This document shows, piece by piece, positions 1 through 52,484 of a DNA stretch of 52,484 nucleotides; the stretch's first letter is position 1; each line of letters opens with the position of its first letter. The stretch is from assembly GCA_036494095.1 (NCBI GenBank), contig DASXOR010000075.1:1-52484 (forward strand). The letters run 5' to 3'. Origin of the DNA: Gaiellales bacterium. GTDB taxonomy: Bacteria; Actinomycetota; Thermoleophilia; Gaiellales; JAICJC01. The notes beneath the pieces are model-generated. The model ran no database searches. It saw only the letters and a list, made by a program, of their open reading frames with translations, and was not told the DNA's origin. The translations under genes were made by a program, and so were the position numbers.

Positions 1-31
1 GGGCGCGCCCGCACGCCGCGGATGTCACGAC

Positions 32-238
32 CTAGGCGAGGGGCGAGACGTTGGTCGCCTCGGGGCCCTTCGAGCCCTCACGGCTCTCGTACTCGACCTT
101 CGAGCCCTCGACGAGCGACTTGAAACCGTCGCCGGTGATCGAGGAGTGGTGGACGAACAGATCCTTCGACCCTTCGTCCGGCGAGATGAAGCCGTAGCCC
201 TTCGCGTCGTTGAACCACTTCACAGTTCCAGTTGACAT
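32..238 (-). CDS. cspA: Cold-shock protein (CspA family)
   Basis: 68-aa ORF. Cold-shock domain with RNP1-like KGYGFI and RNP2-like LFVHH motifs ([20 protein letters not shown]...). GGGAGG Shine-Dalgarno about 6 nt upstream of the ATG on the minus strand. Confidence 0.95.
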
Positions 239-459
239 ATTGCACCTCCCTTACGGAGTAACGAACGAGTAAGGAAGTGCGGATGCGCAACCGAACGAGC
301 GTTCTTGACAACCGCACCCTAGCAGGCCGTCACGTCTCCGGTGCAAGGCCGCGGGTTCGTGTGGGGCGATCCCGGCGTGCTGGCCGTCTGGGCGGCCGTC
401 GGCCTCGCGGTCGCCCTGCGCCCCTTCGCGTGGGCTCCCGCGGCGGCCGCGGGGTGAGA

Positions 460-1410
460 TCACGCCCAGGCGGACAGCCGCTCGGCCAGGGCTCTGACGC
501 TCGTGCGCAGCTCCTGCGGCGTCCGGATCGTGAACGGGCAGTCGAGCCGGGCGAGCACCGTCGCCATCCAGTCGAGCGAGCTCACCCGCATCCGCAGCAG
601 CGTGCCGCCGTCGGCATCGACGAGCTCGGCCAGCGTGCCCGGCAGGCGCCGGGCGGCCTGGTCCAGCGGCAGGTCGAGCAGCACCTCGACCTGCCACGGC
701 CAGGGCACTCGTGCAAGCGACGTCGAGACGTGCGCCACCGCGTCGAACCCCGCGGGCGCCGGCTCGCCGGCGGCGTCGACCGCGGTGACGCGGCGCATGC
801 GGTCGACGCGGAACGTGCGCAGCTCCTCGCGCAGGTGGTCGTGCGCCGCCAGATACCAGCGACCCGAGTGCACGACCAGGCCGTGGGGCGAGAGCTCGCG
901 CCGCGTGCGCTCGCCCGCGAACGAGCGGTAGCTCGTGCGCACCCGCCGCCGCCGCCGGATCGCCTCGGCCAGCACCAGCGCGGTGTCGGCCGGCACGGGC
1001 ACGGCGGCCGCGGCGGCCGCGGTGAAGTCGAGGGTGGACTCGAGCGACTGCACCCGCCGGCGCAGCTGCTCGGGCAGCGCCCGGTGGACCTTCTCGAGCG
1101 CCGTCGCGGCCGACTCGGGCGAGCCGGCCAGTCCCAGCCGGCCGGCTGCGACGACGCCGAGCGCGACCGCCACCGCCTCGTCGTCACGCAGCATCAGCGG
1201 CGGCAGCCGGAACCCCGGCCGCATCGCGTAGCCGCCGCCGACGCCGCGCTGGCCCTCGACCGGGATGCCGAGCCCTCGCAGCGCGTCGATGTCGCGGCGC
1301 ACCGTGCGCCGGTCGATGCCGAGCCGGTCGGAGATCTCGCGGCCCGTCGCCGCGGGTGTGGACTGGAGCAGCTCCAGCAGCTCGAGCAGGCGTGCGGTCG
1401 GGGTCGACAT
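460..1410 (-). CDS. HTH + WYL-domain transcriptional regulator (YafY-like)
   Basis: N-terminal winged HTH (RLLELLELLQSTPAATGREISDRLGIDRRTVRRDIDALRGLGIPV) and a central WYL-type segment (HSGRWYLAAHD). ATG at 1410 preferred over the TTG at 1425 in the track ORF. Divergent from the 1506-2997 cassette. Confidence 0.85.
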   Translation of the reverse strand: MSTPTARLLELLELLQSTPAATGREISDRLGIDRRTVRRDIDALRGLGIPVEGQRGVGGGYAMRPGFRLPPLMLRDDEAVAVALGVVAAGRLGLAGSPESAATALEKVHRALPEQLRRRVQSLESTLDFTAAAAAAVPVPADTALVLAEAIRRRRRVRTSYRSFAGERTRRELSPHGLVVHSGRWYLAAHDHLREELRTFRVDRMRRVTAVDAAGEPAPAGFDAVAHVSTSLARVPWPWQVEVLLDLPLDQAARRLPGTLAELVDADGGTLLRMRVSSLDWMATVLARLDCPFTIRTPQELRTSVRALAERLSAWA

Positions 1411-1505
1411 CTGCACCCAAGTCAAGCACAGATTGAGGGCGGAATCGGCCCTATTTGAGCGATACGGTCACCGGGACACGACGACGCGAGACCGATGGGG
1501 GAGCG

Positions 1506-2003
1506 ATGCACGAGACGATGCAGGCTCGGGGCACCGAGCACGACTTCGATTTCTGGTTCGGCAGCTGGAACGTCAGCAACCGCCGGCTGCGCGAGCGGCT
1601 GGCCGGGTGCGAGGACTGGGTCGAGTTCGCGGCCACGTCCGAGGCCCGGCCGATCCTGGACGGCCTCGGCAACGAGGACGTGTTCCACACCGATCACGCC
1701 GGCGGCTTCGTCGGCATGTCGTTCCGGTTCTTCGACCCGGAGTCCGGGCTGTGGTCGATCTACTGGGCCGACAGCCGCCGCTCGGGGCTGCTGGATCCGC
1801 CGGTGATCGGCGGCTTCTGCGGCGACGTGGGCGTGTTCGAGGGCGACGACACCTTCGCGGGGGAGCCGATCCGGGTGCGGTTCGTGTGGTCGGGCGTGAC
1901 GACGCCGACGCCGCGCTGGGAGCAGGCGTTCTCCGATGACGGCGGCGACACCTGGGAGACGAACTGGATCATGGACTTCTCGCGGGAGGGGGAGACGCGA
2001 TGA
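1506..2003 (+). CDS. Conserved protein of unknown function, tandem paralog 1
   Basis: Start moved to ATG 1506 (GGGGGAG SD just upstream), which gives 165 aa, the same length as the downstream paralog. Shares DFDFW.G.W..NRRLRER.AGC..W.EF...LWSIYWADSR..GLL.PPVIGGF.GDVGVFEG.DTFAG with it. I recall the family as DUF1579-like, but this is not verified. Confidence 0.8.
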   Translation: MHETMQARGTEHDFDFWFGSWNVSNRRLRERLAGCEDWVEFAATSEARPILDGLGNEDVFHTDHAGGFVGMSFRFFDPESGLWSIYWADSRRSGLLDPPVIGGFCGDVGVFEGDDTFAGEPIRVRFVWSGVTTPTPRWEQAFSDDGGDTWETNWIMDFSREGETR

Positions 2004-2497
2004 GCACGTCCGCGCAGATGCAGGGGACGGCGAGCGACTTCGATTTCTGGATGGGCACCTGGACCGCCCACAACCGGCGGCTGCGCGAGCGCTTCGCCGG
2101 CTGCGACGAGTGGGACGAGTTCACGGCCACGATCGTCGCCCGGCCGGTGCTCGGCGGGAAGGGCAACGTCGAGGAGTTCCGCACCGACTACGCCGGCGGC
2201 TACGTCGGCCTGGCCATGCGGTTCTTCGATCCCGGGACGCGGCTGTGGTCGATCTACTGGGCCGACAGCCGCTTCACGGGCCTGCTCGAGCCGCCCGTGA
2301 TCGGCGGCTTTGCCGGTGACGTGGGCGTGTTCGAAGGGCCCGACACGTTCGCCGGCCGGCCCATCGTCGTACGCTACACGTGGTCGGGAGCGACGACGCC
2401 GACTCCGCGCTGGGAGCAGTCGCTGTCCGACGACGACGGGCAGACGTGGGAGACGAACTTCGAGAGCGACTTCACCCGGGTGGAGGACGACCGATGA
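2000..2497 (+). CDS. Conserved protein of unknown function, tandem paralog 2
   Basis: 165-aa ORF. Its ATG overlaps the upstream stop (ATGA at 2000-2003). Collinear similarity to the 1506-2003 product along its full length. Confidence 0.85.
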   Translation: MSTSAQMQGTASDFDFWMGTWTAHNRRLRERFAGCDEWDEFTATIVARPVLGGKGNVEEFRTDYAGGYVGLAMRFFDPGTRLWSIYWADSRFTGLLEPPVIGGFAGDVGVFEGPDTFAGRPIVVRYTWSGATTPTPRWEQSLSDDDGQTWETNFESDFTRVEDDR

Positions 2498-2997
2498 GCG
2501 CCCTCGACGAGGTTGGCCTGATCCCCGCCGGCTACCGGCACGTGGCCAAGCTGGCCGTTCCCGGCCCGCCGCTGCGGGTCGAGGGGACGGTGCTCAAGTG
2601 GTACGAGGTGGCCCCGGGCGACGCCCCCGTCCCCGACCAGATCCGCACGCTCGCCCGGGCCGCCCTGGAGGACTCATCGGCGGCCTGGGAGCTCGAGCTC
2701 TCGGCCGACATCGGATTCGTCATCCTGCACCGCTGCGGGCGGGACTTCTACTTCCTTCTGATCTGCACCTGGCGCAACCAGAACGAGGTGTGGGAGACGG
2801 TGTGGGCGAAGGACGGCGAGGCCGACGCCGCCTTCCGGCCGTGGCGCACCACCGGGCCGCACCGCCCCACCTACTGCGTCTGGGAGCTCGGCGTCGTCTG
2901 CCACGAGGCGCGCGCGTGGGCTCGGTACCTACGCTCGCCCCGTGACCCGGAGGCCCGCCGGGCCTACCTCGAAGACGGCTTCGACGGGACGGTGTAA
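2494..2997 (+). CDS. Hypothetical protein (third gene of the ATGA-coupled cassette)
   Basis: In-frame ATG at 2494 overlaps the upstream stop (ATGA 2494-2497), giving 167 aa. High GC3. No motif I can name. Confidence 0.7.
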   Translation: MSALDEVGLIPAGYRHVAKLAVPGPPLRVEGTVLKWYEVAPGDAPVPDQIRTLARAALEDSSAAWELELSADIGFVILHRCGRDFYFLLICTWRNQNEVWETVWAKDGEADAAFRPWRTTGPHRPTYCVWELGVVCHEARAWARYLRSPRDPEARRAYLEDGFDGTV

Positions 2998-3103
2998 TCC
3001 CAGTTTCTGGTAGCGGCGAGTTCCCCATAACGGGGGTTCTCGGATCGGCCGGGGCACGTCATGGTGAGTTTCGACCCCTTCCCGTGATCGAGGTGCGGCT
3101 CGC

Positions 3104-3490
3104 ATGCTTCGACGGATGATTGCGCTGGCCCTGGCCGGCCTGGCGGTGGTGGCGCCTCCAGCACTTGCGTCGCCCCACTGGAACACACAGATCAAGAACG
3201 CCTCGGACACCGCATCCCGCGTGGCCGGGGGCTGCTCGATCGACAAGGGGTCGCGGACGGGCTCGCTGCTCGTGAACTGCCCCGACCACCACAGCGCGAC
3301 GCTCGTCTACCTGTTCACGACGAGGCACTCGGTGCAGGGCAAGCCCTGGGCGCGTGTGGGCGACACCGGCTGGGGCAGGGTCGACGAATCCGCCCAGGTG
3401 TCCGGCAAGTCGATCCGGGTCACGCTGACCGTGTCAGGTCACGCCCGCGTCCAGCTGACCACGATCACGGTCTGCTACTACACGCGATAG
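3104..3490 (+). CDS. Secreted hypothetical protein
   Basis: 128 aa. The N-terminus MLRRMIALALAGLAVVAPPALA-SP looks like a Sec signal peptide with an AxA cleavage site. Four Cys in the mature part. Confidence 0.6.
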   Translation: MLRRMIALALAGLAVVAPPALASPHWNTQIKNASDTASRVAGGCSIDKGSRTGSLLVNCPDHHSATLVYLFTTRHSVQGKPWARVGDTGWGRVDESAQVSGKSIRVTLTVSGHARVQLTTITVCYYTR

Positions 3491-3492
3491 GC

Positions 3493-4467
3493 CTACCCGA
3501 GAGCCGTCACGAACTCCTCGAGCTCGGCCTCGATGTGGTGGCCGGGCAGGTCGTGATTGCAGTAGTCGTACTCGAGCAGGCGCTTGGGCGCGGTGATCGC
3601 GTTGTAGGCCGCGTACACGGTCGAGGGCGGGCAGCACGCGTCCATCAGGCCGACGCTCACGGTCGTCGAGGCGCGGATCCGGGGCGCGAGCACCGCGTTG
3701 TCGACGTAGCGCAGCGTGTCGAGCACCGTGGGGATGTGCTCCTGGTGCAGCGACAGGAAGTCGACGAGCTCGGTGTACGGCGGCTCGGCGGCGATCGTTA
3801 TGGCGTGGGGGATGTCGCACATGTAGGGCATGTGCGCCTGGCACAGGCGAACGCCGTCGGGATGGAGGGCCGCCGCCGCGAGCGACATGGCGCCGCCCTG
3901 GCTGAACCCCGCGACCCCGATCCGGTCGGGGTCGACCCGGTCGTGGGCGGCGGCGGTCTCGACTCCGCGCACCGCGTCGACGTACAGGCGGCGGTAGTAG
4001 TAGTCGCAGCGGTCGAGGATGCCGCGCGTCATCACGCCCGGCGCCTCCGGGCCCGACCTCCCGCCGCCGGGGTCGCCGGTCGCGCCGGATGACCAGCTGC
4101 CGCCCTGCGCGCGGCTGTCGACGACCAGCTCGGCGCAGCCCGCGGCGGCGTAGAGCGTGTGGTCGGCAGCCGGGCCGCGGCCGCCGCCGTAGCCGATGAA
4201 CGTCACCCGGCACGGCAGCCGGCCCTCGGCCCCTTGCGGGCACAGGAACCACGCCCGCACGGGGTCGCCGGCGGCGCCGGTGAATGTGACGTCGAACACG
4301 TCGATGCGCCGGTACACCGCCGTGCGGTAGGGCTCGAACTCGGGTGGACGCGCCTGCGCCCGGGCATCGGCGAGCGCCTCCTGCCAGTAGTCGTCCAGGT
4401 CGCCCGGTGCGACCACCGCCGAGCGATAGGTGCGCAGCTCCTCCAGGGGGGCATCGAAATAGGGCAT
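3493..4467 (-). CDS. Acetyl xylan esterase / cephalosporin-C deacetylase family (CE7, alpha/beta hydrolase)
   Basis: Real start is ATG 4467 (MPYFDAPLEELRTYR...), preceded by GGAGGA. The track ORF extension to 4884 is Ala/Ser/Arg-rich shadow. Nucleophile elbow GFSQGG; length 324 aa fits the family. Confidence 0.85.
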   Translation of the reverse strand: MPYFDAPLEELRTYRSAVVAPGDLDDYWQEALADARAQARPPEFEPYRTAVYRRIDVFDVTFTGAAGDPVRAWFLCPQGAEGRLPCRVTFIGYGGGRGPAADHTLYAAAGCAELVVDSRAQGGSWSSGATGDPGGGRSGPEAPGVMTRGILDRCDYYYRRLYVDAVRGVETAAAHDRVDPDRIGVAGFSQGGAMSLAAAALHPDGVRLCQAHMPYMCDIPHAITIAAEPPYTELVDFLSLHQEHIPTVLDTLRYVDNAVLAPRIRASTTVSVGLMDACCPPSTVYAAYNAITAPKRLLEYDYCNHDLPGHHIEAELEEFVTALG

Positions 4468-4543
4468 GGATCCTCCGCGGTCTCGGTTGCCGGCGGCGTG
4501 GGTTATCTCACGTAGCGGCCGGGCTCGTAGAATCACGCGCACG

Positions 4544-5347
4544 ATGACCCAGAACCCGTTCGACTTCACCGGCCGGATCGCCCTCGTCACGGGCTGCGGG
4601 AGCGAGTCCGGCATCGGCCACGCCTGCGCCCGGCTGCTCGCCGAGCTCGGCGCGGGCGTCGCGCTGACGGCGACCACCGAGCGCGTCGAGGAGCGGGCGG
4701 CCGAGCTGCGCGCCGCCGGCGCGGCCGCAACGGCGCACGTCGCCGACCTGACCGTCCGCGAGCAGGCGTTCGCGCTCGCCGAGGCCGTCGAGCGGGCGCA
4801 CGGCCGCATCGACGTCCTCGTGAATGCGGCCGGGATCGCCCAGACAGGCATTCCCGCACCCGACGCTGCCTTTGCCGACCTCACCGCCGCGCAATGGCAG
4901 CGCGAGCTCGACGTGAACCTGATGACGGCGATCTACACGGCGCAGGCGGCGCTGCCCGGCCTGGTGCGGCGCGGCTACGGGCGCATCGTGATGATCTCGT
5001 CGGTCACCGGGCCGCTCGTGATGGCGCCGCGGCAGGCCGGCTACGGGGCCGGCAAGGGCGCGATGGACGGGGTCATGCGCTCGATCGCGCTCGACTACGG
5101 CCGCCACGGCATCACCGCCAACTCCGTCGCGCCGGGGTGGATCGACACGGCCTCGTCGCTCGACGACGAGCTCGTCGCGGCCCGCTCGACCCCGATCGGC
5201 CGCGCCGGCACCGCCCGGGAGGCCGCGGCCGTGGCCGTGTTCCTGGCGTCGGAGGCGGCCGGCTACGTCACCGGCCAGGTCTTCGTCGTTGACGGCGGCA
5301 ACACCATCCAGGCGCCGCACGGGATCGACCTGTACGGCGGTGGGTAG
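4544..5347 (+). CDS. Short-chain dehydrogenase/reductase (FabG-like)
   Basis: Start at ATG 4544 ([27 protein letters not shown], the TGxxxGxG cofactor motif). Catalytic YGAGK (YxxxK). 267 aa. Confidence 0.9.
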
Positions 5348-5355
5348 GCAGAAAA

Positions 5356-5390
5356 GCGGGGCCTGGCCCCGCCACGCGGGGCCAGGCCCC
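5356..5390. terminator. Twin GC palindromes between convergent genes (likely bidirectional terminator; REP-like)
   Basis: GCGGGGCCTGGCCCCGC (5356-5372), then cac, then GCGGGGCCAGGCCCC (5376-5390). Each is self-complementary and the two are complementary to each other. Lies in the 48-bp gap between the SDR (+) and msrA (-). The same element recurs at 32542-32581. Confidence 0.6.
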
Positions 5391-5395
5391 AACCC

Positions 5396-6079
<684 letters not shown>

Positions 6080-6089
6080 ACCGTCTCGG

Positions 6090-6530
6090 CTAGGCCTCGA
6101 GCGTTACAGCGAGGCCGATCTCGACGTTGCCGCGCAGGGCATTGGAGACCGGGCAGCCCCGCTCGCCCTCCTCGGCCAGCCGCTCGAACTCGGCCTGGTC
6201 GAGCCCCGCGACGCGGCCGCGCACGGTCAGGTCGATGCGGGTGATCGCCACGCCGCCGCCGTCGAGCGGATCAAGGCGGCAGACAGCGTCCACCGCAAGG
6301 CGCTCGGGGGCGTGGCCGGCGCTTGCGAGCGTGTTGGAGAACGCCATCGCGTAGCAGGCGGCGTGCGCGGCGGCGATCAGCTCCTCCGGGCTCGTCCTGG
6401 GGTCGGGGCGGTTCGTGCGCGCCGCCCAGGTCACGACCTGCTCCGGGAATGCGCCGCTCGCGACGCTCACGCTCCCGCTGCCGCCGACCAGGTCACCCGC
6501 CCATACCGCGCTTGCTCGTGACTCCGCCAT
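6090..6530 (-). CDS. osmC: OsmC family peroxiredoxin
   Basis: Start ATG 6530 ([14 protein letters not shown]...) with a GGGAGGAG SD. The two conserved Cys are in AAHAACYAM and [10 protein letters not shown]. 146 aa; the track ORF extension to 6914 was rejected. Confidence 0.9.
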
Positions 6531-6608
6531 GTTCCACTCCTCCCGTCCGAGTCCGGCATGGACGATAGCGCCGGCGTGATCTATCGTCCGTGAGCAGGGG
6601 CTGGAGCG

Positions 6609-6815
6609 ATGACCTTTCGCGAGGCGGTCGAGATCAACACCCGGTTGCACGGGGGCCAGGCGGTGCCGACGGCTCAGCGAATGGCCCTGGCCTGGTATCT
6701 GACCGACCGGATCGACGCGGGCGACGCCGGAGAGCGCGAGCTGCTCGCGATGCTCTTCATGGCCGAGCACGTCCGCCCCGAGCTCGACCAGGTGTGGGCG
6801 TGTGGGCGGCACTGA
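6609..6815 (+). CDS. Small hypothetical protein
   Basis: 68-aa ORF with high GC3 and no recognisable motif. Ends just before or overlapping the MoaD/ThiS-like ORF. Confidence 0.45.
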   Translation: MTFREAVEINTRLHGGQAVPTAQRMALAWYLTDRIDAGDAGERELLAMLFMAEHVRPELDQVWACGRH

Positions 6816-6831
6816 GCCGGCCGTGGCCTCC

Positions 6832-7074
6832 GTGCGGGTGAATGTGCGTCTCTCCGGCACAATGGCGCAGCGGCTCGGCGCCCGGCGCACCCTCTCGCTC
6901 GCGCCCGGCTCCACCGTCGACGACCTGGTCGCGGCGCTCGCCCGCGATGCCGGCTTCGACCCGGCGTCGCTGCGCGGCCTCGCGGTCGTGGCCGAGGGCA
7001 GCTTCGTCGGCCGCAGCCGCGCGGTGGTCGACGGCGAGGAGCTGGACGTGCTCGTGCCGGTCGCGGGCGGCTGA
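6832..7074 (+). CDS. MoaD/ThiS-family beta-grasp protein with C-terminal Gly-Gly
   Basis: VRVNVRLSGTMAQRLGARRTLSLAPGSTVDDLVAALA...VLVPVAGG-stop. About 80 aa with the typical N-terminal strand and a terminal GG. The start is uncertain (GTG at 6802, 6823, 6832 or 6838). Confidence 0.65.
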   Translation: MRVNVRLSGTMAQRLGARRTLSLAPGSTVDDLVAALARDAGFDPASLRGLAVVAEGSFVGRSRAVVDGEELDVLVPVAGG

Positions 7075-7090
7075 GCCCGGTTGGCGGGTC

Positions 7091-8419
7091 CTAGCCGTTC
7101 ATGCCGTAGTGCGTGCGCACGAGCTCCTCGATCCCGAGCCTGGCGAGCGCCGCGACCGGCGCCAGGAAGGTGACCTGGATCACGCCCGGCGCGCGGCCGA
7201 TCTCGATCGCGCCCGTGATCGTGGCCCGGTTCTTCACCTCCGGCACGCTCATGTCGAGCAGCGCGGCCGACCGCTGCAGGCCGTTGTCGACGGCGCTATT
7301 CAGGTCGGGCCCCGTGCCGATCACCGAGATCGGCAGCGACTCCTCGATCTCGGCGACGCCGTTTCGGCGCGCGATCTCGGCCGCCCGCCCGCGCTCGGCC
7401 GCCGACAGCGGCCGGGCCAGGAACGGCAGGTCCTCGGCCACCGGCAGCAGGATCGGGCCGTCGATCGCAAGGCCCTTCAGCACGTGCACCTGCAGCGTGA
7501 CCGTGCCCGAGACGTCGCACGTGTGGCCCGCGATCTCGCCGTCGCCCTGCATGGCGTGCATATCGCCGAGGTAGATGCCGCCGCCGGCCACCTTCACCGG
7601 CGCGATCAGGATCGCCCCGGCCCGGGTCGAGTCGATGTCGAGGTGCCCGTCGGTGCGGCTCTCGAGCTGCTCCGGCGTGACCGCGTGCCGGTGGGGCGCC
7701 CCCAGCAGGAACGCCCCGAAGTCGCCCGCGTTGTGGGAGTCGGGCAGGTCGACGGCGGGGATCGTGCCGATCTGGCCCATGAACGGGCGCAGGCGCGTGG
7801 CCACGCCGACCAGGTCGTGTGGCGCGAAGAGCAGGATCGGGTTCTGCGCCGAGTGCTCGGGGATCGCGCCGACGGCCTGGGCGTCGTTTGCGAACAGCTC
7901 GGCCTGGTCGCGGCCCACGGTCACGCCGACCCGCCACTCGTCGTCGAACGCGATCGTGTAGCCGTTCGTGAACGCAAACGGGGATGCGGGGGCGCCGCAG
8001 TTCGCGCAGCGCACGCTGTCGGGGCCGATGCCCTCGATGACGGTGGCCTCATCCTCCTGCCCGCACGACGCGCACACCTTCGCGCAGAAGGGATCGCCGT
8101 TGAAACGGCCCTCGATCATGCGGTCGTTGCCCGACGAGGTCGCAAGCGAGGTCACCGAGATGTCTCGGATCGAGATGGCGACCGCGTCGCCGACCTCGGC
8201 GCCCGCGACGGCGACCGGCAGCGTCACCTCATGGCCGCCCTTGATGGCCGGCGTGATCATCGGTCCCCAGCAGCCGGGTGCGGTGTTGGCGACGATGTGG
8301 CCGCCGTCGCGCACCGGCCCGAGCATCTCCGAGCTCGGGCCGATGATGCCGTCGCAGAACCGGTCGACGAACACCGTCTCCGAGCCCTGCCGCGTCTTCG
8401 CCTGAGTCTCGACCGCCAT
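7091..8419 (-). CDS. Acetamidase/formamidase-family amidohydrolase
   Basis: Start ATG 8419 (MAVETQAKT...) with an AGGAGG SD. GDMHAMQGDGEI motif typical of the FmdA/AmdA family. 442 aa. The track ORF extension to 9589 is shadow over the thiolase gene. Confidence 0.85.
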   Translation of the reverse strand: MAVETQAKTRQGSETVFVDRFCDGIIGPSSEMLGPVRDGGHIVANTAPGCWGPMITPAIKGGHEVTLPVAVAGAEVGDAVAISIRDISVTSLATSSGNDRMIEGRFNGDPFCAKVCASCGQEDEATVIEGIGPDSVRCANCGAPASPFAFTNGYTIAFDDEWRVGVTVGRDQAELFANDAQAVGAIPEHSAQNPILLFAPHDLVGVATRLRPFMGQIGTIPAVDLPDSHNAGDFGAFLLGAPHRHAVTPEQLESRTDGHLDIDSTRAGAILIAPVKVAGGGIYLGDMHAMQGDGEIAGHTCDVSGTVTLQVHVLKGLAIDGPILLPVAEDLPFLARPLSAAERGRAAEIARRNGVAEIEESLPISVIGTGPDLNSAVDNGLQRSAALLDMSVPEVKNRATITGAIEIGRAPGVIQVTFLAPVAALARLGIEELVRTHYGMNG

Positions 8420-8515
8420 CGGGGAACCTCCTGCTGAGGGGGACCATGTGAGCGCCGCGTTTCGCAACCTATCACCGCCGCAAAACGACCATACTGCCGG
8501 ATACAGGAGGACGTC

Positions 8516-9640
8516 GTGACCGCCGTCATCGCGGGCTTTGCCCGATCGCCGTTTCACCCCGCCCGGCGCGGCCGGCTCGCCGGCGTCCGCCCTGACGACC
8601 TGGCCGGGGCGGTGATCGCGGCGCTCGTGGAGCGCACCGGCGTCGATCCGGCCGCGATCGAGGACGTGGTGCTCGGGTGCGCCTTTCCCGAGGCCGAGCA
8701 GGGCATGAACCTGGGCCGCATCGCGGCGACCATCGCCGGGCTGCCGGCGTCGGTCGCAGGGGCGACGGTGAACCGGCTGTGCGGATCGTCGATGCAGGCC
8801 GTGCACATGGCCGCGGGCGCGATCGCGATGGGCGCCGGCGACGCCTATGTGTGCGCCGGCGTCGAGTCGATGAGCCGCGTGCCGATGGGCGGGTGGAACC
8901 CGCTCCCCAACCCCGCCCTCGCCGAGCGCCGGCCCGAGGTGTACATGAGCATGGGGGAGACGGCCGAGAACGTCGCCGCCCGCTTCGCCGTCGGGCGCGC
9001 AGAGCAGGAGGCATTCGCCGTCGAGAGCCAGCGCAAGGCCGCAGCCGCAGTAGCCGGCGGGCGGCTGGCCGACGAGATCGTGACCGTGGGCGGCGTCGGC
9101 GAGGACGGCTGCCCGCGGCCCGACACCACCCTCGCCGGCCTGGCAGCGCTCGAGCCGGCGTTCGTCCGCGACGGCACCGTCACGGCCGGCACCTCGTCGC
9201 CGCTGACCGACGGGGCGGCCGCCGTACTCGTGACCTCCGAGCGGTTCGCCCGCGAGCACGGTCTTGAGCCGCTCGCCAGGGTGCGCTCCGTGGCCGTCTC
9301 GGGCTGCGAGCCGGAGGTGATGGGCATCGGGCCGGTGCAGGCGACGCGCAAGGCGGTCGAGCGGGCCGGGATCGGCGTCGATGAGCTCGACGTGGTCGAG
9401 CTGAACGAGGCCTTCGCCTCGCAGGCGGTCGCCTGCCTGCGCGAGCTCGGCATCGACTCCGCCCGGTGCAACATCGACGGCGGCGCGATCGCGCTCGGCC
9501 ACCCGCTGGGCGCGACCGGGGCGCGCATCACGGGCAAGGCCGCGCAGCTCCTGCACCGTGAGGGCGGACGCTACGCGCTCGCCACCCAATGCATCGGCGG
9601 CGGCCAGGGCATCGCCACGGTGCTCGAGGCGGTGGCGTGA
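8516..9640 (+). CDS. fadA: Acetyl-CoA C-acyltransferase (thiolase)
   Basis: GTG start with an AGGAGG SD. Active-site NRLCGSSMQA and C-terminal CIGGGQGIA. 374 aa. Confidence 0.93.
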   Translation: MTAVIAGFARSPFHPARRGRLAGVRPDDLAGAVIAALVERTGVDPAAIEDVVLGCAFPEAEQGMNLGRIAATIAGLPASVAGATVNRLCGSSMQAVHMAAGAIAMGAGDAYVCAGVESMSRVPMGGWNPLPNPALAERRPEVYMSMGETAENVAARFAVGRAEQEAFAVESQRKAAAAVAGGRLADEIVTVGGVGEDGCPRPDTTLAGLAALEPAFVRDGTVTAGTSSPLTDGAAAVLVTSERFAREHGLEPLARVRSVAVSGCEPEVMGIGPVQATRKAVERAGIGVDELDVVELNEAFASQAVACLRELGIDSARCNIDGGAIALGHPLGATGARITGKAAQLLHREGGRYALATQCIGGGQGIATVLEAVA

Positions 9641-11763
9641 GCGGGATCGAGCGCGCGGCCGTGATCGGGGCCGGCACGATGGGCGCGGGCATCGCCGCGC
9701 ATCTGGCCAACGCCGGCCTGCCGGTGGTCATGCTCGACCTCGGGGACGCGGCGCAGCGGGCACTTGCCGCGCTGCCGCAGCGCTCGCCGCCGGCGCTCGT
9801 CTCGACCGCGGCCGCGCGCCTGATCCGCACCGGCAGCCTGGAGCGCGACCTCGCGCTGGTTGCCGATGCCGATTGGATCGTGGAGGCGATCGTCGAGGAT
9901 GCCAACCCCAAGCGGTCGCTCTACGCCCGCCTGGACACGGTCAGGAAGCCCGGGTCGATCGTCTCGTCGAACACCTCGACGATCCCGCTGCGCGAGCTGC
10001 TCGACGGGGCACCCGCGGGACTCGCGCCCGACTTCGTGATCACGCACTTCTTCAACCCGCCGCGCTACATGCGCCTGCTCGAGATCGTCCCCGGCGGCGC
10101 GCGGCCCGAGGCCGTGGACGCGCTCGAGCGCGTCTGCGACCTGCATCTGGGCAAGACCGTCGTTCGCTGCAACGACACGCCGGGGTTCATCGCCAACCGC
10201 CTCGGCGTCTTCTGGATCGGGACGGCGATCGGCGAGGCGCTCGCCCGCGGCCTGACGGTGGAGGAGGCCGACGCCGTGATGGGGGCGCCGCTCGGCATCC
10301 CCCGAAGCGGCGTGTTCGGGCTGATGGACATCGTCGGCCTGGGCCTGCACGAGGCGGTGACGGGCTCGCTCGATCGGCTGCTGCCGCCCGGCGACGCGTG
10401 GCACGACGTGCCCTCGCACACGGACCTCCTGCGGCGGATGGTGGCGATGGGCGCCACGGGGCGCGGCGCCGGCCGCGGCTTCTACGCCCGCGAGGGCGAC
10501 ACCCGGCTTGCGATCGACCTGGCGACGCTCGAGTACCGGCCCGCGGCCCGGCCGCCGCGGCTGCCGCGGACGCCGCGCGAGCTGGTCGAGATGGACGGTC
10601 CGCTCGGGGAGTACGCCTCGGCGGTGCTCGGCCGGACGCTCGCCTACGCGGCCGCGATGGTGCCGGACGTGACCGACCGGCCCGAGCTGATCGACCTGTC
10701 GATGCAGCGCGGCTACGGCTGGGAACGCGGCCCGTTCGAGCTGATGCACGAGCTGGACGGCGGCCGTCCGGCCGGGCGCGCACGGCGCGGCGGCGGCGAG
10801 CGGGAGGCGATCGCCGGCAACGACTCGGCCTCGCTGTGGGACACGGGCGACGGCGTCGCCTGCCTCGAGCTGCACTCGAAGGCCAATGCCATCGACGCCG
10901 CCATGCTCGAGCTGACCACGCGCGCCGTAGCGATCGCGAGCGACGGCCATCGGGCGCTGGTCGTCTACTCCGACGGCCCGCACTTCAGCGTCGGTGCGAA
11001 CCTGGCCCTCGTGCTCGGCCTCGCCAATGTGGCCGCCTGGGACCGGCTGGGGGAGTTCGGGGCGGCGGGGCGGGAGGCGTTCGCGGCGCTCAAGTTCGGG
11101 CCGGTGCCGGTGGTGGGCGCCGTGGCCGGGCGGGCGCTCGGCGGCGGGTGCGAGCTGCTGATGCACTGCGCCGCGGTGCAGGCGCACACCGACACGTTCA
11201 TGGGTCTTGTCGAGCTCGGCGCCGGGCTCGTCCCCGGCTGGGGCGGCTGCCGCGAGCTGCTGCTGCGCTGTGCCGCGGCGGCGCCGGCGGGCGGGCCGAT
11301 GCCACCGGCCCGGCAGGCGTTCGAGGTGATCGCGACCGCGCGTGTCTCGACCTCGGCGCAGGAGGCGCGCGAGTTGGGGTTCCTGCGCCCGCACGACCGC
11401 ATCACGCCCAACCGCGACCGCCTGCTCGCCGACGCGAGGGCGTTCGCGCTCGAGCTCGCCGACGGCTACGCGCCGCCCGCGCCCGCGACGGTCACGGTCG
11501 CCGGGCGGTCGGGCCGGGCCACGCTCGAGCTGGGCGCCCACCAGCTCGCGCTGCGAAACGACACGATCACCGCGTACGACCTGCATCTGGCCGGCACCCT
11601 GGCCGGCGTGCTCACGGGCGGCGCCGCCGACTCCGGCGCGGCCGTACCCGAGGCGACGATCTCGCAGCTCGAGGCGGCCGCCGTCGCCGGCCTCTTCCGC
11701 CACGCGCAGACGCTCGATCGGATGACCCACCTGCTCGAGAGCGGCAGGCCGCTCCGGAACTGA
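9637..11763 (+). CDS. 3-hydroxyacyl-CoA dehydrogenase fused to enoyl-CoA hydratase (FadN-type domain order)
   Basis: GTG 9637 overlaps the thiolase stop (GTGA). Rossmann motif IGAGTMGAGIA at the N-terminus; crotonase-like C-terminal half (GGGCELLMHC). Confidence 0.9.
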   Translation: MSGIERAAVIGAGTMGAGIAAHLANAGLPVVMLDLGDAAQRALAALPQRSPPALVSTAAARLIRTGSLERDLALVADADWIVEAIVEDANPKRSLYARLDTVRKPGSIVSSNTSTIPLRELLDGAPAGLAPDFVITHFFNPPRYMRLLEIVPGGARPEAVDALERVCDLHLGKTVVRCNDTPGFIANRLGVFWIGTAIGEALARGLTVEEADAVMGAPLGIPRSGVFGLMDIVGLGLHEAVTGSLDRLLPPGDAWHDVPSHTDLLRRMVAMGATGRGAGRGFYAREGDTRLAIDLATLEYRPAARPPRLPRTPRELVEMDGPLGEYASAVLGRTLAYAAAMVPDVTDRPELIDLSMQRGYGWERGPFELMHELDGGRPAGRARRGGGEREAIAGNDSASLWDTGDGVACLELHSKANAIDAAMLELTTRAVAIASDGHRALVVYSDGPHFSVGANLALVLGLANVAAWDRLGEFGAAGREAFAALKFGPVPVVGAVAGRALGGGCELLMHCAAVQAHTDTFMGLVELGAGLVPGWGGCRELLLRCAAAAPAGGPMPPARQAFEVIATARVSTSAQEARELGFLRPHDRITPNRDRLLADARAFALELADGYAPPAPATVTVAGRSGRATLELGAHQLALRNDTITAYDLHLAGTLAGVLTGGAADSGAAVPEATISQLEAAAVAGLFRHAQTLDRMTHLLESGRPLRN

Positions 11764-11766
11764 GGC

Positions 11767-13530
11767 ATGCAGACCTACCGCGCCCCACTCGCCGACTTCG
11801 CGTTCCTCCTGCGAGACGTGTTCGACCACGACGGCGTCGTGGCCACGCTGCCGCCGTACGCCGACGCCCCGCTCGAGACGGTCATGGCGGTGCTGACGGA
11901 GGCGGCCGCGTTCAGCGAGGGCGTGCTCCTGCCGCTGAACCGCACGGGCGACGAGCAGGGGTGCGCGTACCGCGACGGAGCCGTGCGCACGCCCGCCGGA
12001 TTCCGGGCTGCGTACGCGGCGCTCGTCGCCGGCGGCTGGCCCGGCCTGGGAGTGGCGCCGGAGCGGGGCGGGGCGGGCCTGCCCGCCGTCGCGCAGGCCG
12101 CGTTCGAGGAGATGGCCTGCTCGGCCAACCTGGCGTTCGCGACCTATCCGCTGCTGAGCGCCGGCGCGGCTGCGGCCCTCACCGCCCACGGCTCGGCCGA
12201 GCAGGTCGAGCGCTACGTGCCGCGCCTGGCGAGCGGCGAGTGGAGCGGGACGATGTGTCTGACCGAGGCCCAGGCCGGCACCGATCTCGGCCTTCTGCGG
12301 ACGCGGGCCGAGCCGGGCGACGAGGGCACTTACCGGATCACGGGCACGAAGGTGTTCATCACCGGCGGCGAGCACGACCTGACTGACCAGATCGTGCACC
12401 TCGTGCTGGCCCGGCTGCCCGACGCGCCGGCGGGGACGGCCGGGATCTCACTCTTCCTCGTCCCCAAGCTGTGGCCCCCGGACGGTGGCGGCACGGCAAA
12501 CGGCGTCACCTGCGGATCGATCGAGCACAAGATGGGCATCCGCGGCTCGGCCACGTGTGTGCTGCACTTCGAGGACGCCGTCGGCGAGCTCGTCGGCCCG
12601 GCGCACGCCGGCATGGCGCAGATGTTCACGATGATGAACCGCGCCCGGCTCGGGGTCGGCATCCAGGGCGTCGGCATCGGCGAGGTCGCCTACCAATCGG
12701 CCGTCGCCTACGCCCGCGAGCGGCTGCAGGGCCACGCCCCCGGGCGGCCGCACGGCGATGGCGCCGACCCGATCATCGCCCACCCGGACGTGCGCCGCGC
12801 GCTCCTGCGGATGCGGGCGCTGACCGAGGCCGGCCGGGCCCTGGCGCTGTGGCTGGCCGTCGAGCTCGACGTCTCCCATCACCACCCCGATCCCGGCCGC
12901 CGCCAGGCCGCGGACGATCTGGTGGCGCTGCTCACGCCGGTGGTCAAGGCGGCCTGCACCGACAACGGCTTCGAGGCGGCGAACCTCGCCATCGGCGTTC
13001 ACGGCGGCGCCGGGTACATCACCGAGTCGGGCGTCGAGCAGCTCGCCCGCGACGCCCGCATCAGCCAGATCTACGAGGGCACGAACGGCGTGCAGGCGCT
13101 CGACTTGGTCGGGCGCAAGCTCGGCATGCACCACGGCCGGCTGCTGCGCCGCTTCTTCCATCCCGCTGCCGCGCGGGCCGCCGGCCCGCATCCCGCCGAG
13201 CTGCGCGGGCTGGCCGGGCCGGTCGCCGAGGCGCTCGCCCACCTGCAGGAGACGACGGTGTGGCTGATGGGCGCCGGCCGCGACCGCGAGCAGGCCGCGG
13301 CGGCCGCCACCGACTACCTGCGCCTGTTCGCCCTGACCGCGTTCGGCGACCTCGAGCTGCGCATGGCTGTGGCCTGTCTCGACGGCGCCGCCGGGGCCGA
13401 GTTCGGCGGCCGCAAGCTCGCCACGGCCCGTTTCTTCTGCGACCGCGTGCTGCCCGAGACCGCCGGCCTCGCCCGGGCGGTGCGCGCAGGCAAGGAGTCC
13501 ATCACGTCCATCGGCGACGACGCGTTCTGA
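11767..13530 (+). CDS. Acyl-CoA dehydrogenase (long form with extra C-terminal domain)
   Basis: TEAQAGTDL and IYEGTNGVQALDLV motifs. 587 aa. Starts 4 nt after the upstream stop. Confidence 0.9.
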   Translation: MQTYRAPLADFAFLLRDVFDHDGVVATLPPYADAPLETVMAVLTEAAAFSEGVLLPLNRTGDEQGCAYRDGAVRTPAGFRAAYAALVAGGWPGLGVAPERGGAGLPAVAQAAFEEMACSANLAFATYPLLSAGAAAALTAHGSAEQVERYVPRLASGEWSGTMCLTEAQAGTDLGLLRTRAEPGDEGTYRITGTKVFITGGEHDLTDQIVHLVLARLPDAPAGTAGISLFLVPKLWPPDGGGTANGVTCGSIEHKMGIRGSATCVLHFEDAVGELVGPAHAGMAQMFTMMNRARLGVGIQGVGIGEVAYQSAVAYARERLQGHAPGRPHGDGADPIIAHPDVRRALLRMRALTEAGRALALWLAVELDVSHHHPDPGRRQAADDLVALLTPVVKAACTDNGFEAANLAIGVHGGAGYITESGVEQLARDARISQIYEGTNGVQALDLVGRKLGMHHGRLLRRFFHPAAARAAGPHPAELRGLAGPVAEALAHLQETTVWLMGAGRDREQAAAAATDYLRLFALTAFGDLELRMAVACLDGAAGAEFGGRKLATARFFCDRVLPETAGLARAVRAGKESITSIGDDAF

Positions 13531-13552
13531 CGCCCGAGAAAGGACCACCCGC

Positions 13553-15133
13553 GTGATCTACGAAAGCCCTCACCCGCCCGTCGACATCCCCGATGTCCCG
13601 CTGGCCGACTTCGTGCTCGCGGGTGCCGCGGCCCGCGGCGAGCGCCCGGCGCTGGTCGACGCCGTCTCGGGCCGCACGCTCACCTACGCGGGCCTCGACG
13701 CTCTTGCGCGCGGTGTCGGAAGCGGCCTCCAGCGCCGCGGGCTCGAGCCCGGGCAGGTGGTCGGGATCCTCGCGCCCAACGTGCCCGAATACGCCGCGGC
13801 CTTCTTCGGCGTCGCGCTTGCGGGCGGCACGAACACGACCATCAACGGGCTCTACACCGAGGCCGAGATCGCCCATCAGCTGAGAAGCTCGCGGGCGCGG
13901 TTCCTCCTCACCGTCTCGGCGCTGCTCGACCGGGCGCTGCCGGCGGCTGCCTCCGCCGGCATCGAGACCGTGTTCTCGTTCGACGGCGGCGAGGACACGA
14001 TCGCGCTCGCCGACATGCTCGGGCCGCCGGGCGAGCTGCGCTCTGCGCCGATCGACCCCGCGACGGCGCTCGTCGCGCTGCCCTACTCGAGCGGCACGAC
14101 CGGCCTGCCGAAGGGGGTCATGCTCACCCACCGCAACCTGGTCGCGAACGTCGTGCAGACGCTCGCGGTGGTGCCGGGGGGTGACGAGGTCATCGCCGGG
14201 ATCCTGCCGTTCTTCCACATCTACGGCCAGACCGCGGTCATGAACTGCGCCCTGCGCGCGGGCGACACCGTGATCACCATGCCGCGCTTCGACTTCGAGG
14301 CGTTTCTGCAGATGATCGCCGAGCACCGCGTGACCCGCGCCTTCGTCGCGCCACCGATCATCGTCGCCCTTTCCAAGCACCCCGCCGTCGAGCGGTACGA
14401 CCTCTCCAGCCTGCGGATGATCAACTCGGGGGCGGCGCCGCTCGGCGACGACCTGGAGGCGGCCTGCCGGGCGCGCGTGCCCGCGCGCCTGCAGCAGGGC
14501 TACGGGTTGACCGAGGCCAGCCCGGTGACCCACATCACGCCGCTGCGAGAGGAGCACCGCCCGGGCACGATCGGTCAGCTCATCCCCAACACCGAGGCCC
14601 GCCTCGTCAAGGTCGGCACGCGCGAGGATGCCGCCTCGGGTGAGCCCGGCGAGATCTGGGTGCGCGGGCCGCAGGTGATGACCGGCTATCTCGACGATCC
14701 GGCCGCGACGGCGCGGACGCTCGCCGCCGACGGCTGGCTGCGCACCGGCGACATCGCCACGTTCCGCGCCGGGGGCTGGCGGATCGTCGACCGGCTGAAG
14801 GAGCTCATCAAGTACAAGGGCTACCAGGTCGCACCGGCGATGCTCGAGGCGCTCCTGCTCACGCACCCGGCGGTCGCCGACGCGTGCGTCATCCCGGTCG
14901 CCGACGAGGACGCGGGCGAGATCCCGAAGGCGTTCGTGGTCGCGCGCGGCGAGCTGACGGGTGACGAGCTGATGGCCTACGTCGCCGAGAGGGTCGCCCC
15001 GCACGAGCGCATCCGCGCGGTCGAGCTGATCGACGAGATCCCCAAGTCGGCGTCGGGCAAGCTGCTGCGGCGGGTGTTGGTGCAGCGTGAGCGGGCGAAG
15101 GTGGCGGCTGACCGCGCAGCCCCGCGGCCTTAG
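13553..15133 (+). CDS. AMP-dependent acyl-CoA synthetase/ligase
   Basis: AMP-binding signature LPYSSGTTGLPKGV, plus GWLRTGD and KYKGYQVAP. 526 aa. Last gene of the beta-oxidation operon. Confidence 0.9.
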   Translation: MIYESPHPPVDIPDVPLADFVLAGAAARGERPALVDAVSGRTLTYAGLDALARGVGSGLQRRGLEPGQVVGILAPNVPEYAAAFFGVALAGGTNTTINGLYTEAEIAHQLRSSRARFLLTVSALLDRALPAAASAGIETVFSFDGGEDTIALADMLGPPGELRSAPIDPATALVALPYSSGTTGLPKGVMLTHRNLVANVVQTLAVVPGGDEVIAGILPFFHIYGQTAVMNCALRAGDTVITMPRFDFEAFLQMIAEHRVTRAFVAPPIIVALSKHPAVERYDLSSLRMINSGAAPLGDDLEAACRARVPARLQQGYGLTEASPVTHITPLREEHRPGTIGQLIPNTEARLVKVGTREDAASGEPGEIWVRGPQVMTGYLDDPAATARTLAADGWLRTGDIATFRAGGWRIVDRLKELIKYKGYQVAPAMLEALLLTHPAVADACVIPVADEDAGEIPKAFVVARGELTGDELMAYVAERVAPHERIRAVELIDEIPKSASGKLLRRVLVQRERAKVAADRAAPRP

Positions 15134-16128
15134 TCGAGGGTCTGTGGCAGGCCGAAGTGGGGGAAGACATCGCTGCCGCCGAACCACGTGATGGCTGAGA
15201 GGCGGTCGCCCTCGAGCGTGAGCACGAAGACCGAGTACGCACGCGCGACGCCGCTCCCGCCATCCGGCAGGTAGCAGGCGAACGCCGGCTGGGTGTTCGC
15301 GCGCGTCTGCACCATCCGCAAAGGCGCGCCGCGGCGCTCGTTGGCGCCGCGCAGGAAGTCGCCGATCGCGGCCCGGCCCTGGTAGGCATGCGGGAGGGGC
15401 GGCATCGTCAGCCACGCGTCGGCGGTCAGGAGGGCGACGAGTCCGTCGAGGTCGCCGTTTTCGACCGTCGCCGCGAAGCGGCCGACGATGTCGCGCTCGA
15501 GCCTGGATGCCGGCAGCGGTGCTCGTTCGCGTTCGGCTGCCGGCAGCCGGGATTCGAACGCCTCCCGCGCGCGGCGCAGCAGGCTGTTGACCGCCGCCGG
15601 GCTGGTCTCGAGCATCTCGGCGACCTCGGCGGCGCGGTAGCCGAGCACATCGCGCAGTACGAGCACCGCGCGCTGCTGCGGCGGGAGGTGCTGCAGGCCG
15701 ACGACGAAGGCGAGGGCGATCGCCTCCCTGGTCTCGTAGCGCGCCTCGGGGCCGGGAGCCGCGTCGGGGATCTGCTCGAGGAGCGCGTCCGGGTAGGGCT
15801 CGAGCCAGACCGGCTCGTTCCAGCGCGTCGGCTCGGGCAGCGACGGCGTCCGCCCCTCGGCGGGCCGGCGCCTGCCCGCCCGCAGGGCATCGAGCGAGCG
15901 GTTCGTCGCGATCCGGTACAGCCACGCACGCACCGACGCGCGCCCCTCGAACCGCCTGAGGCCGCGCCACGCGGCGAGCAGCGTCTCCTGGAGCAGATCC
16001 TCGGCGTCCTGTGTCGAGCCGACGATCCGGTAGATGTGCAGCTGGAGCTCACGTTGGTACGGGCCGGTTAGCTCGCGGAACGCGTCCTCGTCGCCGGCGC
16101 GCGCACGGACGAGGGCGGGCTCGGTCAC
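15130..16128 (-). CDS. ECF-type RNA polymerase sigma factor with fused C-terminal NTF2/SnoaL-like domain (SigJ/ECF41-like)
   Basis: Region 2 (QDAEDLLQETLLAAW) and region 4 (YRAAEVAEMLETSPAAVNSLLRRAR), followed by an extension of about 140 aa. GTG 16128 with a GGAAGGA SD is preferred; ATG 16167 is an alternative. No anti-sigma gene adjacent. Confidence 0.85.
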   Translation of the reverse strand: MTEPALVRARAGDEDAFRELTGPYQRELQLHIYRIVGSTQDAEDLLQETLLAAWRGLRRFEGRASVRAWLYRIATNRSLDALRAGRRRPAEGRTPSLPEPTRWNEPVWLEPYPDALLEQIPDAAPGPEARYETREAIALAFVVGLQHLPPQQRAVLVLRDVLGYRAAEVAEMLETSPAAVNSLLRRAREAFESRLPAAERERAPLPASRLERDIVGRFAATVENGDLDGLVALLTADAWLTMPPLPHAYQGRAAIGDFLRGANERRGAPLRMVQTRANTQPAFACYLPDGGSGVARAYSVFVLTLEGDRLSAITWFGGSDVFPHFGLPQTLD

Positions 16129-16274
16129 GCCACCATCCTTCCAAAGACTCTCCTGGTTCGCCGCCATCACACGTACTGACGGTGGCGCGGCGCGAAATTC
16201 GCCGGTCAGTTTCCTTCGCGGCGGACGCCTCAACGAACGCTGCAGCCACGAGTCCAAATCGAAGGAGTGAAACC

Positions 16275-16862
16275 ATGGCAAAGATCGTGATCAGCACGAA
16301 CGCCTCGCTCGACGGAGTGGTGCAGGACCCGGACGGCGAGGAGGGCTTCAGGCTGGGTGGCTGGTTCCGCGAGTTCGGCGGAAAGGACCTCGACGACTGG
16401 GCGCGGCTCTTCACCGCAGAGTCGCTCGAAACCGACGCTCTGCTGCTGGGTCGGCGCAGCGATGCATGGTTCGCATCGCGGTGGCTCGGTCGCAGCGGCG
16501 AGTGGGCCGACCGGCTGAACAGCGTGCCCAAGTACGTCGTCTCTTCGACGCTCGTCGAGGCCGCGTGGAGCAATGCGACGGTTCTGCGGGGCGACGTGGT
16601 GGACGAGGTCTCGAGGCTCAAGCGGACGCTCGATGGGGAGATCGCCGTCTTCGGGAGCTATCAGCTCGGGCGCATGCTGATCGAGCATGACCTGATCGAC
16701 GAGGTGCGGCTGGTCGTCTTCCCGGTCGTGCTCGGGGCGGGTGAGCGCCTCTTCGGCGAGACGAGCGACCAAAAGCCCGTGCGGCTCATGGACACCGGGA
16801 CGATTGGCGCCGGCCTCATCCGGATGACCTACGAGGTCGTGCGAGAGGAGGTGGCCGCTTAA
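16275..16862 (+). CDS. Dihydrofolate-reductase-like (RibD C-terminal domain) family protein
   Basis: ATG 16275 with a GAAGGAG SD. MAKIVISTNASLDGVVQDPDG...VFPVVLGAGERLF is typical of this family. 195 aa. Confidence 0.85.
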   Translation: MAKIVISTNASLDGVVQDPDGEEGFRLGGWFREFGGKDLDDWARLFTAESLETDALLLGRRSDAWFASRWLGRSGEWADRLNSVPKYVVSSTLVEAAWSNATVLRGDVVDEVSRLKRTLDGEIAVFGSYQLGRMLIEHDLIDEVRLVVFPVVLGAGERLFGETSDQKPVRLMDTGTIGAGLIRMTYEVVREEVAA

Positions 16863-16867
16863 GGCCA

Positions 16868-16901
16868 GGTGCCTGGCACCACAATCGCGGTGCCAGGCAC
16901 C
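16868..16901. terminator. Twin palindromes GGTGCCTGGCACC / GGTGCCAGGCACC (terminator-like)
   Basis: Starts 6 nt after the stop at 16862. Two 13-mers, each self-complementary and complementary to the other, separated by 8 nt. Same architecture as the GGGGCCWGGCCCC elements at 5.36 and 32.55 kb. Confidence 0.55.
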
Positions 16902-17106
16902 CGTGTCGCGGCTAGACGACGTCCGCCGGCTCGGGCACGATGTTCCGGACCATGAACCTGCACACGACGAAGGCGAGCCAACCGAGAATCGCGGTCTGCT
17001 TGTGAGTGGCGGGTTTCTGCTGTCTCGCCGGGGAGGCCGGCTCGGGAGCGCAGGCAGACGAGCACCGCGAGGACGTGCCGGGACTCGCCGCCGCTGACGG
17101 TCGTGC

Positions 17107-17140
17107 GCCAATTGGCATCCATGGTGGATGTCAATTGGGG
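17107..17140. repeat. Palindromic CCAATTG double-box element (fifth copy of the 28.5-kb repeat family)
   Basis: gCCAATTGGCATCCAtggTGGATGTCAATTGGgg. The two heptamers are 23 bp apart start to start (17108 and 17131), the same spacing as in the array at 28541-28721. Lies about 30 nt downstream of the SARP gene stop. Confidence 0.8.
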
Positions 17141-17168
17141 GCTCGGCGCGCCCTCGCAGACACGGGGC

Positions 17169-19847
17169 TCACCACTCCACGAGGCGCCACACCCCGGGCT
17201 GGGGCTCGTCCTCGTGGCCGCCCACCTCGGCGAAGATCGCCACGGCCCGCTTGAGCTCCTCCATCGCCTCGTCGTCGCGGCCCGCACGGTGCAGGGTGTC
17301 TGCGAGGTTGTTGCGAAGCGCCGCCTCGCGGTGGCGGTCGCCCTGGGCGGCGACGAGCGCGAGGGCATCGCGGACGAGCGCTGCGGCGGGCTCGAGGTCG
17401 CCGGCCGCGAACCGCGCCCGGGCGAGGTTGTTGAGGGCGGCGATGCGGATGCTGGGATCGGCCAGCCGCTCGGAGAGGGCGAGGCTGCGCTCGAGGTGAC
17501 CCGCGCCCTCGCCCAGCAGGCCGAGGATGTTGTGCGCCCGCGCGGCGGCCTCGTCGTCGCCCTCCGCCTCGGCCAGCCGCAGCGCCTCGCGGCAGAGGTC
17601 GAGCGCCCCCGGGTCGCCGCGCCGCCAGGCCACCAGGCCACGGTCGGCCTGCACGCGGGCCGGCGGGGCGCCGAGGGCGAGCGCCTCGTGCAGGTGCCGC
17701 TCGGCCGGCTCCCACTCGCCGCGGCGCTCGTGGACGGTGGCGAGCTTGTGCTCGATCCGGCCGAGCGCGCCGGCCTCGGCGTGCGCGGCCGCGGCGTCGT
17801 AGGCCGCCAGCGCGGCCGCGTACTCGCCGCGCAGCGTGTGGACATCGCCGATCGCCTCGTGCAGCTGAGCCGGATCGGGATGGCGGAGCGCGAGCGCCGA
17901 GCGGTAGTGGGCGAGTGCCTCGGCGCCGGCCGAGAGTGCCCGGGCGCGGTCGCCGGCCGCCGCGTACGCCGCGGCCGCCTCGTCCTCGCGCCCGGCGAGC
18001 TCGAGATGGCGGGCGACCAGGGTCGGGTCGCCGTGCCGGAGCGCGAGCACGTCGGCCACGCGGCCGTTCAGGAGCCGCCGCCGGGCGAGGCCGGCGCGGT
18101 CGTCGACCGTCGCGCGCACGCGCTCGTGGCCGAAGTCGTAGGCGGCGTCGCGCTCGACGATCAGGCCGCGCGCGCACAGCTCCTCGAGCGCGCCGGCCAC
18201 CTCGTCGCCGGACCGGCCGCTGGCGGCCCGCACGGTGTCGACGTCGAACGTGCGCCCGATCACGGCGGCCGCCGAGAGCACCTGGGCGGCGGTCTCGGAC
18301 ACCGCGTCGAGCCGGCTCTCGACCGCCTCGCGCACGCCCGCCGGCGTCGTGTCGGCGGGCCGCCCGGCCGCGAGCAGCTCGGCCAGGAACAGCGGCAGCC
18401 CCTCGCTCTCCGCGTACAGCGCGTCGGCATCGCCGGGGCCGAGCCCCTGCGCGCTCGCGAGCTCGGCCACATCGGCGCGGGTCAGCCGCTCGAGCGTGAT
18501 CCGGTCGCCCATCTGGGCGAGCCGCGCGCACACGTGGCCGGGATCGGGCTCGTCGGTGCGGCGCGTGAGCAGCAGGAGCAGGCGCCGGCCCGCGAGCCGC
18601 CGGGCCAGATAGCCGAGCGCATCGAGCGAGGCCGGGTCGCACCAGTGCAGGTCGTCGACAAGGACGATGCCCGCCGCGCGGCCGTCGCCGGCGAGCGCGA
18701 TCAGCTGGCACACCGCCTCGAGGAACCGCAGCCGCGCGCCCGGATCCTCGAGGCTCGTGGGGGGTGGCGGGCCCAGCTCGGGCAGGAGCCGCGCGGCCTC
18801 GCCGACGCTGTGCTGCGGCAGCTCTGCGCCGATCGCCTCGACGGCGGCCCGCAGAAGCTGCGCCACCACCCCGTAGGCCAGGCCGCGCTCGCCTGCCGAC
18901 GGGCGGGCGGCGATCGCCGTCGCGCCGCGGTCGTGCAGGGCGGCGACCAGATCCTCGGCCAGCCGGGTCTTGCCGACGCCCGACTCGCCCTCGATCACCG
19001 CCATGCGGCCGTCGGCGGCGACCGCGCCGTGCAGGTCGGATAGCGATTGCCACGGGCCGGCGCGGCCGACCAGCGGCTGGGCGGGCGCCACGACCGCAGG
19101 CGCCACCTCGGCGACGGCCGGGCTGCGGCCCTCGTTCACGGCGTGGTAGAGCTCGGTCGTCTCGGTGAGCGGCCGCACGCCCAGCTCGCGGTCGAGCACG
19201 CGCACGCACTCGCGGTACTGGCGCATGGCGTCGCCGCGGCGGCCGCTCGTTGCGTAGCAGGAGATCAGGCGGCGGTGGGCCGGCTCGTGCAGGGGGTCGA
19301 GCGCCAACCGCTGCTCGGCCCGGGCGACGGCCTCGTCGCCGCGGCCGGCGGCTGCGAGCGCATCGACGAGCCGGTCGAGCGCCGCCGCCCGCTCGCGGCG
19401 GATGCCCTCGGTGGCCAGCTGCACCCAGTCGTCGAAGGCGGCGCTCGAGCGGACCCCGAAACCGGCGAGCAGGTCGCCGCGGTGCAGGTCGGCGGCGGCC
19501 GTGAGTGCGTCGGCGTCCGCAGCCGGGTCGGCGGCGACGCGGCGGAACTCGGCCAGGTCGAACCAGGCGCCCGCGAGCGTGAGCGCGATCGAGGTGCGGT
19601 CGACGTCGACGAACCGGCCGCCGAGGGCGGTGCGCAGGGTCGAGAGCGTCCGTCGCAGGGCCGCCCGGGACCGGTCGATGTCGAACTCCGGCCAGAGCAG
19701 GGCCGCCACCGTCTCGCGGCTCTGCCGATGTCCGGTGACCGCCAGGTGGGCGAGCATCGCCGTGGCCTTGCGCGTGTCGACCTCGAGCGGCCGGCCGTCG
19801 ATTTCGACGATCGGCGTGCCGAGAAGTGAGATCCTCAGCGCATGCAC
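17169..19847 (-). CDS. SARP/AfsR-family transcriptional regulator (wHTH-BTAD, P-loop ATPase, TPR repeats)
   Basis: 892 aa with a GTG start. N-terminal SARP DNA-binding and BTAD region (LDPLHEPAHRRLISCYATSGRRGDAMRQYRECVRVLDRELGVRP). Walker A GESGVGKT. C-terminal Ala/Leu-rich TPR-like repeats. Confidence 0.9.
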   Translation of the reverse strand: MHALRISLLGTPIVEIDGRPLEVDTRKATAMLAHLAVTGHRQSRETVAALLWPEFDIDRSRAALRRTLSTLRTALGGRFVDVDRTSIALTLAGAWFDLAEFRRVAADPAADADALTAAADLHRGDLLAGFGVRSSAAFDDWVQLATEGIRRERAAALDRLVDALAAAGRGDEAVARAEQRLALDPLHEPAHRRLISCYATSGRRGDAMRQYRECVRVLDRELGVRPLTETTELYHAVNEGRSPAVAEVAPAVVAPAQPLVGRAGPWQSLSDLHGAVAADGRMAVIEGESGVGKTRLAEDLVAALHDRGATAIAARPSAGERGLAYGVVAQLLRAAVEAIGAELPQHSVGEAARLLPELGPPPPTSLEDPGARLRFLEAVCQLIALAGDGRAAGIVLVDDLHWCDPASLDALGYLARRLAGRRLLLLLTRRTDEPDPGHVCARLAQMGDRITLERLTRADVAELASAQGLGPGDADALYAESEGLPLFLAELLAAGRPADTTPAGVREAVESRLDAVSETAAQVLSAAAVIGRTFDVDTVRAASGRSGDEVAGALEELCARGLIVERDAAYDFGHERVRATVDDRAGLARRRLLNGRVADVLALRHGDPTLVARHLELAGREDEAAAAYAAAGDRARALSAGAEALAHYRSALALRHPDPAQLHEAIGDVHTLRGEYAAALAAYDAAAAHAEAGALGRIEHKLATVHERRGEWEPAERHLHEALALGAPPARVQADRGLVAWRRGDPGALDLCREALRLAEAEGDDEAAARAHNILGLLGEGAGHLERSLALSERLADPSIRIAALNNLARARFAAGDLEPAAALVRDALALVAAQGDRHREAALRNNLADTLHRAGRDDEAMEELKRAVAIFAEVGGHEDEPQPGVWRLVEW

Positions 19848-19890
19848 GTGTCAAGCATGACACGACGTCGCAACGGAAGTCCAGCTCATC

Positions 19891-19919
19891 CACCGTCCCG
19901 TAACGTTTCCGGGACGGTG
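19891..19919 (+). promoter_or_regulatory. Perfect 10-bp stem-loop in the SARP/sensor-operon divergent region
   Basis: CACCGTCCCG-taacgtttc-CGGGACGGTG; the loop contains AACGTT. Lies about 45 nt upstream of the first sensor gene. Could be an operator or a leader RNA structure. Confidence 0.45.
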
Positions 19920-19965
19920 ACGCCGTGACAATCGCGGCATGCCTGCCACCGGGGAGAGCACGGCG

Positions 19966-21222
19966 ATGATGCGGCACGAGCGCGCGCAGACCTGGTTTGC
20001 CGGGACGATCTTCGGGGTCACACTGGCCCTCTTCGGCGCCGAGGCGGTGCTCGGCTGGCTGGCGCGCAATCTCGCGGGCGGCGCCAGCTGGTCCGGTGCC
20101 GGTCCAGCCACCGGCATCGCGCTCGCCGTGGTGCTGCTCTCGCCTCCCGCCGTCGGGCTCCTCATCGTGTCGCGGCGCGAGGGCAACCCGATCGGCTGGC
20201 TGCTGCTCGCGATCGGCCTGGCGTGGGCGCTTGCCGACTCAAGCGCCTACGCGGACTACGGCCTGCGGCTGCACCCCGGCTCACTGCCCCTCGCCGCTGT
20301 GCCCGGGGCGGTCGGCAACGCGTTCTGGGTGCCCGCCATCGGCCTCACCGGCACGCTCCTGATCCTGCTTTTCCCCGACGGGCAGCTCCCCGGTCCGGGG
20401 TGGCGCTGGGTGGCCCGCGCGAGTGTGCTCGTGATGGCCGTCGGGACGATCGCCCTGCTCCTCATGCCCGGAAAGATGACCGACGCCGGCTATCCCGGCA
20501 CGGTCAATCCGCTCGGCGTGGACGGGCTCGCGGGGGTGCTCGGCGCGGCGGGATTCGTGGTCGTGCTCCTTCCGGCGCTCATGGTCGCGTCCGCGGCCGG
20601 GATGGTCGTCCGGTACCGCCGCTCCCGGGGCGTGGAACGCGTGCAGATGCGCTGGCTGACGGCCTCGGGGGCGCTGGTCGCCCTGATCTACGGGCTGGCC
20701 TTCCTGCTCTCGGTGGCGCTCACCCCGGGCACCGAGTCGACGCGGCCGCCCTGGCTCCAGGTGCTGCAAACGCTGGCGCTCTTCAGCACCGCGCTGATCC
20801 CGATCGCGATCGGGTTCGCGGTGCTGCGCTACCGGCTGTACGACATCGACGTGATCATCCGCCGCACCCTCGTCTACGGCGTGCTCGTCGCCTGCATGGC
20901 GGCGATCTACCTCGGCGGCGTGTACACGATCGAGGGCGTCGTGCGCGGCGTGACCGGCGGCTCGAGCACGCTCGCAGTGACGGTCTCGACACTCGCCGTG
21001 GCGCTGGTCTTCCAGCCGCTGCGCCGCCGGATCCAGGCGGCCGTCGACAGGCGCTTCTACCGGTCGGCCTACGACGCCGCGCAGACGCTCGATGCCTTCA
21101 GCGCCCTGCTGCGCCGCGAGATCGACCTCGACGCGCTCACAGACGACGTCCTTGCGGTCGTCGGGCGCACGCTCCATCCGGCTCATGTCACGATCTGGCT
21201 GCGCCCGGGGGCCGACACATGA
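19966..21222 (+). CDS. Polytopic membrane sensor module without output domain, paralog 1
   Basis: ATG 19966 preceded by a GGGGAGAG SD (the track start 19939 is possible). Many hydrophobic segments. Motifs N-P-IGWL, LLFPDGQLPGPGWRW, NPLGV, LRYRLYDIDVIIRRTLVY and FQPLRRRIQAAVDRRFYRSAYDA. No kinase or other output domain. Confidence 0.85.
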   Translation: MMRHERAQTWFAGTIFGVTLALFGAEAVLGWLARNLAGGASWSGAGPATGIALAVVLLSPPAVGLLIVSRREGNPIGWLLLAIGLAWALADSSAYADYGLRLHPGSLPLAAVPGAVGNAFWVPAIGLTGTLLILLFPDGQLPGPGWRWVARASVLVMAVGTIALLLMPGKMTDAGYPGTVNPLGVDGLAGVLGAAGFVVVLLPALMVASAAGMVVRYRRSRGVERVQMRWLTASGALVALIYGLAFLLSVALTPGTESTRPPWLQVLQTLALFSTALIPIAIGFAVLRYRLYDIDVIIRRTLVYGVLVACMAAIYLGGVYTIEGVVRGVTGGSSTLAVTVSTLAVALVFQPLRRRIQAAVDRRFYRSAYDAAQTLDAFSALLRREIDLDALTDDVLAVVGRTLHPAHVTIWLRPGADT

Positions 21223-22391
21223 CCCGCGGGAAGGAGACGCAGTGCGCGGTCGCCTCGCTCGTGACGACGATCGCCCTGTTCGTGATCTCCGGCCTGATCG
21301 CCGCCACCCACCTCCGCTTCGATGCCCGGGCCACCCTTGACGCCGCCTCCTACGGGGCGCTGATGCTCGGCGTCTCGGTGATCGGGATCCTGATCGTCAG
21401 GCGCGAGCCCCGAAACGCGATCGGCTGGCTCTTCTGCGCCACACCCCTGCTCGTCGCCGTCTCGGTCGGCGGTGGCGCGATCGCCGTCTGGATGGGGCCG
21501 GAGCACGCGGACATCCCCGGAGCCGTGGTCCCGGGCTGGTTCAGCCTGTGGGCGTGGCCGATCGGCCTGGTCGGGTTCCTCGTGCTGCTGCCGCTGCTCT
21601 TCCCCGACGGCCGGCCGCCGGCCGGGCGGTGGCGGTGGCTGCTGCGGATCGACCTCGTGGGCCTCGCGCTGATCGCGGCGGCCCTCATGGCCCAGCCCGG
21701 GGAGATGTTCAACGGCGTCACGAACCCGCTTGGCGTCGGCTGGGCGGACAGCACGCCGGTCGTGGTCTTCCTGGGCGTGCTCGTCCTGATTCTGATCCCG
21801 GCGAGCCTCGTCTCGGCGGTCTTCCGCTATCGCCGCGCCGGCGCCACCGAGCGCGTGCAGCTGCGCGAGGTCGTCTTCGCCGCCGCCGCGACCTTCGCCG
21901 GGTTCATCGTGATCTCGGTGCTCGGCGGCAACTCGACGCTCTTCACCGTCGATTACGCGCTCGTCCCTGCCGCTGTGGGCCTCGCGATGCTGCGCTACCG
22001 GCTCTACGACGTCGACGTTGTCATCCGGCGCACGCTCGTCTATGCCGTGCTGGTGGCGTGCCTGGCGGGAATCTACCTCGCCGGCGTCTTCACCCTCGAG
22101 AGCGTCATCAGGCGCCTTTCGGGCAGCTCCAGCACGCTGGCCGTCACCATTTCGACCCTCGCCGTCGCGCTCGCCTTCCAGCCGCTGCGCCGTGGTATCC
22201 AGGCGGCCGTAGACCGCCGCTTCTACCGCGCCCGCTACGACGCCGCCCAGACCCTCGCCCTCTTCAGCGCGCACCTGCGCCGCGAGGTCGACCTCGAGGC
22301 CCTCACCGATGACGTGCTCGACGTGGTCCGGCAGACGCTGCACCCGACCCACTCGGCGCTGTGGCTGCGGACGGGGAGCGGAGAGCGATGA
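21219..22391 (+). CDS. Polytopic membrane sensor module without output domain, paralog 2
   Basis: ATG overlaps the upstream stop (ATGA 21219-21222). Same motif set (NAIGWL, LLFPDGRPPAGRWRW, NPLGV, LRYRLYDVDVVIRRTLVY, FQPLRRGIQAAVDRRFYRARYDA). 390 aa. Confidence 0.88.
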   Translation: MTRGKETQCAVASLVTTIALFVISGLIAATHLRFDARATLDAASYGALMLGVSVIGILIVRREPRNAIGWLFCATPLLVAVSVGGGAIAVWMGPEHADIPGAVVPGWFSLWAWPIGLVGFLVLLPLLFPDGRPPAGRWRWLLRIDLVGLALIAAALMAQPGEMFNGVTNPLGVGWADSTPVVVFLGVLVLILIPASLVSAVFRYRRAGATERVQLREVVFAAAATFAGFIVISVLGGNSTLFTVDYALVPAAVGLAMLRYRLYDVDVVIRRTLVYAVLVACLAGIYLAGVFTLESVIRRLSGSSSTLAVTISTLAVALAFQPLRRGIQAAVDRRFYRARYDAAQTLALFSAHLRREVDLEALTDDVLDVVRQTLHPTHSALWLRTGSGER

Positions 22392-23569
22392 GCGTGAGGC
22401 GGGCACCCCGGCGGTCTGTCGCTGCGCTCGCGGCCACCACGGCGCTCTTCGCGATCGCGGCGGTCGTCTATGCCACCGGCCCCGGATTCACCCCCACGGA
22501 CGTTCTCGACGCCTGCCTGTTCGGCGTGCTGATGCTCGGCATGTCGGCGATCGGGATCCTGATCGCGCGCCGCCAGCCGCGCAACCCGGTCGGGTGGTTG
22601 TTCTCGATCGCGCCGCTGTGTGTGGCCGTCGCGGTGGCCGGCGGCACGATCGACGTCTGGGCCGGGCCGAAGCACCACGATCTCCCCGGCGCCGGCGTCG
22701 CCGGCTGGGTGAGCCAATGGACGTGGCCGATCGGGATGCTCGCGTTCGCCATCTTCCTGCCGCTGCTCTTCCCCGACGGCCGCCCGCCCGCTGGGCGATG
22801 GCGGCTGCTCGTGCGATTCGACCTGGCGGCCCTCGCGTCGCTCGGTCTCGTCCTGATGACGGAGCCCGGCAACGGAAACGCGTTGGGAGTGGATGGCGCC
22901 CTCCGCACGCCTGTGGTGGCCCTCGTGGTCGTCATGATCGTCGCCGCGATGGTGGTGGGCCTCGTCTCGGCGGTCGTGCGCTACCGGCGCAGCGGCCCGA
23001 CGGAGCGCCTCCAGCTGCGCGAGTGCCTCTTCGCCGTGTGCCTCACCTTCGTCGGCTTCATCGTCATCTCCATGCTCTCCCCGCACGAGGCGCTCTACAC
23101 GCTCGACTACGCGCTCATCCCGGTGGCTGTCGGCCTGGCGATGGTCCGCTACCGGCTCTACGACGTCGACGTCGTCATTCGGCGCACGCTCGTCTACGGC
23201 GCGCTGGTCGGCATGCTCGCCGGCCTCTACCTGGCCGGAGTGGCCGGGCTCGGAGCCGGGCTGCGGGCCGCGACGGGGCTCTCGAGCTCGCTCGCGGTCA
23301 CGCTCTCGACGCTCGCCGTCATCGGCGCGTTCCAGCCGCTACGGCGGCGCACGCAGCGGGCGGTCGACCGCCGCTTCTACCGCGCCGCCTACGACGCACG
23401 CGCGACCGTCGAGGCGTTCAGCGGCGAGCTCCGTGAGCAGATCGACCTCGATGTCCTCGCCGACCGCCTGCTCGTCACCGTCCGTGAGACGGTGCGTCCG
23501 CGCACGGCGAGCGTCTGGCTCGCGCCCGTAACGATCCCGGAACGCGCGTCCGGTAAAACGGAGGCATGA
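22388..23569 (+). CDS. Polytopic membrane sensor module without output domain, paralog 3
   Basis: ATG overlaps the upstream stop (ATGA 22388-22391). Same motif set (NPVGWL, LLFPDGRPPAGRWRL, VRYRLYDVDVVIRRTLVY, FQPLRRRTQRAVDRRFYRAAYDA). 393 aa. Its stop overlaps the phosphatase start. Confidence 0.88.
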   Translation: MSVRRAPRRSVAALAATTALFAIAAVVYATGPGFTPTDVLDACLFGVLMLGMSAIGILIARRQPRNPVGWLFSIAPLCVAVAVAGGTIDVWAGPKHHDLPGAGVAGWVSQWTWPIGMLAFAIFLPLLFPDGRPPAGRWRLLVRFDLAALASLGLVLMTEPGNGNALGVDGALRTPVVALVVVMIVAAMVVGLVSAVVRYRRSGPTERLQLRECLFAVCLTFVGFIVISMLSPHEALYTLDYALIPVAVGLAMVRYRLYDVDVVIRRTLVYGALVGMLAGLYLAGVAGLGAGLRAATGLSSSLAVTLSTLAVIGAFQPLRRRTQRAVDRRFYRAAYDARATVEAFSGELREQIDLDVLADRLLVTVRETVRPRTASVWLAPVTIPERASGKTEA

Positions 23570-25179
23570 CGATGATCCACCACACGATCCGCCGGGTGAT
23601 GCTGCGCAGGCCGCAGGCGACCGAGACGCCGGCGGCCATCGAGACGCTGGCGGCGCTGCCGGCCGAGGCCGCCACGGAACCCGGCCTGCAGATCGCGCCG
23701 ACCGACCCGATCGTGCCCTACTTCCAGAGCGCGCCCGGCGCCGTCGAGCTGCGCCAGCTCGAACTCGACTCGCCCGCGCTCGAGCAGATGCGCGCCCAGG
23801 GCATCACGATGGTCGTTCCGCTCGTCACGCAGGGAGAGCTGATCGGCCTGCTCAACCTGGGGCCGCGCCTCTCCGACCAGGAGTACTCGCCCGACGACCG
23901 GCGCCTGCTCGAGAGCCTGGCCGCCCAGGTCGCCCCGGCGGTCAAGGTTGGCCAGCTCGTCCGCGAGCAGGAGGTCGAGGTGCGAGCGCGCGAGCGGCTC
24001 GAGCAGGAGCTCGAGGTCGCCCGCCTGATCCAGCAGAACTTCCTGCCCAAGCAGCTGCCCGAGCTGCCGGGGTGGCGCGTCGCGGCCTACTACCGGCCGG
24101 CGCGCACCGTGGGCGGCGACTTCTACGACTTCATCGAGCTCCCCGGCGGCCTGATCGGCCTCGTCGTGGGCGACGTGACCGACAAGGGCGTCCCCGCGGC
24201 GATGGTGATGGCGGCCACCCGAAGCGTGCTGCGGGCCGCCGCCCAGCGTCTGCTCGAGCCTGGCACCGTGCTGCAGCGGATCAACGAGACGCTGTGCTCG
24301 GAGATCCCGCCCAATATGTTCGTCACCTGCCTCTACGGCGTGCTCGACCCTGCCACCGGCCTGCTCCGCTACGCGAACGCCGGCCACAACCTGCCGATCG
24401 TACAGAGCGGCGGCGACGTGTCCGAGCTCCGCGCGACCGGCATGCCGCTCGGCCTGATGCCGGGCATGAGCTACGAGGAGAAGGAGGCGACGCTCGCCCC
24501 AGGGTCGAGCGTGCTGCTCTACAGCGACGGACTGACCGAGGCGCACGACCCCGACCGGGAGATGTTCGGCACCGGTCGCGTGCGCGAGCGCCTGGCGGCC
24601 GGGCGCGTCGCCGACGAGCTGATCTCCGATCTGCTCGCGCAGCTCGACCGCTTCACCGGGTCGGACTCCGAGCAGGAGGACGACATCACGCTCGTCGCCC
24701 TGCACCGCTCGGGCGGCGACTCCGAGATGGTGCCCGTGCTCGAGTTCTCGCTGGCGAGCGCCGAGGGCAACGAGCGCGAGGCGATGCTCCGTGTGGGCGA
24801 GGTGGCGGCTGCGAGCGGCATGGCGCCGGCCCGGCTCGAGCGCCTGAAGACCGCGGTGGCAGAGGCCACGATGAACGCGATGGAGCACGGCAACGGCTTC
24901 GACGCCGACCTTGCGGTCGACATCGCCGTGGCCCGGTCGGACGCGTCGCTGCGGGTGCGGATCACCGATCACGGCGGCGGCCGCGAGATCCCGTCCGCCG
25001 AGACGCCCGACCTGGAGGCGAAGCTCGAGGGTACCCAGTCGCCGCGCGGCTGGGGCCTGTTCCTGATCTCCAACATGGTCGACGAGGTGCATACCGAAAG
25101 TGACGGGCACCGGCACACGCTCGAGCTCGTGACGCACCTGAAGGGAGACGGTGAGACGGATGAGCCAGACCCCGCTTGA
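23566..25179 (+). CDS. SpoIIE/PP2C-type phosphatase fused to an RsbW/SpoIIAB-type anti-sigma kinase (HATPase_c) domain, with an N-terminal GAF-like fragment
   Basis: ATGA overlap with the upstream gene. PP2C motifs GGDFYDF, VGDVTDKGVPAAMVMA, YSDGLTEA and DDITLVA. C-terminal kinase N-box EATMNAMEHGN and G-boxes DHGGG and RGWGLFLI. N-terminal VVPLVTQGELIGLLNLGPRLSDQEYSPDDRRLLESLA resembles the C-terminal half of a GAF-like module. Confidence 0.88.
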   Translation: MTMIHHTIRRVMLRRPQATETPAAIETLAALPAEAATEPGLQIAPTDPIVPYFQSAPGAVELRQLELDSPALEQMRAQGITMVVPLVTQGELIGLLNLGPRLSDQEYSPDDRRLLESLAAQVAPAVKVGQLVREQEVEVRARERLEQELEVARLIQQNFLPKQLPELPGWRVAAYYRPARTVGGDFYDFIELPGGLIGLVVGDVTDKGVPAAMVMAATRSVLRAAAQRLLEPGTVLQRINETLCSEIPPNMFVTCLYGVLDPATGLLRYANAGHNLPIVQSGGDVSELRATGMPLGLMPGMSYEEKEATLAPGSSVLLYSDGLTEAHDPDREMFGTGRVRERLAAGRVADELISDLLAQLDRFTGSDSEQEDDITLVALHRSGGDSEMVPVLEFSLASAEGNEREAMLRVGEVAAASGMAPARLERLKTAVAEATMNAMEHGNGFDADLAVDIAVARSDASLRVRITDHGGGREIPSAETPDLEAKLEGTQSPRGWGLFLISNMVDEVHTESDGHRHTLELVTHLKGDGETDEPDPA

Positions 25180-25516
25180 GGCAACCCCCCGGCACACCGA
25201 TGCCGGCACGACCATCGCCCTTTCCGGCGACATCGACGGCGGCGCCCGCGACACGCTCGACGCGGCCTATGCCGCGGTCGCCGGCGACGACCCGGTGCTG
25301 CTCGACTTCACCAATGTCGGCTACATCAACTCGACCGGGATCGCCCTGATCGTGGGCGTGCTGGCCCGGGCCCGCGCCCAGGCTCGGCCTGTGAGCGCCT
25401 GCGGCCTCTCGGAGCACTACCGCGAGATCTTCGAGATCACGCGCCTGTCGGACTTCATGACCATCCTCGCGGACGGGCCGCTGCCCGCCGCCGACCGAAA
25501 CGGAGGCGCACGATGA
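25160..25516 (+). CDS. STAS-domain protein (anti-sigma-factor antagonist, RsbV/SpoIIAA-like) 1
   Basis: ATG 25160 with an AAGGGAGA SD; overlaps the upstream gene by 20 nt. LDFTNVGYINSTGIALIVG carries the conserved phosphorylatable Ser/Thr context. Confidence 0.85.
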   Translation: MSQTPLEATPRHTDAGTTIALSGDIDGGARDTLDAAYAAVAGDDPVLLDFTNVGYINSTGIALIVGVLARARAQARPVSACGLSEHYREIFEITRLSDFMTILADGPLPAADRNGGAR

Positions 25517-25869
25517 CGGACACGACCATCCGGCGGCTGGAGGTGCGGACGCCCACGCCGGGCTGCAGCGTGATCGAGCTCGCCGGGGAGGTGACCGGCG
25601 CAAGCGAAGCGGCCCTCTCGGATGCGTTCGACCGCGCCGCGACGCCGGGCACGAGGGCCGTGGTGCTCGACTTCGGCGGCCTGCAGTACATGAATTCGAG
25701 CGGCATCGGCCTGCTGGTGACGCTGCTCGTGCGGGCCAACCGCAACCGCCAGCGCATGCTCGCCTACGGCCTCTCCGACCACTACCGCCAGATCTTCGAG
25801 CTGACTCGCCTCGACGAGGCGATCGCGATCCACGAGACCGAGGACGCGGCACTCGCCGCGGCCGCCTGA
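25513..25869 (+). CDS. STAS-domain protein (anti-sigma-factor antagonist, RsbV/SpoIIAA-like) 2
   Basis: ATGA overlap (25513-25516). LDFGGLQYMNSSGIGLLVTLL carries the conserved Ser context. Paralog of the preceding gene (shared GLSEHYREIFEITRL / GLSDHYRQIFELTRL). Confidence 0.88.
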   Translation: MTDTTIRRLEVRTPTPGCSVIELAGEVTGASEAALSDAFDRAATPGTRAVVLDFGGLQYMNSSGIGLLVTLLVRANRNRQRMLAYGLSDHYRQIFELTRLDEAIAIHETEDAALAAAA

Positions 25870-25887
25870 CCTCAGAAGGGACGCAAC

Positions 25888-26625
25888 ATGACCAGCCAAC
25901 CCGACAACCGGGACGCCGCCGCATGGGCGCAGCCGATCGACCGACTGCAGGTGTCGGAGGCCGCCCCGGGAGCGCGCAACATCAACGTCGCCGGCCGCAG
26001 GCAGACCTCGCCCATCCAGGGGTTCGGGCGCATGTGGCAGAAGACCTACCGCATCCCCCTGGGCGGTGTGGAGATCGCTCCGGCCGAGGTGATCGACGTC
26101 TGGAAGCGGCACTTCCCCGAGTTCTGGCCGAAGGGCAACAGCTTCTTCGCGCCGCTTGCGGGCATCGCCCCCGGCGAGGTGGCCGCGCTTGACCTGACGA
26201 TGCCGGGCGGGCTCAAGCTCTCGACCGGCGTGCTCGTGCTCTACGCCGACGACGAGTCGTTCACGCTGATGACGCCGCAGGGCCACATGTTCGCCGGGTG
26301 GATCACGTTCAGCGCGTTCGCCGACGACGGCGTCACATATGCCCAGGCGCAGGTGCTGATGCGGGCGAGCGACCCCATGTACGAGCTGGGGATGACGCTC
26401 GGCGGCCACGGCAAGGAGGACCTGCACTGGTCGCACACGCTGCGCTCGCTGGCGGCCCATCTCGGCGCCGAGGGCGAGGTGACGATCCAGAGCGTCTGCG
26501 TCGACCGCGGCCGGCAGTGGTCGAAGGCCGCGAACATCTGGCACAACGCGGGGATACGCTCCGGCATCTACATGTCCGCCGCACCCATCCGCATGATCTC
26601 CCGGCCCTTCCGGCGGGGCGGCTGA
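25888..26625 (+). CDS. Hypothetical protein (possibly DUF1990-like; unverified)
   Basis: 245-aa ORF with a GAAGGGA SD and high GC3. No catalytic motif I can name. Starts 19 nt after the STAS gene. Confidence 0.7.
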   Translation: MTSQPDNRDAAAWAQPIDRLQVSEAAPGARNINVAGRRQTSPIQGFGRMWQKTYRIPLGGVEIAPAEVIDVWKRHFPEFWPKGNSFFAPLAGIAPGEVAALDLTMPGGLKLSTGVLVLYADDESFTLMTPQGHMFAGWITFSAFADDGVTYAQAQVLMRASDPMYELGMTLGGHGKEDLHWSHTLRSLAAHLGAEGEVTIQSVCVDRGRQWSKAANIWHNAGIRSGIYMSAAPIRMISRPFRRGG

Positions 26626-26629
26626 GGGG

Positions 26630-28048
26630 TTGCCCGACGCGGTCGTCGTCGGGGCGGGCCCGAACGGCCTCGCGGCCGCGGTCGAGCTTGCGCGCGCCGG
26701 CCGCTCGGTGCTCCTGTGCGAGCGGGCAGCGGCGGTCGGCGGCGGGGCGACGACGGCCGAGCTGACGCTCCCGGGGTACCGGCACGACGTCTGCTCGGCC
26801 ATCCACCCGCTCGCGGTCGGCTCGCCGTTCCTGCGCACGCTGCCGCTCCACGAGCACGGGCTCGACCTGATCGAGCCCGGCGTGCAGGCCGCCCACCCGC
26901 TCGACGGCGGCCGCGCCGCCGTGCTGCACCGGTCGCTCGAGGAGACGGCGGCGGGCCTCGGCGGGCGCGATGGCGCGGCCTATGCCGGCCTGCTGCGCCC
27001 GTTCGCCGAGGGATGGGACGACCTCGCCCCGATCGTGCTCGGCGCTCCCAGGCCGCCGCGCCACCCGCTGCTCGCCGCCAGGTTCGCGTGGTCGGGGATG
27101 CGAGGTGCGGCCGGCCTGGCCGCGGCCACGTTCCGGTCTGACGCGGGCAGGGCGCTCCTGGCGGGGATGGGAGCGCACTCGATGCGGCCGCTCGAGCGCC
27201 CGCCGACGGCCGGCTTCGCGCTGGTCCTGCTCGCGCTCGGGCACGCCGTGGGCTGGCCTGTGGCGCGCGGCGGCTCACAGGCGATCGCCGATGCGATGGC
27301 GGCGTATCTGCGCTCGCTCGGCGGCGAGATCCAGACCGGCCACGAGGTGCGCTCGCTGGCCGACGTGCCCGATGCGAGGGCGGTGCTGCTCGATGTGACG
27401 CCGCGCCAGCTCGTCGCGATCTGCGGCGACGAACTGCCGCCCCGCTACCGGGCCGCACTCGGCCGCTACCGCTACGGACCGGGCGTGTTCAAGGTCGACT
27501 ACGCCCTCTCGGCGCCGGTGCCGTGGGCGGCCGAGGCGGCCCGCCGGGCCGGGACGGTGCACGTCGGCGGCGCGCTGGCCGAGATCGCCGCCTCCGAGGC
27601 GACGGTCGTGGGCGGCGGCCATCCCGAGCGGCCGTTCGTGCTGGTTGCCCAGCAGAGCCTGGTCGACCCCGGCCGGGCGCCGGAGGGCCACCACACGCTG
27701 TGGGCGTACTGCCATGTCCCCAACGGCTCGACCGTGGACATGACCGCGGCGATCGAGCGCCAGATCGAGCGCTTCGCGCCCGGCTTCCGCGACGTCGTGC
27801 TCGAGCGCTCGGTGCGCGGTCCGGCGGCGCTCGAGGCCGAGAACCCGAACTACGTCGGCGGCGACATCAACGGCGGCGCGGCCGACCTCCGCCAGGTGCT
27901 CGCCCGGCCCGTGCTGCGGGCCTCGCCGCACGCGACGCCCAACCCGCGCATCTTCCTGTGCTCGGCGTCGACGCCGCCCGGCGGCGGCGTCCACGGCATG
28001 TGCGGCCACCACGCCGCGCGGGCGGCCCTGCGCGGCGTGCTGCGGTAA
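26630..28048 (+). CDS. FAD-dependent oxidoreductase, phytoene-desaturase (CrtI)-related family
   Basis: TTG start 5 nt after the upstream stop. N-terminal dinucleotide-binding VVVGAGPNGLAAAVELARAG...ERAAAVGGG. C-terminal STPPGGGVHGMCG is typical of this family. 472 aa. Confidence 0.85.
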   Translation: MPDAVVVGAGPNGLAAAVELARAGRSVLLCERAAAVGGGATTAELTLPGYRHDVCSAIHPLAVGSPFLRTLPLHEHGLDLIEPGVQAAHPLDGGRAAVLHRSLEETAAGLGGRDGAAYAGLLRPFAEGWDDLAPIVLGAPRPPRHPLLAARFAWSGMRGAAGLAAATFRSDAGRALLAGMGAHSMRPLERPPTAGFALVLLALGHAVGWPVARGGSQAIADAMAAYLRSLGGEIQTGHEVRSLADVPDARAVLLDVTPRQLVAICGDELPPRYRAALGRYRYGPGVFKVDYALSAPVPWAAEAARRAGTVHVGGALAEIAASEATVVGGGHPERPFVLVAQQSLVDPGRAPEGHHTLWAYCHVPNGSTVDMTAAIERQIERFAPGFRDVVLERSVRGPAALEAENPNYVGGDINGGAADLRQVLARPVLRASPHATPNPRIFLCSASTPPGGGVHGMCGHHAARAALRGVLR

Positions 28049-28091
28049 GGCCGCCCTCGGTAGGATTGCGGCGAGGACGCGAGGGGAGGCT

Positions 28092-28499
28092 GTGGGAAGC
28101 GCAGACGTGGTGCGGGAGTATCTGGCTCTGCTGCAGCGCCGCGATCCGGCGGGGCTGGACGTCGTCGTCGCCGAGGATGTGGTGGTGATCGGACCGGACG
28201 GCAGCACCGTCTTCTCCGACCGCGCGGCCTGGAAGCAGGCGATGGCTGACGAGCCGTTCACCGACGAGCGGATCGAGATCGACGATCTGGTTGCCGAAGG
28301 CGATCGGGTCGCGCTCCGTTTCCGCCTGACGGCCGTTCACAGCGGCACGGCGTTCGGAGTCGCCCCCACCGGCAAGCAGATCACCACCAGCGGCACGAAG
28401 ATCTACACCGTGAGGCACGGCCGGATCGTGCGCATCGCCGGCCACGACGACGTGCTGGGCCTGCTGCGGCAGCTCGGTCTGGCGGAGCTCCCGGTCTGA
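28092..28499 (+). CDS. SnoaL-like / ester-cyclase NTF2-fold protein
   Basis: 135 aa with a GTG start. VREYLALLQRRD...VAEGDRVALRFRLTAVHSGTAFGVAPTGKQITTSGTKIYTVRHGRIV matches the SnoaL-like polyketide-cyclase pattern. Confidence 0.8.
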   Translation: MGSADVVREYLALLQRRDPAGLDVVVAEDVVVIGPDGSTVFSDRAAWKQAMADEPFTDERIEIDDLVAEGDRVALRFRLTAVHSGTAFGVAPTGKQITTSGTKIYTVRHGRIVRIAGHDDVLGLLRQLGLAELPV

Positions 28500-28540
28500 G
28501 GTCGGATTGGTGCGGGCGGGCCGGCGCGGGGCGGGTGCGC

Positions 28541-28721
28541 TCAAATGACATCCGCGCCAACTGCCAAATGGCCGAGCGGCGCCAATTGACATCCACGCGA
28601 ACTGCCAATTGGCCGGATCGGCCGGCCAGCCCAATTGACATCCACGCGAACTGCCAACTGGCAGGATCGGCTCGCCCCGACGCCGCGGCCAATTGGCATC
28701 CGCGCGAACTGCCAATTGGTC
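28541..28721. repeat. Array of four direct repeats of a ~33-bp CCAATTG double-box unit
   Basis: Units at 28541-28573, 28581-28614, 28630-28663 and 28688-28721. Consensus CCAATTGrCATCCrCGCGAACTGCCAATTGG. The two heptamers in every unit are 23 bp apart. Inter-unit spacers are 7, 15 and 24 bp. Non-coding gap between the SnoaL-like and PAP2 genes. Confidence 0.9.
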
Positions 28722-28794
28722 ACAGCAGCGCCTCCGCCGGGGGGGGCCCCCTCCAATAGCCGCCCCCTGACGCTCGTCCATACTCCGGCGGCCC

Positions 28795-29361
28795 GTGGAA
28801 GCGCTCGACCGACACGTCGTGGAGTGGCTGGCCGGCCTGGATTGGCCGGTGGTGACCCCGCTGATGAAGGGCTTCACCTACGCCGGCGGCGCCGGTGCGA
28901 TCTGGATCGTCATCGGCGCGGCAGCGGCGGTCAGGCTCCGCCGTCCTCTGGTCTTCGTGGTGCTTGTCGTGTCGGTGCGGCTGTCGGCAATCCTCGACGG
29001 CGTGCTGAAGCGCGCGATCGGCAGGCAGCGGCCGCCACTTGCGGATCCCCGCGTCCACCCTCTGATCCCGCTCCCCCACGACCCGTCGATGCCGAGCGGG
29101 CACGCGATGATGGCCTTCACGGGCGCGGTCTTCCTGGCTGCGGTCGTCCCGCGATTCCGGTGGGCGCTGCTCGCGCTCGCGGCGGCGATCGGGCTCTCGC
29201 GCGTCTACCTCGGCGTGCACTATCCGAGCGACGTCCTCGTCGGTGCGCTGCTCGGGGCGGCGATCGGGGCGGTCGCGATTCCCGTGCTGGGCGTGGGGGA
29301 GCGGGCGCTGCGGTCGTGGCGCACACGGTCGCGCCGCCGCGACGCCGCCGCGCGGCGATAA
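28795..29361 (+). CDS. PAP2-family membrane phosphatase (phosphatidic acid / undecaprenyl-PP phosphatase-like)
   Basis: All three acid-phosphatase motifs: KRAIGRQRP, PSGH and SRVYLGVHYPSD. Several TM segments. GTG start. Confidence 0.88.
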   Translation: MEALDRHVVEWLAGLDWPVVTPLMKGFTYAGGAGAIWIVIGAAAAVRLRRPLVFVVLVVSVRLSAILDGVLKRAIGRQRPPLADPRVHPLIPLPHDPSMPSGHAMMAFTGAVFLAAVVPRFRWALLALAAAIGLSRVYLGVHYPSDVLVGALLGAAIGAVAIPVLGVGERALRSWRTRSRRRDAAARR

Positions 29362-29368
29362 TCGCGCC

Positions 29369-30601
29369 GTGCCCATCGTCGTCCGCACCGCCGGCCTCGT
29401 GCTGACCGAGCGCGAGTTCTCGGTTCCGCTCGACCACGGGAGCCCCGACGGCGAGCGGATCACGGTCTTCGCCCGCGAGGTCGCCGATCCCGACGGCGTG
29501 GAGCGACCCTTCCTGCTCTATGTGCAGGGCGGCCCCGGCAGCGAGGCGCCGCGGCCCGCCCGGCACCCGGATACGCCCGCCTGGCTCGGCCGGGCGCTGC
29601 GCGAGTTCCGCGTGCTGATGCTCGACCAGCGCGGCACCGGCCGCTCGACGCCGGTGAGGTGGCTGCCGGGCCGCACGCCGGCCGAGCAGGCCGAGTACCT
29701 GGCCCACTTCCGCGCCGACTCCATCGTGCGGGACGCGGAGTGGATCCGCCGCGAGCTCGGCGTCGAGCGCTGGAGCGTGCTCGGCCAGAGCTTCGGCGGG
29801 TTCTGCGTGACGACCTACCTCTCGTTCGCACCGGAAGGCCTGCGGGAGGCGTTCTTCACGGGCGGCCTGCCGCCGGTCGGACGGCCCACCGACGACGTCT
29901 ACCGGGCCACGTACGAGCGGGTGCTCGAGCGCACCCGGCGCTACTACGAGCGCTACCCGAGCGACCGGACGCGGGTCCGCGAGCTGCGAAGCCGTCTCGA
30001 CGCCGAGGACGTGCGGCTGCCGGGCGGCGACCGGCTCACCGGGCCGCGCCTGCGCCAGCTCGGCCAGCTGCTGGGCATGGGCCCCGGCGCCGAGCGCCTG
30101 CACTCGATCCTCGAGCTCCCGGCCGACTCGCCGGCCTTTCTGTACGACGTCGAAAACGCGCTCGACTTCGCCCGCAACCCGCTCTACGCCGTCATCCACG
30201 AGGCCTGCTACGCCGACGGCTGCGCGACGCGCTGGTCGGCCGAGCGGCTGCTGCCGGCCGCCTATGCCGACCCGGAGCTCTTCACGGGCGAACACGTCTA
30301 TCCGTGGATGTTCACCGACTACGCCGCGCTCGCGCCGCTGCGCGAGGCAGCAGAGCTGCTCGCCGAGCGGGAGTGGCCGCGGCTGTATGACCCCGAGCAG
30401 CTGGCGCGAAACGAGGTGCCCGCCGCCGCGGCCGTCTACGCCGGCGACATGTACGTCGAGCGCGCGTTCTCCGAGGAGACGGCCGGGAGGATCCGCGGCC
30501 TGCGCGCGTGGATCACAAACGAATACGAGCACGACGGCCTGCGCGCCGACGGCGAGCGCATCCTCGGGCGGCTGATCGACCTCGCCCGCGGGCAGGCTTG
30601 A
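29369..30601 (+). CDS. Alpha/beta hydrolase (S33 prolyl-aminopeptidase-like)
   Basis: GTG 29369 ([23 protein letters not shown]...). LDQRGTGRS and nucleophile elbow GQSFGG. 410 aa. The track extension to 29243 overlaps the PAP2 gene and was rejected. Confidence 0.82.
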
Positions 30602-30623
30602 CAGGTCCACTACGCTCGGGCGA

Positions 30624-32528
30624 ATGAGCGACGCCGACGAGACGACCGCCCAGCCGTTCTCGGGCCGCACCGCCTGGGCCCGCAGCCTGGAGCGGCCGCT
30701 GCTCGACTTCATGCGTACCGAGACAGGCAGCGCTGCGTTCCTGCTCGCGGCGACGGTGGCGGCGCTCGTGTGGGTGAACGCCGACCAGGCGGCGTACGAG
30801 TCGCTGTGGCACACGCAGCTCGAGATCCGCGTGGGCGGCGCGTCGGTGGTGCTCGACCTGCGCCAGTGGCTGAACAGCGGCCTGATGACGTTCTTCTTCT
30901 TCGTCGTCGGCCTCGAGGCCCGGCGCGAGTTCGACATCGGCGAGCTGCGCGAGCGGCGCCGGGTGACGCTGCCGCTGCTGGCCGGGCTCGGCGGCATGGT
31001 CGTGCCCGTCCTCATCTATCTGGCGCTGAACGCCGGCAACGGTACCGCGCACGGCTGGGGGACGGCCATGTCGACGGACACGGCGTTCGCGCTCGGGATG
31101 CTGGCGCTCGTCGGCCCGCGGTTCCCGGATCGGCTGCGCTCGTTCATGCTCACCGTCGTCGTCGTGGACGACGTTGCCGCGCTGGTCGTGATCGCGACGG
31201 TCTACACGGGCGACGTGTGGATGCGGGCTCTGGGCGTGGCGGCGGGACTGTTCGTCGCGGTGCTCGCCCTGCGCGCGGCCGGGATCCGGTTCGGCCTCCT
31301 GTATGCGCTGCTGGCGACGGCCCTGTGGGTGGCGCTCTTGAAGTCGGGCGTCGACCCGGTGCTGGCGGGCCTCGCCATGGGCCTGATCACGTACGCCTAC
31401 CCGGCGTCGCGCTCCGACCTCGAGCGGGCGAGCGACCTCTTCCGGCTCTTCCGCGAGCAGCCGACGCCGGAGCTCGCGCGGTCGGCCCAGGTCGGGCTCC
31501 AGTCCGCCATCTCGCCCAACGAGCGGCTGCTGCAGGTCTTCCATCCCTGGACGAGTTACGTGATCGTGCCCCTGTTCGCGCTCGCGAACGCCGGCATCCC
31601 GCTCTCCGGCGGGTTCCTGGAGCGGGCGTTCACCTCGCCCGTGACCATCGGGATACTGATCGGGTACGTGGCCGGCAAGCCGGTCGGCGTGGTCGGCACG
31701 GCCTTCATCGTGACCAGGCTCAGCCGCGGCCGCCTGCGCCCGCCGGTGGGATGGGCGGCCGTCGCCGGCGGCGGCGCGATCGCGGGGATCGGGTTCACCG
31801 TCTCGATCCTGATCGCGACGCTCGCGTTCCGGGGGGCGCGGCTCGAGGAGGCGAAGCTCGGCGTTCTGAGCGCCGCGCTCGTCTCGTCGGCGGCGACGTG
31901 GATGCTGTTCCGGGCAACGGAGCGGCTGCCGAAGCAGTGGCGCCTGCGCGCGCTGATCGGGACGGCGCGGCCGATCGTCGACCTGGCCGTGCCGGTCGAC
32001 GCCGACCGCGACCATCTCCGCGGCCCGCCCGATGCGCCGATCACGCTCGTCGAGTACGGCGACCTCGAGTGCCCGTACTGCGGTCAGGCCGAGCCGGTGA
32101 TCCGCGAGCTCCTGGCCGAGACCGGCGACCTGCGCTACGTGTGGCGGCACCTTCCACTGAACGACGTCCACCCGATGGCGCAGCAGGCGGCGGAGGCGAC
32201 CGAGGCGGCCGCCGAGCAGGGGGCATTCTGGGAGCTGCACGACCTCCTGCTGGGCCGCCAGGACGCGCTGCGGCTGCCCGACCTGATCCGCTATGCGCGG
32301 GAGCTCGGGCTCGACACCGAGCGGTTCGGCGAGGACATGCGCAAGCAGACCGGGCGGGCGCGGATCGCCGAGGACGTCGACGGCGCCGACCTCTCGGGAG
32401 TCTCCGGGACGCCGACCTTTTTCGTGAACGGCCGCCGTCACTATGGCGCCTACGACATCGACACCCTCACCAGGGCCGTGCGGGCCGCGCGCGCCCGGGC
32501 GGCGCTCAAGCCCAAGGCCGCCACCTGA
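30624..32528 (+). CDS. nhaA: Na+/H+ antiporter NhaA fused to a C-terminal DsbA/thioredoxin-like domain
   Basis: The N-terminal ~430 aa has NhaA-type TM segments ([29 protein letters not shown]). The C-terminal ~180 aa has a thioredoxin fold with CPYC and [10 protein letters not shown]. Confidence 0.88.
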
Positions 32529-32541
32529 TGAACGGGCGACA

Positions 32542-32581
32542 AGCGGGGCCTGGCCCCGCTTGAACCGGGGCCAGGCCCCGG
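32542..32581. terminator. Twin GC palindromes (second copy of the 5.36-kb element; terminator-like)
   Basis: AGCGGGGCCTGGCCCCGCT (32542-32560), then tgaac, then CGGGGCCAGGCCCCGG (32566-32581). Begins 14 nt after the nhaA stop. Confidence 0.6.
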
Positions 32582-32626
32582 GCCGTTCCTTGCAGCTTCC
32601 TTGCAGGACGAACCGCCGCCGCGCCG

Positions 32627-34339
32627 GTGGCGTATATATCGCACGTGGACGTGACGTTGATCGCCGTCGCCGCGGTCGCCGGGCTCGCGACGTTCCTCTC
32701 GCCCTGCGTGCTGCCGGTGCTGCCGGTCGTGGCGGCGGCGGCGAGCACCGGCGGGCGCCGCCGTCCACTCGGCATCGCCGTCGGGCTCGCGGTCGCGTTC
32801 GTGGTCTTCACCCTGCTCGCCTCGCGCGTCCTCTCGGCGCTCGGCCTGCCCCAGGATCTGCTGCGCAACATCGCCATCGGGCTGCTCGCGGTGGCCGGGG
32901 TCGCGCTGCTCGTGCCGGCTCTGGGGGAGTGGATCGGGCGGGCCTTCCAGCCGCTGGCCGCGGGCGCCGGCGGGCGGCTCGCGACCGGGCAGGGGTTCTG
33001 GTCGGGCGTCGGCCTCGGCGCGGGTCTCGCGCTCGTGTGGACTCCGTGCGCCGGGCCGATCCTGGCCGCGGTGAGCGCGCTCAGCGCCGAGCGCCGCATC
33101 TCGCTCGAGCTCGTCGCGATCACGCTCGCCTATGCGGCCGGTGCCACGCTGCCGCTGTTTGCGCTCGCGCTGCTCGGGCAGCGGGCGGCCGGCCAGCTCG
33201 CCCGCGTCCGCCGCGGCGGCACGGTCGTGCGCCGGATCTCCGGCGCGGTGCTCGTCGCGGCGGCGTTCCTGTTCACCACCGACATCCCCACCCAGCTCGC
33301 CGCCAGCGCGCCCGGCTACGTGTCGGCGATCCAGCGCGTCGAGCGCGCGCACTCGATCTCCGGCGACCTGCGCCACCTGACCGCGTCGGCCGCCAACGAC
33401 CCCTCCGCCGTCGCCGCCGGCAGATCTCCCGGCACCCTCCGCAACTACGGCCCGGCTCCCGACTTCACGGGCATCACGAAGTGGCTGAACACGCCGGGGG
33501 CGCGGCCGCTCTCGCTGCGCGGGCTGCGGGGCAAGGTCGTGCTGGTGGACTTCTGGACATACTCGTGCGTGAACTGCATCCGCACGCTGCCGTACCTGAA
33601 GGCCTGGTATGCCCGCTATCACCGCGACGGCCTCGTGATCGTCGGCGTGCACACGCCCGAGTTCGCCTTCGAGCACGTCGTCGCAAACGTGCAGCGGGCG
33701 GTGAGCGAGCACGGCATCAGCTACCCGGTCGCCGTCGACGACGGCTACGGCACCTGGGACGCGTGGGGCAACCAGTACTGGCCGGCCGACTACTTGATCG
33801 ACCGAAACGGCGACGTCCGCGACGCCCACTTCGGCGAGGGTGCCTACACCCAGACGCAGGACGACATCCGCCTCCTGCTGGGCGAGCGCGGCACGGGGGC
33901 GATGGCCCGCGCCCACGATGCGATCACCCCGTCGGGCAGCGTCCGCACGCCGGAGACCTACCTGGGCACCTACCGCGCCGCCGCCTACTCCCAGAAGCTG
34001 CACCCGGGGGCGGACTGGGACTACGGCGCGGCGACCGGAACGGCGACGAACACCGTCGCTCTCGCCGGCCACTGGACGGTCGAGAGCCACCAGATCGTGG
34101 CCGGGACGGGGGCGCGGCTGCTCTTCAACTACGTCGCGCCGCGCATCTACCTGGTCGCGGCGCCGCCCGGAGCGGCGGCCGTCACCCTCGGCGTCGCGGT
34201 CGACGGCAAGCGGCAGGCGCCGGTGCGCGTGCCCGCCGACGACCTGTACCAGCTCGCCCACCTGCCGGCGGCCGGGCCGCACCTGCTCGACCTGTCCGTC
34301 CCGGCCGGGACGACGCTCTACTCGTTCACGTTCGGCTGA
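32627..34339 (+). CDS. DipZ-like protein: CcdA/DsbD-type thiol:disulfide transporter fused to a thioredoxin-like (redoxin) domain
   Basis: TM domain with the two conserved Cys (FLSPCVLPVLP and WTPCAGPIL). Periplasmic half with VLVDFWTYSCVNCIRTLP (CxxC). The true start may be GTG 32645 or 32651. Confidence 0.85.
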   Translation: MAYISHVDVTLIAVAAVAGLATFLSPCVLPVLPVVAAAASTGGRRRPLGIAVGLAVAFVVFTLLASRVLSALGLPQDLLRNIAIGLLAVAGVALLVPALGEWIGRAFQPLAAGAGGRLATGQGFWSGVGLGAGLALVWTPCAGPILAAVSALSAERRISLELVAITLAYAAGATLPLFALALLGQRAAGQLARVRRGGTVVRRISGAVLVAAAFLFTTDIPTQLAASAPGYVSAIQRVERAHSISGDLRHLTASAANDPSAVAAGRSPGTLRNYGPAPDFTGITKWLNTPGARPLSLRGLRGKVVLVDFWTYSCVNCIRTLPYLKAWYARYHRDGLVIVGVHTPEFAFEHVVANVQRAVSEHGISYPVAVDDGYGTWDAWGNQYWPADYLIDRNGDVRDAHFGEGAYTQTQDDIRLLLGERGTGAMARAHDAITPSGSVRTPETYLGTYRAAAYSQKLHPGADWDYGAATGTATNTVALAGHWTVESHQIVAGTGARLLFNYVAPRIYLVAAPPGAAAVTLGVAVDGKRQAPVRVPADDLYQLAHLPAAGPHLLDLSVPAGTTLYSFTFG

Positions 34340-35076
34340 CCGTCGCCGCGCAGGCGCGCGCGGAGGCCACGCAGCGCGTCCGGGCTGACGCCGGCCGCGA
34401 TCAGATATCCGTGCACGGAGCCGTGCCGGCGCTCGATCTCGCCGACGACATCCGCCATGACAGTCGCAGGCGCCTGGGCGAACACCAGCCGGCGGGCGCG
34501 CTCCTCGGCGTCGGGCGCCGCGGCCACCCACAGGGCGTGGCTGGCGGCCAGCCGCTCCTCGCTCTCCGCATAGTCCCGGGCGACCTCCTCGACCGAGACG
34601 CCGGCGAGCCGCAGGACGAGGGCCGACACGAGGCCGGTGCGGTCACGGCCGCCGACACAGTGGACGCACACGGTGCCCAGCGGCGCCGACGCGATCTCGT
34701 GGACGGCCGCCCCGAAGTTCACGCGGAAGCGGTCGAGGAACTCGAGGTACGACCAGCGCAGGTACCCAGGGGCGTCGGTCTGCGTCATCCGGGCTTCGAG
34801 CGCCTTGCGGTAGTCGTCGTCCCACTCACCCAGGAGCGACACGTGCACGACCTCGACCGGCAACGCGTCGAGAGCATCCTCGTCGAGCTCCCACGGAAAG
34901 CGCAGATCGACCACGCGGATCACACCGTGGTCGACGAGCGTCTGCAGGCTGCGCAGGCGGCGCACGTTGTCGGCCCGCACGATCACGCCGAAGCGCGTGG
35001 TGGCGCCGTCCTCGGTCGGAAGGCCGCCGAGGTCGCGCACGTTCTCGAGCCCATCCCAGATGAGCGTCCGGCTCAC
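34318..35076 (-). CDS. Protein-tyrosine phosphatase-like protein (Y_phosphatase3-type)
   Basis: P-loop VHCVGGRDRTG (C-x5-R-T). N-terminal NVRDLGG motif. 252 aa. Its 3' end overlaps the convergent DipZ-like gene by 22 nt. Confidence 0.82.
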   Translation of the reverse strand: MSRTLIWDGLENVRDLGGLPTEDGATTRFGVIVRADNVRRLRSLQTLVDHGVIRVVDLRFPWELDEDALDALPVEVVHVSLLGEWDDDYRKALEARMTQTDAPGYLRWSYLEFLDRFRVNFGAAVHEIASAPLGTVCVHCVGGRDRTGLVSALVLRLAGVSVEEVARDYAESEERLAASHALWVAAAPDAEERARRLVFAQAPATVMADVVGEIERRHGSVHGYLIAAGVSPDALRGLRARLRGDGQPNVNE

Positions 35077-35136
35077 ACGGGCATCCTACGATCCCATTCC
35101 GGCCATGCTCCGGCGCTACGCGGGCGCCCGCCGGCG

Positions 35137-35577
35137 TCAGGGCCGGTAGGGCGACGGCCGGTCGACCCAGATGCGGCGCTCGGACTCCTCGATGCGGTAG
35201 TCGTTGATGCTCGCGTCGCGGCGGCGCATGTAGCCGAGCTCGTCGAACTCCCAGTGCTCGTTACCGTGGCTGCGCCACCACTGGCCCGACGGGTCATGGC
35301 TCTCGTACTCGAACCGCACCGAGATGCGGTCGCCGGCGAAGCACCAGAGCTCCTTGCGCAGCCGGTAGGAGATCTCCTGCGCCCACTTGCGGGTGAGGAA
35401 CTCGACGATGGCGTCGCGGCCCTGGAAGAATTCGTCACGGTTGCGCCAGGCGGAGTCGGGCGAGTAGGCCATCGCCACGCGCTGCGGGTCGCAGCTGTTC
35501 CAGGCGTCCTCGGCGGCCTGCACCTTCTTGCGCGCGGTCTCCTCGGTGAAGGGCGGAACCGGCGGGCGTGGGTCCAT
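35137..35577 (-). CDS. DUF1348-like NTF2-fold protein
   Basis: 146 aa. [41 protein letters not shown] matches my memory of the DUF1348 family (unverified). Confidence 0.75.
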
Positions 35578-35629
35578 GGCAGGCCTTTCGATCGCAGGGC
35601 GATGTGTCGCTCAGCCTACCCCGGAGCCG

Positions 35630-36124
35630 TCAAGGGATGGTCGGGGGAGCCTTGCGGCTGCGCGCGGCGCTCTCGAGGATGGTGATGAGGTCGTGCAGCG
35701 GCTTCGTGGCGCCGCCGATCGCAAGGCCCGTGACGATCACGTCGGTGTAGCGGGGCGAGCCGTCGTCGCCGATCGCGTGCAGGATCCCGATCCCGAAGTA
35801 GCCGCACGCGACCATCGCCAGAGCGGACGCGAGGCCGAAGCACATCGCCACGCGCTCGTCGTGGCCGTGGCCGAGATCGAGGAAGCGGCTCACGGCCTCG
35901 AGGACGCGCTCGATCGCCTGGGCGAGCACGTAGAGCGCCGCGAACGCGGCCACCCCGGCTCCGGGCGGCGGGTTGCGGTAGTGCAGGAAGAGCAGGCCGA
36001 CGATCGCTCCCACGGCCGCGATCCCCAGCGCCACCAGCCAGACCCGCTCGGGTCGGGGCTCGGCCGGAGCGGTGACCTCGGTGGGCGCATCGCTTGCCCG
36101 GGCACGTCGAGGCGCGTTCGGCAT
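35630..36124 (-). CDS. Hypothetical membrane protein
   Basis: ATG 36124 (MPNAPRRARASD...). About four hydrophobic segments and high GC3. No named motif. Confidence 0.6.
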   Translation of the reverse strand: MPNAPRRARASDAPTEVTAPAEPRPERVWLVALGIAAVGAIVGLLFLHYRNPPPGAGVAAFAALYVLAQAIERVLEAVSRFLDLGHGHDERVAMCFGLASALAMVACGYFGIGILHAIGDDGSPRYTDVIVTGLAIGGATKPLHDLITILESAARSRKAPPTIP

Positions 36125-36186
36125 CCCGCCGTCGGTATAACAGCACCCTTGGTGCCGTGTCAAATGGCCGCGTATCATCGTGCCAG

Positions 36187-37683
36187 ATGACCGCGCCGAG
36201 ATCCGAGCAGCGCACGACCCGCGGCAAGGTGCTGCGGCGGGGCGCGGGCGGGCTCGCCGCGGGCGTCGTCGCGACCGCCTGGCGGCCGCCGGGCCGGGCC
36301 TCGGCCGCGGCCGGCTCGGGGCGGGTCGTCGTCGTCGGTGCGGGGGTCGCCGGCCTCACGTGCGCCCACCGGCTGCGCCAGCAGGGAATCGCGTGTGCCG
36401 TGTACGAGGCGTCGGGGCGGGTCGGCGGCCGCACGAAGACCCTGCGCGGCTACTTCGCCGACGGCCATACCGTCGAGCAGGGTGGCGAGGCCATCGACAC
36501 CGACCAGCACGCCGTCCGCCGGCTGGCCGCGGAGCTCGGCCTGCACCTCGACGACACCTTCGCCGACACGCCGTCGGGGCTGCGCTCCTACCGGTTCCAG
36601 TTCGCCGGCCACCGCTACCCCTACCACCGCGCCAGCCGCGATTTCGCCATCGTCTATCCCGCGCTCCAGCGCGACCTGCGCGCGTTTGCGGCCTCTCCAC
36701 GCGCCGCCCGCGAGCTGGACGAGATGTCGGTCGCCGACTGGCTCGACTCACGTATCCCCGGTGGCCGCGACTCGGAGCTCGGACGCCTGATCGGCGAGGC
36801 CTACTGCTCGGAGGACGGCGTGGACATCACCGCCGGGAGCGCCCTGGCCATGATCACGCAGCTCGGCGAGTCGGCCCGCCGTCCGCTCTCGCTCTACGGC
36901 GACTCGGACGAGCGGTTCAAGGTGCACGGCGGTGCCGACCAGATCGCGCATCGCCTGGCGGCCCGGCTCCCGGCCGGGACGATCGCCTACGAGACGCCGC
37001 TCGCCGGGCTGCGCAGAAACGCCGACCGGTCGTACACGTGCGCGTTCGCGCGCCCAGGCGGCCGCACGCTGGAGGTGCGCGCCGAGCGGGTGGTGCTGGC
37101 GCTGCCGTTCACGACGCTGCGCGACGTGGACTACGGCCGGGCCGGCTTCTCACGGGCCAAGGCCGCGGCTATCCAGCGCCTGGGCATGGGCACGAACGCC
37201 AAGCTGACCCTGCAGTTCGCCCGCAGGACGTGGCGGCGGGACGGCTACGACGGCTACATCGAGACCGACCGCATCCCCGGCGACACCTGGGACACGACCG
37301 TGAACCAGGCGGGGCGCGAGGGGATCCTCGTCGTCTACACGGGCGGGCGGCGGGGGGCGACCTACCCGACCACGCACGCTCACGGCCCCGCCCCGCCGGC
37401 GATCGCGCGCGAGACGGTCGCCCGGCTGGCCACGATCTACCCGCACCTGGAGCGCGACTTCACCGGCCGGGCGCACCTCGACGCGTGGGTGCACAACCCG
37501 TGGTCACGCGGCTCCTACGCCGCCTTCCTCGTGGGCCAGTACACCCGGTTTCCCGGCCACGTGCGCGCGGGGCGCGAGGGCGGGGTGCACTTCGCCGGCG
37601 AGCACACCGACACCGATCAGCAGGGCTACATCGACGGCGCGGTGCGAAGCGGCGAGCGCGTCGCCCGCGAGCTGCTCGCGTAG
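36187..37683 (+). CDS. FAD-dependent amine oxidase with twin-arginine-like signal
   Basis: ATG 36187. N-terminal [19 protein letters not shown] (Tat-like). FAD motif [17 protein letters not shown]...[11 protein letters not shown]-terminal FAGEHT is typical of flavin amine oxidases. Confidence 0.85.
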
Positions 37684-37684
37684 A

Positions 37685-39160
37685 TCAGCCTGCGGGCTGG
37701 ACGACGGCTGCGGAGAGGTCGGCGTCGTCGCGGTCATCGGCCGCCGCAGAGACCGGGAACGTGAACGTGAAGGTCGCTCCCTCCCCCGGAGCCGTGCGGA
37801 TGTCAAGCGTCCCGCCGGCGACGCTGACGCGCTCGCGCATCGACTCGAGGCCCAGGTGCAGCCGCATGCGGTCGCGGTCGAGCGCCCCTTCGAGGTCGAA
37901 CCCGATCCCGTCGTCCGAGATCCGGCAGACGATATCGCCGCCGTCCTGGGAGAGGTGGACGGTCACCGTCTGGGCCCGCGCATGCTTGCGGACGTTGGCG
38001 ATCGCCTCCTGCAGCACGCGGTAGCACAGGTTCTCGAGCGGCCGCGGATAGCGGGTGACATGTGCGGTGAGCTCGAACTCGAACCCGGAGTCGGCCGCGG
38101 CGTCTTCGAGCAGCGCCTGGGCTGCGGCGCCGAGGCCGCGCTCGGTGAGCACCTGCGGGCGCAGCTGGAACATCAGGTGGCGGGCCCGTTCCGTGGCCTC
38201 CTGGATCGTCTCCTTGGCCGAGACGACGGCGCTGCGAGTGCGCTCGACGTCGCCGCCGGCGATCGCCCGGTCGAGCCGCTCGAGCGAGATCTGCGCCGCC
38301 ACCATCACCTGGATCGTGTCGTCGTGCAGGTCGCTCGCGAGCTGGGCCTTCGCGTCCTCCTCTGCCCGCAGCAGGGCGCCAAGGACGTACCTGCGCCGCT
38401 CCTCGCCGTGCTCGATCTCGAGGAGCCGCGCGGCCCGCTCGTACGCGACGCCGATCTGGCTGCCGATCTCGGCGATCACGGCGAGCAGCGGATGGTCGAT
38501 GTGGGTGAGGTCGCTCGTGAAGCACTCGACGATGCCGGTGACCTTGCCGCCCTGCACGATGGGCACGAAGACGGCGCCGTCGAACCCGACGCTCTCGAGC
38601 AACTCCTGGCGGCGGAACCCGCCCCGGGCGATCACCGCGACCCGCGGCACGCCGCGCGCCCACGCGTCGCCGAGGACGCCCTGCCCACGCTCGAACTCGA
38701 CCCGCTCGGAGTCGGCCCGAAAGGCATTGGCGTCGACGGACGCCGCGGCCCAAAGGTCGACGAACCGCAGCCGCTGGTCGTGATCGTCGGCCCGCCAGGC
38801 CACGGCCAGGCCCAGGTCGAGGGTCTCGCCCAGCGCGCGCAGCATCGCCCGCGTGGTCTCCTCGAGCGTCGCGGCCTCGGCCAGGGCGTGGGCCACCTTC
38901 GACTGCATCCGCACCAGCGTCTGCGCCCGCTCGCGCTGGTCGAGCATGCGTATGCCGGCCGCGCCCGCCACGCCGAGGGCCACGATCACGCCGGCGCTCC
39001 AGACCGCCGCCTCGACCCAGTACGCCCGGCTCACACTCTGAGATGCGCCGATCGCGATCGCCGCAATCGCGGCAAGCGAGAGCGCGGCCATGCCGACAGC
39101 GACCTCGGTCGCACGTCGCTGGCTGGGCCCCGTCCGCGGCCCGGTGACGGCAGGCATCAA
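37685..39160 (-). CDS. GAF-domain sensor histidine kinase (HisKA_3/NarL-type), orphan
   Basis: Two N-terminal TM segments and a GAF-like region. H-box [12 protein letters not shown]-box [12 protein letters not shown], and G-region DDGIGF...GLESMRERV. No response regulator adjacent. Confidence 0.88.
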
Positions 39161-39259
39161 CGACCCAGGCTACACGCCGTGCCGGTGACCTGCAAACGCC
39201 CCGCTGGCTGCGGCGACGTGGATTTGACGGCGTCCGCGCCCGCGGGTACGGTCGGTCCG

Positions 39260-40048
39260 ATGCAGCTGCGACGACTGGGATCCGGCGGCCCCGAGCTGCC
39301 CGTCGTCGGGCTCGGGACCTGGCAGGTGTTCGACGTCCCCGCCTCCGGCGCCGCCGCCGCGAGCGCCGTTGTCGACGCCTTGTTCCTGTCCGGGGGGACG
39401 CTGGTCGACTCCTCGCCGATGTACGGGCGCTCCCAGGCGGTGCTCGCCCGGGCGCTCGGCCCGCGCCGGCCGGAGGCGGTCGTCGCGACGAAGATCTGGA
39501 CGCCCTCGCTCGCCACCGGCCGCGCTCAGTACGCCGAGCAGCGCGAGCTCTACGGCGGGACGATCGACATCGAGCAGGTACACAACCTGGTGGCCTGGAG
39601 GGAGCACCTCGACTGGATGGAGCACGAGCGCGATGCGGGCCGGATCCGCCTGCTCGGCGCGACCCACTACAGCCCGTCGGCGTTCGCCGAGCTCGAGACC
39701 GTGATGCGCACCGGCCGCATCGACTGCATCCAGGTGCCGTACAACCCGCGCGAGCGCGAGGTCGAGCGCCGCATCCTGCCGCTGGCGGAGGAGCTCGGGC
39801 TGGGGGTGCTCGCCATGCGCCCCCTCGGGGAGGGGGCGCTCGTGCGCCGCTCGCCCGACCTCGCCGGCCTCCCGGCCGCCACCTGGGCCGAGGCCCTGAT
39901 CGCGTGGTGCCTGTCGGATCCCCGCATCACCGCCGCCATCCCGGCCACGTCGAGCCCGGTGCACGTGGCCGAGAACGCCCGGGCCGGACGGGGCGCCTGG
40001 CTCGACCCGGACGCGCGCCGGCGGGTGGCGGAGCTGGCGCTCGCGTAG
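39260..40048 (+). CDS. Aldo/keto reductase
   Basis: ATG 39260 ([21 protein letters not shown]...DSSPMYG...). 262 aa. The long track ORF from 37856 is antisense shadow over the kinase gene. Confidence 0.85.
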
Positions 40049-40149
40049 CCGGATCAGGTGGCGGCCGATCGCCGCGGAGGTGCTAAGCTTGCGTGCGCAA
40101 GGATTACGCCGGGAGGGCGTCTTCCGAAGCCGACCACCGGGAGGGGCCT

Positions 40150-41097
40150 ATGCCGGGTCAGATCGCAACCACGCTCTACACCGATCCCGCCTGTCCGTGG
40201 GCGTACTCCGAGATCCCCGCCCTGCGGGTGGTCGACTGGCGCTACGGCGCCCAGCTCGACTGGCGGCTCGTGATGATCGGCCTCACCGAGAGCGCCCAGC
40301 AGTACGTCGACCGTGGCTACACGCCCCTGGGGTCAGCCCGCAGCCACGCCGGCTTCCGCCGCTACGGGATGCCGTTTTCGCCGCGGCCGAAGGCGCGCAT
40401 CGCGGCCACGGCCAGGGCCTGCCGCGCGGTCGAGGCCGCCCGGCTGCTGCAGCCCGGCAGCGAGTGGGCGGCGCTGCGGGCGCTGCAGCTCTGCCAGTTC
40501 TCTACGGCCCTCGTGCTCGACGACGATGCCGCTGTGGCCGGCGTCGTGGCGGCGGCGACGGGCCTCGACGCCGACGTTGTGGGCGAGCAGCTCGACGCCG
40601 ACGAGACGACGGCCGCGTACGAGCGCGACCGGGCCGAGACGCGCACCGCCGCGGGCAGCGCCGCCGAGCTGCAGGGCAAGACGGCCGCCACGGACGGCGC
40701 GGTGCGCTTCACGGCGTCGTCGGTCGCATTCGAGCGCGAAGGCCTGCGCCTCGTGGCCGGGGGCTACCAGCCGGCTGCGGTGTACGACGTGCTGATCGCG
40801 AACCTCGACCCCGGGCTCACCCGGCGGCCGGCTCCGGACGACCCCGCCGAGCTCATCGCCGCGTATCCGGACGGTCTGACGACGCAGGAGATCGCCGAGC
40901 TGCTCGTCGTGGGCAACGACGCCCCCGACCGGGCGGCGGCCGAGCACGCGATGCTCGCGCTGCACTTCGAGGGCCGGGCCGAGCGCGTCGCCCTCGGCGA
41001 CGACGCTGTGTGGGTCGCTCCGGAACGGGCGAACTGGTGGCGGGGCGTCGTGCGGGCGGCCGACTCCGCGCAGATCGCGACGGCCGTCGGCGCATGA
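40150..41097 (+). CDS. DsbA-like thioredoxin-fold protein with C-terminal extension
   Basis: ATG 40150 with a GGGAGGGG SD. YTDPACPWAYS (CxxA/CPW motif at the usual position in the DsbA / 2-hydroxychromene-2-carboxylate isomerase fold). C-terminal extension of about 100 aa of unknown function. Confidence 0.72.
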   Translation: MPGQIATTLYTDPACPWAYSEIPALRVVDWRYGAQLDWRLVMIGLTESAQQYVDRGYTPLGSARSHAGFRRYGMPFSPRPKARIAATARACRAVEAARLLQPGSEWAALRALQLCQFSTALVLDDDAAVAGVVAAATGLDADVVGEQLDADETTAAYERDRAETRTAAGSAAELQGKTAATDGAVRFTASSVAFEREGLRLVAGGYQPAAVYDVLIANLDPGLTRRPAPDDPAELIAAYPDGLTTQEIAELLVVGNDAPDRAAAEHAMLALHFEGRAERVALGDDAVWVAPERANWWRGVVRAADSAQIATAVGA

Positions 41098-41735
41098 GCG
41101 CGGTCCTGCCGGACCCGGGCGCGCCGAACGCCGACTTCGAGCGGCCGGCCGACCGCGGCCGGCTCGAGCGGACGGTCGCGGCGCTTCAGGCGCGCGGCTT
41201 CCGGGCCGAGATCGCCGCCGACGGCGCGGACGCCCGCCGGCGGGTGCTCGATGCGCTCCCGGAGGGGGCCGAGGTGCACATGGCCCTATCGGAGACCCTG
41301 CGCGAGCTCGGCCTCACCGCCGCGATCGACGAGTCCGGCCGCTACGACTCGGTACGGGTGAGGCTGAACGCCCTCGACCGGGAGACGCAGGCCCGCGACC
41401 GGCGCAAGCTCGGGGCGGCCCCGGACCACATCGTCGGCAGCGCCCACGCGATCACCGATGACGGCACCGTCGTCGTCGGATCCGGCTCGGGCAGCCAGTT
41501 GGGCGCCTACGCGTATGCGGCCGGGAGCGTCATCCTGGTCGTCGGCCACCACAAGCTCGTGCGCGACGAGGAGGAGGCCATGCGCCGGATCCGCCAGTAC
41601 TCGCTGCCGCGCGAGTTCCGGCGGATGCAGGACGTGGGCTACGCCGGCAGCCTGCTCGCCAAGATCCTCGTGATCCATCAGGAGCCGCGCGGCCGCATCC
41701 GGGTCATCCTGGTTCCCGAGACGCTCGGGTTCTGA
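41094..41735 (+). CDS. LUD-domain (lactate-utilisation LutC-like) protein
   Basis: ATGA overlap (41094-41097). 213 aa. Assigned from overall resemblance to LUD/DUF162 proteins (…VGSAHAITDDGTVVVGSGSGSQL…ILVVGHHKLV…); moderate certainty. Confidence 0.65.
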   Translation: MSAVLPDPGAPNADFERPADRGRLERTVAALQARGFRAEIAADGADARRRVLDALPEGAEVHMALSETLRELGLTAAIDESGRYDSVRVRLNALDRETQARDRRKLGAAPDHIVGSAHAITDDGTVVVGSGSGSQLGAYAYAAGSVILVVGHHKLVRDEEEAMRRIRQYSLPREFRRMQDVGYAGSLLAKILVIHQEPRGRIRVILVPETLGF

Positions 41736-41767
41736 CCGGCCGCAGCGGGATTGCCGCGGCCGCCGGT

Positions 41768-41953
41768 GTGGCGTACGCTCGCGGTATCGGCTCGCGATTC
41801 ATGATCGGGTGCATGGCGTTCTGGGTGGCATTCCCGGCGGTGGCCGCGCGCGGCCCGGCTGTCCTCGTCCCGATCGCCTTCGTCTTCTTCGGGTGGGCCG
41901 CGCTCGCCGCCTGCCTCGATCCCGACGGCTTCCGAGTCCGAGCCCGCCGCTAG
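41768..41953 (+). CDS. Small putative membrane protein
   Basis: 61 aa with two hydrophobic stretches and high GC3. The start is uncertain (GTG 41768 or ATG 41801). Confidence 0.4.
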   Translation: MAYARGIGSRFMIGCMAFWVAFPAVAARGPAVLVPIAFVFFGWAALAACLDPDGFRVRARR

Positions 41954-41960
41954 CGTTGCC

Positions 41961-42719
41961 CTACCAGGGACCGGCGCCGAGCTCACGCGAGACGGCGCGG
42001 GCGGCCTCGCGGACACGGCCGATCAGGGCAGGGCGGGGCTGGCGGCGCGCATACAGCCGCTCGACCGGGCCGACGATCCCGATCGCGCCCGCCGCGGCGC
42101 CGGCGCGGTCGAACACCGGGCTCGCGATCGACGCCTCGCCGATGATCGCCTCCTCGCGCTCGGCCGCCCAGCCCTTCTCGCGCACCCCCTCGAGCATCTT
42201 GCGCACCGCCGCGGGGCTGACCACGGTCGCATGCGTCAGCCGGGGGACGCCGCCGGCGAGCAGGTCGTCGGCGACGTGCTGGTGGTGGGCCATCAGCGCC
42301 TTACCGAGCGCGGTCGCGTGCAGCGGCAGGTGCGCCCCCACCTCGGGGATCTGGAGGCTGTTGTCCATCCGGAACACGTGGTGGACGACGATCACGCCGT
42401 CGCCGTGGAGCGCGCCGACGCGCACCGCCTCGCCGCTGCCGGACGCCAGCCGGTCGGACCACGCGATCGACCGGGCGCGCAGCTCGTTCACGTCCAGATA
42501 GCTGTTTGCCAGTTGCAGCAGGGCGGCGCCGAGCTGATACTTGCCGGTCTCGGGGTCCTGCTCGACCAGGCCCTCGGACTGGAGGGTCCGCAGCAGGCCG
42601 TGGGTTGTCCCCTTCGCCAGCCCCAGCCGGTCGGACAGGTCGGACACCCCCAGCCGGCGGGGTCCGCTCGCCAGCGCGCGGAGGATCGCTGATGCTCGTT
42701 CGATGGACTGGATTCCCAT
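41961..42719 (-). CDS. IclR-family transcriptional regulator (GylR-like candidate regulator of the dha/glp genes)
   Basis: N-terminal wHTH (IERASAILRALASGPRRLGVSDLSDRLGLAKGTTHGLLRTLQSEGLVE) and a C-terminal IclR effector domain. Divergent from dhaM. Confidence 0.9.
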   Translation of the reverse strand: MGIQSIERASAILRALASGPRRLGVSDLSDRLGLAKGTTHGLLRTLQSEGLVEQDPETGKYQLGAALLQLANSYLDVNELRARSIAWSDRLASGSGEAVRVGALHGDGVIVVHHVFRMDNSLQIPEVGAHLPLHATALGKALMAHHQHVADDLLAGGVPRLTHATVVSPAAVRKMLEGVREKGWAAEREEAIIGEASIASPVFDRAGAAAGAIGIVGPVERLYARRQPRPALIGRVREAARAVSRELGAGPW

Positions 42720-42738
42720 TGACCTCTATGTGCCGCTC

Positions 42739-42767
42739 TTGCCGAACCCGGTTCGGCAATGTAGGAT
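42739..42767 (+). promoter_or_regulatory. dhaM promoter candidate with overlapping perfect palindromic operator
   Basis: TTGCCGAAC-ccg-GTTCGGCAA (42739-42759) overlaps a -35-like TTGCCG (42739-42744). A 17-nt spacer follows, then a -10-like TAGGAT (42762-42767). Confidence 0.6.
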
Positions 42768-42794
42768 CGGCCGTTGTATGAATGGAGACGAGCG

Positions 42795-43184
42795 GTGATC
42801 GGGATTGTATTGGTGTCCCACTCCTCGGCGCTCGCGGAAGGGCTTGCAGACCTGGTATTGCAGGTCAGCGGCGAAGACGTCCGCATCCTGCCCGCCGGTG
42901 GCACGAGGGACGGTGGGATCGGCACAGATCCCGACCGGATCGCCGCGGCGATCCGCCAGGCGGACTCCGGCGAAGGCGTCCTGGTGCTGGTAGATATTGG
43001 CAGCGCCGTGCTCGCGGTGCGCGCGATCATGGCCGGGGGCGACGTGGACGGGGTCGACGTGCGCCTCGCCGATGCCCCGCTCGTCGAGGGGGCGGTGGCC
43101 GCCGCGGTGCTGGCCTCGACCGGCGCCGACCTGCAGACGGCCGCGGCCGCGGCCGAGGAGGCGCGCGATGTCGGCAAGCTCTGA
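42795..43184 (+). CDS. dhaM: PTS-dependent dihydroxyacetone kinase phosphotransferase subunit, EIIA(Man)-type domain only
   Basis: GTG 42795 with a GGAG SD. VIGIVLVSHSSALAEGL is the PTS EIIA type-4 N-terminus with the phospho-His. 129 aa. Confidence 0.85.
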   Translation: MIGIVLVSHSSALAEGLADLVLQVSGEDVRILPAGGTRDGGIGTDPDRIAAAIRQADSGEGVLVLVDIGSAVLAVRAIMAGGDVDGVDVRLADAPLVEGAVAAAVLASTGADLQTAAAAAEEARDVGKL

Positions 43185-43440
43185 GCACCGCCGCACCGTC
43201 GTGCTCCCGGCCGGCGTACCGCTGCACGCCCGGCCGGCCGGCAGCCTCGTGCGCACGGCCGCCGGACTCGACGCGACGGTCACCCTGAGCGCGAACGGCA
43301 AGACGGCCAACGCCGCCAGCATCCTGCAGGTGCTCGGGCTCGGGGCCGAGGGCGGCTCGAGCGTCGAGGTCGTGACGGCCGGGCCGGGCGCCTCAGACGC
43401 GCTCGACGTCATCGCCGGACTCCTCGAGACGCTCGAGTAA
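43168..43440 (+). CDS. ptsH: HPr-family phosphocarrier protein
   Basis: ATG 43168 overlaps dhaM by 17 nt. GVPLHARPAG contains the active-site His. 90 aa. Confidence 0.88.
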   Translation: MSASSEHRRTVVLPAGVPLHARPAGSLVRTAAGLDATVTLSANGKTANAASILQVLGLGAEGGSSVEVVTAGPGASDALDVIAGLLETLE

Positions 43441-45117
43441 CGCGGCGTCCAGGGCTCCGCGGGCGGCCGCGGCGACGCCGCCGGGCGTCCTCGCCGTGAG
43501 CGCCTCGACGAGCGCGGCCTTCGCGCGTTGCGTCGAGAGGCTGCGCACGTAGCGGCGGGTCTGGGCGATCCGCGCCGGCGAGACGCTGAGCTCGTCGACG
43601 CCGAGCGCCACCAGCAGGGGCAGGAGCTCCGGATCGCCGCCGGCCTCGCCGCACACGTCGACGAGGATCCCGGCCGAATGGGCGGCGGCGATCGTCCGCG
43701 CGATCAGGCGGAGCACCGCGGGGTGGTAGGCGACTGTGCCGGCGATGCCGGGGTTCTGGCGGTCGGCCGCGAGGGTGTACTGGGTGAGGTCGTTCGTGCC
43801 GATCGAGAGGAAGTCGCAGTGCGAGGCGAGCGTGCGTGCCATGAGCGCGGCGGCCGGCACCTCGATCATCGCGCCGACGAGCGGGTCGGGCGTGCCCGGC
43901 GCGACGGCGTCGCGGGCGGCGAGTGCGATCGTGCGCACGGCGTCGATCTCGGCGGTATCCGTCACCATCGGCACCAGCACCCGCACGACGGCGTCCCCGG
44001 CGACCCGGAAGAGCGCGCGCAGCTGGGGCGCGACGCCGTCGTCGGCCGCGAGCGCGAGCCGGATCCCGCGTGGCCCGAGCGGGCCCCCGGCCGCCTGCTC
44101 GGTCAAGAACGGCGGCGTCTTGTCGCCGCCGAAGTCGAGCGTCCGCACGGTGGCGATGCGGTGGCCGAGCGGCTCCAGCATGGCCCGCAGCACGCTCGCG
44201 TGCTGCTCCTCGGTCGGCCACGCGTCCGCTTCGAGGAAGGCGAGCTCGCTGCGCAGGAGGCCGATCCCCTCCGCGCCGGCGTCGAGCGCGGCCATCACCT
44301 CGGGCGCGGTGCCGGCGTTCGCGAGCAGGCGGATGGTGCGGCCGTCGGCGGTGCGCGCCGGCCGGCGCCGCTCGCGGCGGTCGCGGTCGGCCTGCTCGGC
44401 CAGGCGCTCGGCCCGGTCGCGCAGTCGCGACCGGGTGGAGGGGTCGGGCGCGATCCACACCATGCCCCGGTCGGCATCGACGCCGATCTCGGTGCCGAGC
44501 ACCGCCGCGAGCACGCCCGCGCCGACGCCGGTGACGAGCGGGATGCCGAGCGAGCGGGCGACGATCGCGGCGTGGGCGGTGGTGCCGCCCCCCGCGAGCA
44601 CGATCGCCGCGAGCTTTCCGCTCCACGCCGCCACCTCGCCGGGCCCGAGGTCGTCGGCGATCGCGACGGCGCCGGGCGGCGGCTCGCTCGAGCTGCCCGT
44701 GCTGAGATCCCCCGCCCGGCGCGCGATCGCATGCAGGTCGGCCGCCCGGGCGGCGAGCAGCGGATCGTCGAGCTGCGCCAGCGCCTGAGCGTGTGGCTCG
44801 ATCGCCCGCGCGATCGCGTCGGGCGCCGTCGCGCCGAGCAGAGCCTCGTTCACCGCCGCCTCGACCAGGGTCGGGTCCTGCGCCATGAGCTGATTTGCCT
44901 CGACGATCTCGGCGTCGCCGGCATGCCCCTCGCGCGTCAGCGTACGCGCCAGCTCGCCCAGCTCGTCGGCGGCCAGCTCGAGCCCGCGGCGGGCGCGCTC
45001 GGCCTCGGCCTCGGGCGGGCCAGGGCCGGCCGCGGGCACCGTCTCGGCCCGGGTCCATGCGGGGCCGATCGCGGCACCCGGTGAGGCCGGGGTGCCGCGC
45101 ACCACCTGCGGAGTCAC
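43393..45117 (-). CDS. ptsI: Phosphoenolpyruvate-protein phosphotransferase (PTS enzyme I)
   Basis: GTG 45117 overlaps the dhaL stop (GTGA). Phospho-His region GGTTAHAAIVARSLGIP and the PEP-utilising IGTNDLTQY. 574 aa. Its 3' end overlaps convergent ptsH by 48 nt. Confidence 0.9.
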   Translation of the reverse strand: MTPQVVRGTPASPGAAIGPAWTRAETVPAAGPGPPEAEAERARRGLELAADELGELARTLTREGHAGDAEIVEANQLMAQDPTLVEAAVNEALLGATAPDAIARAIEPHAQALAQLDDPLLAARAADLHAIARRAGDLSTGSSSEPPPGAVAIADDLGPGEVAAWSGKLAAIVLAGGGTTAHAAIVARSLGIPLVTGVGAGVLAAVLGTEIGVDADRGMVWIAPDPSTRSRLRDRAERLAEQADRDRRERRRPARTADGRTIRLLANAGTAPEVMAALDAGAEGIGLLRSELAFLEADAWPTEEQHASVLRAMLEPLGHRIATVRTLDFGGDKTPPFLTEQAAGGPLGPRGIRLALAADDGVAPQLRALFRVAGDAVVRVLVPMVTDTAEIDAVRTIALAARDAVAPGTPDPLVGAMIEVPAAALMARTLASHCDFLSIGTNDLTQYTLAADRQNPGIAGTVAYHPAVLRLIARTIAAAHSAGILVDVCGEAGGDPELLPLLVALGVDELSVSPARIAQTRRYVRSLSTQRAKAALVEALTARTPGGVAAAARGALDAALLERLEESGDDVERV

Positions 45118-45749
45118 GATTCCTCCGCCACCGTGCGTTCGAGTGCAGTCATGATGAGTGCCGTCGACGTGGCGCCGGGATCCTGGTGGCCGACGGAGCG
45201 CTCGCCCAGGTAGGACGCCCGTCCCTTGCGCGCCTGCATGGGGATGGTCGCCCGCATGCCCTCCTCGGCCGCCGCCCGCGCGTCGGAGACCGCCTCCTGC
45301 AGCGGCCGGCCGCCTTCGACGCCGGCACGGAGGGTCGACACGGCGGGCCCGAGCGCATCGACGATCGTCTTGTCCCCGGGCTCCGCCGCCCCGAGCTCGA
45401 CGATGCCGTTCAGGGCCGCCTCGAGCGCCGTTACGAGGTCGGCGGGCGCGAACGTATCGGCATCCCCGAGGGCCTTGCCCGCCCGGCGCAGGGCCGAGCC
45501 CCACAACGGGCCGCTGGCCCCGCCGACCGTCGAGACGAGCGTCGAGCCCGCCTGCATCAGCGCTTTGCCCGGAGGGGTGTCGCTGTCGAGGCCGTCCAGC
45601 TTGGCCTCGACAGCGTTGAACCCCCGGGTCATGTTGGCGCCGTGATCGGCGTCTCCGATGGCCGCATCGAGTTGGGTGAGATAGTCGCGCTGCTCGGAGA
45701 TCGATGCAGCGCAGGCGCGCATCCAACGGGTCACGGTCTCGGTGTTCAC
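45114..45749 (-). CDS. dhaL: Dihydroxyacetone kinase, ADP-binding subunit
   Basis: GTG 45749 with a GGGAGGG SD. LDAAIGDADHGANM motif. 211 aa. Confidence 0.9.
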   Translation of the reverse strand: MNTETVTRWMRACAASISEQRDYLTQLDAAIGDADHGANMTRGFNAVEAKLDGLDSDTPPGKALMQAGSTLVSTVGGASGPLWGSALRRAGKALGDADTFAPADLVTALEAALNGIVELGAAEPGDKTIVDALGPAVSTLRAGVEGGRPLQEAVSDARAAAEEGMRATIPMQARKGRASYLGERSVGHQDPGATSTALIMTALERTVAEES

Positions 45750-45772
45750 GTCGCCCTCCCTCACTCGATGGG

Positions 45773-46795
45773 CTACGCGCCCCAGCGCAGCGCAGCCGTC
45801 TTCACGGGAGCATCCCACAGACCGGTCAGCTCGTCATCGAGCTGGAGCAGCGTGATCGAGCACCCCGCCATCTCCAGGCTCGTGATGTAGTTGCCGACCA
45901 GGCTGCGGGTGACGCTGATGCCACGGGCGTCGAGGTTCTTCGTGACGGCGTTGAAGAGCAGATAGAGCTCGATCAGCGGCGTGCCGCCGAGCCCGTTCAC
46001 GAAGGCCAGCACCGACGCGCCCTTCGAGACGCCGAGGTCGCTCACGATCGGCTCGAGCATCTCCTCGACGATGTCGTCGGCGGACTTCATCTTCTCGCGC
46101 CGCCGGCCCGGCTCGCCGTGGATGCCGACGCCGACCTCGATCTCATCCGCGGGGAGGTCGAAGATCGGCGTGCCCGAGCTGGGCGTCGCGCATGACGTCA
46201 GCGCGACCCCGAACGAGCGGCCGCTCTCGTTGACCTTGCGACAGATGCCGGCGACGTCGGCGAGCGACCCGCCCGCCTCGGCCTTTGCGCCGGCGATCTT
46301 CTCGGCCAGCACGGTCGCGCCCGTCCCGCGCCGCCCGGCGGTGTAGAGGCTGTCCTGCACGGCCACGTCGTCGTCGAGCACGACGGACTGCACCTCGATG
46401 CCGTCGTCCTCGGCCAGCTCGGCGGCCAGCTTGAAGTTGAGCACGTCGCCGGTGTAGTTCTTGACGATGTGCAGGACGCCGGCGCCGCCGTTCACGGCCT
46501 TCGTCGCCTCGGCCATCTGATCTGGCACGGGCGAGGTGAACACGGCGCCCGCGCACGCGGCGTCGAGCATGCCGGTGCCGACGAAGCCGCCGTGCATCGG
46601 CTCGTGGCCCGAGCCGCCGCCGGAGACGAGCCCGACCTTCCCGGCCACGGGCGCGTCGGCGCGGATGACAAGCTGGTTTGCGAGATCGACGCGGACGAGG
46701 CCGGCGTGCGCCGTCGCGATGCCGGCCAGCGCCTCGGGCACGACCGTCTCGGGATCGTTGATGAACTTCTTCACCACTGCCGTATGGGTGCTCAT
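45773..46795 (-). CDS. dhaK: Dihydroxyacetone kinase, dihydroxyacetone-binding subunit
   Basis: ATG 46795 with an [21 protein letters not shown] motif and NYTGDVLNF. 340 aa. Confidence 0.92.
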
Positions 46796-46986
46796 GGTGG
46801 CGCTGCTCCTCCTGATCGTGGGGCCGGGGCGGGCGGGCGCGTGCCCGCGCGACCACGCGGGCGAGGTGGATCCGGCGTCTGCGCTTCCGCCCGTGAGCCC
46901 CCGAGGTGGGAGTGGCTGGGTGGTCGCTTCACGATCCGGATCTCCTCGCTCCCGCGCGCTGCCGCTTCGGTGTCGAGTACTCCTGG

Positions 46987-47048
46987 GCCAGAGTTCGACA
47001 ATGCCGAACAACATTCAGGACAATAGAGCACGCTGCGATCGGTGTCAA
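46987..47048 (-). promoter_or_regulatory. dhaK promoter (TTGACA-17-TATTGT) followed by a 31-bp box shared with glpF
   Basis: On the minus strand: -35 TTGACA (47048-47043, overlapping the stop codon of the upstream epimerase gene), a 17-nt spacer, then -10 TATTGT (47025-47020). The box at 47017-46987 contains GTTCGACA-A-TGCCGAAC. Confidence 0.65.
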
Positions 47049-48055
47049 GCGGGCCGGATCGGGCTGCTCACGGACGCGTTCACCATGCCCTGATCGACAT
47101 ACCAGGCCAGCGTGCGCCGCACCATCTCGTCGAAGGAGCGGTAGTGCAGGCCGAGCTCCGCGGTGGCCCGCGAGCCGTCGTAGGCGTGACCGTGCAGGAG
47201 CGTCGCCACCATCTCCCGGCACAGCTTCGGGCGGCGTCCGCGTACTCGCGCCGCGGCCGCCGTCACGTCGGCCGCCGCGAGCGCCACCGGCCGCGGCAGC
47301 GTGAGCGCGCGCCGCTCGATCCCGGTGATCCGCGTGAGCGTCGCGATCGCCTCGTCGGTCGTCACGCACACGCCGGCGAGCAGGTAGCGGCGGCCGGCCT
47401 GTCCGCGGGCCTCGGCCAGGAGATGGCCCTCGCTGCAGTCGTCCACGTCGACGAGGCTGAACCGCGACCGCACGAGCGCGCGCAGGTGGCCGTTGGCATA
47501 GTCGAGGATCAGGCGCGCCGTTCCGCCGGTGCGTCCGGGCCCCTGCACCGACGCCGGGTTGACGCAGACGAGCTCGACGCCGTGGCGCTCGGCCTCGCGC
47601 ACGGCCGCCCGCTCGGCCTCGTACTTGGAGCGCTCGTACGCCGACAGGAACCACCCCCGGTGCGGCGTGTCCTCGGTGGCGGTCACGCCGCGCGCCTCCC
47701 CGATCGTCGCCGCCGACGACGTGTAGACGATCCGGCGCACGCCGGCGCGGCCGCAGGCGGAGACGACGTTCTCGGTGCCGGCCACGTTCGCGGCCCGCAT
47801 CGGGCCGGGGTCGCGCATGCAGAAGCCGTTCATCCCGGCGACGTGATAGGCCACCTCACACCCGCGGGCGGCCGCCTCCACCGACTCGGGCGCGAGGATG
47901 TCGCCGGCGACGACCTCGGCCCCCAGCGCCAGCAGGCCGGCGGCCGCCTCCGGCCGCCGGGACAGCACCCGCACCTCGCGGCCGTCGGCCAGCAGGCGCC
48001 GGGCGATCCCGCCGCCGACGAACCCGGTCGCCCCGGTGACGAGGATCGCCGTCAC
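47045..48055 (-). CDS. NAD-dependent epimerase/dehydratase family protein
   Basis: GTG 48055 overlaps the upstream stop (GTGA). ILVTGATGFVGG Rossmann motif and YERSK (YxxxK). 336 aa. Confidence 0.87.
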   Translation of the reverse strand: MTAILVTGATGFVGGGIARRLLADGREVRVLSRRPEAAAGLLALGAEVVAGDILAPESVEAAARGCEVAYHVAGMNGFCMRDPGPMRAANVAGTENVVSACGRAGVRRIVYTSSAATIGEARGVTATEDTPHRGWFLSAYERSKYEAERAAVREAERHGVELVCVNPASVQGPGRTGGTARLILDYANGHLRALVRSRFSLVDVDDCSEGHLLAEARGQAGRRYLLAGVCVTTDEAIATLTRITGIERRALTLPRPVALAAADVTAAAARVRGRRPKLCREMVATLLHGHAYDGSRATAELGLHYRSFDEMVRRTLAWYVDQGMVNASVSSPIRPA

Positions 48056-48621
48056 GTCTCGGTGCCCGAGGCCGCGCCGGTCAGCGACCCGGAGAACCGC
48101 ACGAGGTACTCGACGGCCGAGGCGACCGTGATCAGGGCGGCGGCCAGCATCGCCACCTCGTCCAGCCGCAGCGGGCCGACGTCGAGATCCGGGTGCAGGA
48201 TGGCGAGCAGGATGGCGAGGAACTGCGTGTTGGTCTTGAGCTTCCCCCAGATCGAGGGCTTCATGACGACGCCGTCGGCCGCGATCAGGCCGCGCAGCCC
48301 CATGATCACGAGCGCGCGGCCGATGATGATGGTGGCGATCCAGGCCGACGCCCGCCCCACCGACACGAGCGCCACGAGCGTGCCCGACGTGAGCAGCTTG
48401 TCGGCGGTCGTGTCGATGAACGACCCGAGCGTGCTCGTGAGCAGCCAGCGCCGGGCCAGATACCCGTCGAGGGTGTCGGTGACGGCGGCGAGCGCGAAGA
48501 GCGCCGCCGCGGCCTCGTCGACGCCGCGGCCCGCGTCCGCGAGGACGAGCGCCATCACCACCGGCACGGCCACCACCCGCACCGAGCTCAGGGCGGTGAG
48601 CATGCCTTCCGAACGTCTCAT
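48052..48621 (-). CDS. pgsA: CDP-alcohol phosphatidyltransferase (PgsA-like)
   Basis: DTLDGYLARRW...GSFIDTTADK fits D-x2-DG-x2-AR...G-x3-D-x3-D. Multiple TM segments. Start at ATG 48621 (or 48603). Confidence 0.85.
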   Translation of the reverse strand: MRRSEGMLTALSSVRVVAVPVVMALVLADAGRGVDEAAAALFALAAVTDTLDGYLARRWLLTSTLGSFIDTTADKLLTSGTLVALVSVGRASAWIATIIIGRALVIMGLRGLIAADGVVMKPSIWGKLKTNTQFLAILLAILHPDLDVGPLRLDEVAMLAAALITVASAVEYLVRFSGSLTGAASGTET

Positions 48622-48832
48622 CACTGCCGTCGCCGGCACGGCGCCTGCCCATGGCGGCGGTCCCGACGGTAGTCGGCGGTCGGCGGCACGTCGGGAACCA
48701 TAACCGAGGGGTGCAGCGCGCGTCCGGCCCCCGAGCGCGGCCGCGACAGGGGTCGGCGGCCGTGCCGCGGTGTGTCTGGGAGCCCCCGAATTCCGTCTCT
48801 GCAAGCGGGTTTGCCGCAAGGGTGTGACGAAG

Positions 48833-48900
48833 TTGACAAAGCCCCGTGCGTCGACTAGGTTGACGATCGGCCAGAGTTCGGTGATGCCGAATCACGTTCA
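48833..48900 (+). promoter_or_regulatory. glpF promoter (TTGACA-17-TAGGTT) followed by a 31-bp box shared with dhaK
   Basis: -35 TTGACA (48833-48838), a 17-nt spacer, then -10 TAGGTT (48856-48861). The box GCCAGAGTTCGGTGATGCCGAATCACGTTCA (48870-48900) matches 25 of 31 positions with 46987-47017. Confidence 0.65.
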
Positions 48901-49002
48901 TGTCTAGGGGGCTGCCAACGTGTTGTCGGCCCCTTCCCGAAGGTGGGAGGAGGAGCGCATGTACGTTCTCGTCTCGATGGCTGACCGTGAAGGAGCGTCG
49001 AC

Positions 49003-49755
49003 GTGACTGTCCTGACGTTCAACAGCGGTACCGTCTTCTTGTCCGAGACTGTCGGCACGGCCCTGCTGATCCTGCTGGGCTGCGGCGTCGTCGCCGGCGT
49101 CCTGCTGGCACATTCGAAGGCCCAGAATTCGGGCTGGATCGTGATCACGTTCGGATGGGGGCTCGGCGTCATGGTGGGCGCGGCGTCCGTGGCCGACTAC
49201 GGCGGCGCGAGCCTGAACCCGGCGGTGACGCTGGGCATCTGGGCGGCCGGCGGGTTCAACTCCACTTTCGGCGACAAGATCCCGATCTACATCGCCGGGG
49301 AGTTCTGCGGCGCGTTCATCGGGGCGATCCTGGTGTACCTCGCCTACTACTTGCACTGGAAGGACACCGAGGATCCCGGCCTCAAGCTGGCCGTGTTCTC
49401 GACCGGCCCGGCGGTGCGCAACTACGGGTGGAACCTGGTCACAGAGATCATCGGCACGTTCGTGCTGGTGTTCGGCATCTTCGCCGTCACCGGCAACTCC
49501 GGCATCGCCCGCAGTGGCACGGGCATCCTGTTCGTCGCCCTGATCGTCGTCGGCATCGGCCTCTCGCTGGGCGGGCCGACGGGGTATGCCATCAACCCCG
49601 CCCGCGACCTGGGTCCGCGGATCATCCACGCGCTCCTGCCCATCCCGGGGAAGGGCTCGTCCGACTGGGCCTACTCCTGGGTTCCCGTGGTCGGGCCGCT
49701 GATCGGCGGTCTCTTGGGCGGCATCCTCTACCACGCGTTCTACCCGATCAGCTAG
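49003..49755 (+). CDS. glpF: Glycerol uptake facilitator (MIP-family aquaglyceroporin)
   Basis: GTG 49003 with a GAAGGAG SD. Two NPA boxes (SLNPAVT and INPARD). 250 aa. Confidence 0.93.
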
Positions 49756-49768
49756 GAGGCTCCAACCA

Positions 49769-51286
49769 ATGTCGAAGTACGTTGCAGCGATCGACCAGGG
49801 TACGACCAGCACCCGGTGCATGGTGTTCGACCACTCGGGACGGGTCGTCTCGGTCGATCAAAAGGAGCACGAGCAGATCTTCCCGCAGCCCGGCTGGGTC
49901 GAGCACTCGCCGACGGAGATCTGGGAACGTACGCAGGAGGTCGTGACCGGCGCGCTGCGCAAGGGCGACCTGACCACCGCCGACCTGGCTGCGGTCGGCA
50001 TCACGAACCAGCGCGAGACGACGGTGGTGTGGGATCGCAAGACCGGCACCCCCGTCCACAACGCGATCGTGTGGCAGGACACGCGCACGGATCGCATCTG
50101 CGACGAGCTGGCCCGTGACGGCGGCCAGGACCGGTTCCGGACGCAGGTCGGCCTGCCGCTCGCGACCTACTTCTCCGGCCCGAAGGTGAAGTGGATCATC
50201 GACAACGTCCCGGGCGTCAAAGAGCGGGCGCAGAGCGGGGACATCGTGTTCGGCAACATGGACACCTGGGTGGTGTGGAACCTGACCGGGGGCCCGGACG
50301 GCGGCGTCCACATCACCGATCCGACCAACGCGTCGCGCACGATGCTGATGGATCTCGCCACCCTCGATTGGGACGACGCGATCCTCGACACCATGGGCAT
50401 CCCGCGGGCGATGCTGCCCGAGATCAAGTCGTCGAGCATGGAGTACGCGAAGGCCAAGGGCGTCCTCGACGGCATCCCGGTGGCCGGGATCCTGGGAGAT
50501 CAGCAGGCGGCCGTGTTCGGCCAGACGTGCTTCTCGGTCGGCGAGGCTAAGAACACGTACGGCACCGGCAACTTCCTGCTGCTCAACACCGGCACCACGC
50601 CGGTGCAGTCGGAGAACGGGCTCCTGACGACCGTCGGCTACAAGATCGGCGATCAGGACGCCGTGTACTGCCTCGAGGGCGCGATCGCGGTCACCGGATC
50701 GCTGGTGCAGTGGCTGCGCGACAACATCGGCCTGTTCAACAGCGCTCCCGAGATCGAGGCGCTGGCCCGCACGGTTGACGACAACGGCGGCTGCTACTTC
50801 GTGCCGGCGTTCTCGGGCCTGTTCGCGCCGTACTGGAAGAGCGACGCGCGCGGGGCGATCGTCGGGCTCACCCGCTACGTCAACAAGGGCCACATCGCCC
50901 GGGCCGTGCTCGAGGCGACCGCGTTCCAGACCAAGGAGGTCGTCGACGCGATGAACGCCGACTCCGGCGTTCCGCTGACCGCGCTCAAGGTCGACGGCGG
51001 GATGGTGCAGAACAACCTGCTCATGCAGTTCCAGGCGGACATCCTGGACGTGCCCGTGGTACGTCCGGTGGTCGCCGAGACAACGTCCCTGGGAGCCGCG
51101 TACGCCGCCGGCCTGGCGGTCGGCTTCTGGGGCGAGATCGAGGACCTGCGCGCCAACTGGGGCAAGGACCACGAGTGGACGCCGTCGATGGACGGCGCCC
51201 GCCGTGACCACGAGTACCACATGTGGAAGAAGGCCGTGACGCGCACGTTCGACTGGGTCGAATCAGAGGAACATGCCCATGCCTGA
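49769..51286 (+). CDS. glpK: Glycerol kinase
   Basis: 505 aa. FGGY-kinase N-terminus [15 protein letters not shown]. Collinear with known GlpK sequences as far as I can recall. GGAGG SD. Confidence 0.95.
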
Positions 51287-51500
51287 CGGTTCGGAAAAGG
51301 AACACGGTCACGGCGACTACGCCCGCGGTGAGGAGACGACCCCGCCCGACGAGCACCACGGCGACTTCGCCGAGGGCCAGGAGGGCGAGCACCCCGATCA
51401 CGCAAAGAAGGGGAGCTTCGCCGAGGGCCAGGAAGATGACCCCGAGCACGAGGACGAGCACGAGGGCAGCTTCGCCGAGGGCCAGGAGGACGACGAGTAG
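51273..51500 (+). CDS. Small acidic His/Glu/Asp-rich protein with three G-[DS]-FAEGQE repeats
   Basis: 75-aa ORF overlapping the glpK end by 14 nt. GAGGA SD before ATG 51273/51279. High GC3 across the whole ORF argues for translation. No known family. Confidence 0.55.
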
Positions 51501-51528
51501 CTCCGATCGAGGAGCCAATCGGGGGGAC

Positions 51529-51557
51529 GAGGGGCCGGCGGTCCGCGCCGGCCCCTC
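51529..51557 (+). terminator. Perfect 12-bp GC stem-loop (intercistronic hairpin or terminator)
   Basis: GAGGGGCCGGCG-gtccg-CGCCGGCCCCTC. No U-tract follows, and it lies only 20 nt before the glpA start. It may therefore be an mRNA-stabilising or attenuating structure rather than a full terminator. Confidence 0.4.
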
Positions 51558-51576
51558 GAAGGCGTAAAGTGCTCTT

Positions 51577-52484
51577 GTGATCGAGACGCAGGTGCTGGTC
51601 GTCGGCGGTGGTGCGACGGGCGTCGGAGTCGCCCGCGACGCCGCCTTGCGGGGCCTGTCCGTGGTGCTGGTCGAGCGGCGGGATCTGGCCGAGGGCACGA
51701 CCGGGCGCTTCCACGGGCTGCTGCACTCGGGTGGCCGCTACGCCGTGAAGGATGCGCATTCGGCGCGGGAGTGCATCGACGAGAACCGCATCCTGCGCCG
51801 CATCGCCGCCCGTTGCGTCGAGGACACCGGCGGCCTGTTCGTGTGCACGCCGGCCGACGACGCCGAGTTCGGCGACCGGTTCCGGACCGGGTGCGTCGAC
51901 TCCGGCATCCCCGTCGAGGAGATCGACCCGGCCGAGGCCCTGCGGCGCGAGCCGCGCCTGAACCCCGGCCTCCGGCGGGCGTTCGACGTGCCCGACGGCG
52001 CGCTCGATGTGTGGAAGCTCGTCGGTGCCTGCGCCGAGGACGTCCGCCGCCACGGCGGCACCGTGCTCACCTACCACGACGTCGTCGCGGTCACCGTCGA
52101 GGGGGACGGCGTCTGCGGCGCGCGCGTGCGCGACACGCGCACAGGAGAGGAGACCGAGGTGCGGGCGCAGATGACCGTGAGCGCCACCGGCGCGTGGGCC
52201 GGCCAGTTGGCCGCGATGGCCGGTTGCACGGTGCACGTGCGCGGCGGCCGCGGCGTGATGGTGGCCCTGAACCATCGCCTCGCCCACGCCGTCCTGAACC
52301 GGTGCCGCATCCCCGCCGACTCCGACATCCTGGTTCCGGCGCACACCGTCTCGGTGATCGGCACCACCGATACGCCCGTCGAGGATCCCGACGACCACAG
52401 CATCCCGGCGGCGGACGTGCGCAAGCTCCTCGACGAGGGCTCCGAGCTCGTCCCGCACCTGCGCGAGGCGCGGGCGCTGCGGGC
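51577..52484 (+). CDS. glpA: FAD-dependent glycerol-3-phosphate dehydrogenase (GlpA/GlpD family), 5' partial: runs off the window
   Basis: GTG 51577; the frame stays open to the window end (so it is not in the ORF track). VLVVGGGATGVGVARDAALRGL...TGRFHGLLHSGGRYAV...ARECIDENRIL...NRCRIPADSDILVP is collinear with E. coli GlpA as I recall it. Confidence 0.88.
   Translation, partial: MIETQVLVVGGGATGVGVARDAALRGLSVVLVERRDLAEGTTGRFHGLLHSGGRYAVKDAHSARECIDENRILRRIAARCVEDTGGLFVCTPADDAEFGDRFRTGCVDSGIPVEEIDPAEALRREPRLNPGLRRAFDVPDGALDVWKLVGACAEDVRRHGGTVLTYHDVVAVTVEGDGVCGARVRDTRTGEETEVRAQMTVSATGAWAGQLAAMAGCTVHVRGGRGVMVALNHRLAHAVLNRCRIPADSDILVPAHTVSVIGTTDTPVEDPDDHSIPAADVRKLLDEGSELVPHLREARALR

Follow-up and report, generated by a model that had tools for sequence, protein, structure and literature searches.

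Partner-switching modules of the RsbU/RsbV/RsbW and SpoIIE/SpoIIAA/SpoIIAB types are built from a SpoIIE-family PP2C phosphatase, a GHKL serine kinase of the RsbW/SpoIIAB type, and a single-domain STAS protein with a conserved phosphorylatable Ser. In Mycobacterium tuberculosis Rv1364c, which works in the mycobacterial SigF network, the PP2C domain is followed by the RsbW-type kinase in one chain, within a PAS-RsbU-RsbW-STAS fusion that has PAS at the N terminus and STAS at the C terminus. In the Bacillus stressosome (RsbRA-D, RsbS, and RsbT), several paralogous cytoplasmic sensors assemble via their own STAS domains, release the RsbT kinase, and converge on one PP2C-dependent switch. In systems of the SypE-SypA and HsbR-HsbA type, the kinase is not known to hold a sigma factor as its output. 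Two reports (PMC10120452 and PMC6482189) describe, for Vibrio fischeri SypE-SypA and Pseudomonas HsbR-HsbA, one protein with RsbW-like kinase and PP2C domains that controls a STAS protein. Here we describe a locus that we rate as a new variant of partner-switching signaling. It lies in a stretch of 52,484 nucleotides from a Gaiellales bacterium, the whole of which is referred to as the window.

Gene content and conservation of the cluster

The initial annotation described three tandem paralogous open reading frames joined by ATGA overlaps, a 537-aa protein with SpoIIE/PP2C and RsbW-type domains (PH), and two STAS genes with a conserved Ser; coordinates, junctions, and domain assignments all held (Table 1). 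The paralogy of the three sensor genes (S1 to S3) is far beyond chance, with pairwise identities of 47, 43, and 57 to 58%, tblastn E values of 2e-80 (S2 against S1) and 2e-122 (S2 against S3), and every previously quoted motif present. The ATGA overlaps occur at the S1/S2, S2/S3, S3/PH, and ST1/ST2 junctions, and ST1 begins 20 to 29 nt before PH ends, the JGI gene call giving the 118-aa form of ST1. An alternative ATG for S1 is present at 19939, but a Shine-Dalgarno-like run, GGGGAGAG, directly precedes 19966. A Pfam search gave no domain for S1 to S3 or for any of the 120 best S2 homologs, which come from a family of more than 4,000 homolog clusters; 112 of these 120 are 367 to 406 aa long, 7 are shorter fragments, and one has 524 aa.

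TABLE 1 Coordinates of the cluster features in the window
Feature	Position	Strand	Description
ECF-type sigma gene	15130-16281	-	SnoaL extension; sole sigma gene in the window
SARP/AfsR-like regulator	17169-19847	-	Divergent from sensor operon; BTAD + AAA_16/NB-ARC-type ATPase + TPR
SARP-S1 intergenic region	19848-19965		Palindrome GTGTCAAGCATGACAC (19848-19863); inverted repeat CCGTCCCG...CGGGACGG (19893-19917)
S1 sensor paralog	19966-21222	+	418 aa; cytoplasmic tail, residues 349-418 (21010-21219)
S2 sensor paralog	21219-22391	+	390 aa; 10 predicted TM helices; tail, residues 320-390 (22176-22388)
S3 sensor paralog	22388-23569	+	393 aa; tail, residues 315-393 (23330-23566)
PH	23566-25179	+	537 aa; SpoIIE/PP2C + RsbW-type kinase
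PH disordered N terminus with conserved basic motif	23566-23676	+	Residues 1-37; AF2 pLDDT ~30
PH GAF remainder (beta2-alpha5)	23677-23970	+	Residues 38-135; followed by long helix
PH SpoIIE/PP2C domain	24145-24708	+	Residues 194-381; Pfam PF07228, E 2.8e-55
PH RsbW-type HATPase_c_2	24769-25128	+	Residues 402-521; Pfam PF13581, E 4.2e-20
ST1 STAS protein	25151-25516	+	121 aa (GTG 25151) or 118 aa (ATG 25160); Ser in YINSTG; Pfam STAS/STAS_2
ST2 STAS protein	25513-25869	+	118 aa; Ser in YMNSSG; Pfam STAS, E 9e-15
U245	25888-26625	+	245 aa; conserved, unannotated; candidate output partner of ST2
FADox	26630-28048	+	FAD-dependent oxidoreductase; 472 aa; CrtI/phytoene-desaturase/amine-oxidase superfamily; Pfam NAD_binding_8, Amino_oxidase

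The catalytic motifs of both enzymatic domains of PH are intact. In 63 PH homologs, no variation was seen in the PP2C metal-binding Asp motifs (GGDFYD, GDVTDKG, SDG, and EDDIT) or in the N-box and G-box residues of the kinase (N-box E433, N437, H441, and G442; D468 and G470 of DHGG; and R494-G497, RGWG). Except for three shorter fragments, the 120 best PH homologs are 488 to 618 aa long, and all nine N termini inspected begin M.T....RRV.RR. Neither a PAS nor a STAS domain was found in PH with Pfam. The likeness to the Rv1364c phosphatase-kinase fusion proposed initially is borne out by the AF2 model of PH (overall pLDDT 84), whose best PDB match is the RsbU and RsbW domains of Rv1364c (3ke6 chain A; Foldseek E 9e-22, 27% identity over ~375 columns). 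Both STAS proteins match PF01740/PF13466 and fit the class of single-domain STAS antagonists with a predicted phosphorylatable Ser; this residue lies in (Y/F)INS(T/S)G in ST1 (one INSKG) and in YMNS(S/G)G in ST2 and is present in all loci that yielded the motif region. The set of PP2C phosphatase, RsbW/SpoIIAB-type kinase, and Ser-bearing STAS protein is thus of the partner-switching type, as first proposed, with no cognate sigma gene in the sensor-PH-STAS operon or the related loci.

Across 39 PH-bearing loci, the gene order SARP/n sensors/PH/ST1/ST2/U245/FADox recurs, and the cluster is conserved in two phyla, Actinomycetota (Gaiellales, Rubrobacteraceae, Solirubrobacterales, Nocardioides, Kribbella, and Marmoricola) and Chloroflexota. 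The content first recognized, sensors, PH, and two STAS genes, stands, but its extent was drawn too narrowly, since SARP, U245, and FADox are conserved too. A single PH is accompanied by between 1 and at least 10 sensor genes, so the many-sensors-one-enzyme design suggested at the outset is itself conserved. In the Rubrobacteraceae, the sensors sit after FADox, away from PH. U245 directly follows ST2 wherever the downstream flank is seen, except in one locus that has neither U245 nor FADox, and FADox is the conserved last gene of the cluster, after U245. A SARP homolog is present in 30 of the 39 loci; most of the other 9, as fetched, break off among the sensor genes or where the contig stops. 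The SARP protein (BTAD, E 4e-25; AAA_16, E 1.5e-19; TPR_12, E 1.6e-16; weak NCBIfam AfsR match) fits the large SARP/AfsR-like class by its combination of BTAD, NB-ARC-type ATPase, and TPR, and Pfam gave no N-terminal winged helix at E < 0.01. Blocks in the SARP-S1 intergenic region are conserved among close relatives (alignment of five related loci) and are a candidate promoter or operator.

Candidate output of the switch

The initial annotation found no sigma gene in the operon, which stands, and named no output target, which can now be amended, because gene fusions connect ST2 with both U245 and flavoprotein oxidoreductases. Pfam, NCBIfam, and PDB sequence searches gave no family or significant match for U245, which has 1,130 representative homologs. 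Among its best 150 relatives, 46 carry a fused N-terminal STAS domain, always nearer ST2 than ST1, and some have the architecture Pyr_redox_2 + Pyr_redox_dim + STAS + U245, in which a flavoprotein disulfide reductase is added. These fusions point to a non-sigma output. The phosphorylatable Ser is replaced in many of the fused proteins, so phospho-control of U245 would not be universal. FADox, the adjacent flavoenzyme, has CrtO-like and crtI_fam matches in NCBIfam, below the cut-offs.

A classical partner switch, in which PH uses its RsbW-like domain to sequester a remote sigma factor of the SigB/SigF type, ST1 and ST2 act as anti-anti-sigma factors, and U245 and FADox are co-regulated cargo, is unlikely. 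The PP2C and kinase fold of PH is nearest that of Rv1364c, NCBIfam gives weak SpoIIAB/RsbW matches, and only 52 kb of genome is in view; an RsbW-type domain could bind a sigma factor encoded elsewhere. Yet no group-3 sigma gene occurs within 8 kb on either side in the 39 PH loci, whereas conservation extends to SARP, U245, and FADox; the window has a single sigma gene, of the ECF type with a SnoaL extension, which lies on the other strand outside the conserved cluster and recurs in the nearest relative alone; and the STAS-U245 fusions favor a protein target other than a sigma factor.

The GAF domain at the sensor-phosphatase junction

The sensors had been regarded as output-less, a claim that fails: each has a conserved 70-aa cytoplasmic tail that comprises a linker and GAF alpha1-beta1, the remainder of the domain opening PH. 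Their presumed homology to the N-terminal input module of histidine kinases was confirmed with three TM-GAF-HisKA_3 kinases of Deinococcus and Streptomyces plasmids, WP_015231682.1 of Deinococcus peraridilitoris and WP_138957284.1 and WP_138957285.1 of Streptomyces sp. YIM 121038 (BLASTP of S1 to S3, E 1e-22 to 2e-39 over ~300 to 360 residues). Residues 63 to 417 of S1, for example, align to residues 75 to 420 of the Deinococcus kinase (E 2e-39). The three intact kinases span the sensor/PH junction colinearly in one HSP (E 1e-29 to 6e-46), which covers residues 70 to 495 of the Deinococcus protein; the sensors alone reach only kinase residue ~407 to 420, and PH residues 82 to 145 match kinase residues 435 to 495. 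A weaker colinear match was obtained with PrsK (TIGR02916). Judged against the intact homologs, the chain break falls at the beta1-beta2 turn.

Profile searches and structure models are in keeping with this position. Pfam gives a partial GAF match at PH residues 68 to 126, which the initial annotation had missed. On PH alone, PF01590 aligns at profile positions 78 to 132 only (34 bits), and on chimeras of sensor tail and PH it aligns at positions 1 to 132 (41 to 43 bits), starting from the DLEALTDD helix of the tail, a modest gain of 7 to 9 bits. The Pfam GAF models match the intact comparator kinases, too, in their C-terminal part only, so a partial match is in itself no proof of truncation. 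The AF2 model of S2 (pLDDT 79), for which a PDB search found no fold match, has 10 TM helices, a helix at 305-356, a second at 359-373, and a last 17 residues with pLDDT below 50; the tail comprises the linker helix, GAF alpha1 (359-373), and beta1. The N-terminal domain of the PH model is an incomplete sheet after 37 disordered residues, with only H49-55, E60-61, H70-77, E82-88, E91-98, and H109-159, and lacks the N-terminal helix and strand of a complete single-chain GAF fold (alpha1-beta1 to alpha5). We infer that tail and PH may complement each other physically to form the domain.

In an alignment of 193 sensor copies, information content is 0.8 to 2.2 bits in the outer loops and 2.5 to 3.6 bits in the cytoplasmic loops, TM9, TM10, and tail, a sensor-like pattern of variable outside and conserved cytoplasmic face. 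A tail extension in S3, VTIPER..G.TE, is also found in most PH-adjacent sensors among the Gaiellales-like loci inspected.

The sensors might instead signal to PH by docking through their cytoplasmic loops and the basic N-terminal motif of PH, with the tail a vestigial or dimerizing helix and the GAF remnant a structural linker. Within the sensors, conservation is highest in the cytoplasmic loops (FPDGR..RWR and RYRLYDIDxxIRRT), R9, R10, and R14 of PH are invariant or nearly so although their segment is predicted to be disordered, and the PH remnant is modeled at pLDDT ~85 even without the missing elements. We nevertheless consider such docking doubtful: the tail, including the WL(R) motif of beta1, is as conserved as the loops (~3 bits), all 193 copies stop within a few to ~20 residues past WL(R), which would be unexpected in a vestige, and the break falls exactly at the beta1-beta2 turn. 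Still less probable is that the membrane proteins are no inputs of PH at all and merely share its neighborhood, for example as SARP-regulated transporters, enzymes, or anchors. Their TM fold has no solved relative, the array follows FADox in some loci, and many sensor genes occur singly and lack a PH within 8 kb, so that the family may have PH-independent roles; against this stand the colinear homology to the sensor and GAF part of histidine kinases, the translational coupling of sensor and PH in the window, their co-occurrence in two phyla, and the complementary split of one domain across both proteins. An artifact, one long sensor-phosphatase gene broken by a frameshift or assembly error and accompanied by decaying tandem copies, was tested and can be dismissed, for although the overlapping S3 and PH lie in different frames that a single -1 shift would join, the same split recurs in 39 independent loci with differing spacings and frames, in-frame stops part the genes where the frames agree, the sensor homologs have the lengths given above, the two sensor ORFs that were scored have a GC3 of 0.91 to 0.94, as coding sequence would give, identical genes are present on an independent JGI contig, and a single fused gene in relatives, named at the outset as evidence against the split, was found neither in the 39 loci nor among the 120 best PH homologs.

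Proposed mechanism and comparison with known systems

We propose, at about even odds, that the locus encodes a multi-input membrane-to-cytoplasm phospho-switch, the result of a split within the GAF domain of an ancestral TM-GAF-effector protein. A sensor gene codes for a module of 10 TM helices, whose outer loops vary and whose cytoplasmic face is conserved, together with a tail that stops right after GAF alpha1-beta1; PH is a soluble protein consisting of a disordered basic segment, GAF beta2-alpha5, a long helix, the PP2C phosphatase, and the RsbW-type Ser kinase. A sensor tail would complete the PH GAF domain in trans, tethering PH to that sensor, and the GAF domain and long helix would relay the state of the sensor to the balance of phosphatase and kinase. 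Since the sensor tails are all alike, the paralogs of an array and the scattered solitary copies could compete for or share one PH. PH would set the phosphorylation of ST1 and ST2 at the conserved Ser, and ST2 would have U245, not a sigma factor, as its target and, through or with U245, would also act on the CrtI-like flavoenzyme encoded next to it. The divergent SARP may control the operon or be a further target. More tentatively, the split GAF domain may work as a plug and socket, the sensors sharing alpha1-beta1 and competing by fragment complementation for one PH, with STAS-controlled U245 and flavoenzyme as output. If so, sensors could be gained, lost, or recombined while the output stayed as it is.

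The cluster differs from the RsbU/RsbV/RsbW and SpoIIE modules, with which it shares its phosphatase, kinase, and STAS families, in that phosphatase and kinase form one polypeptide, the STAS proteins fall into two conserved orthogroups, a membrane protein array supplies the input, no sigma factor belongs to the conserved cluster, and the output is probably U245, a new domain, together with a flavoenzyme. Rv1364c has the same succession of PP2C and kinase in one chain, but PH has neither PAS nor fused STAS, its N terminus being a GAF domain minus alpha1-beta1 and its STAS partners two separate genes. The stressosome analogy drawn initially holds for function and goes no further, since the sensors here are membrane proteins without STAS domains and a Pfam search detected no RsbT-like kinase gene in the cluster. 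SypE-SypA and HsbR-HsbA likewise join an RsbW-like kinase and a PP2C domain in one protein that targets a STAS protein; their domain order, however, is reversed, their input is a receiver domain, and they are without a membrane sensor array, GAF, or U245. The TM-GAF-HisKA_3-HATPase_c kinases share the homologous 10-TM module, the linker (FQPLR..Q.AV.R..Y), and the GAF domain, colinear with a sensor and the PH N terminus. They are single polypeptides ending in a histidine-kinase transmitter (HisKA_3 + HATPase_c), which S1 to S3 lack, whereas in the present cluster the break between GAF beta1 and beta2 leaves an upstream piece that is multiplied and a downstream piece with a PP2C phosphatase and a Ser kinase.

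Gene content and conservation of the cluster

The initial annotation described three overlapping paralogs encoding membrane sensors (S1 to S3), followed by a fusion of a SpoIIE/PP2C phosphatase and an RsbW-type kinase (PH) and two STAS proteins (ST1 and ST2), and the coordinates, overlaps, identities, and domains agree with this description. ATGA overlaps join S1 to S2, S2 to S3, S3 to PH, and ST1 to ST2, and the end of PH overlaps ST1 by 20 to 29 nt. S1 to S3 are 43 to 58% identical in pairs and share the motifs by which they had been recognized as paralogs; S2 matches the neighboring sensors with E values of 2e-80 and 2e-122 (tblastn). In Pfam searches, PH contains SpoIIE (E 2.8e-55) and HATPase_c_2 (E 4.2e-20) domains and, at residues 68 to 126, a partial GAF match that had been overlooked, and ST1 and ST2 each match STAS. 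The genes recur in identical form, and are called identically, on an independent JGI contig. The GC content of the window is ∼72%, and no RNA family was found in it with Rfam.

Features of the cluster and its flanks
Feature	Position	Strand	Description
Beta-oxidation gene run	8516-15133		thiolase, 3-hydroxyacyl-CoA dehydrogenase/enoyl-CoA hydratase, acyl-CoA dehydrogenase, AMP-binding ligase
ECF-type sigma	15130-16281	-	Sigma70_r2/r4_2 + SnoaL_2; NCBIfam PRK08241/TIGR02960; SnoaL-like C-terminal extension
SARP	17169-19847	-	AfsR-like regulator
Palindrome GTGTCAAGCATGACAC	19848-19863		SARP-S1 intergenic; conserved block, four or five close relatives
Inverted repeat CCGTCCCG-N9-CGGGACGG	19893-19917		SARP-S1 intergenic; conserved block, four or five close relatives
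S1	19966-21222	+	418 aa
S2	21219-22391	+	390 aa
S3	22388-23569	+	393 aa
PH	23566-25179	+	537 aa
ST1	25151/25160-25516	+	121/118 aa
ST2	25513-25869	+	118 aa
U245	25888-26625		unannotated protein, 245 aa
FADox	26630-28048		CrtI-like flavoenzyme
SnoaL-like protein gene	28092-28499		directly after FADox
Soluble kinase	37685-39160	-	GAF_2-HisKA_3-HATPase_c

One genome per species was scanned, which yielded 78 loci onto which the proteins of the window were mapped. PH is present in 39 loci, the window included, from Actinomycetota (Gaiellales, Thermoleophilia, Rubrobacteraceae, Solirubrobacterales, Nitriliruptorales, Nocardioides, Kribbella, and Marmoricola) and Chloroflexota (Limnocylindria, Chloroflexia, and Anaerolineae). 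The recurrent order is SARP on the minus strand, a variable number of sensors, PH, ST1, ST2, U245, and FADox; the Rubrobacteraceae differ in that their sensors come after FADox or flank PH on both sides (L040, L050, and L065/L077). The layout first proposed, three inputs and one output, recurs in relatives with a single PH and between 1 sensor (L028) and 10 or more (L029, L064, and L071). S2 matches more than 4000 protein clusters, and 112 of its best 120 homologs are stand-alone proteins of 367 to 406 aa, the rest being seven shorter fragments and one protein of 524 aa; no Pfam domain was found in these 120. The best 120 PH homologs span 488 to 618 aa, save three shorter fragments.

An intact fused gene in relatives would, according to the initial annotation, speak against separate sensors. 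In no locus does the last sensor share an ORF with PH: the two differ in frame or, where the frames agree, are separated by a stop codon. A search for natural fusions with a sensor C-terminus joined in silico to PH returned only PH-type proteins whose start coincides with the PH N-terminus. Programmed −1 frameshifting from S3 into PH was rejected because the frame relation is not kept among the loci: frames differ, gaps range from 40 to 700 nt, in-frame stops occur, and some arrays do not adjoin PH. A role in anti-phage defense was likewise rejected, as PADLOC gave no relevant match and its sole match was a weak one to a dinucleotide-binding motif in FADox. Database names are limited to "hypothetical protein," "GAF domain-containing protein," and "SpoIIE family protein phosphatase," and literature searches turned up neither an account of this cluster nor one of a natural GAF split.

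Sensor architecture and the split GAF domain

The sensors are predicted to have 10 transmembrane (TM) helices with both termini in the cytoplasm (hydropathy; AlphaFold2, pLDDT 79). In the model of S2, TM10 runs into a long helix (residues 305 to 356) that is followed by a second helix (359 to 373), and the last 17 residues are of low confidence. A Foldseek search of the PDB for a solved relative of the TM bundle returned only generic 7-TM bundles (E > 0.01, TM-scores < 0.35). Among 193 aligned copies from the fetched loci, the outer loops (0.8 to 2.2 bits) and TM1 to TM7 (mostly 1.5 to 1.8 bits) are variable, and the four cytoplasmic loops, TM9, TM10, and the cytoplasmic C-terminus (the tail) are highly conserved (2.5 to 3.6 bits). 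The loops carry the motifs R.P.N.iGW, FPdGrlps.RWR, R.RR....eRqQlKW, and RyRLYDIDv.InRT. This is the pattern expected if diversified inputs act on a common cytoplasmic partner.

All sensor copies stop a few to ∼20 residues past a conserved ...P.h..lWLR motif. The initial annotation considered the sensors output-less; four lines of evidence instead locate these ends within a GAF domain, whose α1-β1 the tail carries. First, the Pfam GAF profile (PF01590) matches PH alone at profile positions 78 to 132 only (34 bits) and chimeras of a tail and PH from residue 38 onward at positions 1 to 132 (41 to 43 bits), a modest gain in score. The chimera match starts at the tail helix DLEALTDD, and a chimera that retains S3 up to its last residue and PH from its first gives the fuller match too. 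Second, PrsK (TIGR02916) is matched weakly and colinearly, with a score of 24 bits that increases to 34 bits for an S2-PH chimera. Third, tblastn of plasmids located the membrane module within proteins of Deinococcus peraridilitoris and Streptomyces sp. YIM 121038 that are annotated as "GAF domain-containing sensor histidine kinases," in agreement with the histidine kinase input domain named in the initial annotation. On the Deinococcus kinase, the sensors alone align to positions 70 to 407-420 (E 5e-35 to 2e-39), PH residues 82 to 145 alone align to 435-495 (E 1e-8), and the chimeras align to 70-495 in one HSP spanning the junction (E 1e-43 to 6e-46); two Streptomyces kinases behave in the same way (chimera E 1e-29 to 1e-32). 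Across the junction (slash), the kinase sequence ...ALKLPFVAVTLESDG/DYIIAAAEG... is aligned with ...TLHPTHSALWLRT/EPGLQIAPTD... in the chimera, which puts the break in the β1-β2 turn. Fourth, in the AlphaFold2 model of PH (pLDDT 84), residues 1 to 37 are disordered (pLDDT ∼30), and the N-domain consists of two short helices, a two-residue strand, and a β-hairpin (82-88 and 91-98), with a long helix (109-159) that connects to the PP2C domain; the model lacks the helix and strand with which a GAF fold begins. Because Pfam matches just the C-terminal GAF half of the intact kinases as well, the colinear alignment is the main evidence.

Alternatively, coupling could run between the conserved loops on the cytoplasmic side of the sensors and the basic N-terminus of PH, the tail being vestigial. 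All nine inspected PH N-termini begin with M.T....RRV.RR, which is also the consensus of a 63-sequence alignment, and the loops are highly conserved; so is the tail, through which the kinase alignments run, and we regard this route as unlikely.

The intact TM-GAF-HisKA_3 kinases are plasmid-borne (L082:3731-8558 and L081:2794-5594), each adjoined by a response regulator, and the two in Streptomyces sp. YIM 121038 are in tandem, the stop of one overlapping the start of the next. Solitary sensor genes with a truncated GAF tail occur far from PH in seven loci (L003, L008, L009, L010, L016, L022, and L033), at about 8000-9250 in each and with unrelated adjacent genes; inspection of their downstream neighbors found no truncated-GAF effector. 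One metagenome-assembled genome, CAWDDB01, contains a solitary sensor (L033) in addition to a full cluster (L050).

The nearest relative, L007, has SARP and PH proteins 92 to 98% identical to those of the window and two sensors versus three. In its last sensor (L007:9245-10441), most of the N-terminal part shares 80 to 93% identity with S2, and approximately the final 170 columns of the alignment share 92 to 98% with S3; the tail of S2 itself is S1-like. This mosaic fits the product expected of S2/S3 recombination inside the conserved C-terminal region. Recombination between tandem paralogs would explain the difference in sensor copy number between very close genomes, and arrays may therefore grow and shrink by exchange in the conserved part, reshuffling variable sensing modules on a constant tail.

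The phosphatase/kinase, STAS proteins, and output

The PP2C residues and the N-box and G-box residues of the kinase are invariant in 63 PH homologs. Among solved structures, PH is closest to the RsbU+RsbW part of Mycobacterium tuberculosis Rv1364c (3ke6, E 9e-22), the fusion type cited in the initial annotation. ST1 and ST2 are two separate conserved orthogroups, and both keep Ser at the SpoIIAA-type phosphosite wherever the motif was recovered. Judged by its predicted parts, the cluster is a partner-switching-type system.

No sigma gene is present in the operon, as was first noted. The ECF-type sigma gene, downstream of SARP on the same strand, was rejected as a target: it is not kept with the cluster and recurs only in L007 (91% identity). 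The ∼0.9 kb between the sigma ORF and the SARP stop (16282-17168) has neither a match in Rfam nor any ORF whose GC3 resembles that of coding sequence; the true sigma start is probably further downstream, so this gap would be larger still. With no sigma target found locally, the cluster is therefore not a strict Rsb/SpoIIA module. A classical partner switch on a remote sigma factor would accommodate the Rv1364c-like PH; the genes that are conserved with the cluster are those for SARP, U245, and the flavoenzyme, and we consider such a target unlikely.

SARP is found in 30/39 PH loci, and most of the others, as fetched, are cut short within the array or by the end of a contig. Wherever the downstream flank is visible, ST2 is succeeded by U245 and FADox, with the exception of L028. 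Neither Pfam (E up to 10) nor NCBIfam gives a match to U245, which has one chance-level PDB sequence match (E 0.98); an exhaustive search recovered 1130 representative homologs at E ≤ 1e-3. An N-terminal STAS domain is present in 46 of the best 150 homologs, and it is nearer to ST2 than to ST1 in 46/46. Architectures among these proteins (P0361-P0510) include U245 alone, a tandem duplicate, STAS-U245, several Pyr_redox_2 + Pyr_redox_dim + STAS + U245 fusions of 850 to 900 aa, and one STAS + U245 + Pyr_redox_2. The fusions argue that ST2 may act on U245 and that U245 may work with flavoprotein oxidoreductases. Many fused STAS-U245 proteins have the phosphosite Ser replaced, and phospho-control would thus be tied to the unfused form rather than universal.

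The palindrome, the inverted repeat, and a further conserved block, CGCAACG, lie in the SARP-S1 intergenic region (19848-19917), are shared by four or five close relatives, and are putative promoter or operator elements. In the flanks, the SnoaL-like gene is found only in this lineage, the fatty-acid beta-oxidation run upstream is common only to the closest relatives, and the separate soluble kinase lies ∼10 kb downstream.

Proposed mechanism and relation to known systems

We propose that sensor tails complete the GAF domain of PH in trans, which would tether PH to the membrane and gate its phosphatase/kinase balance. With interchangeable tails, one PH could serve several sensors, in sharing or in competition, and would set the phosphorylation of ST1 and ST2; U245 and the flavoenzyme would be under ST2 control, and SARP may provide transcriptional control or be a further target. 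Taken together, GAF complementation, the shared PH, the ST1/ST2 phospho-switch, and the U245/flavoenzyme output have, in our estimate, an even chance of being correct. Some arrays do not adjoin PH; the recurrent order pairs the two, and sensors unrelated to PH seem very improbable. A frameshift or assembly artefact is virtually excluded by the 39 independent loci and the uniform homolog lengths.

The merging of many environmental inputs to reach a single decision is understood for few bacterial systems (for example, the stressosome and branched phosphorelays). The cluster may represent a widespread, uncharacterized, and genetically compact alternative, in which a variable array of 1 to at least 10 membrane sensors feeds one bifunctional PP2C/kinase and a split GAF domain is the concrete physical coupling proposed from the sequences. 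It would give a first functional context to the ∼400-aa sensor family (>4000 clusters) and to the U245 domain (>1100 representative clusters, often STAS-fused) and extend partner switching to a probable enzymatic (flavoprotein) output. The GAF split also hints at how sensor docking is made modular and swappable in nature, and such design rules could be of use in synthetic signaling. The integration logic resembles that of the stressosome, as the initial annotation noted, without the cluster being one. SypE-SypA-type non-sigma switches are closest in mode of working, although the cluster is not a member of that type either, and the inputs of TM-GAF histidine kinases are homologous to the sensors plus the PH N-terminus.

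Follow-up and report, generated by a model that had tools for sequence, protein, structure and literature searches.

To our knowledge, nearly all known cases of short interspersed repeats that have a protein of their own are REP-RAYT pairs of Proteobacteria. Among other dispersed repeats, the dRS3 element of Neisseria occurs in hundreds of dispersed copies and is the integration site of filamentous prophages, which use a Piv/IS110-type enzyme, and the HIP1 element of cyanobacteria is a single 8-mer that occurs about once per kb. Here, we describe a repeat family from a Gaiellales bacterium, starting from an array of four repeats located in a stretch of 52,484 nucleotides, which we refer to as "the window"; our literature search has found no description of this element, CCAATTGG. 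The explanation that we favour, with modest confidence, is that the array is a local group of four copies of a 31-bp repeat that is otherwise dispersed, and that the members of this repeat family are putative docking sites of a zinc-ribbon protein of ~160 amino acids.

The array is located upstream of the gene of a PAP2 phosphatase; its four direct units, along with the other features of the analysis, are listed in Table 1. In the initial annotation, the array was described as four repeats of ~33 bp, each with two CCAATTG boxes 23 bp apart: four units are indeed present at this place, but their register is 31 nt, and only units 2 and 4 (both CCAATTGRCATCCRCGCGAACTGCCAATTGG) carry two exact boxes at this distance, while unit 3 has CCAACTG as its right box and unit 1 has TCAAATG on the left and CCAAATG on the right (TCAAATG...CCAAATGG). 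The extended match that it reported between units 2 and 3 is confirmed as a duplicated segment of 46 nt with 91% identity, and the G8C5 run that it placed behind the array is correct. It had noticed the palindrome CAATTG in the window only at the array and near 17.1 kb; in a count of CCAATTG on both strands, all 11 occurrences, against 0.86 expected (a ~13-fold excess), fall within the array and positions 17108-17138. The solitary unit at the latter position is found at the same place in the closest relative, G017, and is missing in G014. The best fold among the array copies is that of unit 4.

Table 1. Positions of the array, its units, the neighbouring genes and the related features in this genome (G000) and in others; positions without a contig or locus name refer to the window.
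Feature	Position	Strand	Remarks
Array of 4 direct 31-nt units	28541-28719	+	start-to-start spacing 41, 49, 58
Unit 1, decayed, TCAAATGACATCCGCGCCAACTGCCAAATGG	28541..28571	+	nhmmer E=0.0017
Unit 2, CCAATTGACATCCACGCGAACTGCCAATTGG	28582..28612	+	two intact boxes
Unit 3, inner sequence as in unit 2	28631..28661	+	right box CCAACTGG (CCAACTG)
Unit 4, CCAATTGGCATCCGCGCGAACTGCCAATTGG	28689..28719	+	two intact boxes
G8C5 run	28739..28751	.	3' of array
Solitary unit, fully palindromic subfamily, CCAATTGGCATCCATGGTGGATGTCAATTGG	17108..17138	.	30 nt past SARP gene stop
245-aa ORF, high GC3	25888-26625		upstream of oxidoreductase gene; no Pfam family matched
FAD-dependent oxidoreductase gene	26630-28048		upstream of SnoaL-like gene
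SnoaL-like gene, 135 aa	28092..28499	+	upstream of array
~730-bp stretch (SnoaL-like gene, array and G/C run)	28049..28779	+	present in this genome alone
568-aa ORF in oxidoreductase-PAP2 gap	within G017:C4:482800-485400		
568-aa ORF in oxidoreductase-PAP2 gap	within G014:C9:109700-112100		
Twin copy of GGTGCCWGGCACC	16868-16901		behind RibD_C-like gene
Copy of GGTGCCWGGCACC	within G000 contig C110:40-440		next to truncated Y1_Tnp (RAYT-like) gene
Zinc-ribbon protein gene	C138:4298-5083	minus	this genome; paralogue on C141
GTGACCCAC-N-GT(K)AC site	L200 about 1960-1975		upstream of zinc-ribbon gene
GTGACCCAC-N-GT(K)AC sites	L201/L202 about 1960-1975		upstream of zinc-ribbon gene
GTGACCCAC-N-GT(K)AC site	L285 940-965		upstream of zinc-ribbon gene

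The array is spanned as a whole by one soil contig of an independent assembly (Logan X1, 1054 nt), and in a second assembly the break falls within the array. The X1 contig, which comes from the same soil population, differs from the window only around the G/C run, where G and C are exchanged at three positions (28736, 28740 and 28750) and 4 nt are deleted at 28744. Units on contigs C138, C227 and C40 are likewise followed by G- or C-runs. The sequencing runs that contain this stretch of the window are DNA runs only.

The search was extended to the whole genome assembly (2.71 Mb in 232 contigs, 64% complete, 72% G+C), where the pattern CCAATTG-N14-18-CCAATTG gives 43 strand hits, as opposed to none for the reversed control. 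Allowing up to one mismatch per box, together with a profile search, we have found ~45 units at 29 loci, i.e. 0.017 units per kb (~17 per Mb), nearly all of exactly 31 nt and of the form CCAATTGRCAKYC-N5-GRMTGYCAATTGG: two inverted CCAATTGRC half-sites with their CAATTG cores 23 bp apart. Of the 105 CAATTG sites in the genome, 73 are paired at 22-23 bp, compared to 0-9% for seven other hexamers. Many of the 32 unpaired CAATTG sites are GCAATTGC, which may be a box type related to the GTGCAATTGCAC palindrome family. When the units are aligned, no sequence information is left directly beyond the 31 nt, and the comparison of the flanks has revealed neither a target-site duplication nor a larger element around the unit.

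Near-identical copies are found at unlinked loci, and nine of the 29 loci are clustered, each with 2-4 units. In these clusters, either segments of 49-76 bp are duplicated in tandem, or the units form chains with boxes common to adjacent units, the boxes following each other every 22-24 bp. The units are mostly intergenic and sometimes located inside genes; nine occur in divergent, seven in convergent and ten in tandem gaps, according to gene calls by GC3 phase that are crude, several of the "intragenic" calls being intergenic on inspection. Three of the units in convergent gaps have been confirmed by reading the ORFs.

Within the genus, the pattern was found in 21 of the 24 genomes, with 0-58 strand hits each, and it is essentially missing from the other families of the order; among 400 scanned genomes of the class, it appears again only in several genera of one other family. 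Where public records name relatives, these are soil MAGs assigned to Gaiellales or Thermoleophilia. Both the outer CCAATTGRC and the length of 31 nt are constant across genomes, while the inner arms vary by genome (GGCATCC/GGATGCC here, GGCCGTCG/CGACGGCC or GGCCACG/CGTGGCC elsewhere), i.e. the consensus of the unit is genome-specific. Such differences of the inner arms between genomes are typical of amplifying elements and count against the reading of the units as docking sites. Within the genus, the inner arms show no copy-by-copy covariation (z about 0); across the class, the units are clearly symmetrical at positions 8-11 but only weakly so at positions 12-13, which pair in less than half of the copies. 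Neither result separates a hairpin from a symmetric protein site. Relatives differ in how many units they have at the promoter of nhaA and past the end of the SARP gene. A distribution of the units that avoids the terminus of the complete relative chromosome was considered and rejected, as a 1-Mb gap among 12 sites has P about 0.6 (hand calculation).

With respect to the history of the locus, the genes upstream of the array, which had been taken for a sensor operon, are the SnoaL-like gene and the gene of the FAD-dependent oxidoreductase, preceded by the ORF without a Pfam family. Conservation at the locus had been proposed as a check: neither the SnoaL-like gene nor the array is found between the oxidoreductase and PAP2 genes in any of the 30 sampled genomes of the genus, where both of these flanking genes are conserved. 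The distance from the oxidoreductase stop to the PAP2 gene is ~24-45 bp in the relatives with both flanks matched, with the exception of the two closest relatives (G017 and G014), where an unrelated gene of 568 aa is located in the gap, with no units. The gap is, in this sense, an insertion hot spot, occupied by the SnoaL-like gene and the array in this genome, and by the 568-aa ORF in its two closest relatives. In G017, an 81%-identical SnoaL-like gene is located at a different place of the chromosome and is followed, 41 nt past its stop, by a single intact unit, the orthologue of unit 1. The alignment of the two genomes begins at the start codon of the SnoaL-like gene and ends at the exact outer end of unit 1, and from these limits we conclude that the gene and the unit have moved as a single block. 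No unit or remnant of a unit occurs at the left end of this block, or at the empty site in the relatives. Units 2-4 are later local duplications.

The units that are located inside genes show that the boxes are conserved where a coding sequence has to accommodate them. The identities of these genes are our own reading of their translations. In a 245-aa esterase gene, a chain of units runs across the GHSAGG active-site region, and the first unit is read as CAA-TTG and CCA-ATT in all five orthologues (78-92% protein identity): codons CAA, CCA and ATT are identical in the tabulated sequences, and codon TTG is identical in the aligned codons. By comparison, only 45% of the codons of conserved residues are identical in all five orthologues. 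The four box codons account for 1.6-2.9% of their codon families, and, besides the three of them that end in A or T (CAA, CCA and ATT), only two of the 16 other A/T-ending codons are retained in all five; a more distant orthologue, used as the outgroup, has CAC-CTC and CCG-ATC instead. The same conservation of boxes through rare codons is seen for an intragenic unit of mobA in ten species from the unit-poor half of the genus. The boxes inside genes are under selection that is independent of coding needs.

In-frame units also occur in a methionyl-tRNA synthetase gene and in the linker of a glycosyltransferase. The region of mobA that contains the unit has homologous counterparts in mobA genes without a unit, from which it differs by a net +6 nt. 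A disruption of mobA by a 31-nt insertion in G011 was considered and rejected: the difference is a single extra base, and the gene is in frame in the nine other species. The extra base is a G (G011:C8, L155 about 1545-1555) that shifts the frame just before the unit, and it is either an assembly error or the mark of a pseudogene.

A candidate for the protein partner of the units was found on contig C138, where a cluster of three units (5168-5316, at the contig end) is located 85 bp upstream of an ORF that starts with MALPTLYKARGVPVKQPVCAICADRTRG. The encoded protein of ~160 aa combines an N-terminal CxxC...CxxH zinc ribbon with a C-terminal helix-turn-helix-like tail. Its family comprises 725 homologues, typically of 159-170 aa, and is small, with only 295 clusters at 50% identity among 1.84 billion proteins; residues C19, C22, C44 and H47 are invariant, and the C-terminal motif PPSxRTxxRWHxxRRW is conserved. 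Sequence and fold searches of Pfam, NCBIfam, PHROG and the PDB returned no significant relative, the match to the Excisionase-like/HTH family being weak (PF07825, E=0.001, below cut-off), and no catalytic motif is recognisable. The predicted model is confident at about residues 13-155 (pLDDT near 80-90). In this clade, the protein is called with 247-261 aa, there being no stop codon at the usual end near 160 aa; this extension overlaps a convergent gene and has a pLDDT below 50, and therefore is probably not part of the folded protein.

The association of the units with this gene recurs outside this genome. A 92%-identical relative has the identical arrangement of three units upstream of the gene, and a 65%-identical homologue, located in another genomic context, has five units with the variant boxes CCATTTGG/CCACTTGG. 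Upstream of the paralogue on contig C141, a variant unit is located at a distance of about 100 bp, where 0.01 would be expected by chance. Across 80 metagenome loci, 41 units were counted within the 450 bp that precede the genes (28.9 kb in total), i.e. 1.42 per kb, and seven units within 450 bp downstream (typically at +73), i.e. 0.22 per kb; two units occur inside the genes and two in the 91 kb of the far flanks, with a density of 0.05 per kb in the gene and the far-upstream flank, the far-downstream flank containing none. At one locus, nine boxes precede the gene with an exact period of 23 bp. For 61 of the metagenome loci, the upstream sequence covers 250 bp or more; units precede the gene at 23 of these loci, and the canonical unit is missing there at the other 38. 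Two syntenic orthologues (69-72% identity) also have no units at the gene. Consequently, the protein either can do without units close to its gene or recognises other boxes.

The enrichment could alternatively mean that the zinc-ribbon gene is regulated through the units by another factor, or that it is located in an insertion hot spot. In several lineages, a short inverted repeat, GTGACCCAC-N-GT(K)AC, precedes the start codon of the zinc-ribbon gene by 25-40 bp; this repeat is distinct from the CCAATTGG units and may be a core promoter or a second operator.

Taken together, the best reading of the units is that of an iteron-like family of candidate protein-binding sites. The zinc-ribbon protein, which is encoded outside the window on contig C138, would bind the units, and the units that precede, and often follow, its own gene would allow it to control itself, in the manner of an iteron-binding protein. 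One unit reached the present locus within the block that it forms with the SnoaL-like gene, 41 nt behind this gene, and the three further copies then arose at the array through local duplication. Several dimers may sit side by side on the resulting array, which may in turn affect transcription from the SnoaL-like gene towards the PAP2 gene as a roadblock, an insulator or an activator site. The routes to new sites have been partly seen: units are duplicated locally, are transferred along with the genes next to them, or result from point changes within genes. The multi-site platform with paired half-sites that the initial annotation had envisaged is the idea best supported in kind, through the phased arrays of up to nine boxes that some relatives have in front of the gene of the candidate protein, but the array is not the operator of this particular locus.

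That the array is a locus-specific operator or iteron array, through which a regulator of the window (SARP, IclR or WYL) controls the SnoaL-like or the PAP2 gene, is suggested by its position between two genes and by the second copy behind the SARP gene; with ~45 units being spread over 29 unrelated loci, and the array and the SnoaL-like gene being absent from the site in 30 of 30 genomes that conserve its flanks, we regard a private operator as refuted and this explanation as almost certainly wrong. A decayed MITE cluster, also suggested earlier, finds no support: the unit has only 31 bp instead of the usual 50-500 bp, there is no target-site duplication, and no insertion sequence with these ends was seen. 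The scatter of copies that had been named as the sign of a generic REP or MITE is seen in part, but it is accompanied by a clear intergenic bias and by a protein partner.

A classical REP or REPIN, i.e. a single-stranded DNA hairpin that is copied by a REP-associated tyrosine (Y1/HUH) transposase and whose clusters are BIMEs, would account for a short, imperfect palindrome that is dispersed, mostly extragenic, clustered at nine of 29 loci, near-identical at unlinked loci and genome-specific in its consensus, and a Y1_Tnp gene does exist in this genome. Nevertheless, we consider this very improbable. The single Y1_Tnp gene of this genome is truncated, and the complete relative chromosome has two Y1 genes; no CCAATTGG unit is located within 1.5 kb of the Y1 genes of either genome, and the Y1 gene of contig C110 and its orthologue in the complete relative adjoin the GGTGCCWGGCACC palindrome instead (with one mismatch in the relative). 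Y1 genes and units do not vary together in number among 31 genomes of the genus: unit-free genomes have 3-4 Y1 genes, while three unit-rich, incomplete genomes have none. Moreover, the boxes are kept within coding sequences, and the chains of 23-bp direct repeats share boxes, so that they cannot all fold. The GGTGCCWGGCACC palindrome, with 97 exact copies in the genome and 150 when one mismatch is allowed, is commoner than the CCAATTGG family, and it probably forms, together with Y1_Tnp, the true REP-RAYT pair of this lineage. Hairpin folding and the copies between convergent genes fit a REP-like hairpin role equally well as they fit protein docking.

If the units acted instead as RNA-level stem-loops at gene ends, in transcription termination or in the protection of mRNA 3' ends, their stable hairpins (-6 to -19.5 kcal/mol, z-scores -3.6 to -6), the copies between convergent genes and the one copy that provides a stop codon would be explained. 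This is quite improbable, as the array and its surroundings (28400-28900) contain no terminator-like site and no U-tract, the gap contains no known RNA family of Rfam and no promoter, and the transcribed (+) strand of the array is the weaker fold (unit 2: -6 vs -12.5 kcal/mol for the other strand); the structured RNA of the initial annotation finds no support, with neither an Rfam match nor a terminator tail. Divergent, i.e. promoter, gaps hold as many copies as convergent ones, and it is the CAATTG sequence and its spacing that are conserved rather than the pairing, as positions 12-13 illustrate. For each of the REP-RAYT, MITE, terminator and private-operator readings, at least one tested feature is missing.

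Two further explanations give the units a part in the movement of genes. They could be att-like recombination sites of a dispersed gene-cassette system (cf. integron attC and pdif), with the zinc-ribbon/HTH protein being excisionase-like, as its match to PF07825 might suggest. Two genomes have the SnoaL-like gene and one unit at different loci, with homology that stops exactly where the unit ends on its outer side; in G011, direct unit copies enclose an insert of 714 bp that contains a 199-aa ORF, where the sister species G009 has a single unit; a P-loop gene lies between two units upstream of recO; units are located where synteny breaks off past the SARP gene and in front of nhaA; and the layout of 13+5+13 resembles that of recombinase core sites. 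These points are opposed by the missing unit at the left end of the SnoaL block and at the empty site of the relatives, by the 568-aa gene that occupies the same gap in the two closest relatives without any unit, by the neighbourhoods of the 29 loci, in which no recombinase was noticed when the ORFs were read by eye, by the unit sequence, which does not have the attC core GTTRRRY, and by the conservation of the boxes in the active-site region of the esterase, which is unexpected for att sites; overall, recombination sites appear improbable.

We also consider it unlikely that the protein and its 31-bp sites form a new self-propagating partnership, a non-HUH counterpart of REP-RAYT in which the protein would help to copy or recombine the units and the genes adjacent to them. 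If true, this pair would be a chromosomally dispersed cassette-exchange system in Actinomycetota, and the genes that it would have moved along are the SnoaL-like gene, the P-loop kinase-like gene and the 199-aa ORF.

Under the favoured reading of docking sites, a repeat family of a poorly known, uncultured soil lineage is tied to a different, wholly uncharacterised, small putative DNA-binding protein. Selection maintains the repeat even within coding sequences, and small accessory genes move together with it. The association provides a testable function for a protein family without annotation, as well as a handle on the turnover of gene content in Gaiellales-like bacteria, and it warns annotators that arrays like 28541-28719 are not local operators.

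The comparison with the described systems places the units between several of them. Like HIP1, they have a palindromic core (here CAATTG) that occurs both in genes, through rare codons, and between genes; unlike HIP1, their boxes are nearly always paired at 23 bp, amount to ~17 units per Mb and are mostly intergenic. They share with the dRS3/NIME repeats of Neisseria the short terminal inverted repeats around a variable centre, the intergenic arrays and the association with variable gene content, but they differ in sequence and lineage, and neither a Piv/IS110-type enzyme nor a prophage was seen here. The likeness to the iterons of Rep initiators and to centromere-like arrays lies in the repeats that are phased at 23 bp, with up to nine boxes, upstream of the gene of the presumed binder, and in the boxes being palindromic half-sites; in contrast to these arrays, the sites occur chromosome-wide (at ~29 or more loci), with no replication or partition genes nearby. 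The REP/BIME and REPIN-RAYT systems of E. coli and Pseudomonas (PMC3116915, PMC3337134) resemble the units in having an imperfect palindrome in dozens of dispersed copies, which are mostly extragenic, form local clusters and follow a genome-specific consensus, and in the dedicated, single-copy protein gene that is flanked by the repeats. Unlike these systems, the units described here have no GTAG-type head, are conserved inside coding sequences and form 23-bp arrays with shared boxes, and the gene that they flank encodes a zinc-ribbon and HTH-like protein of ~160 aa rather than a Y1/HUH transposase.
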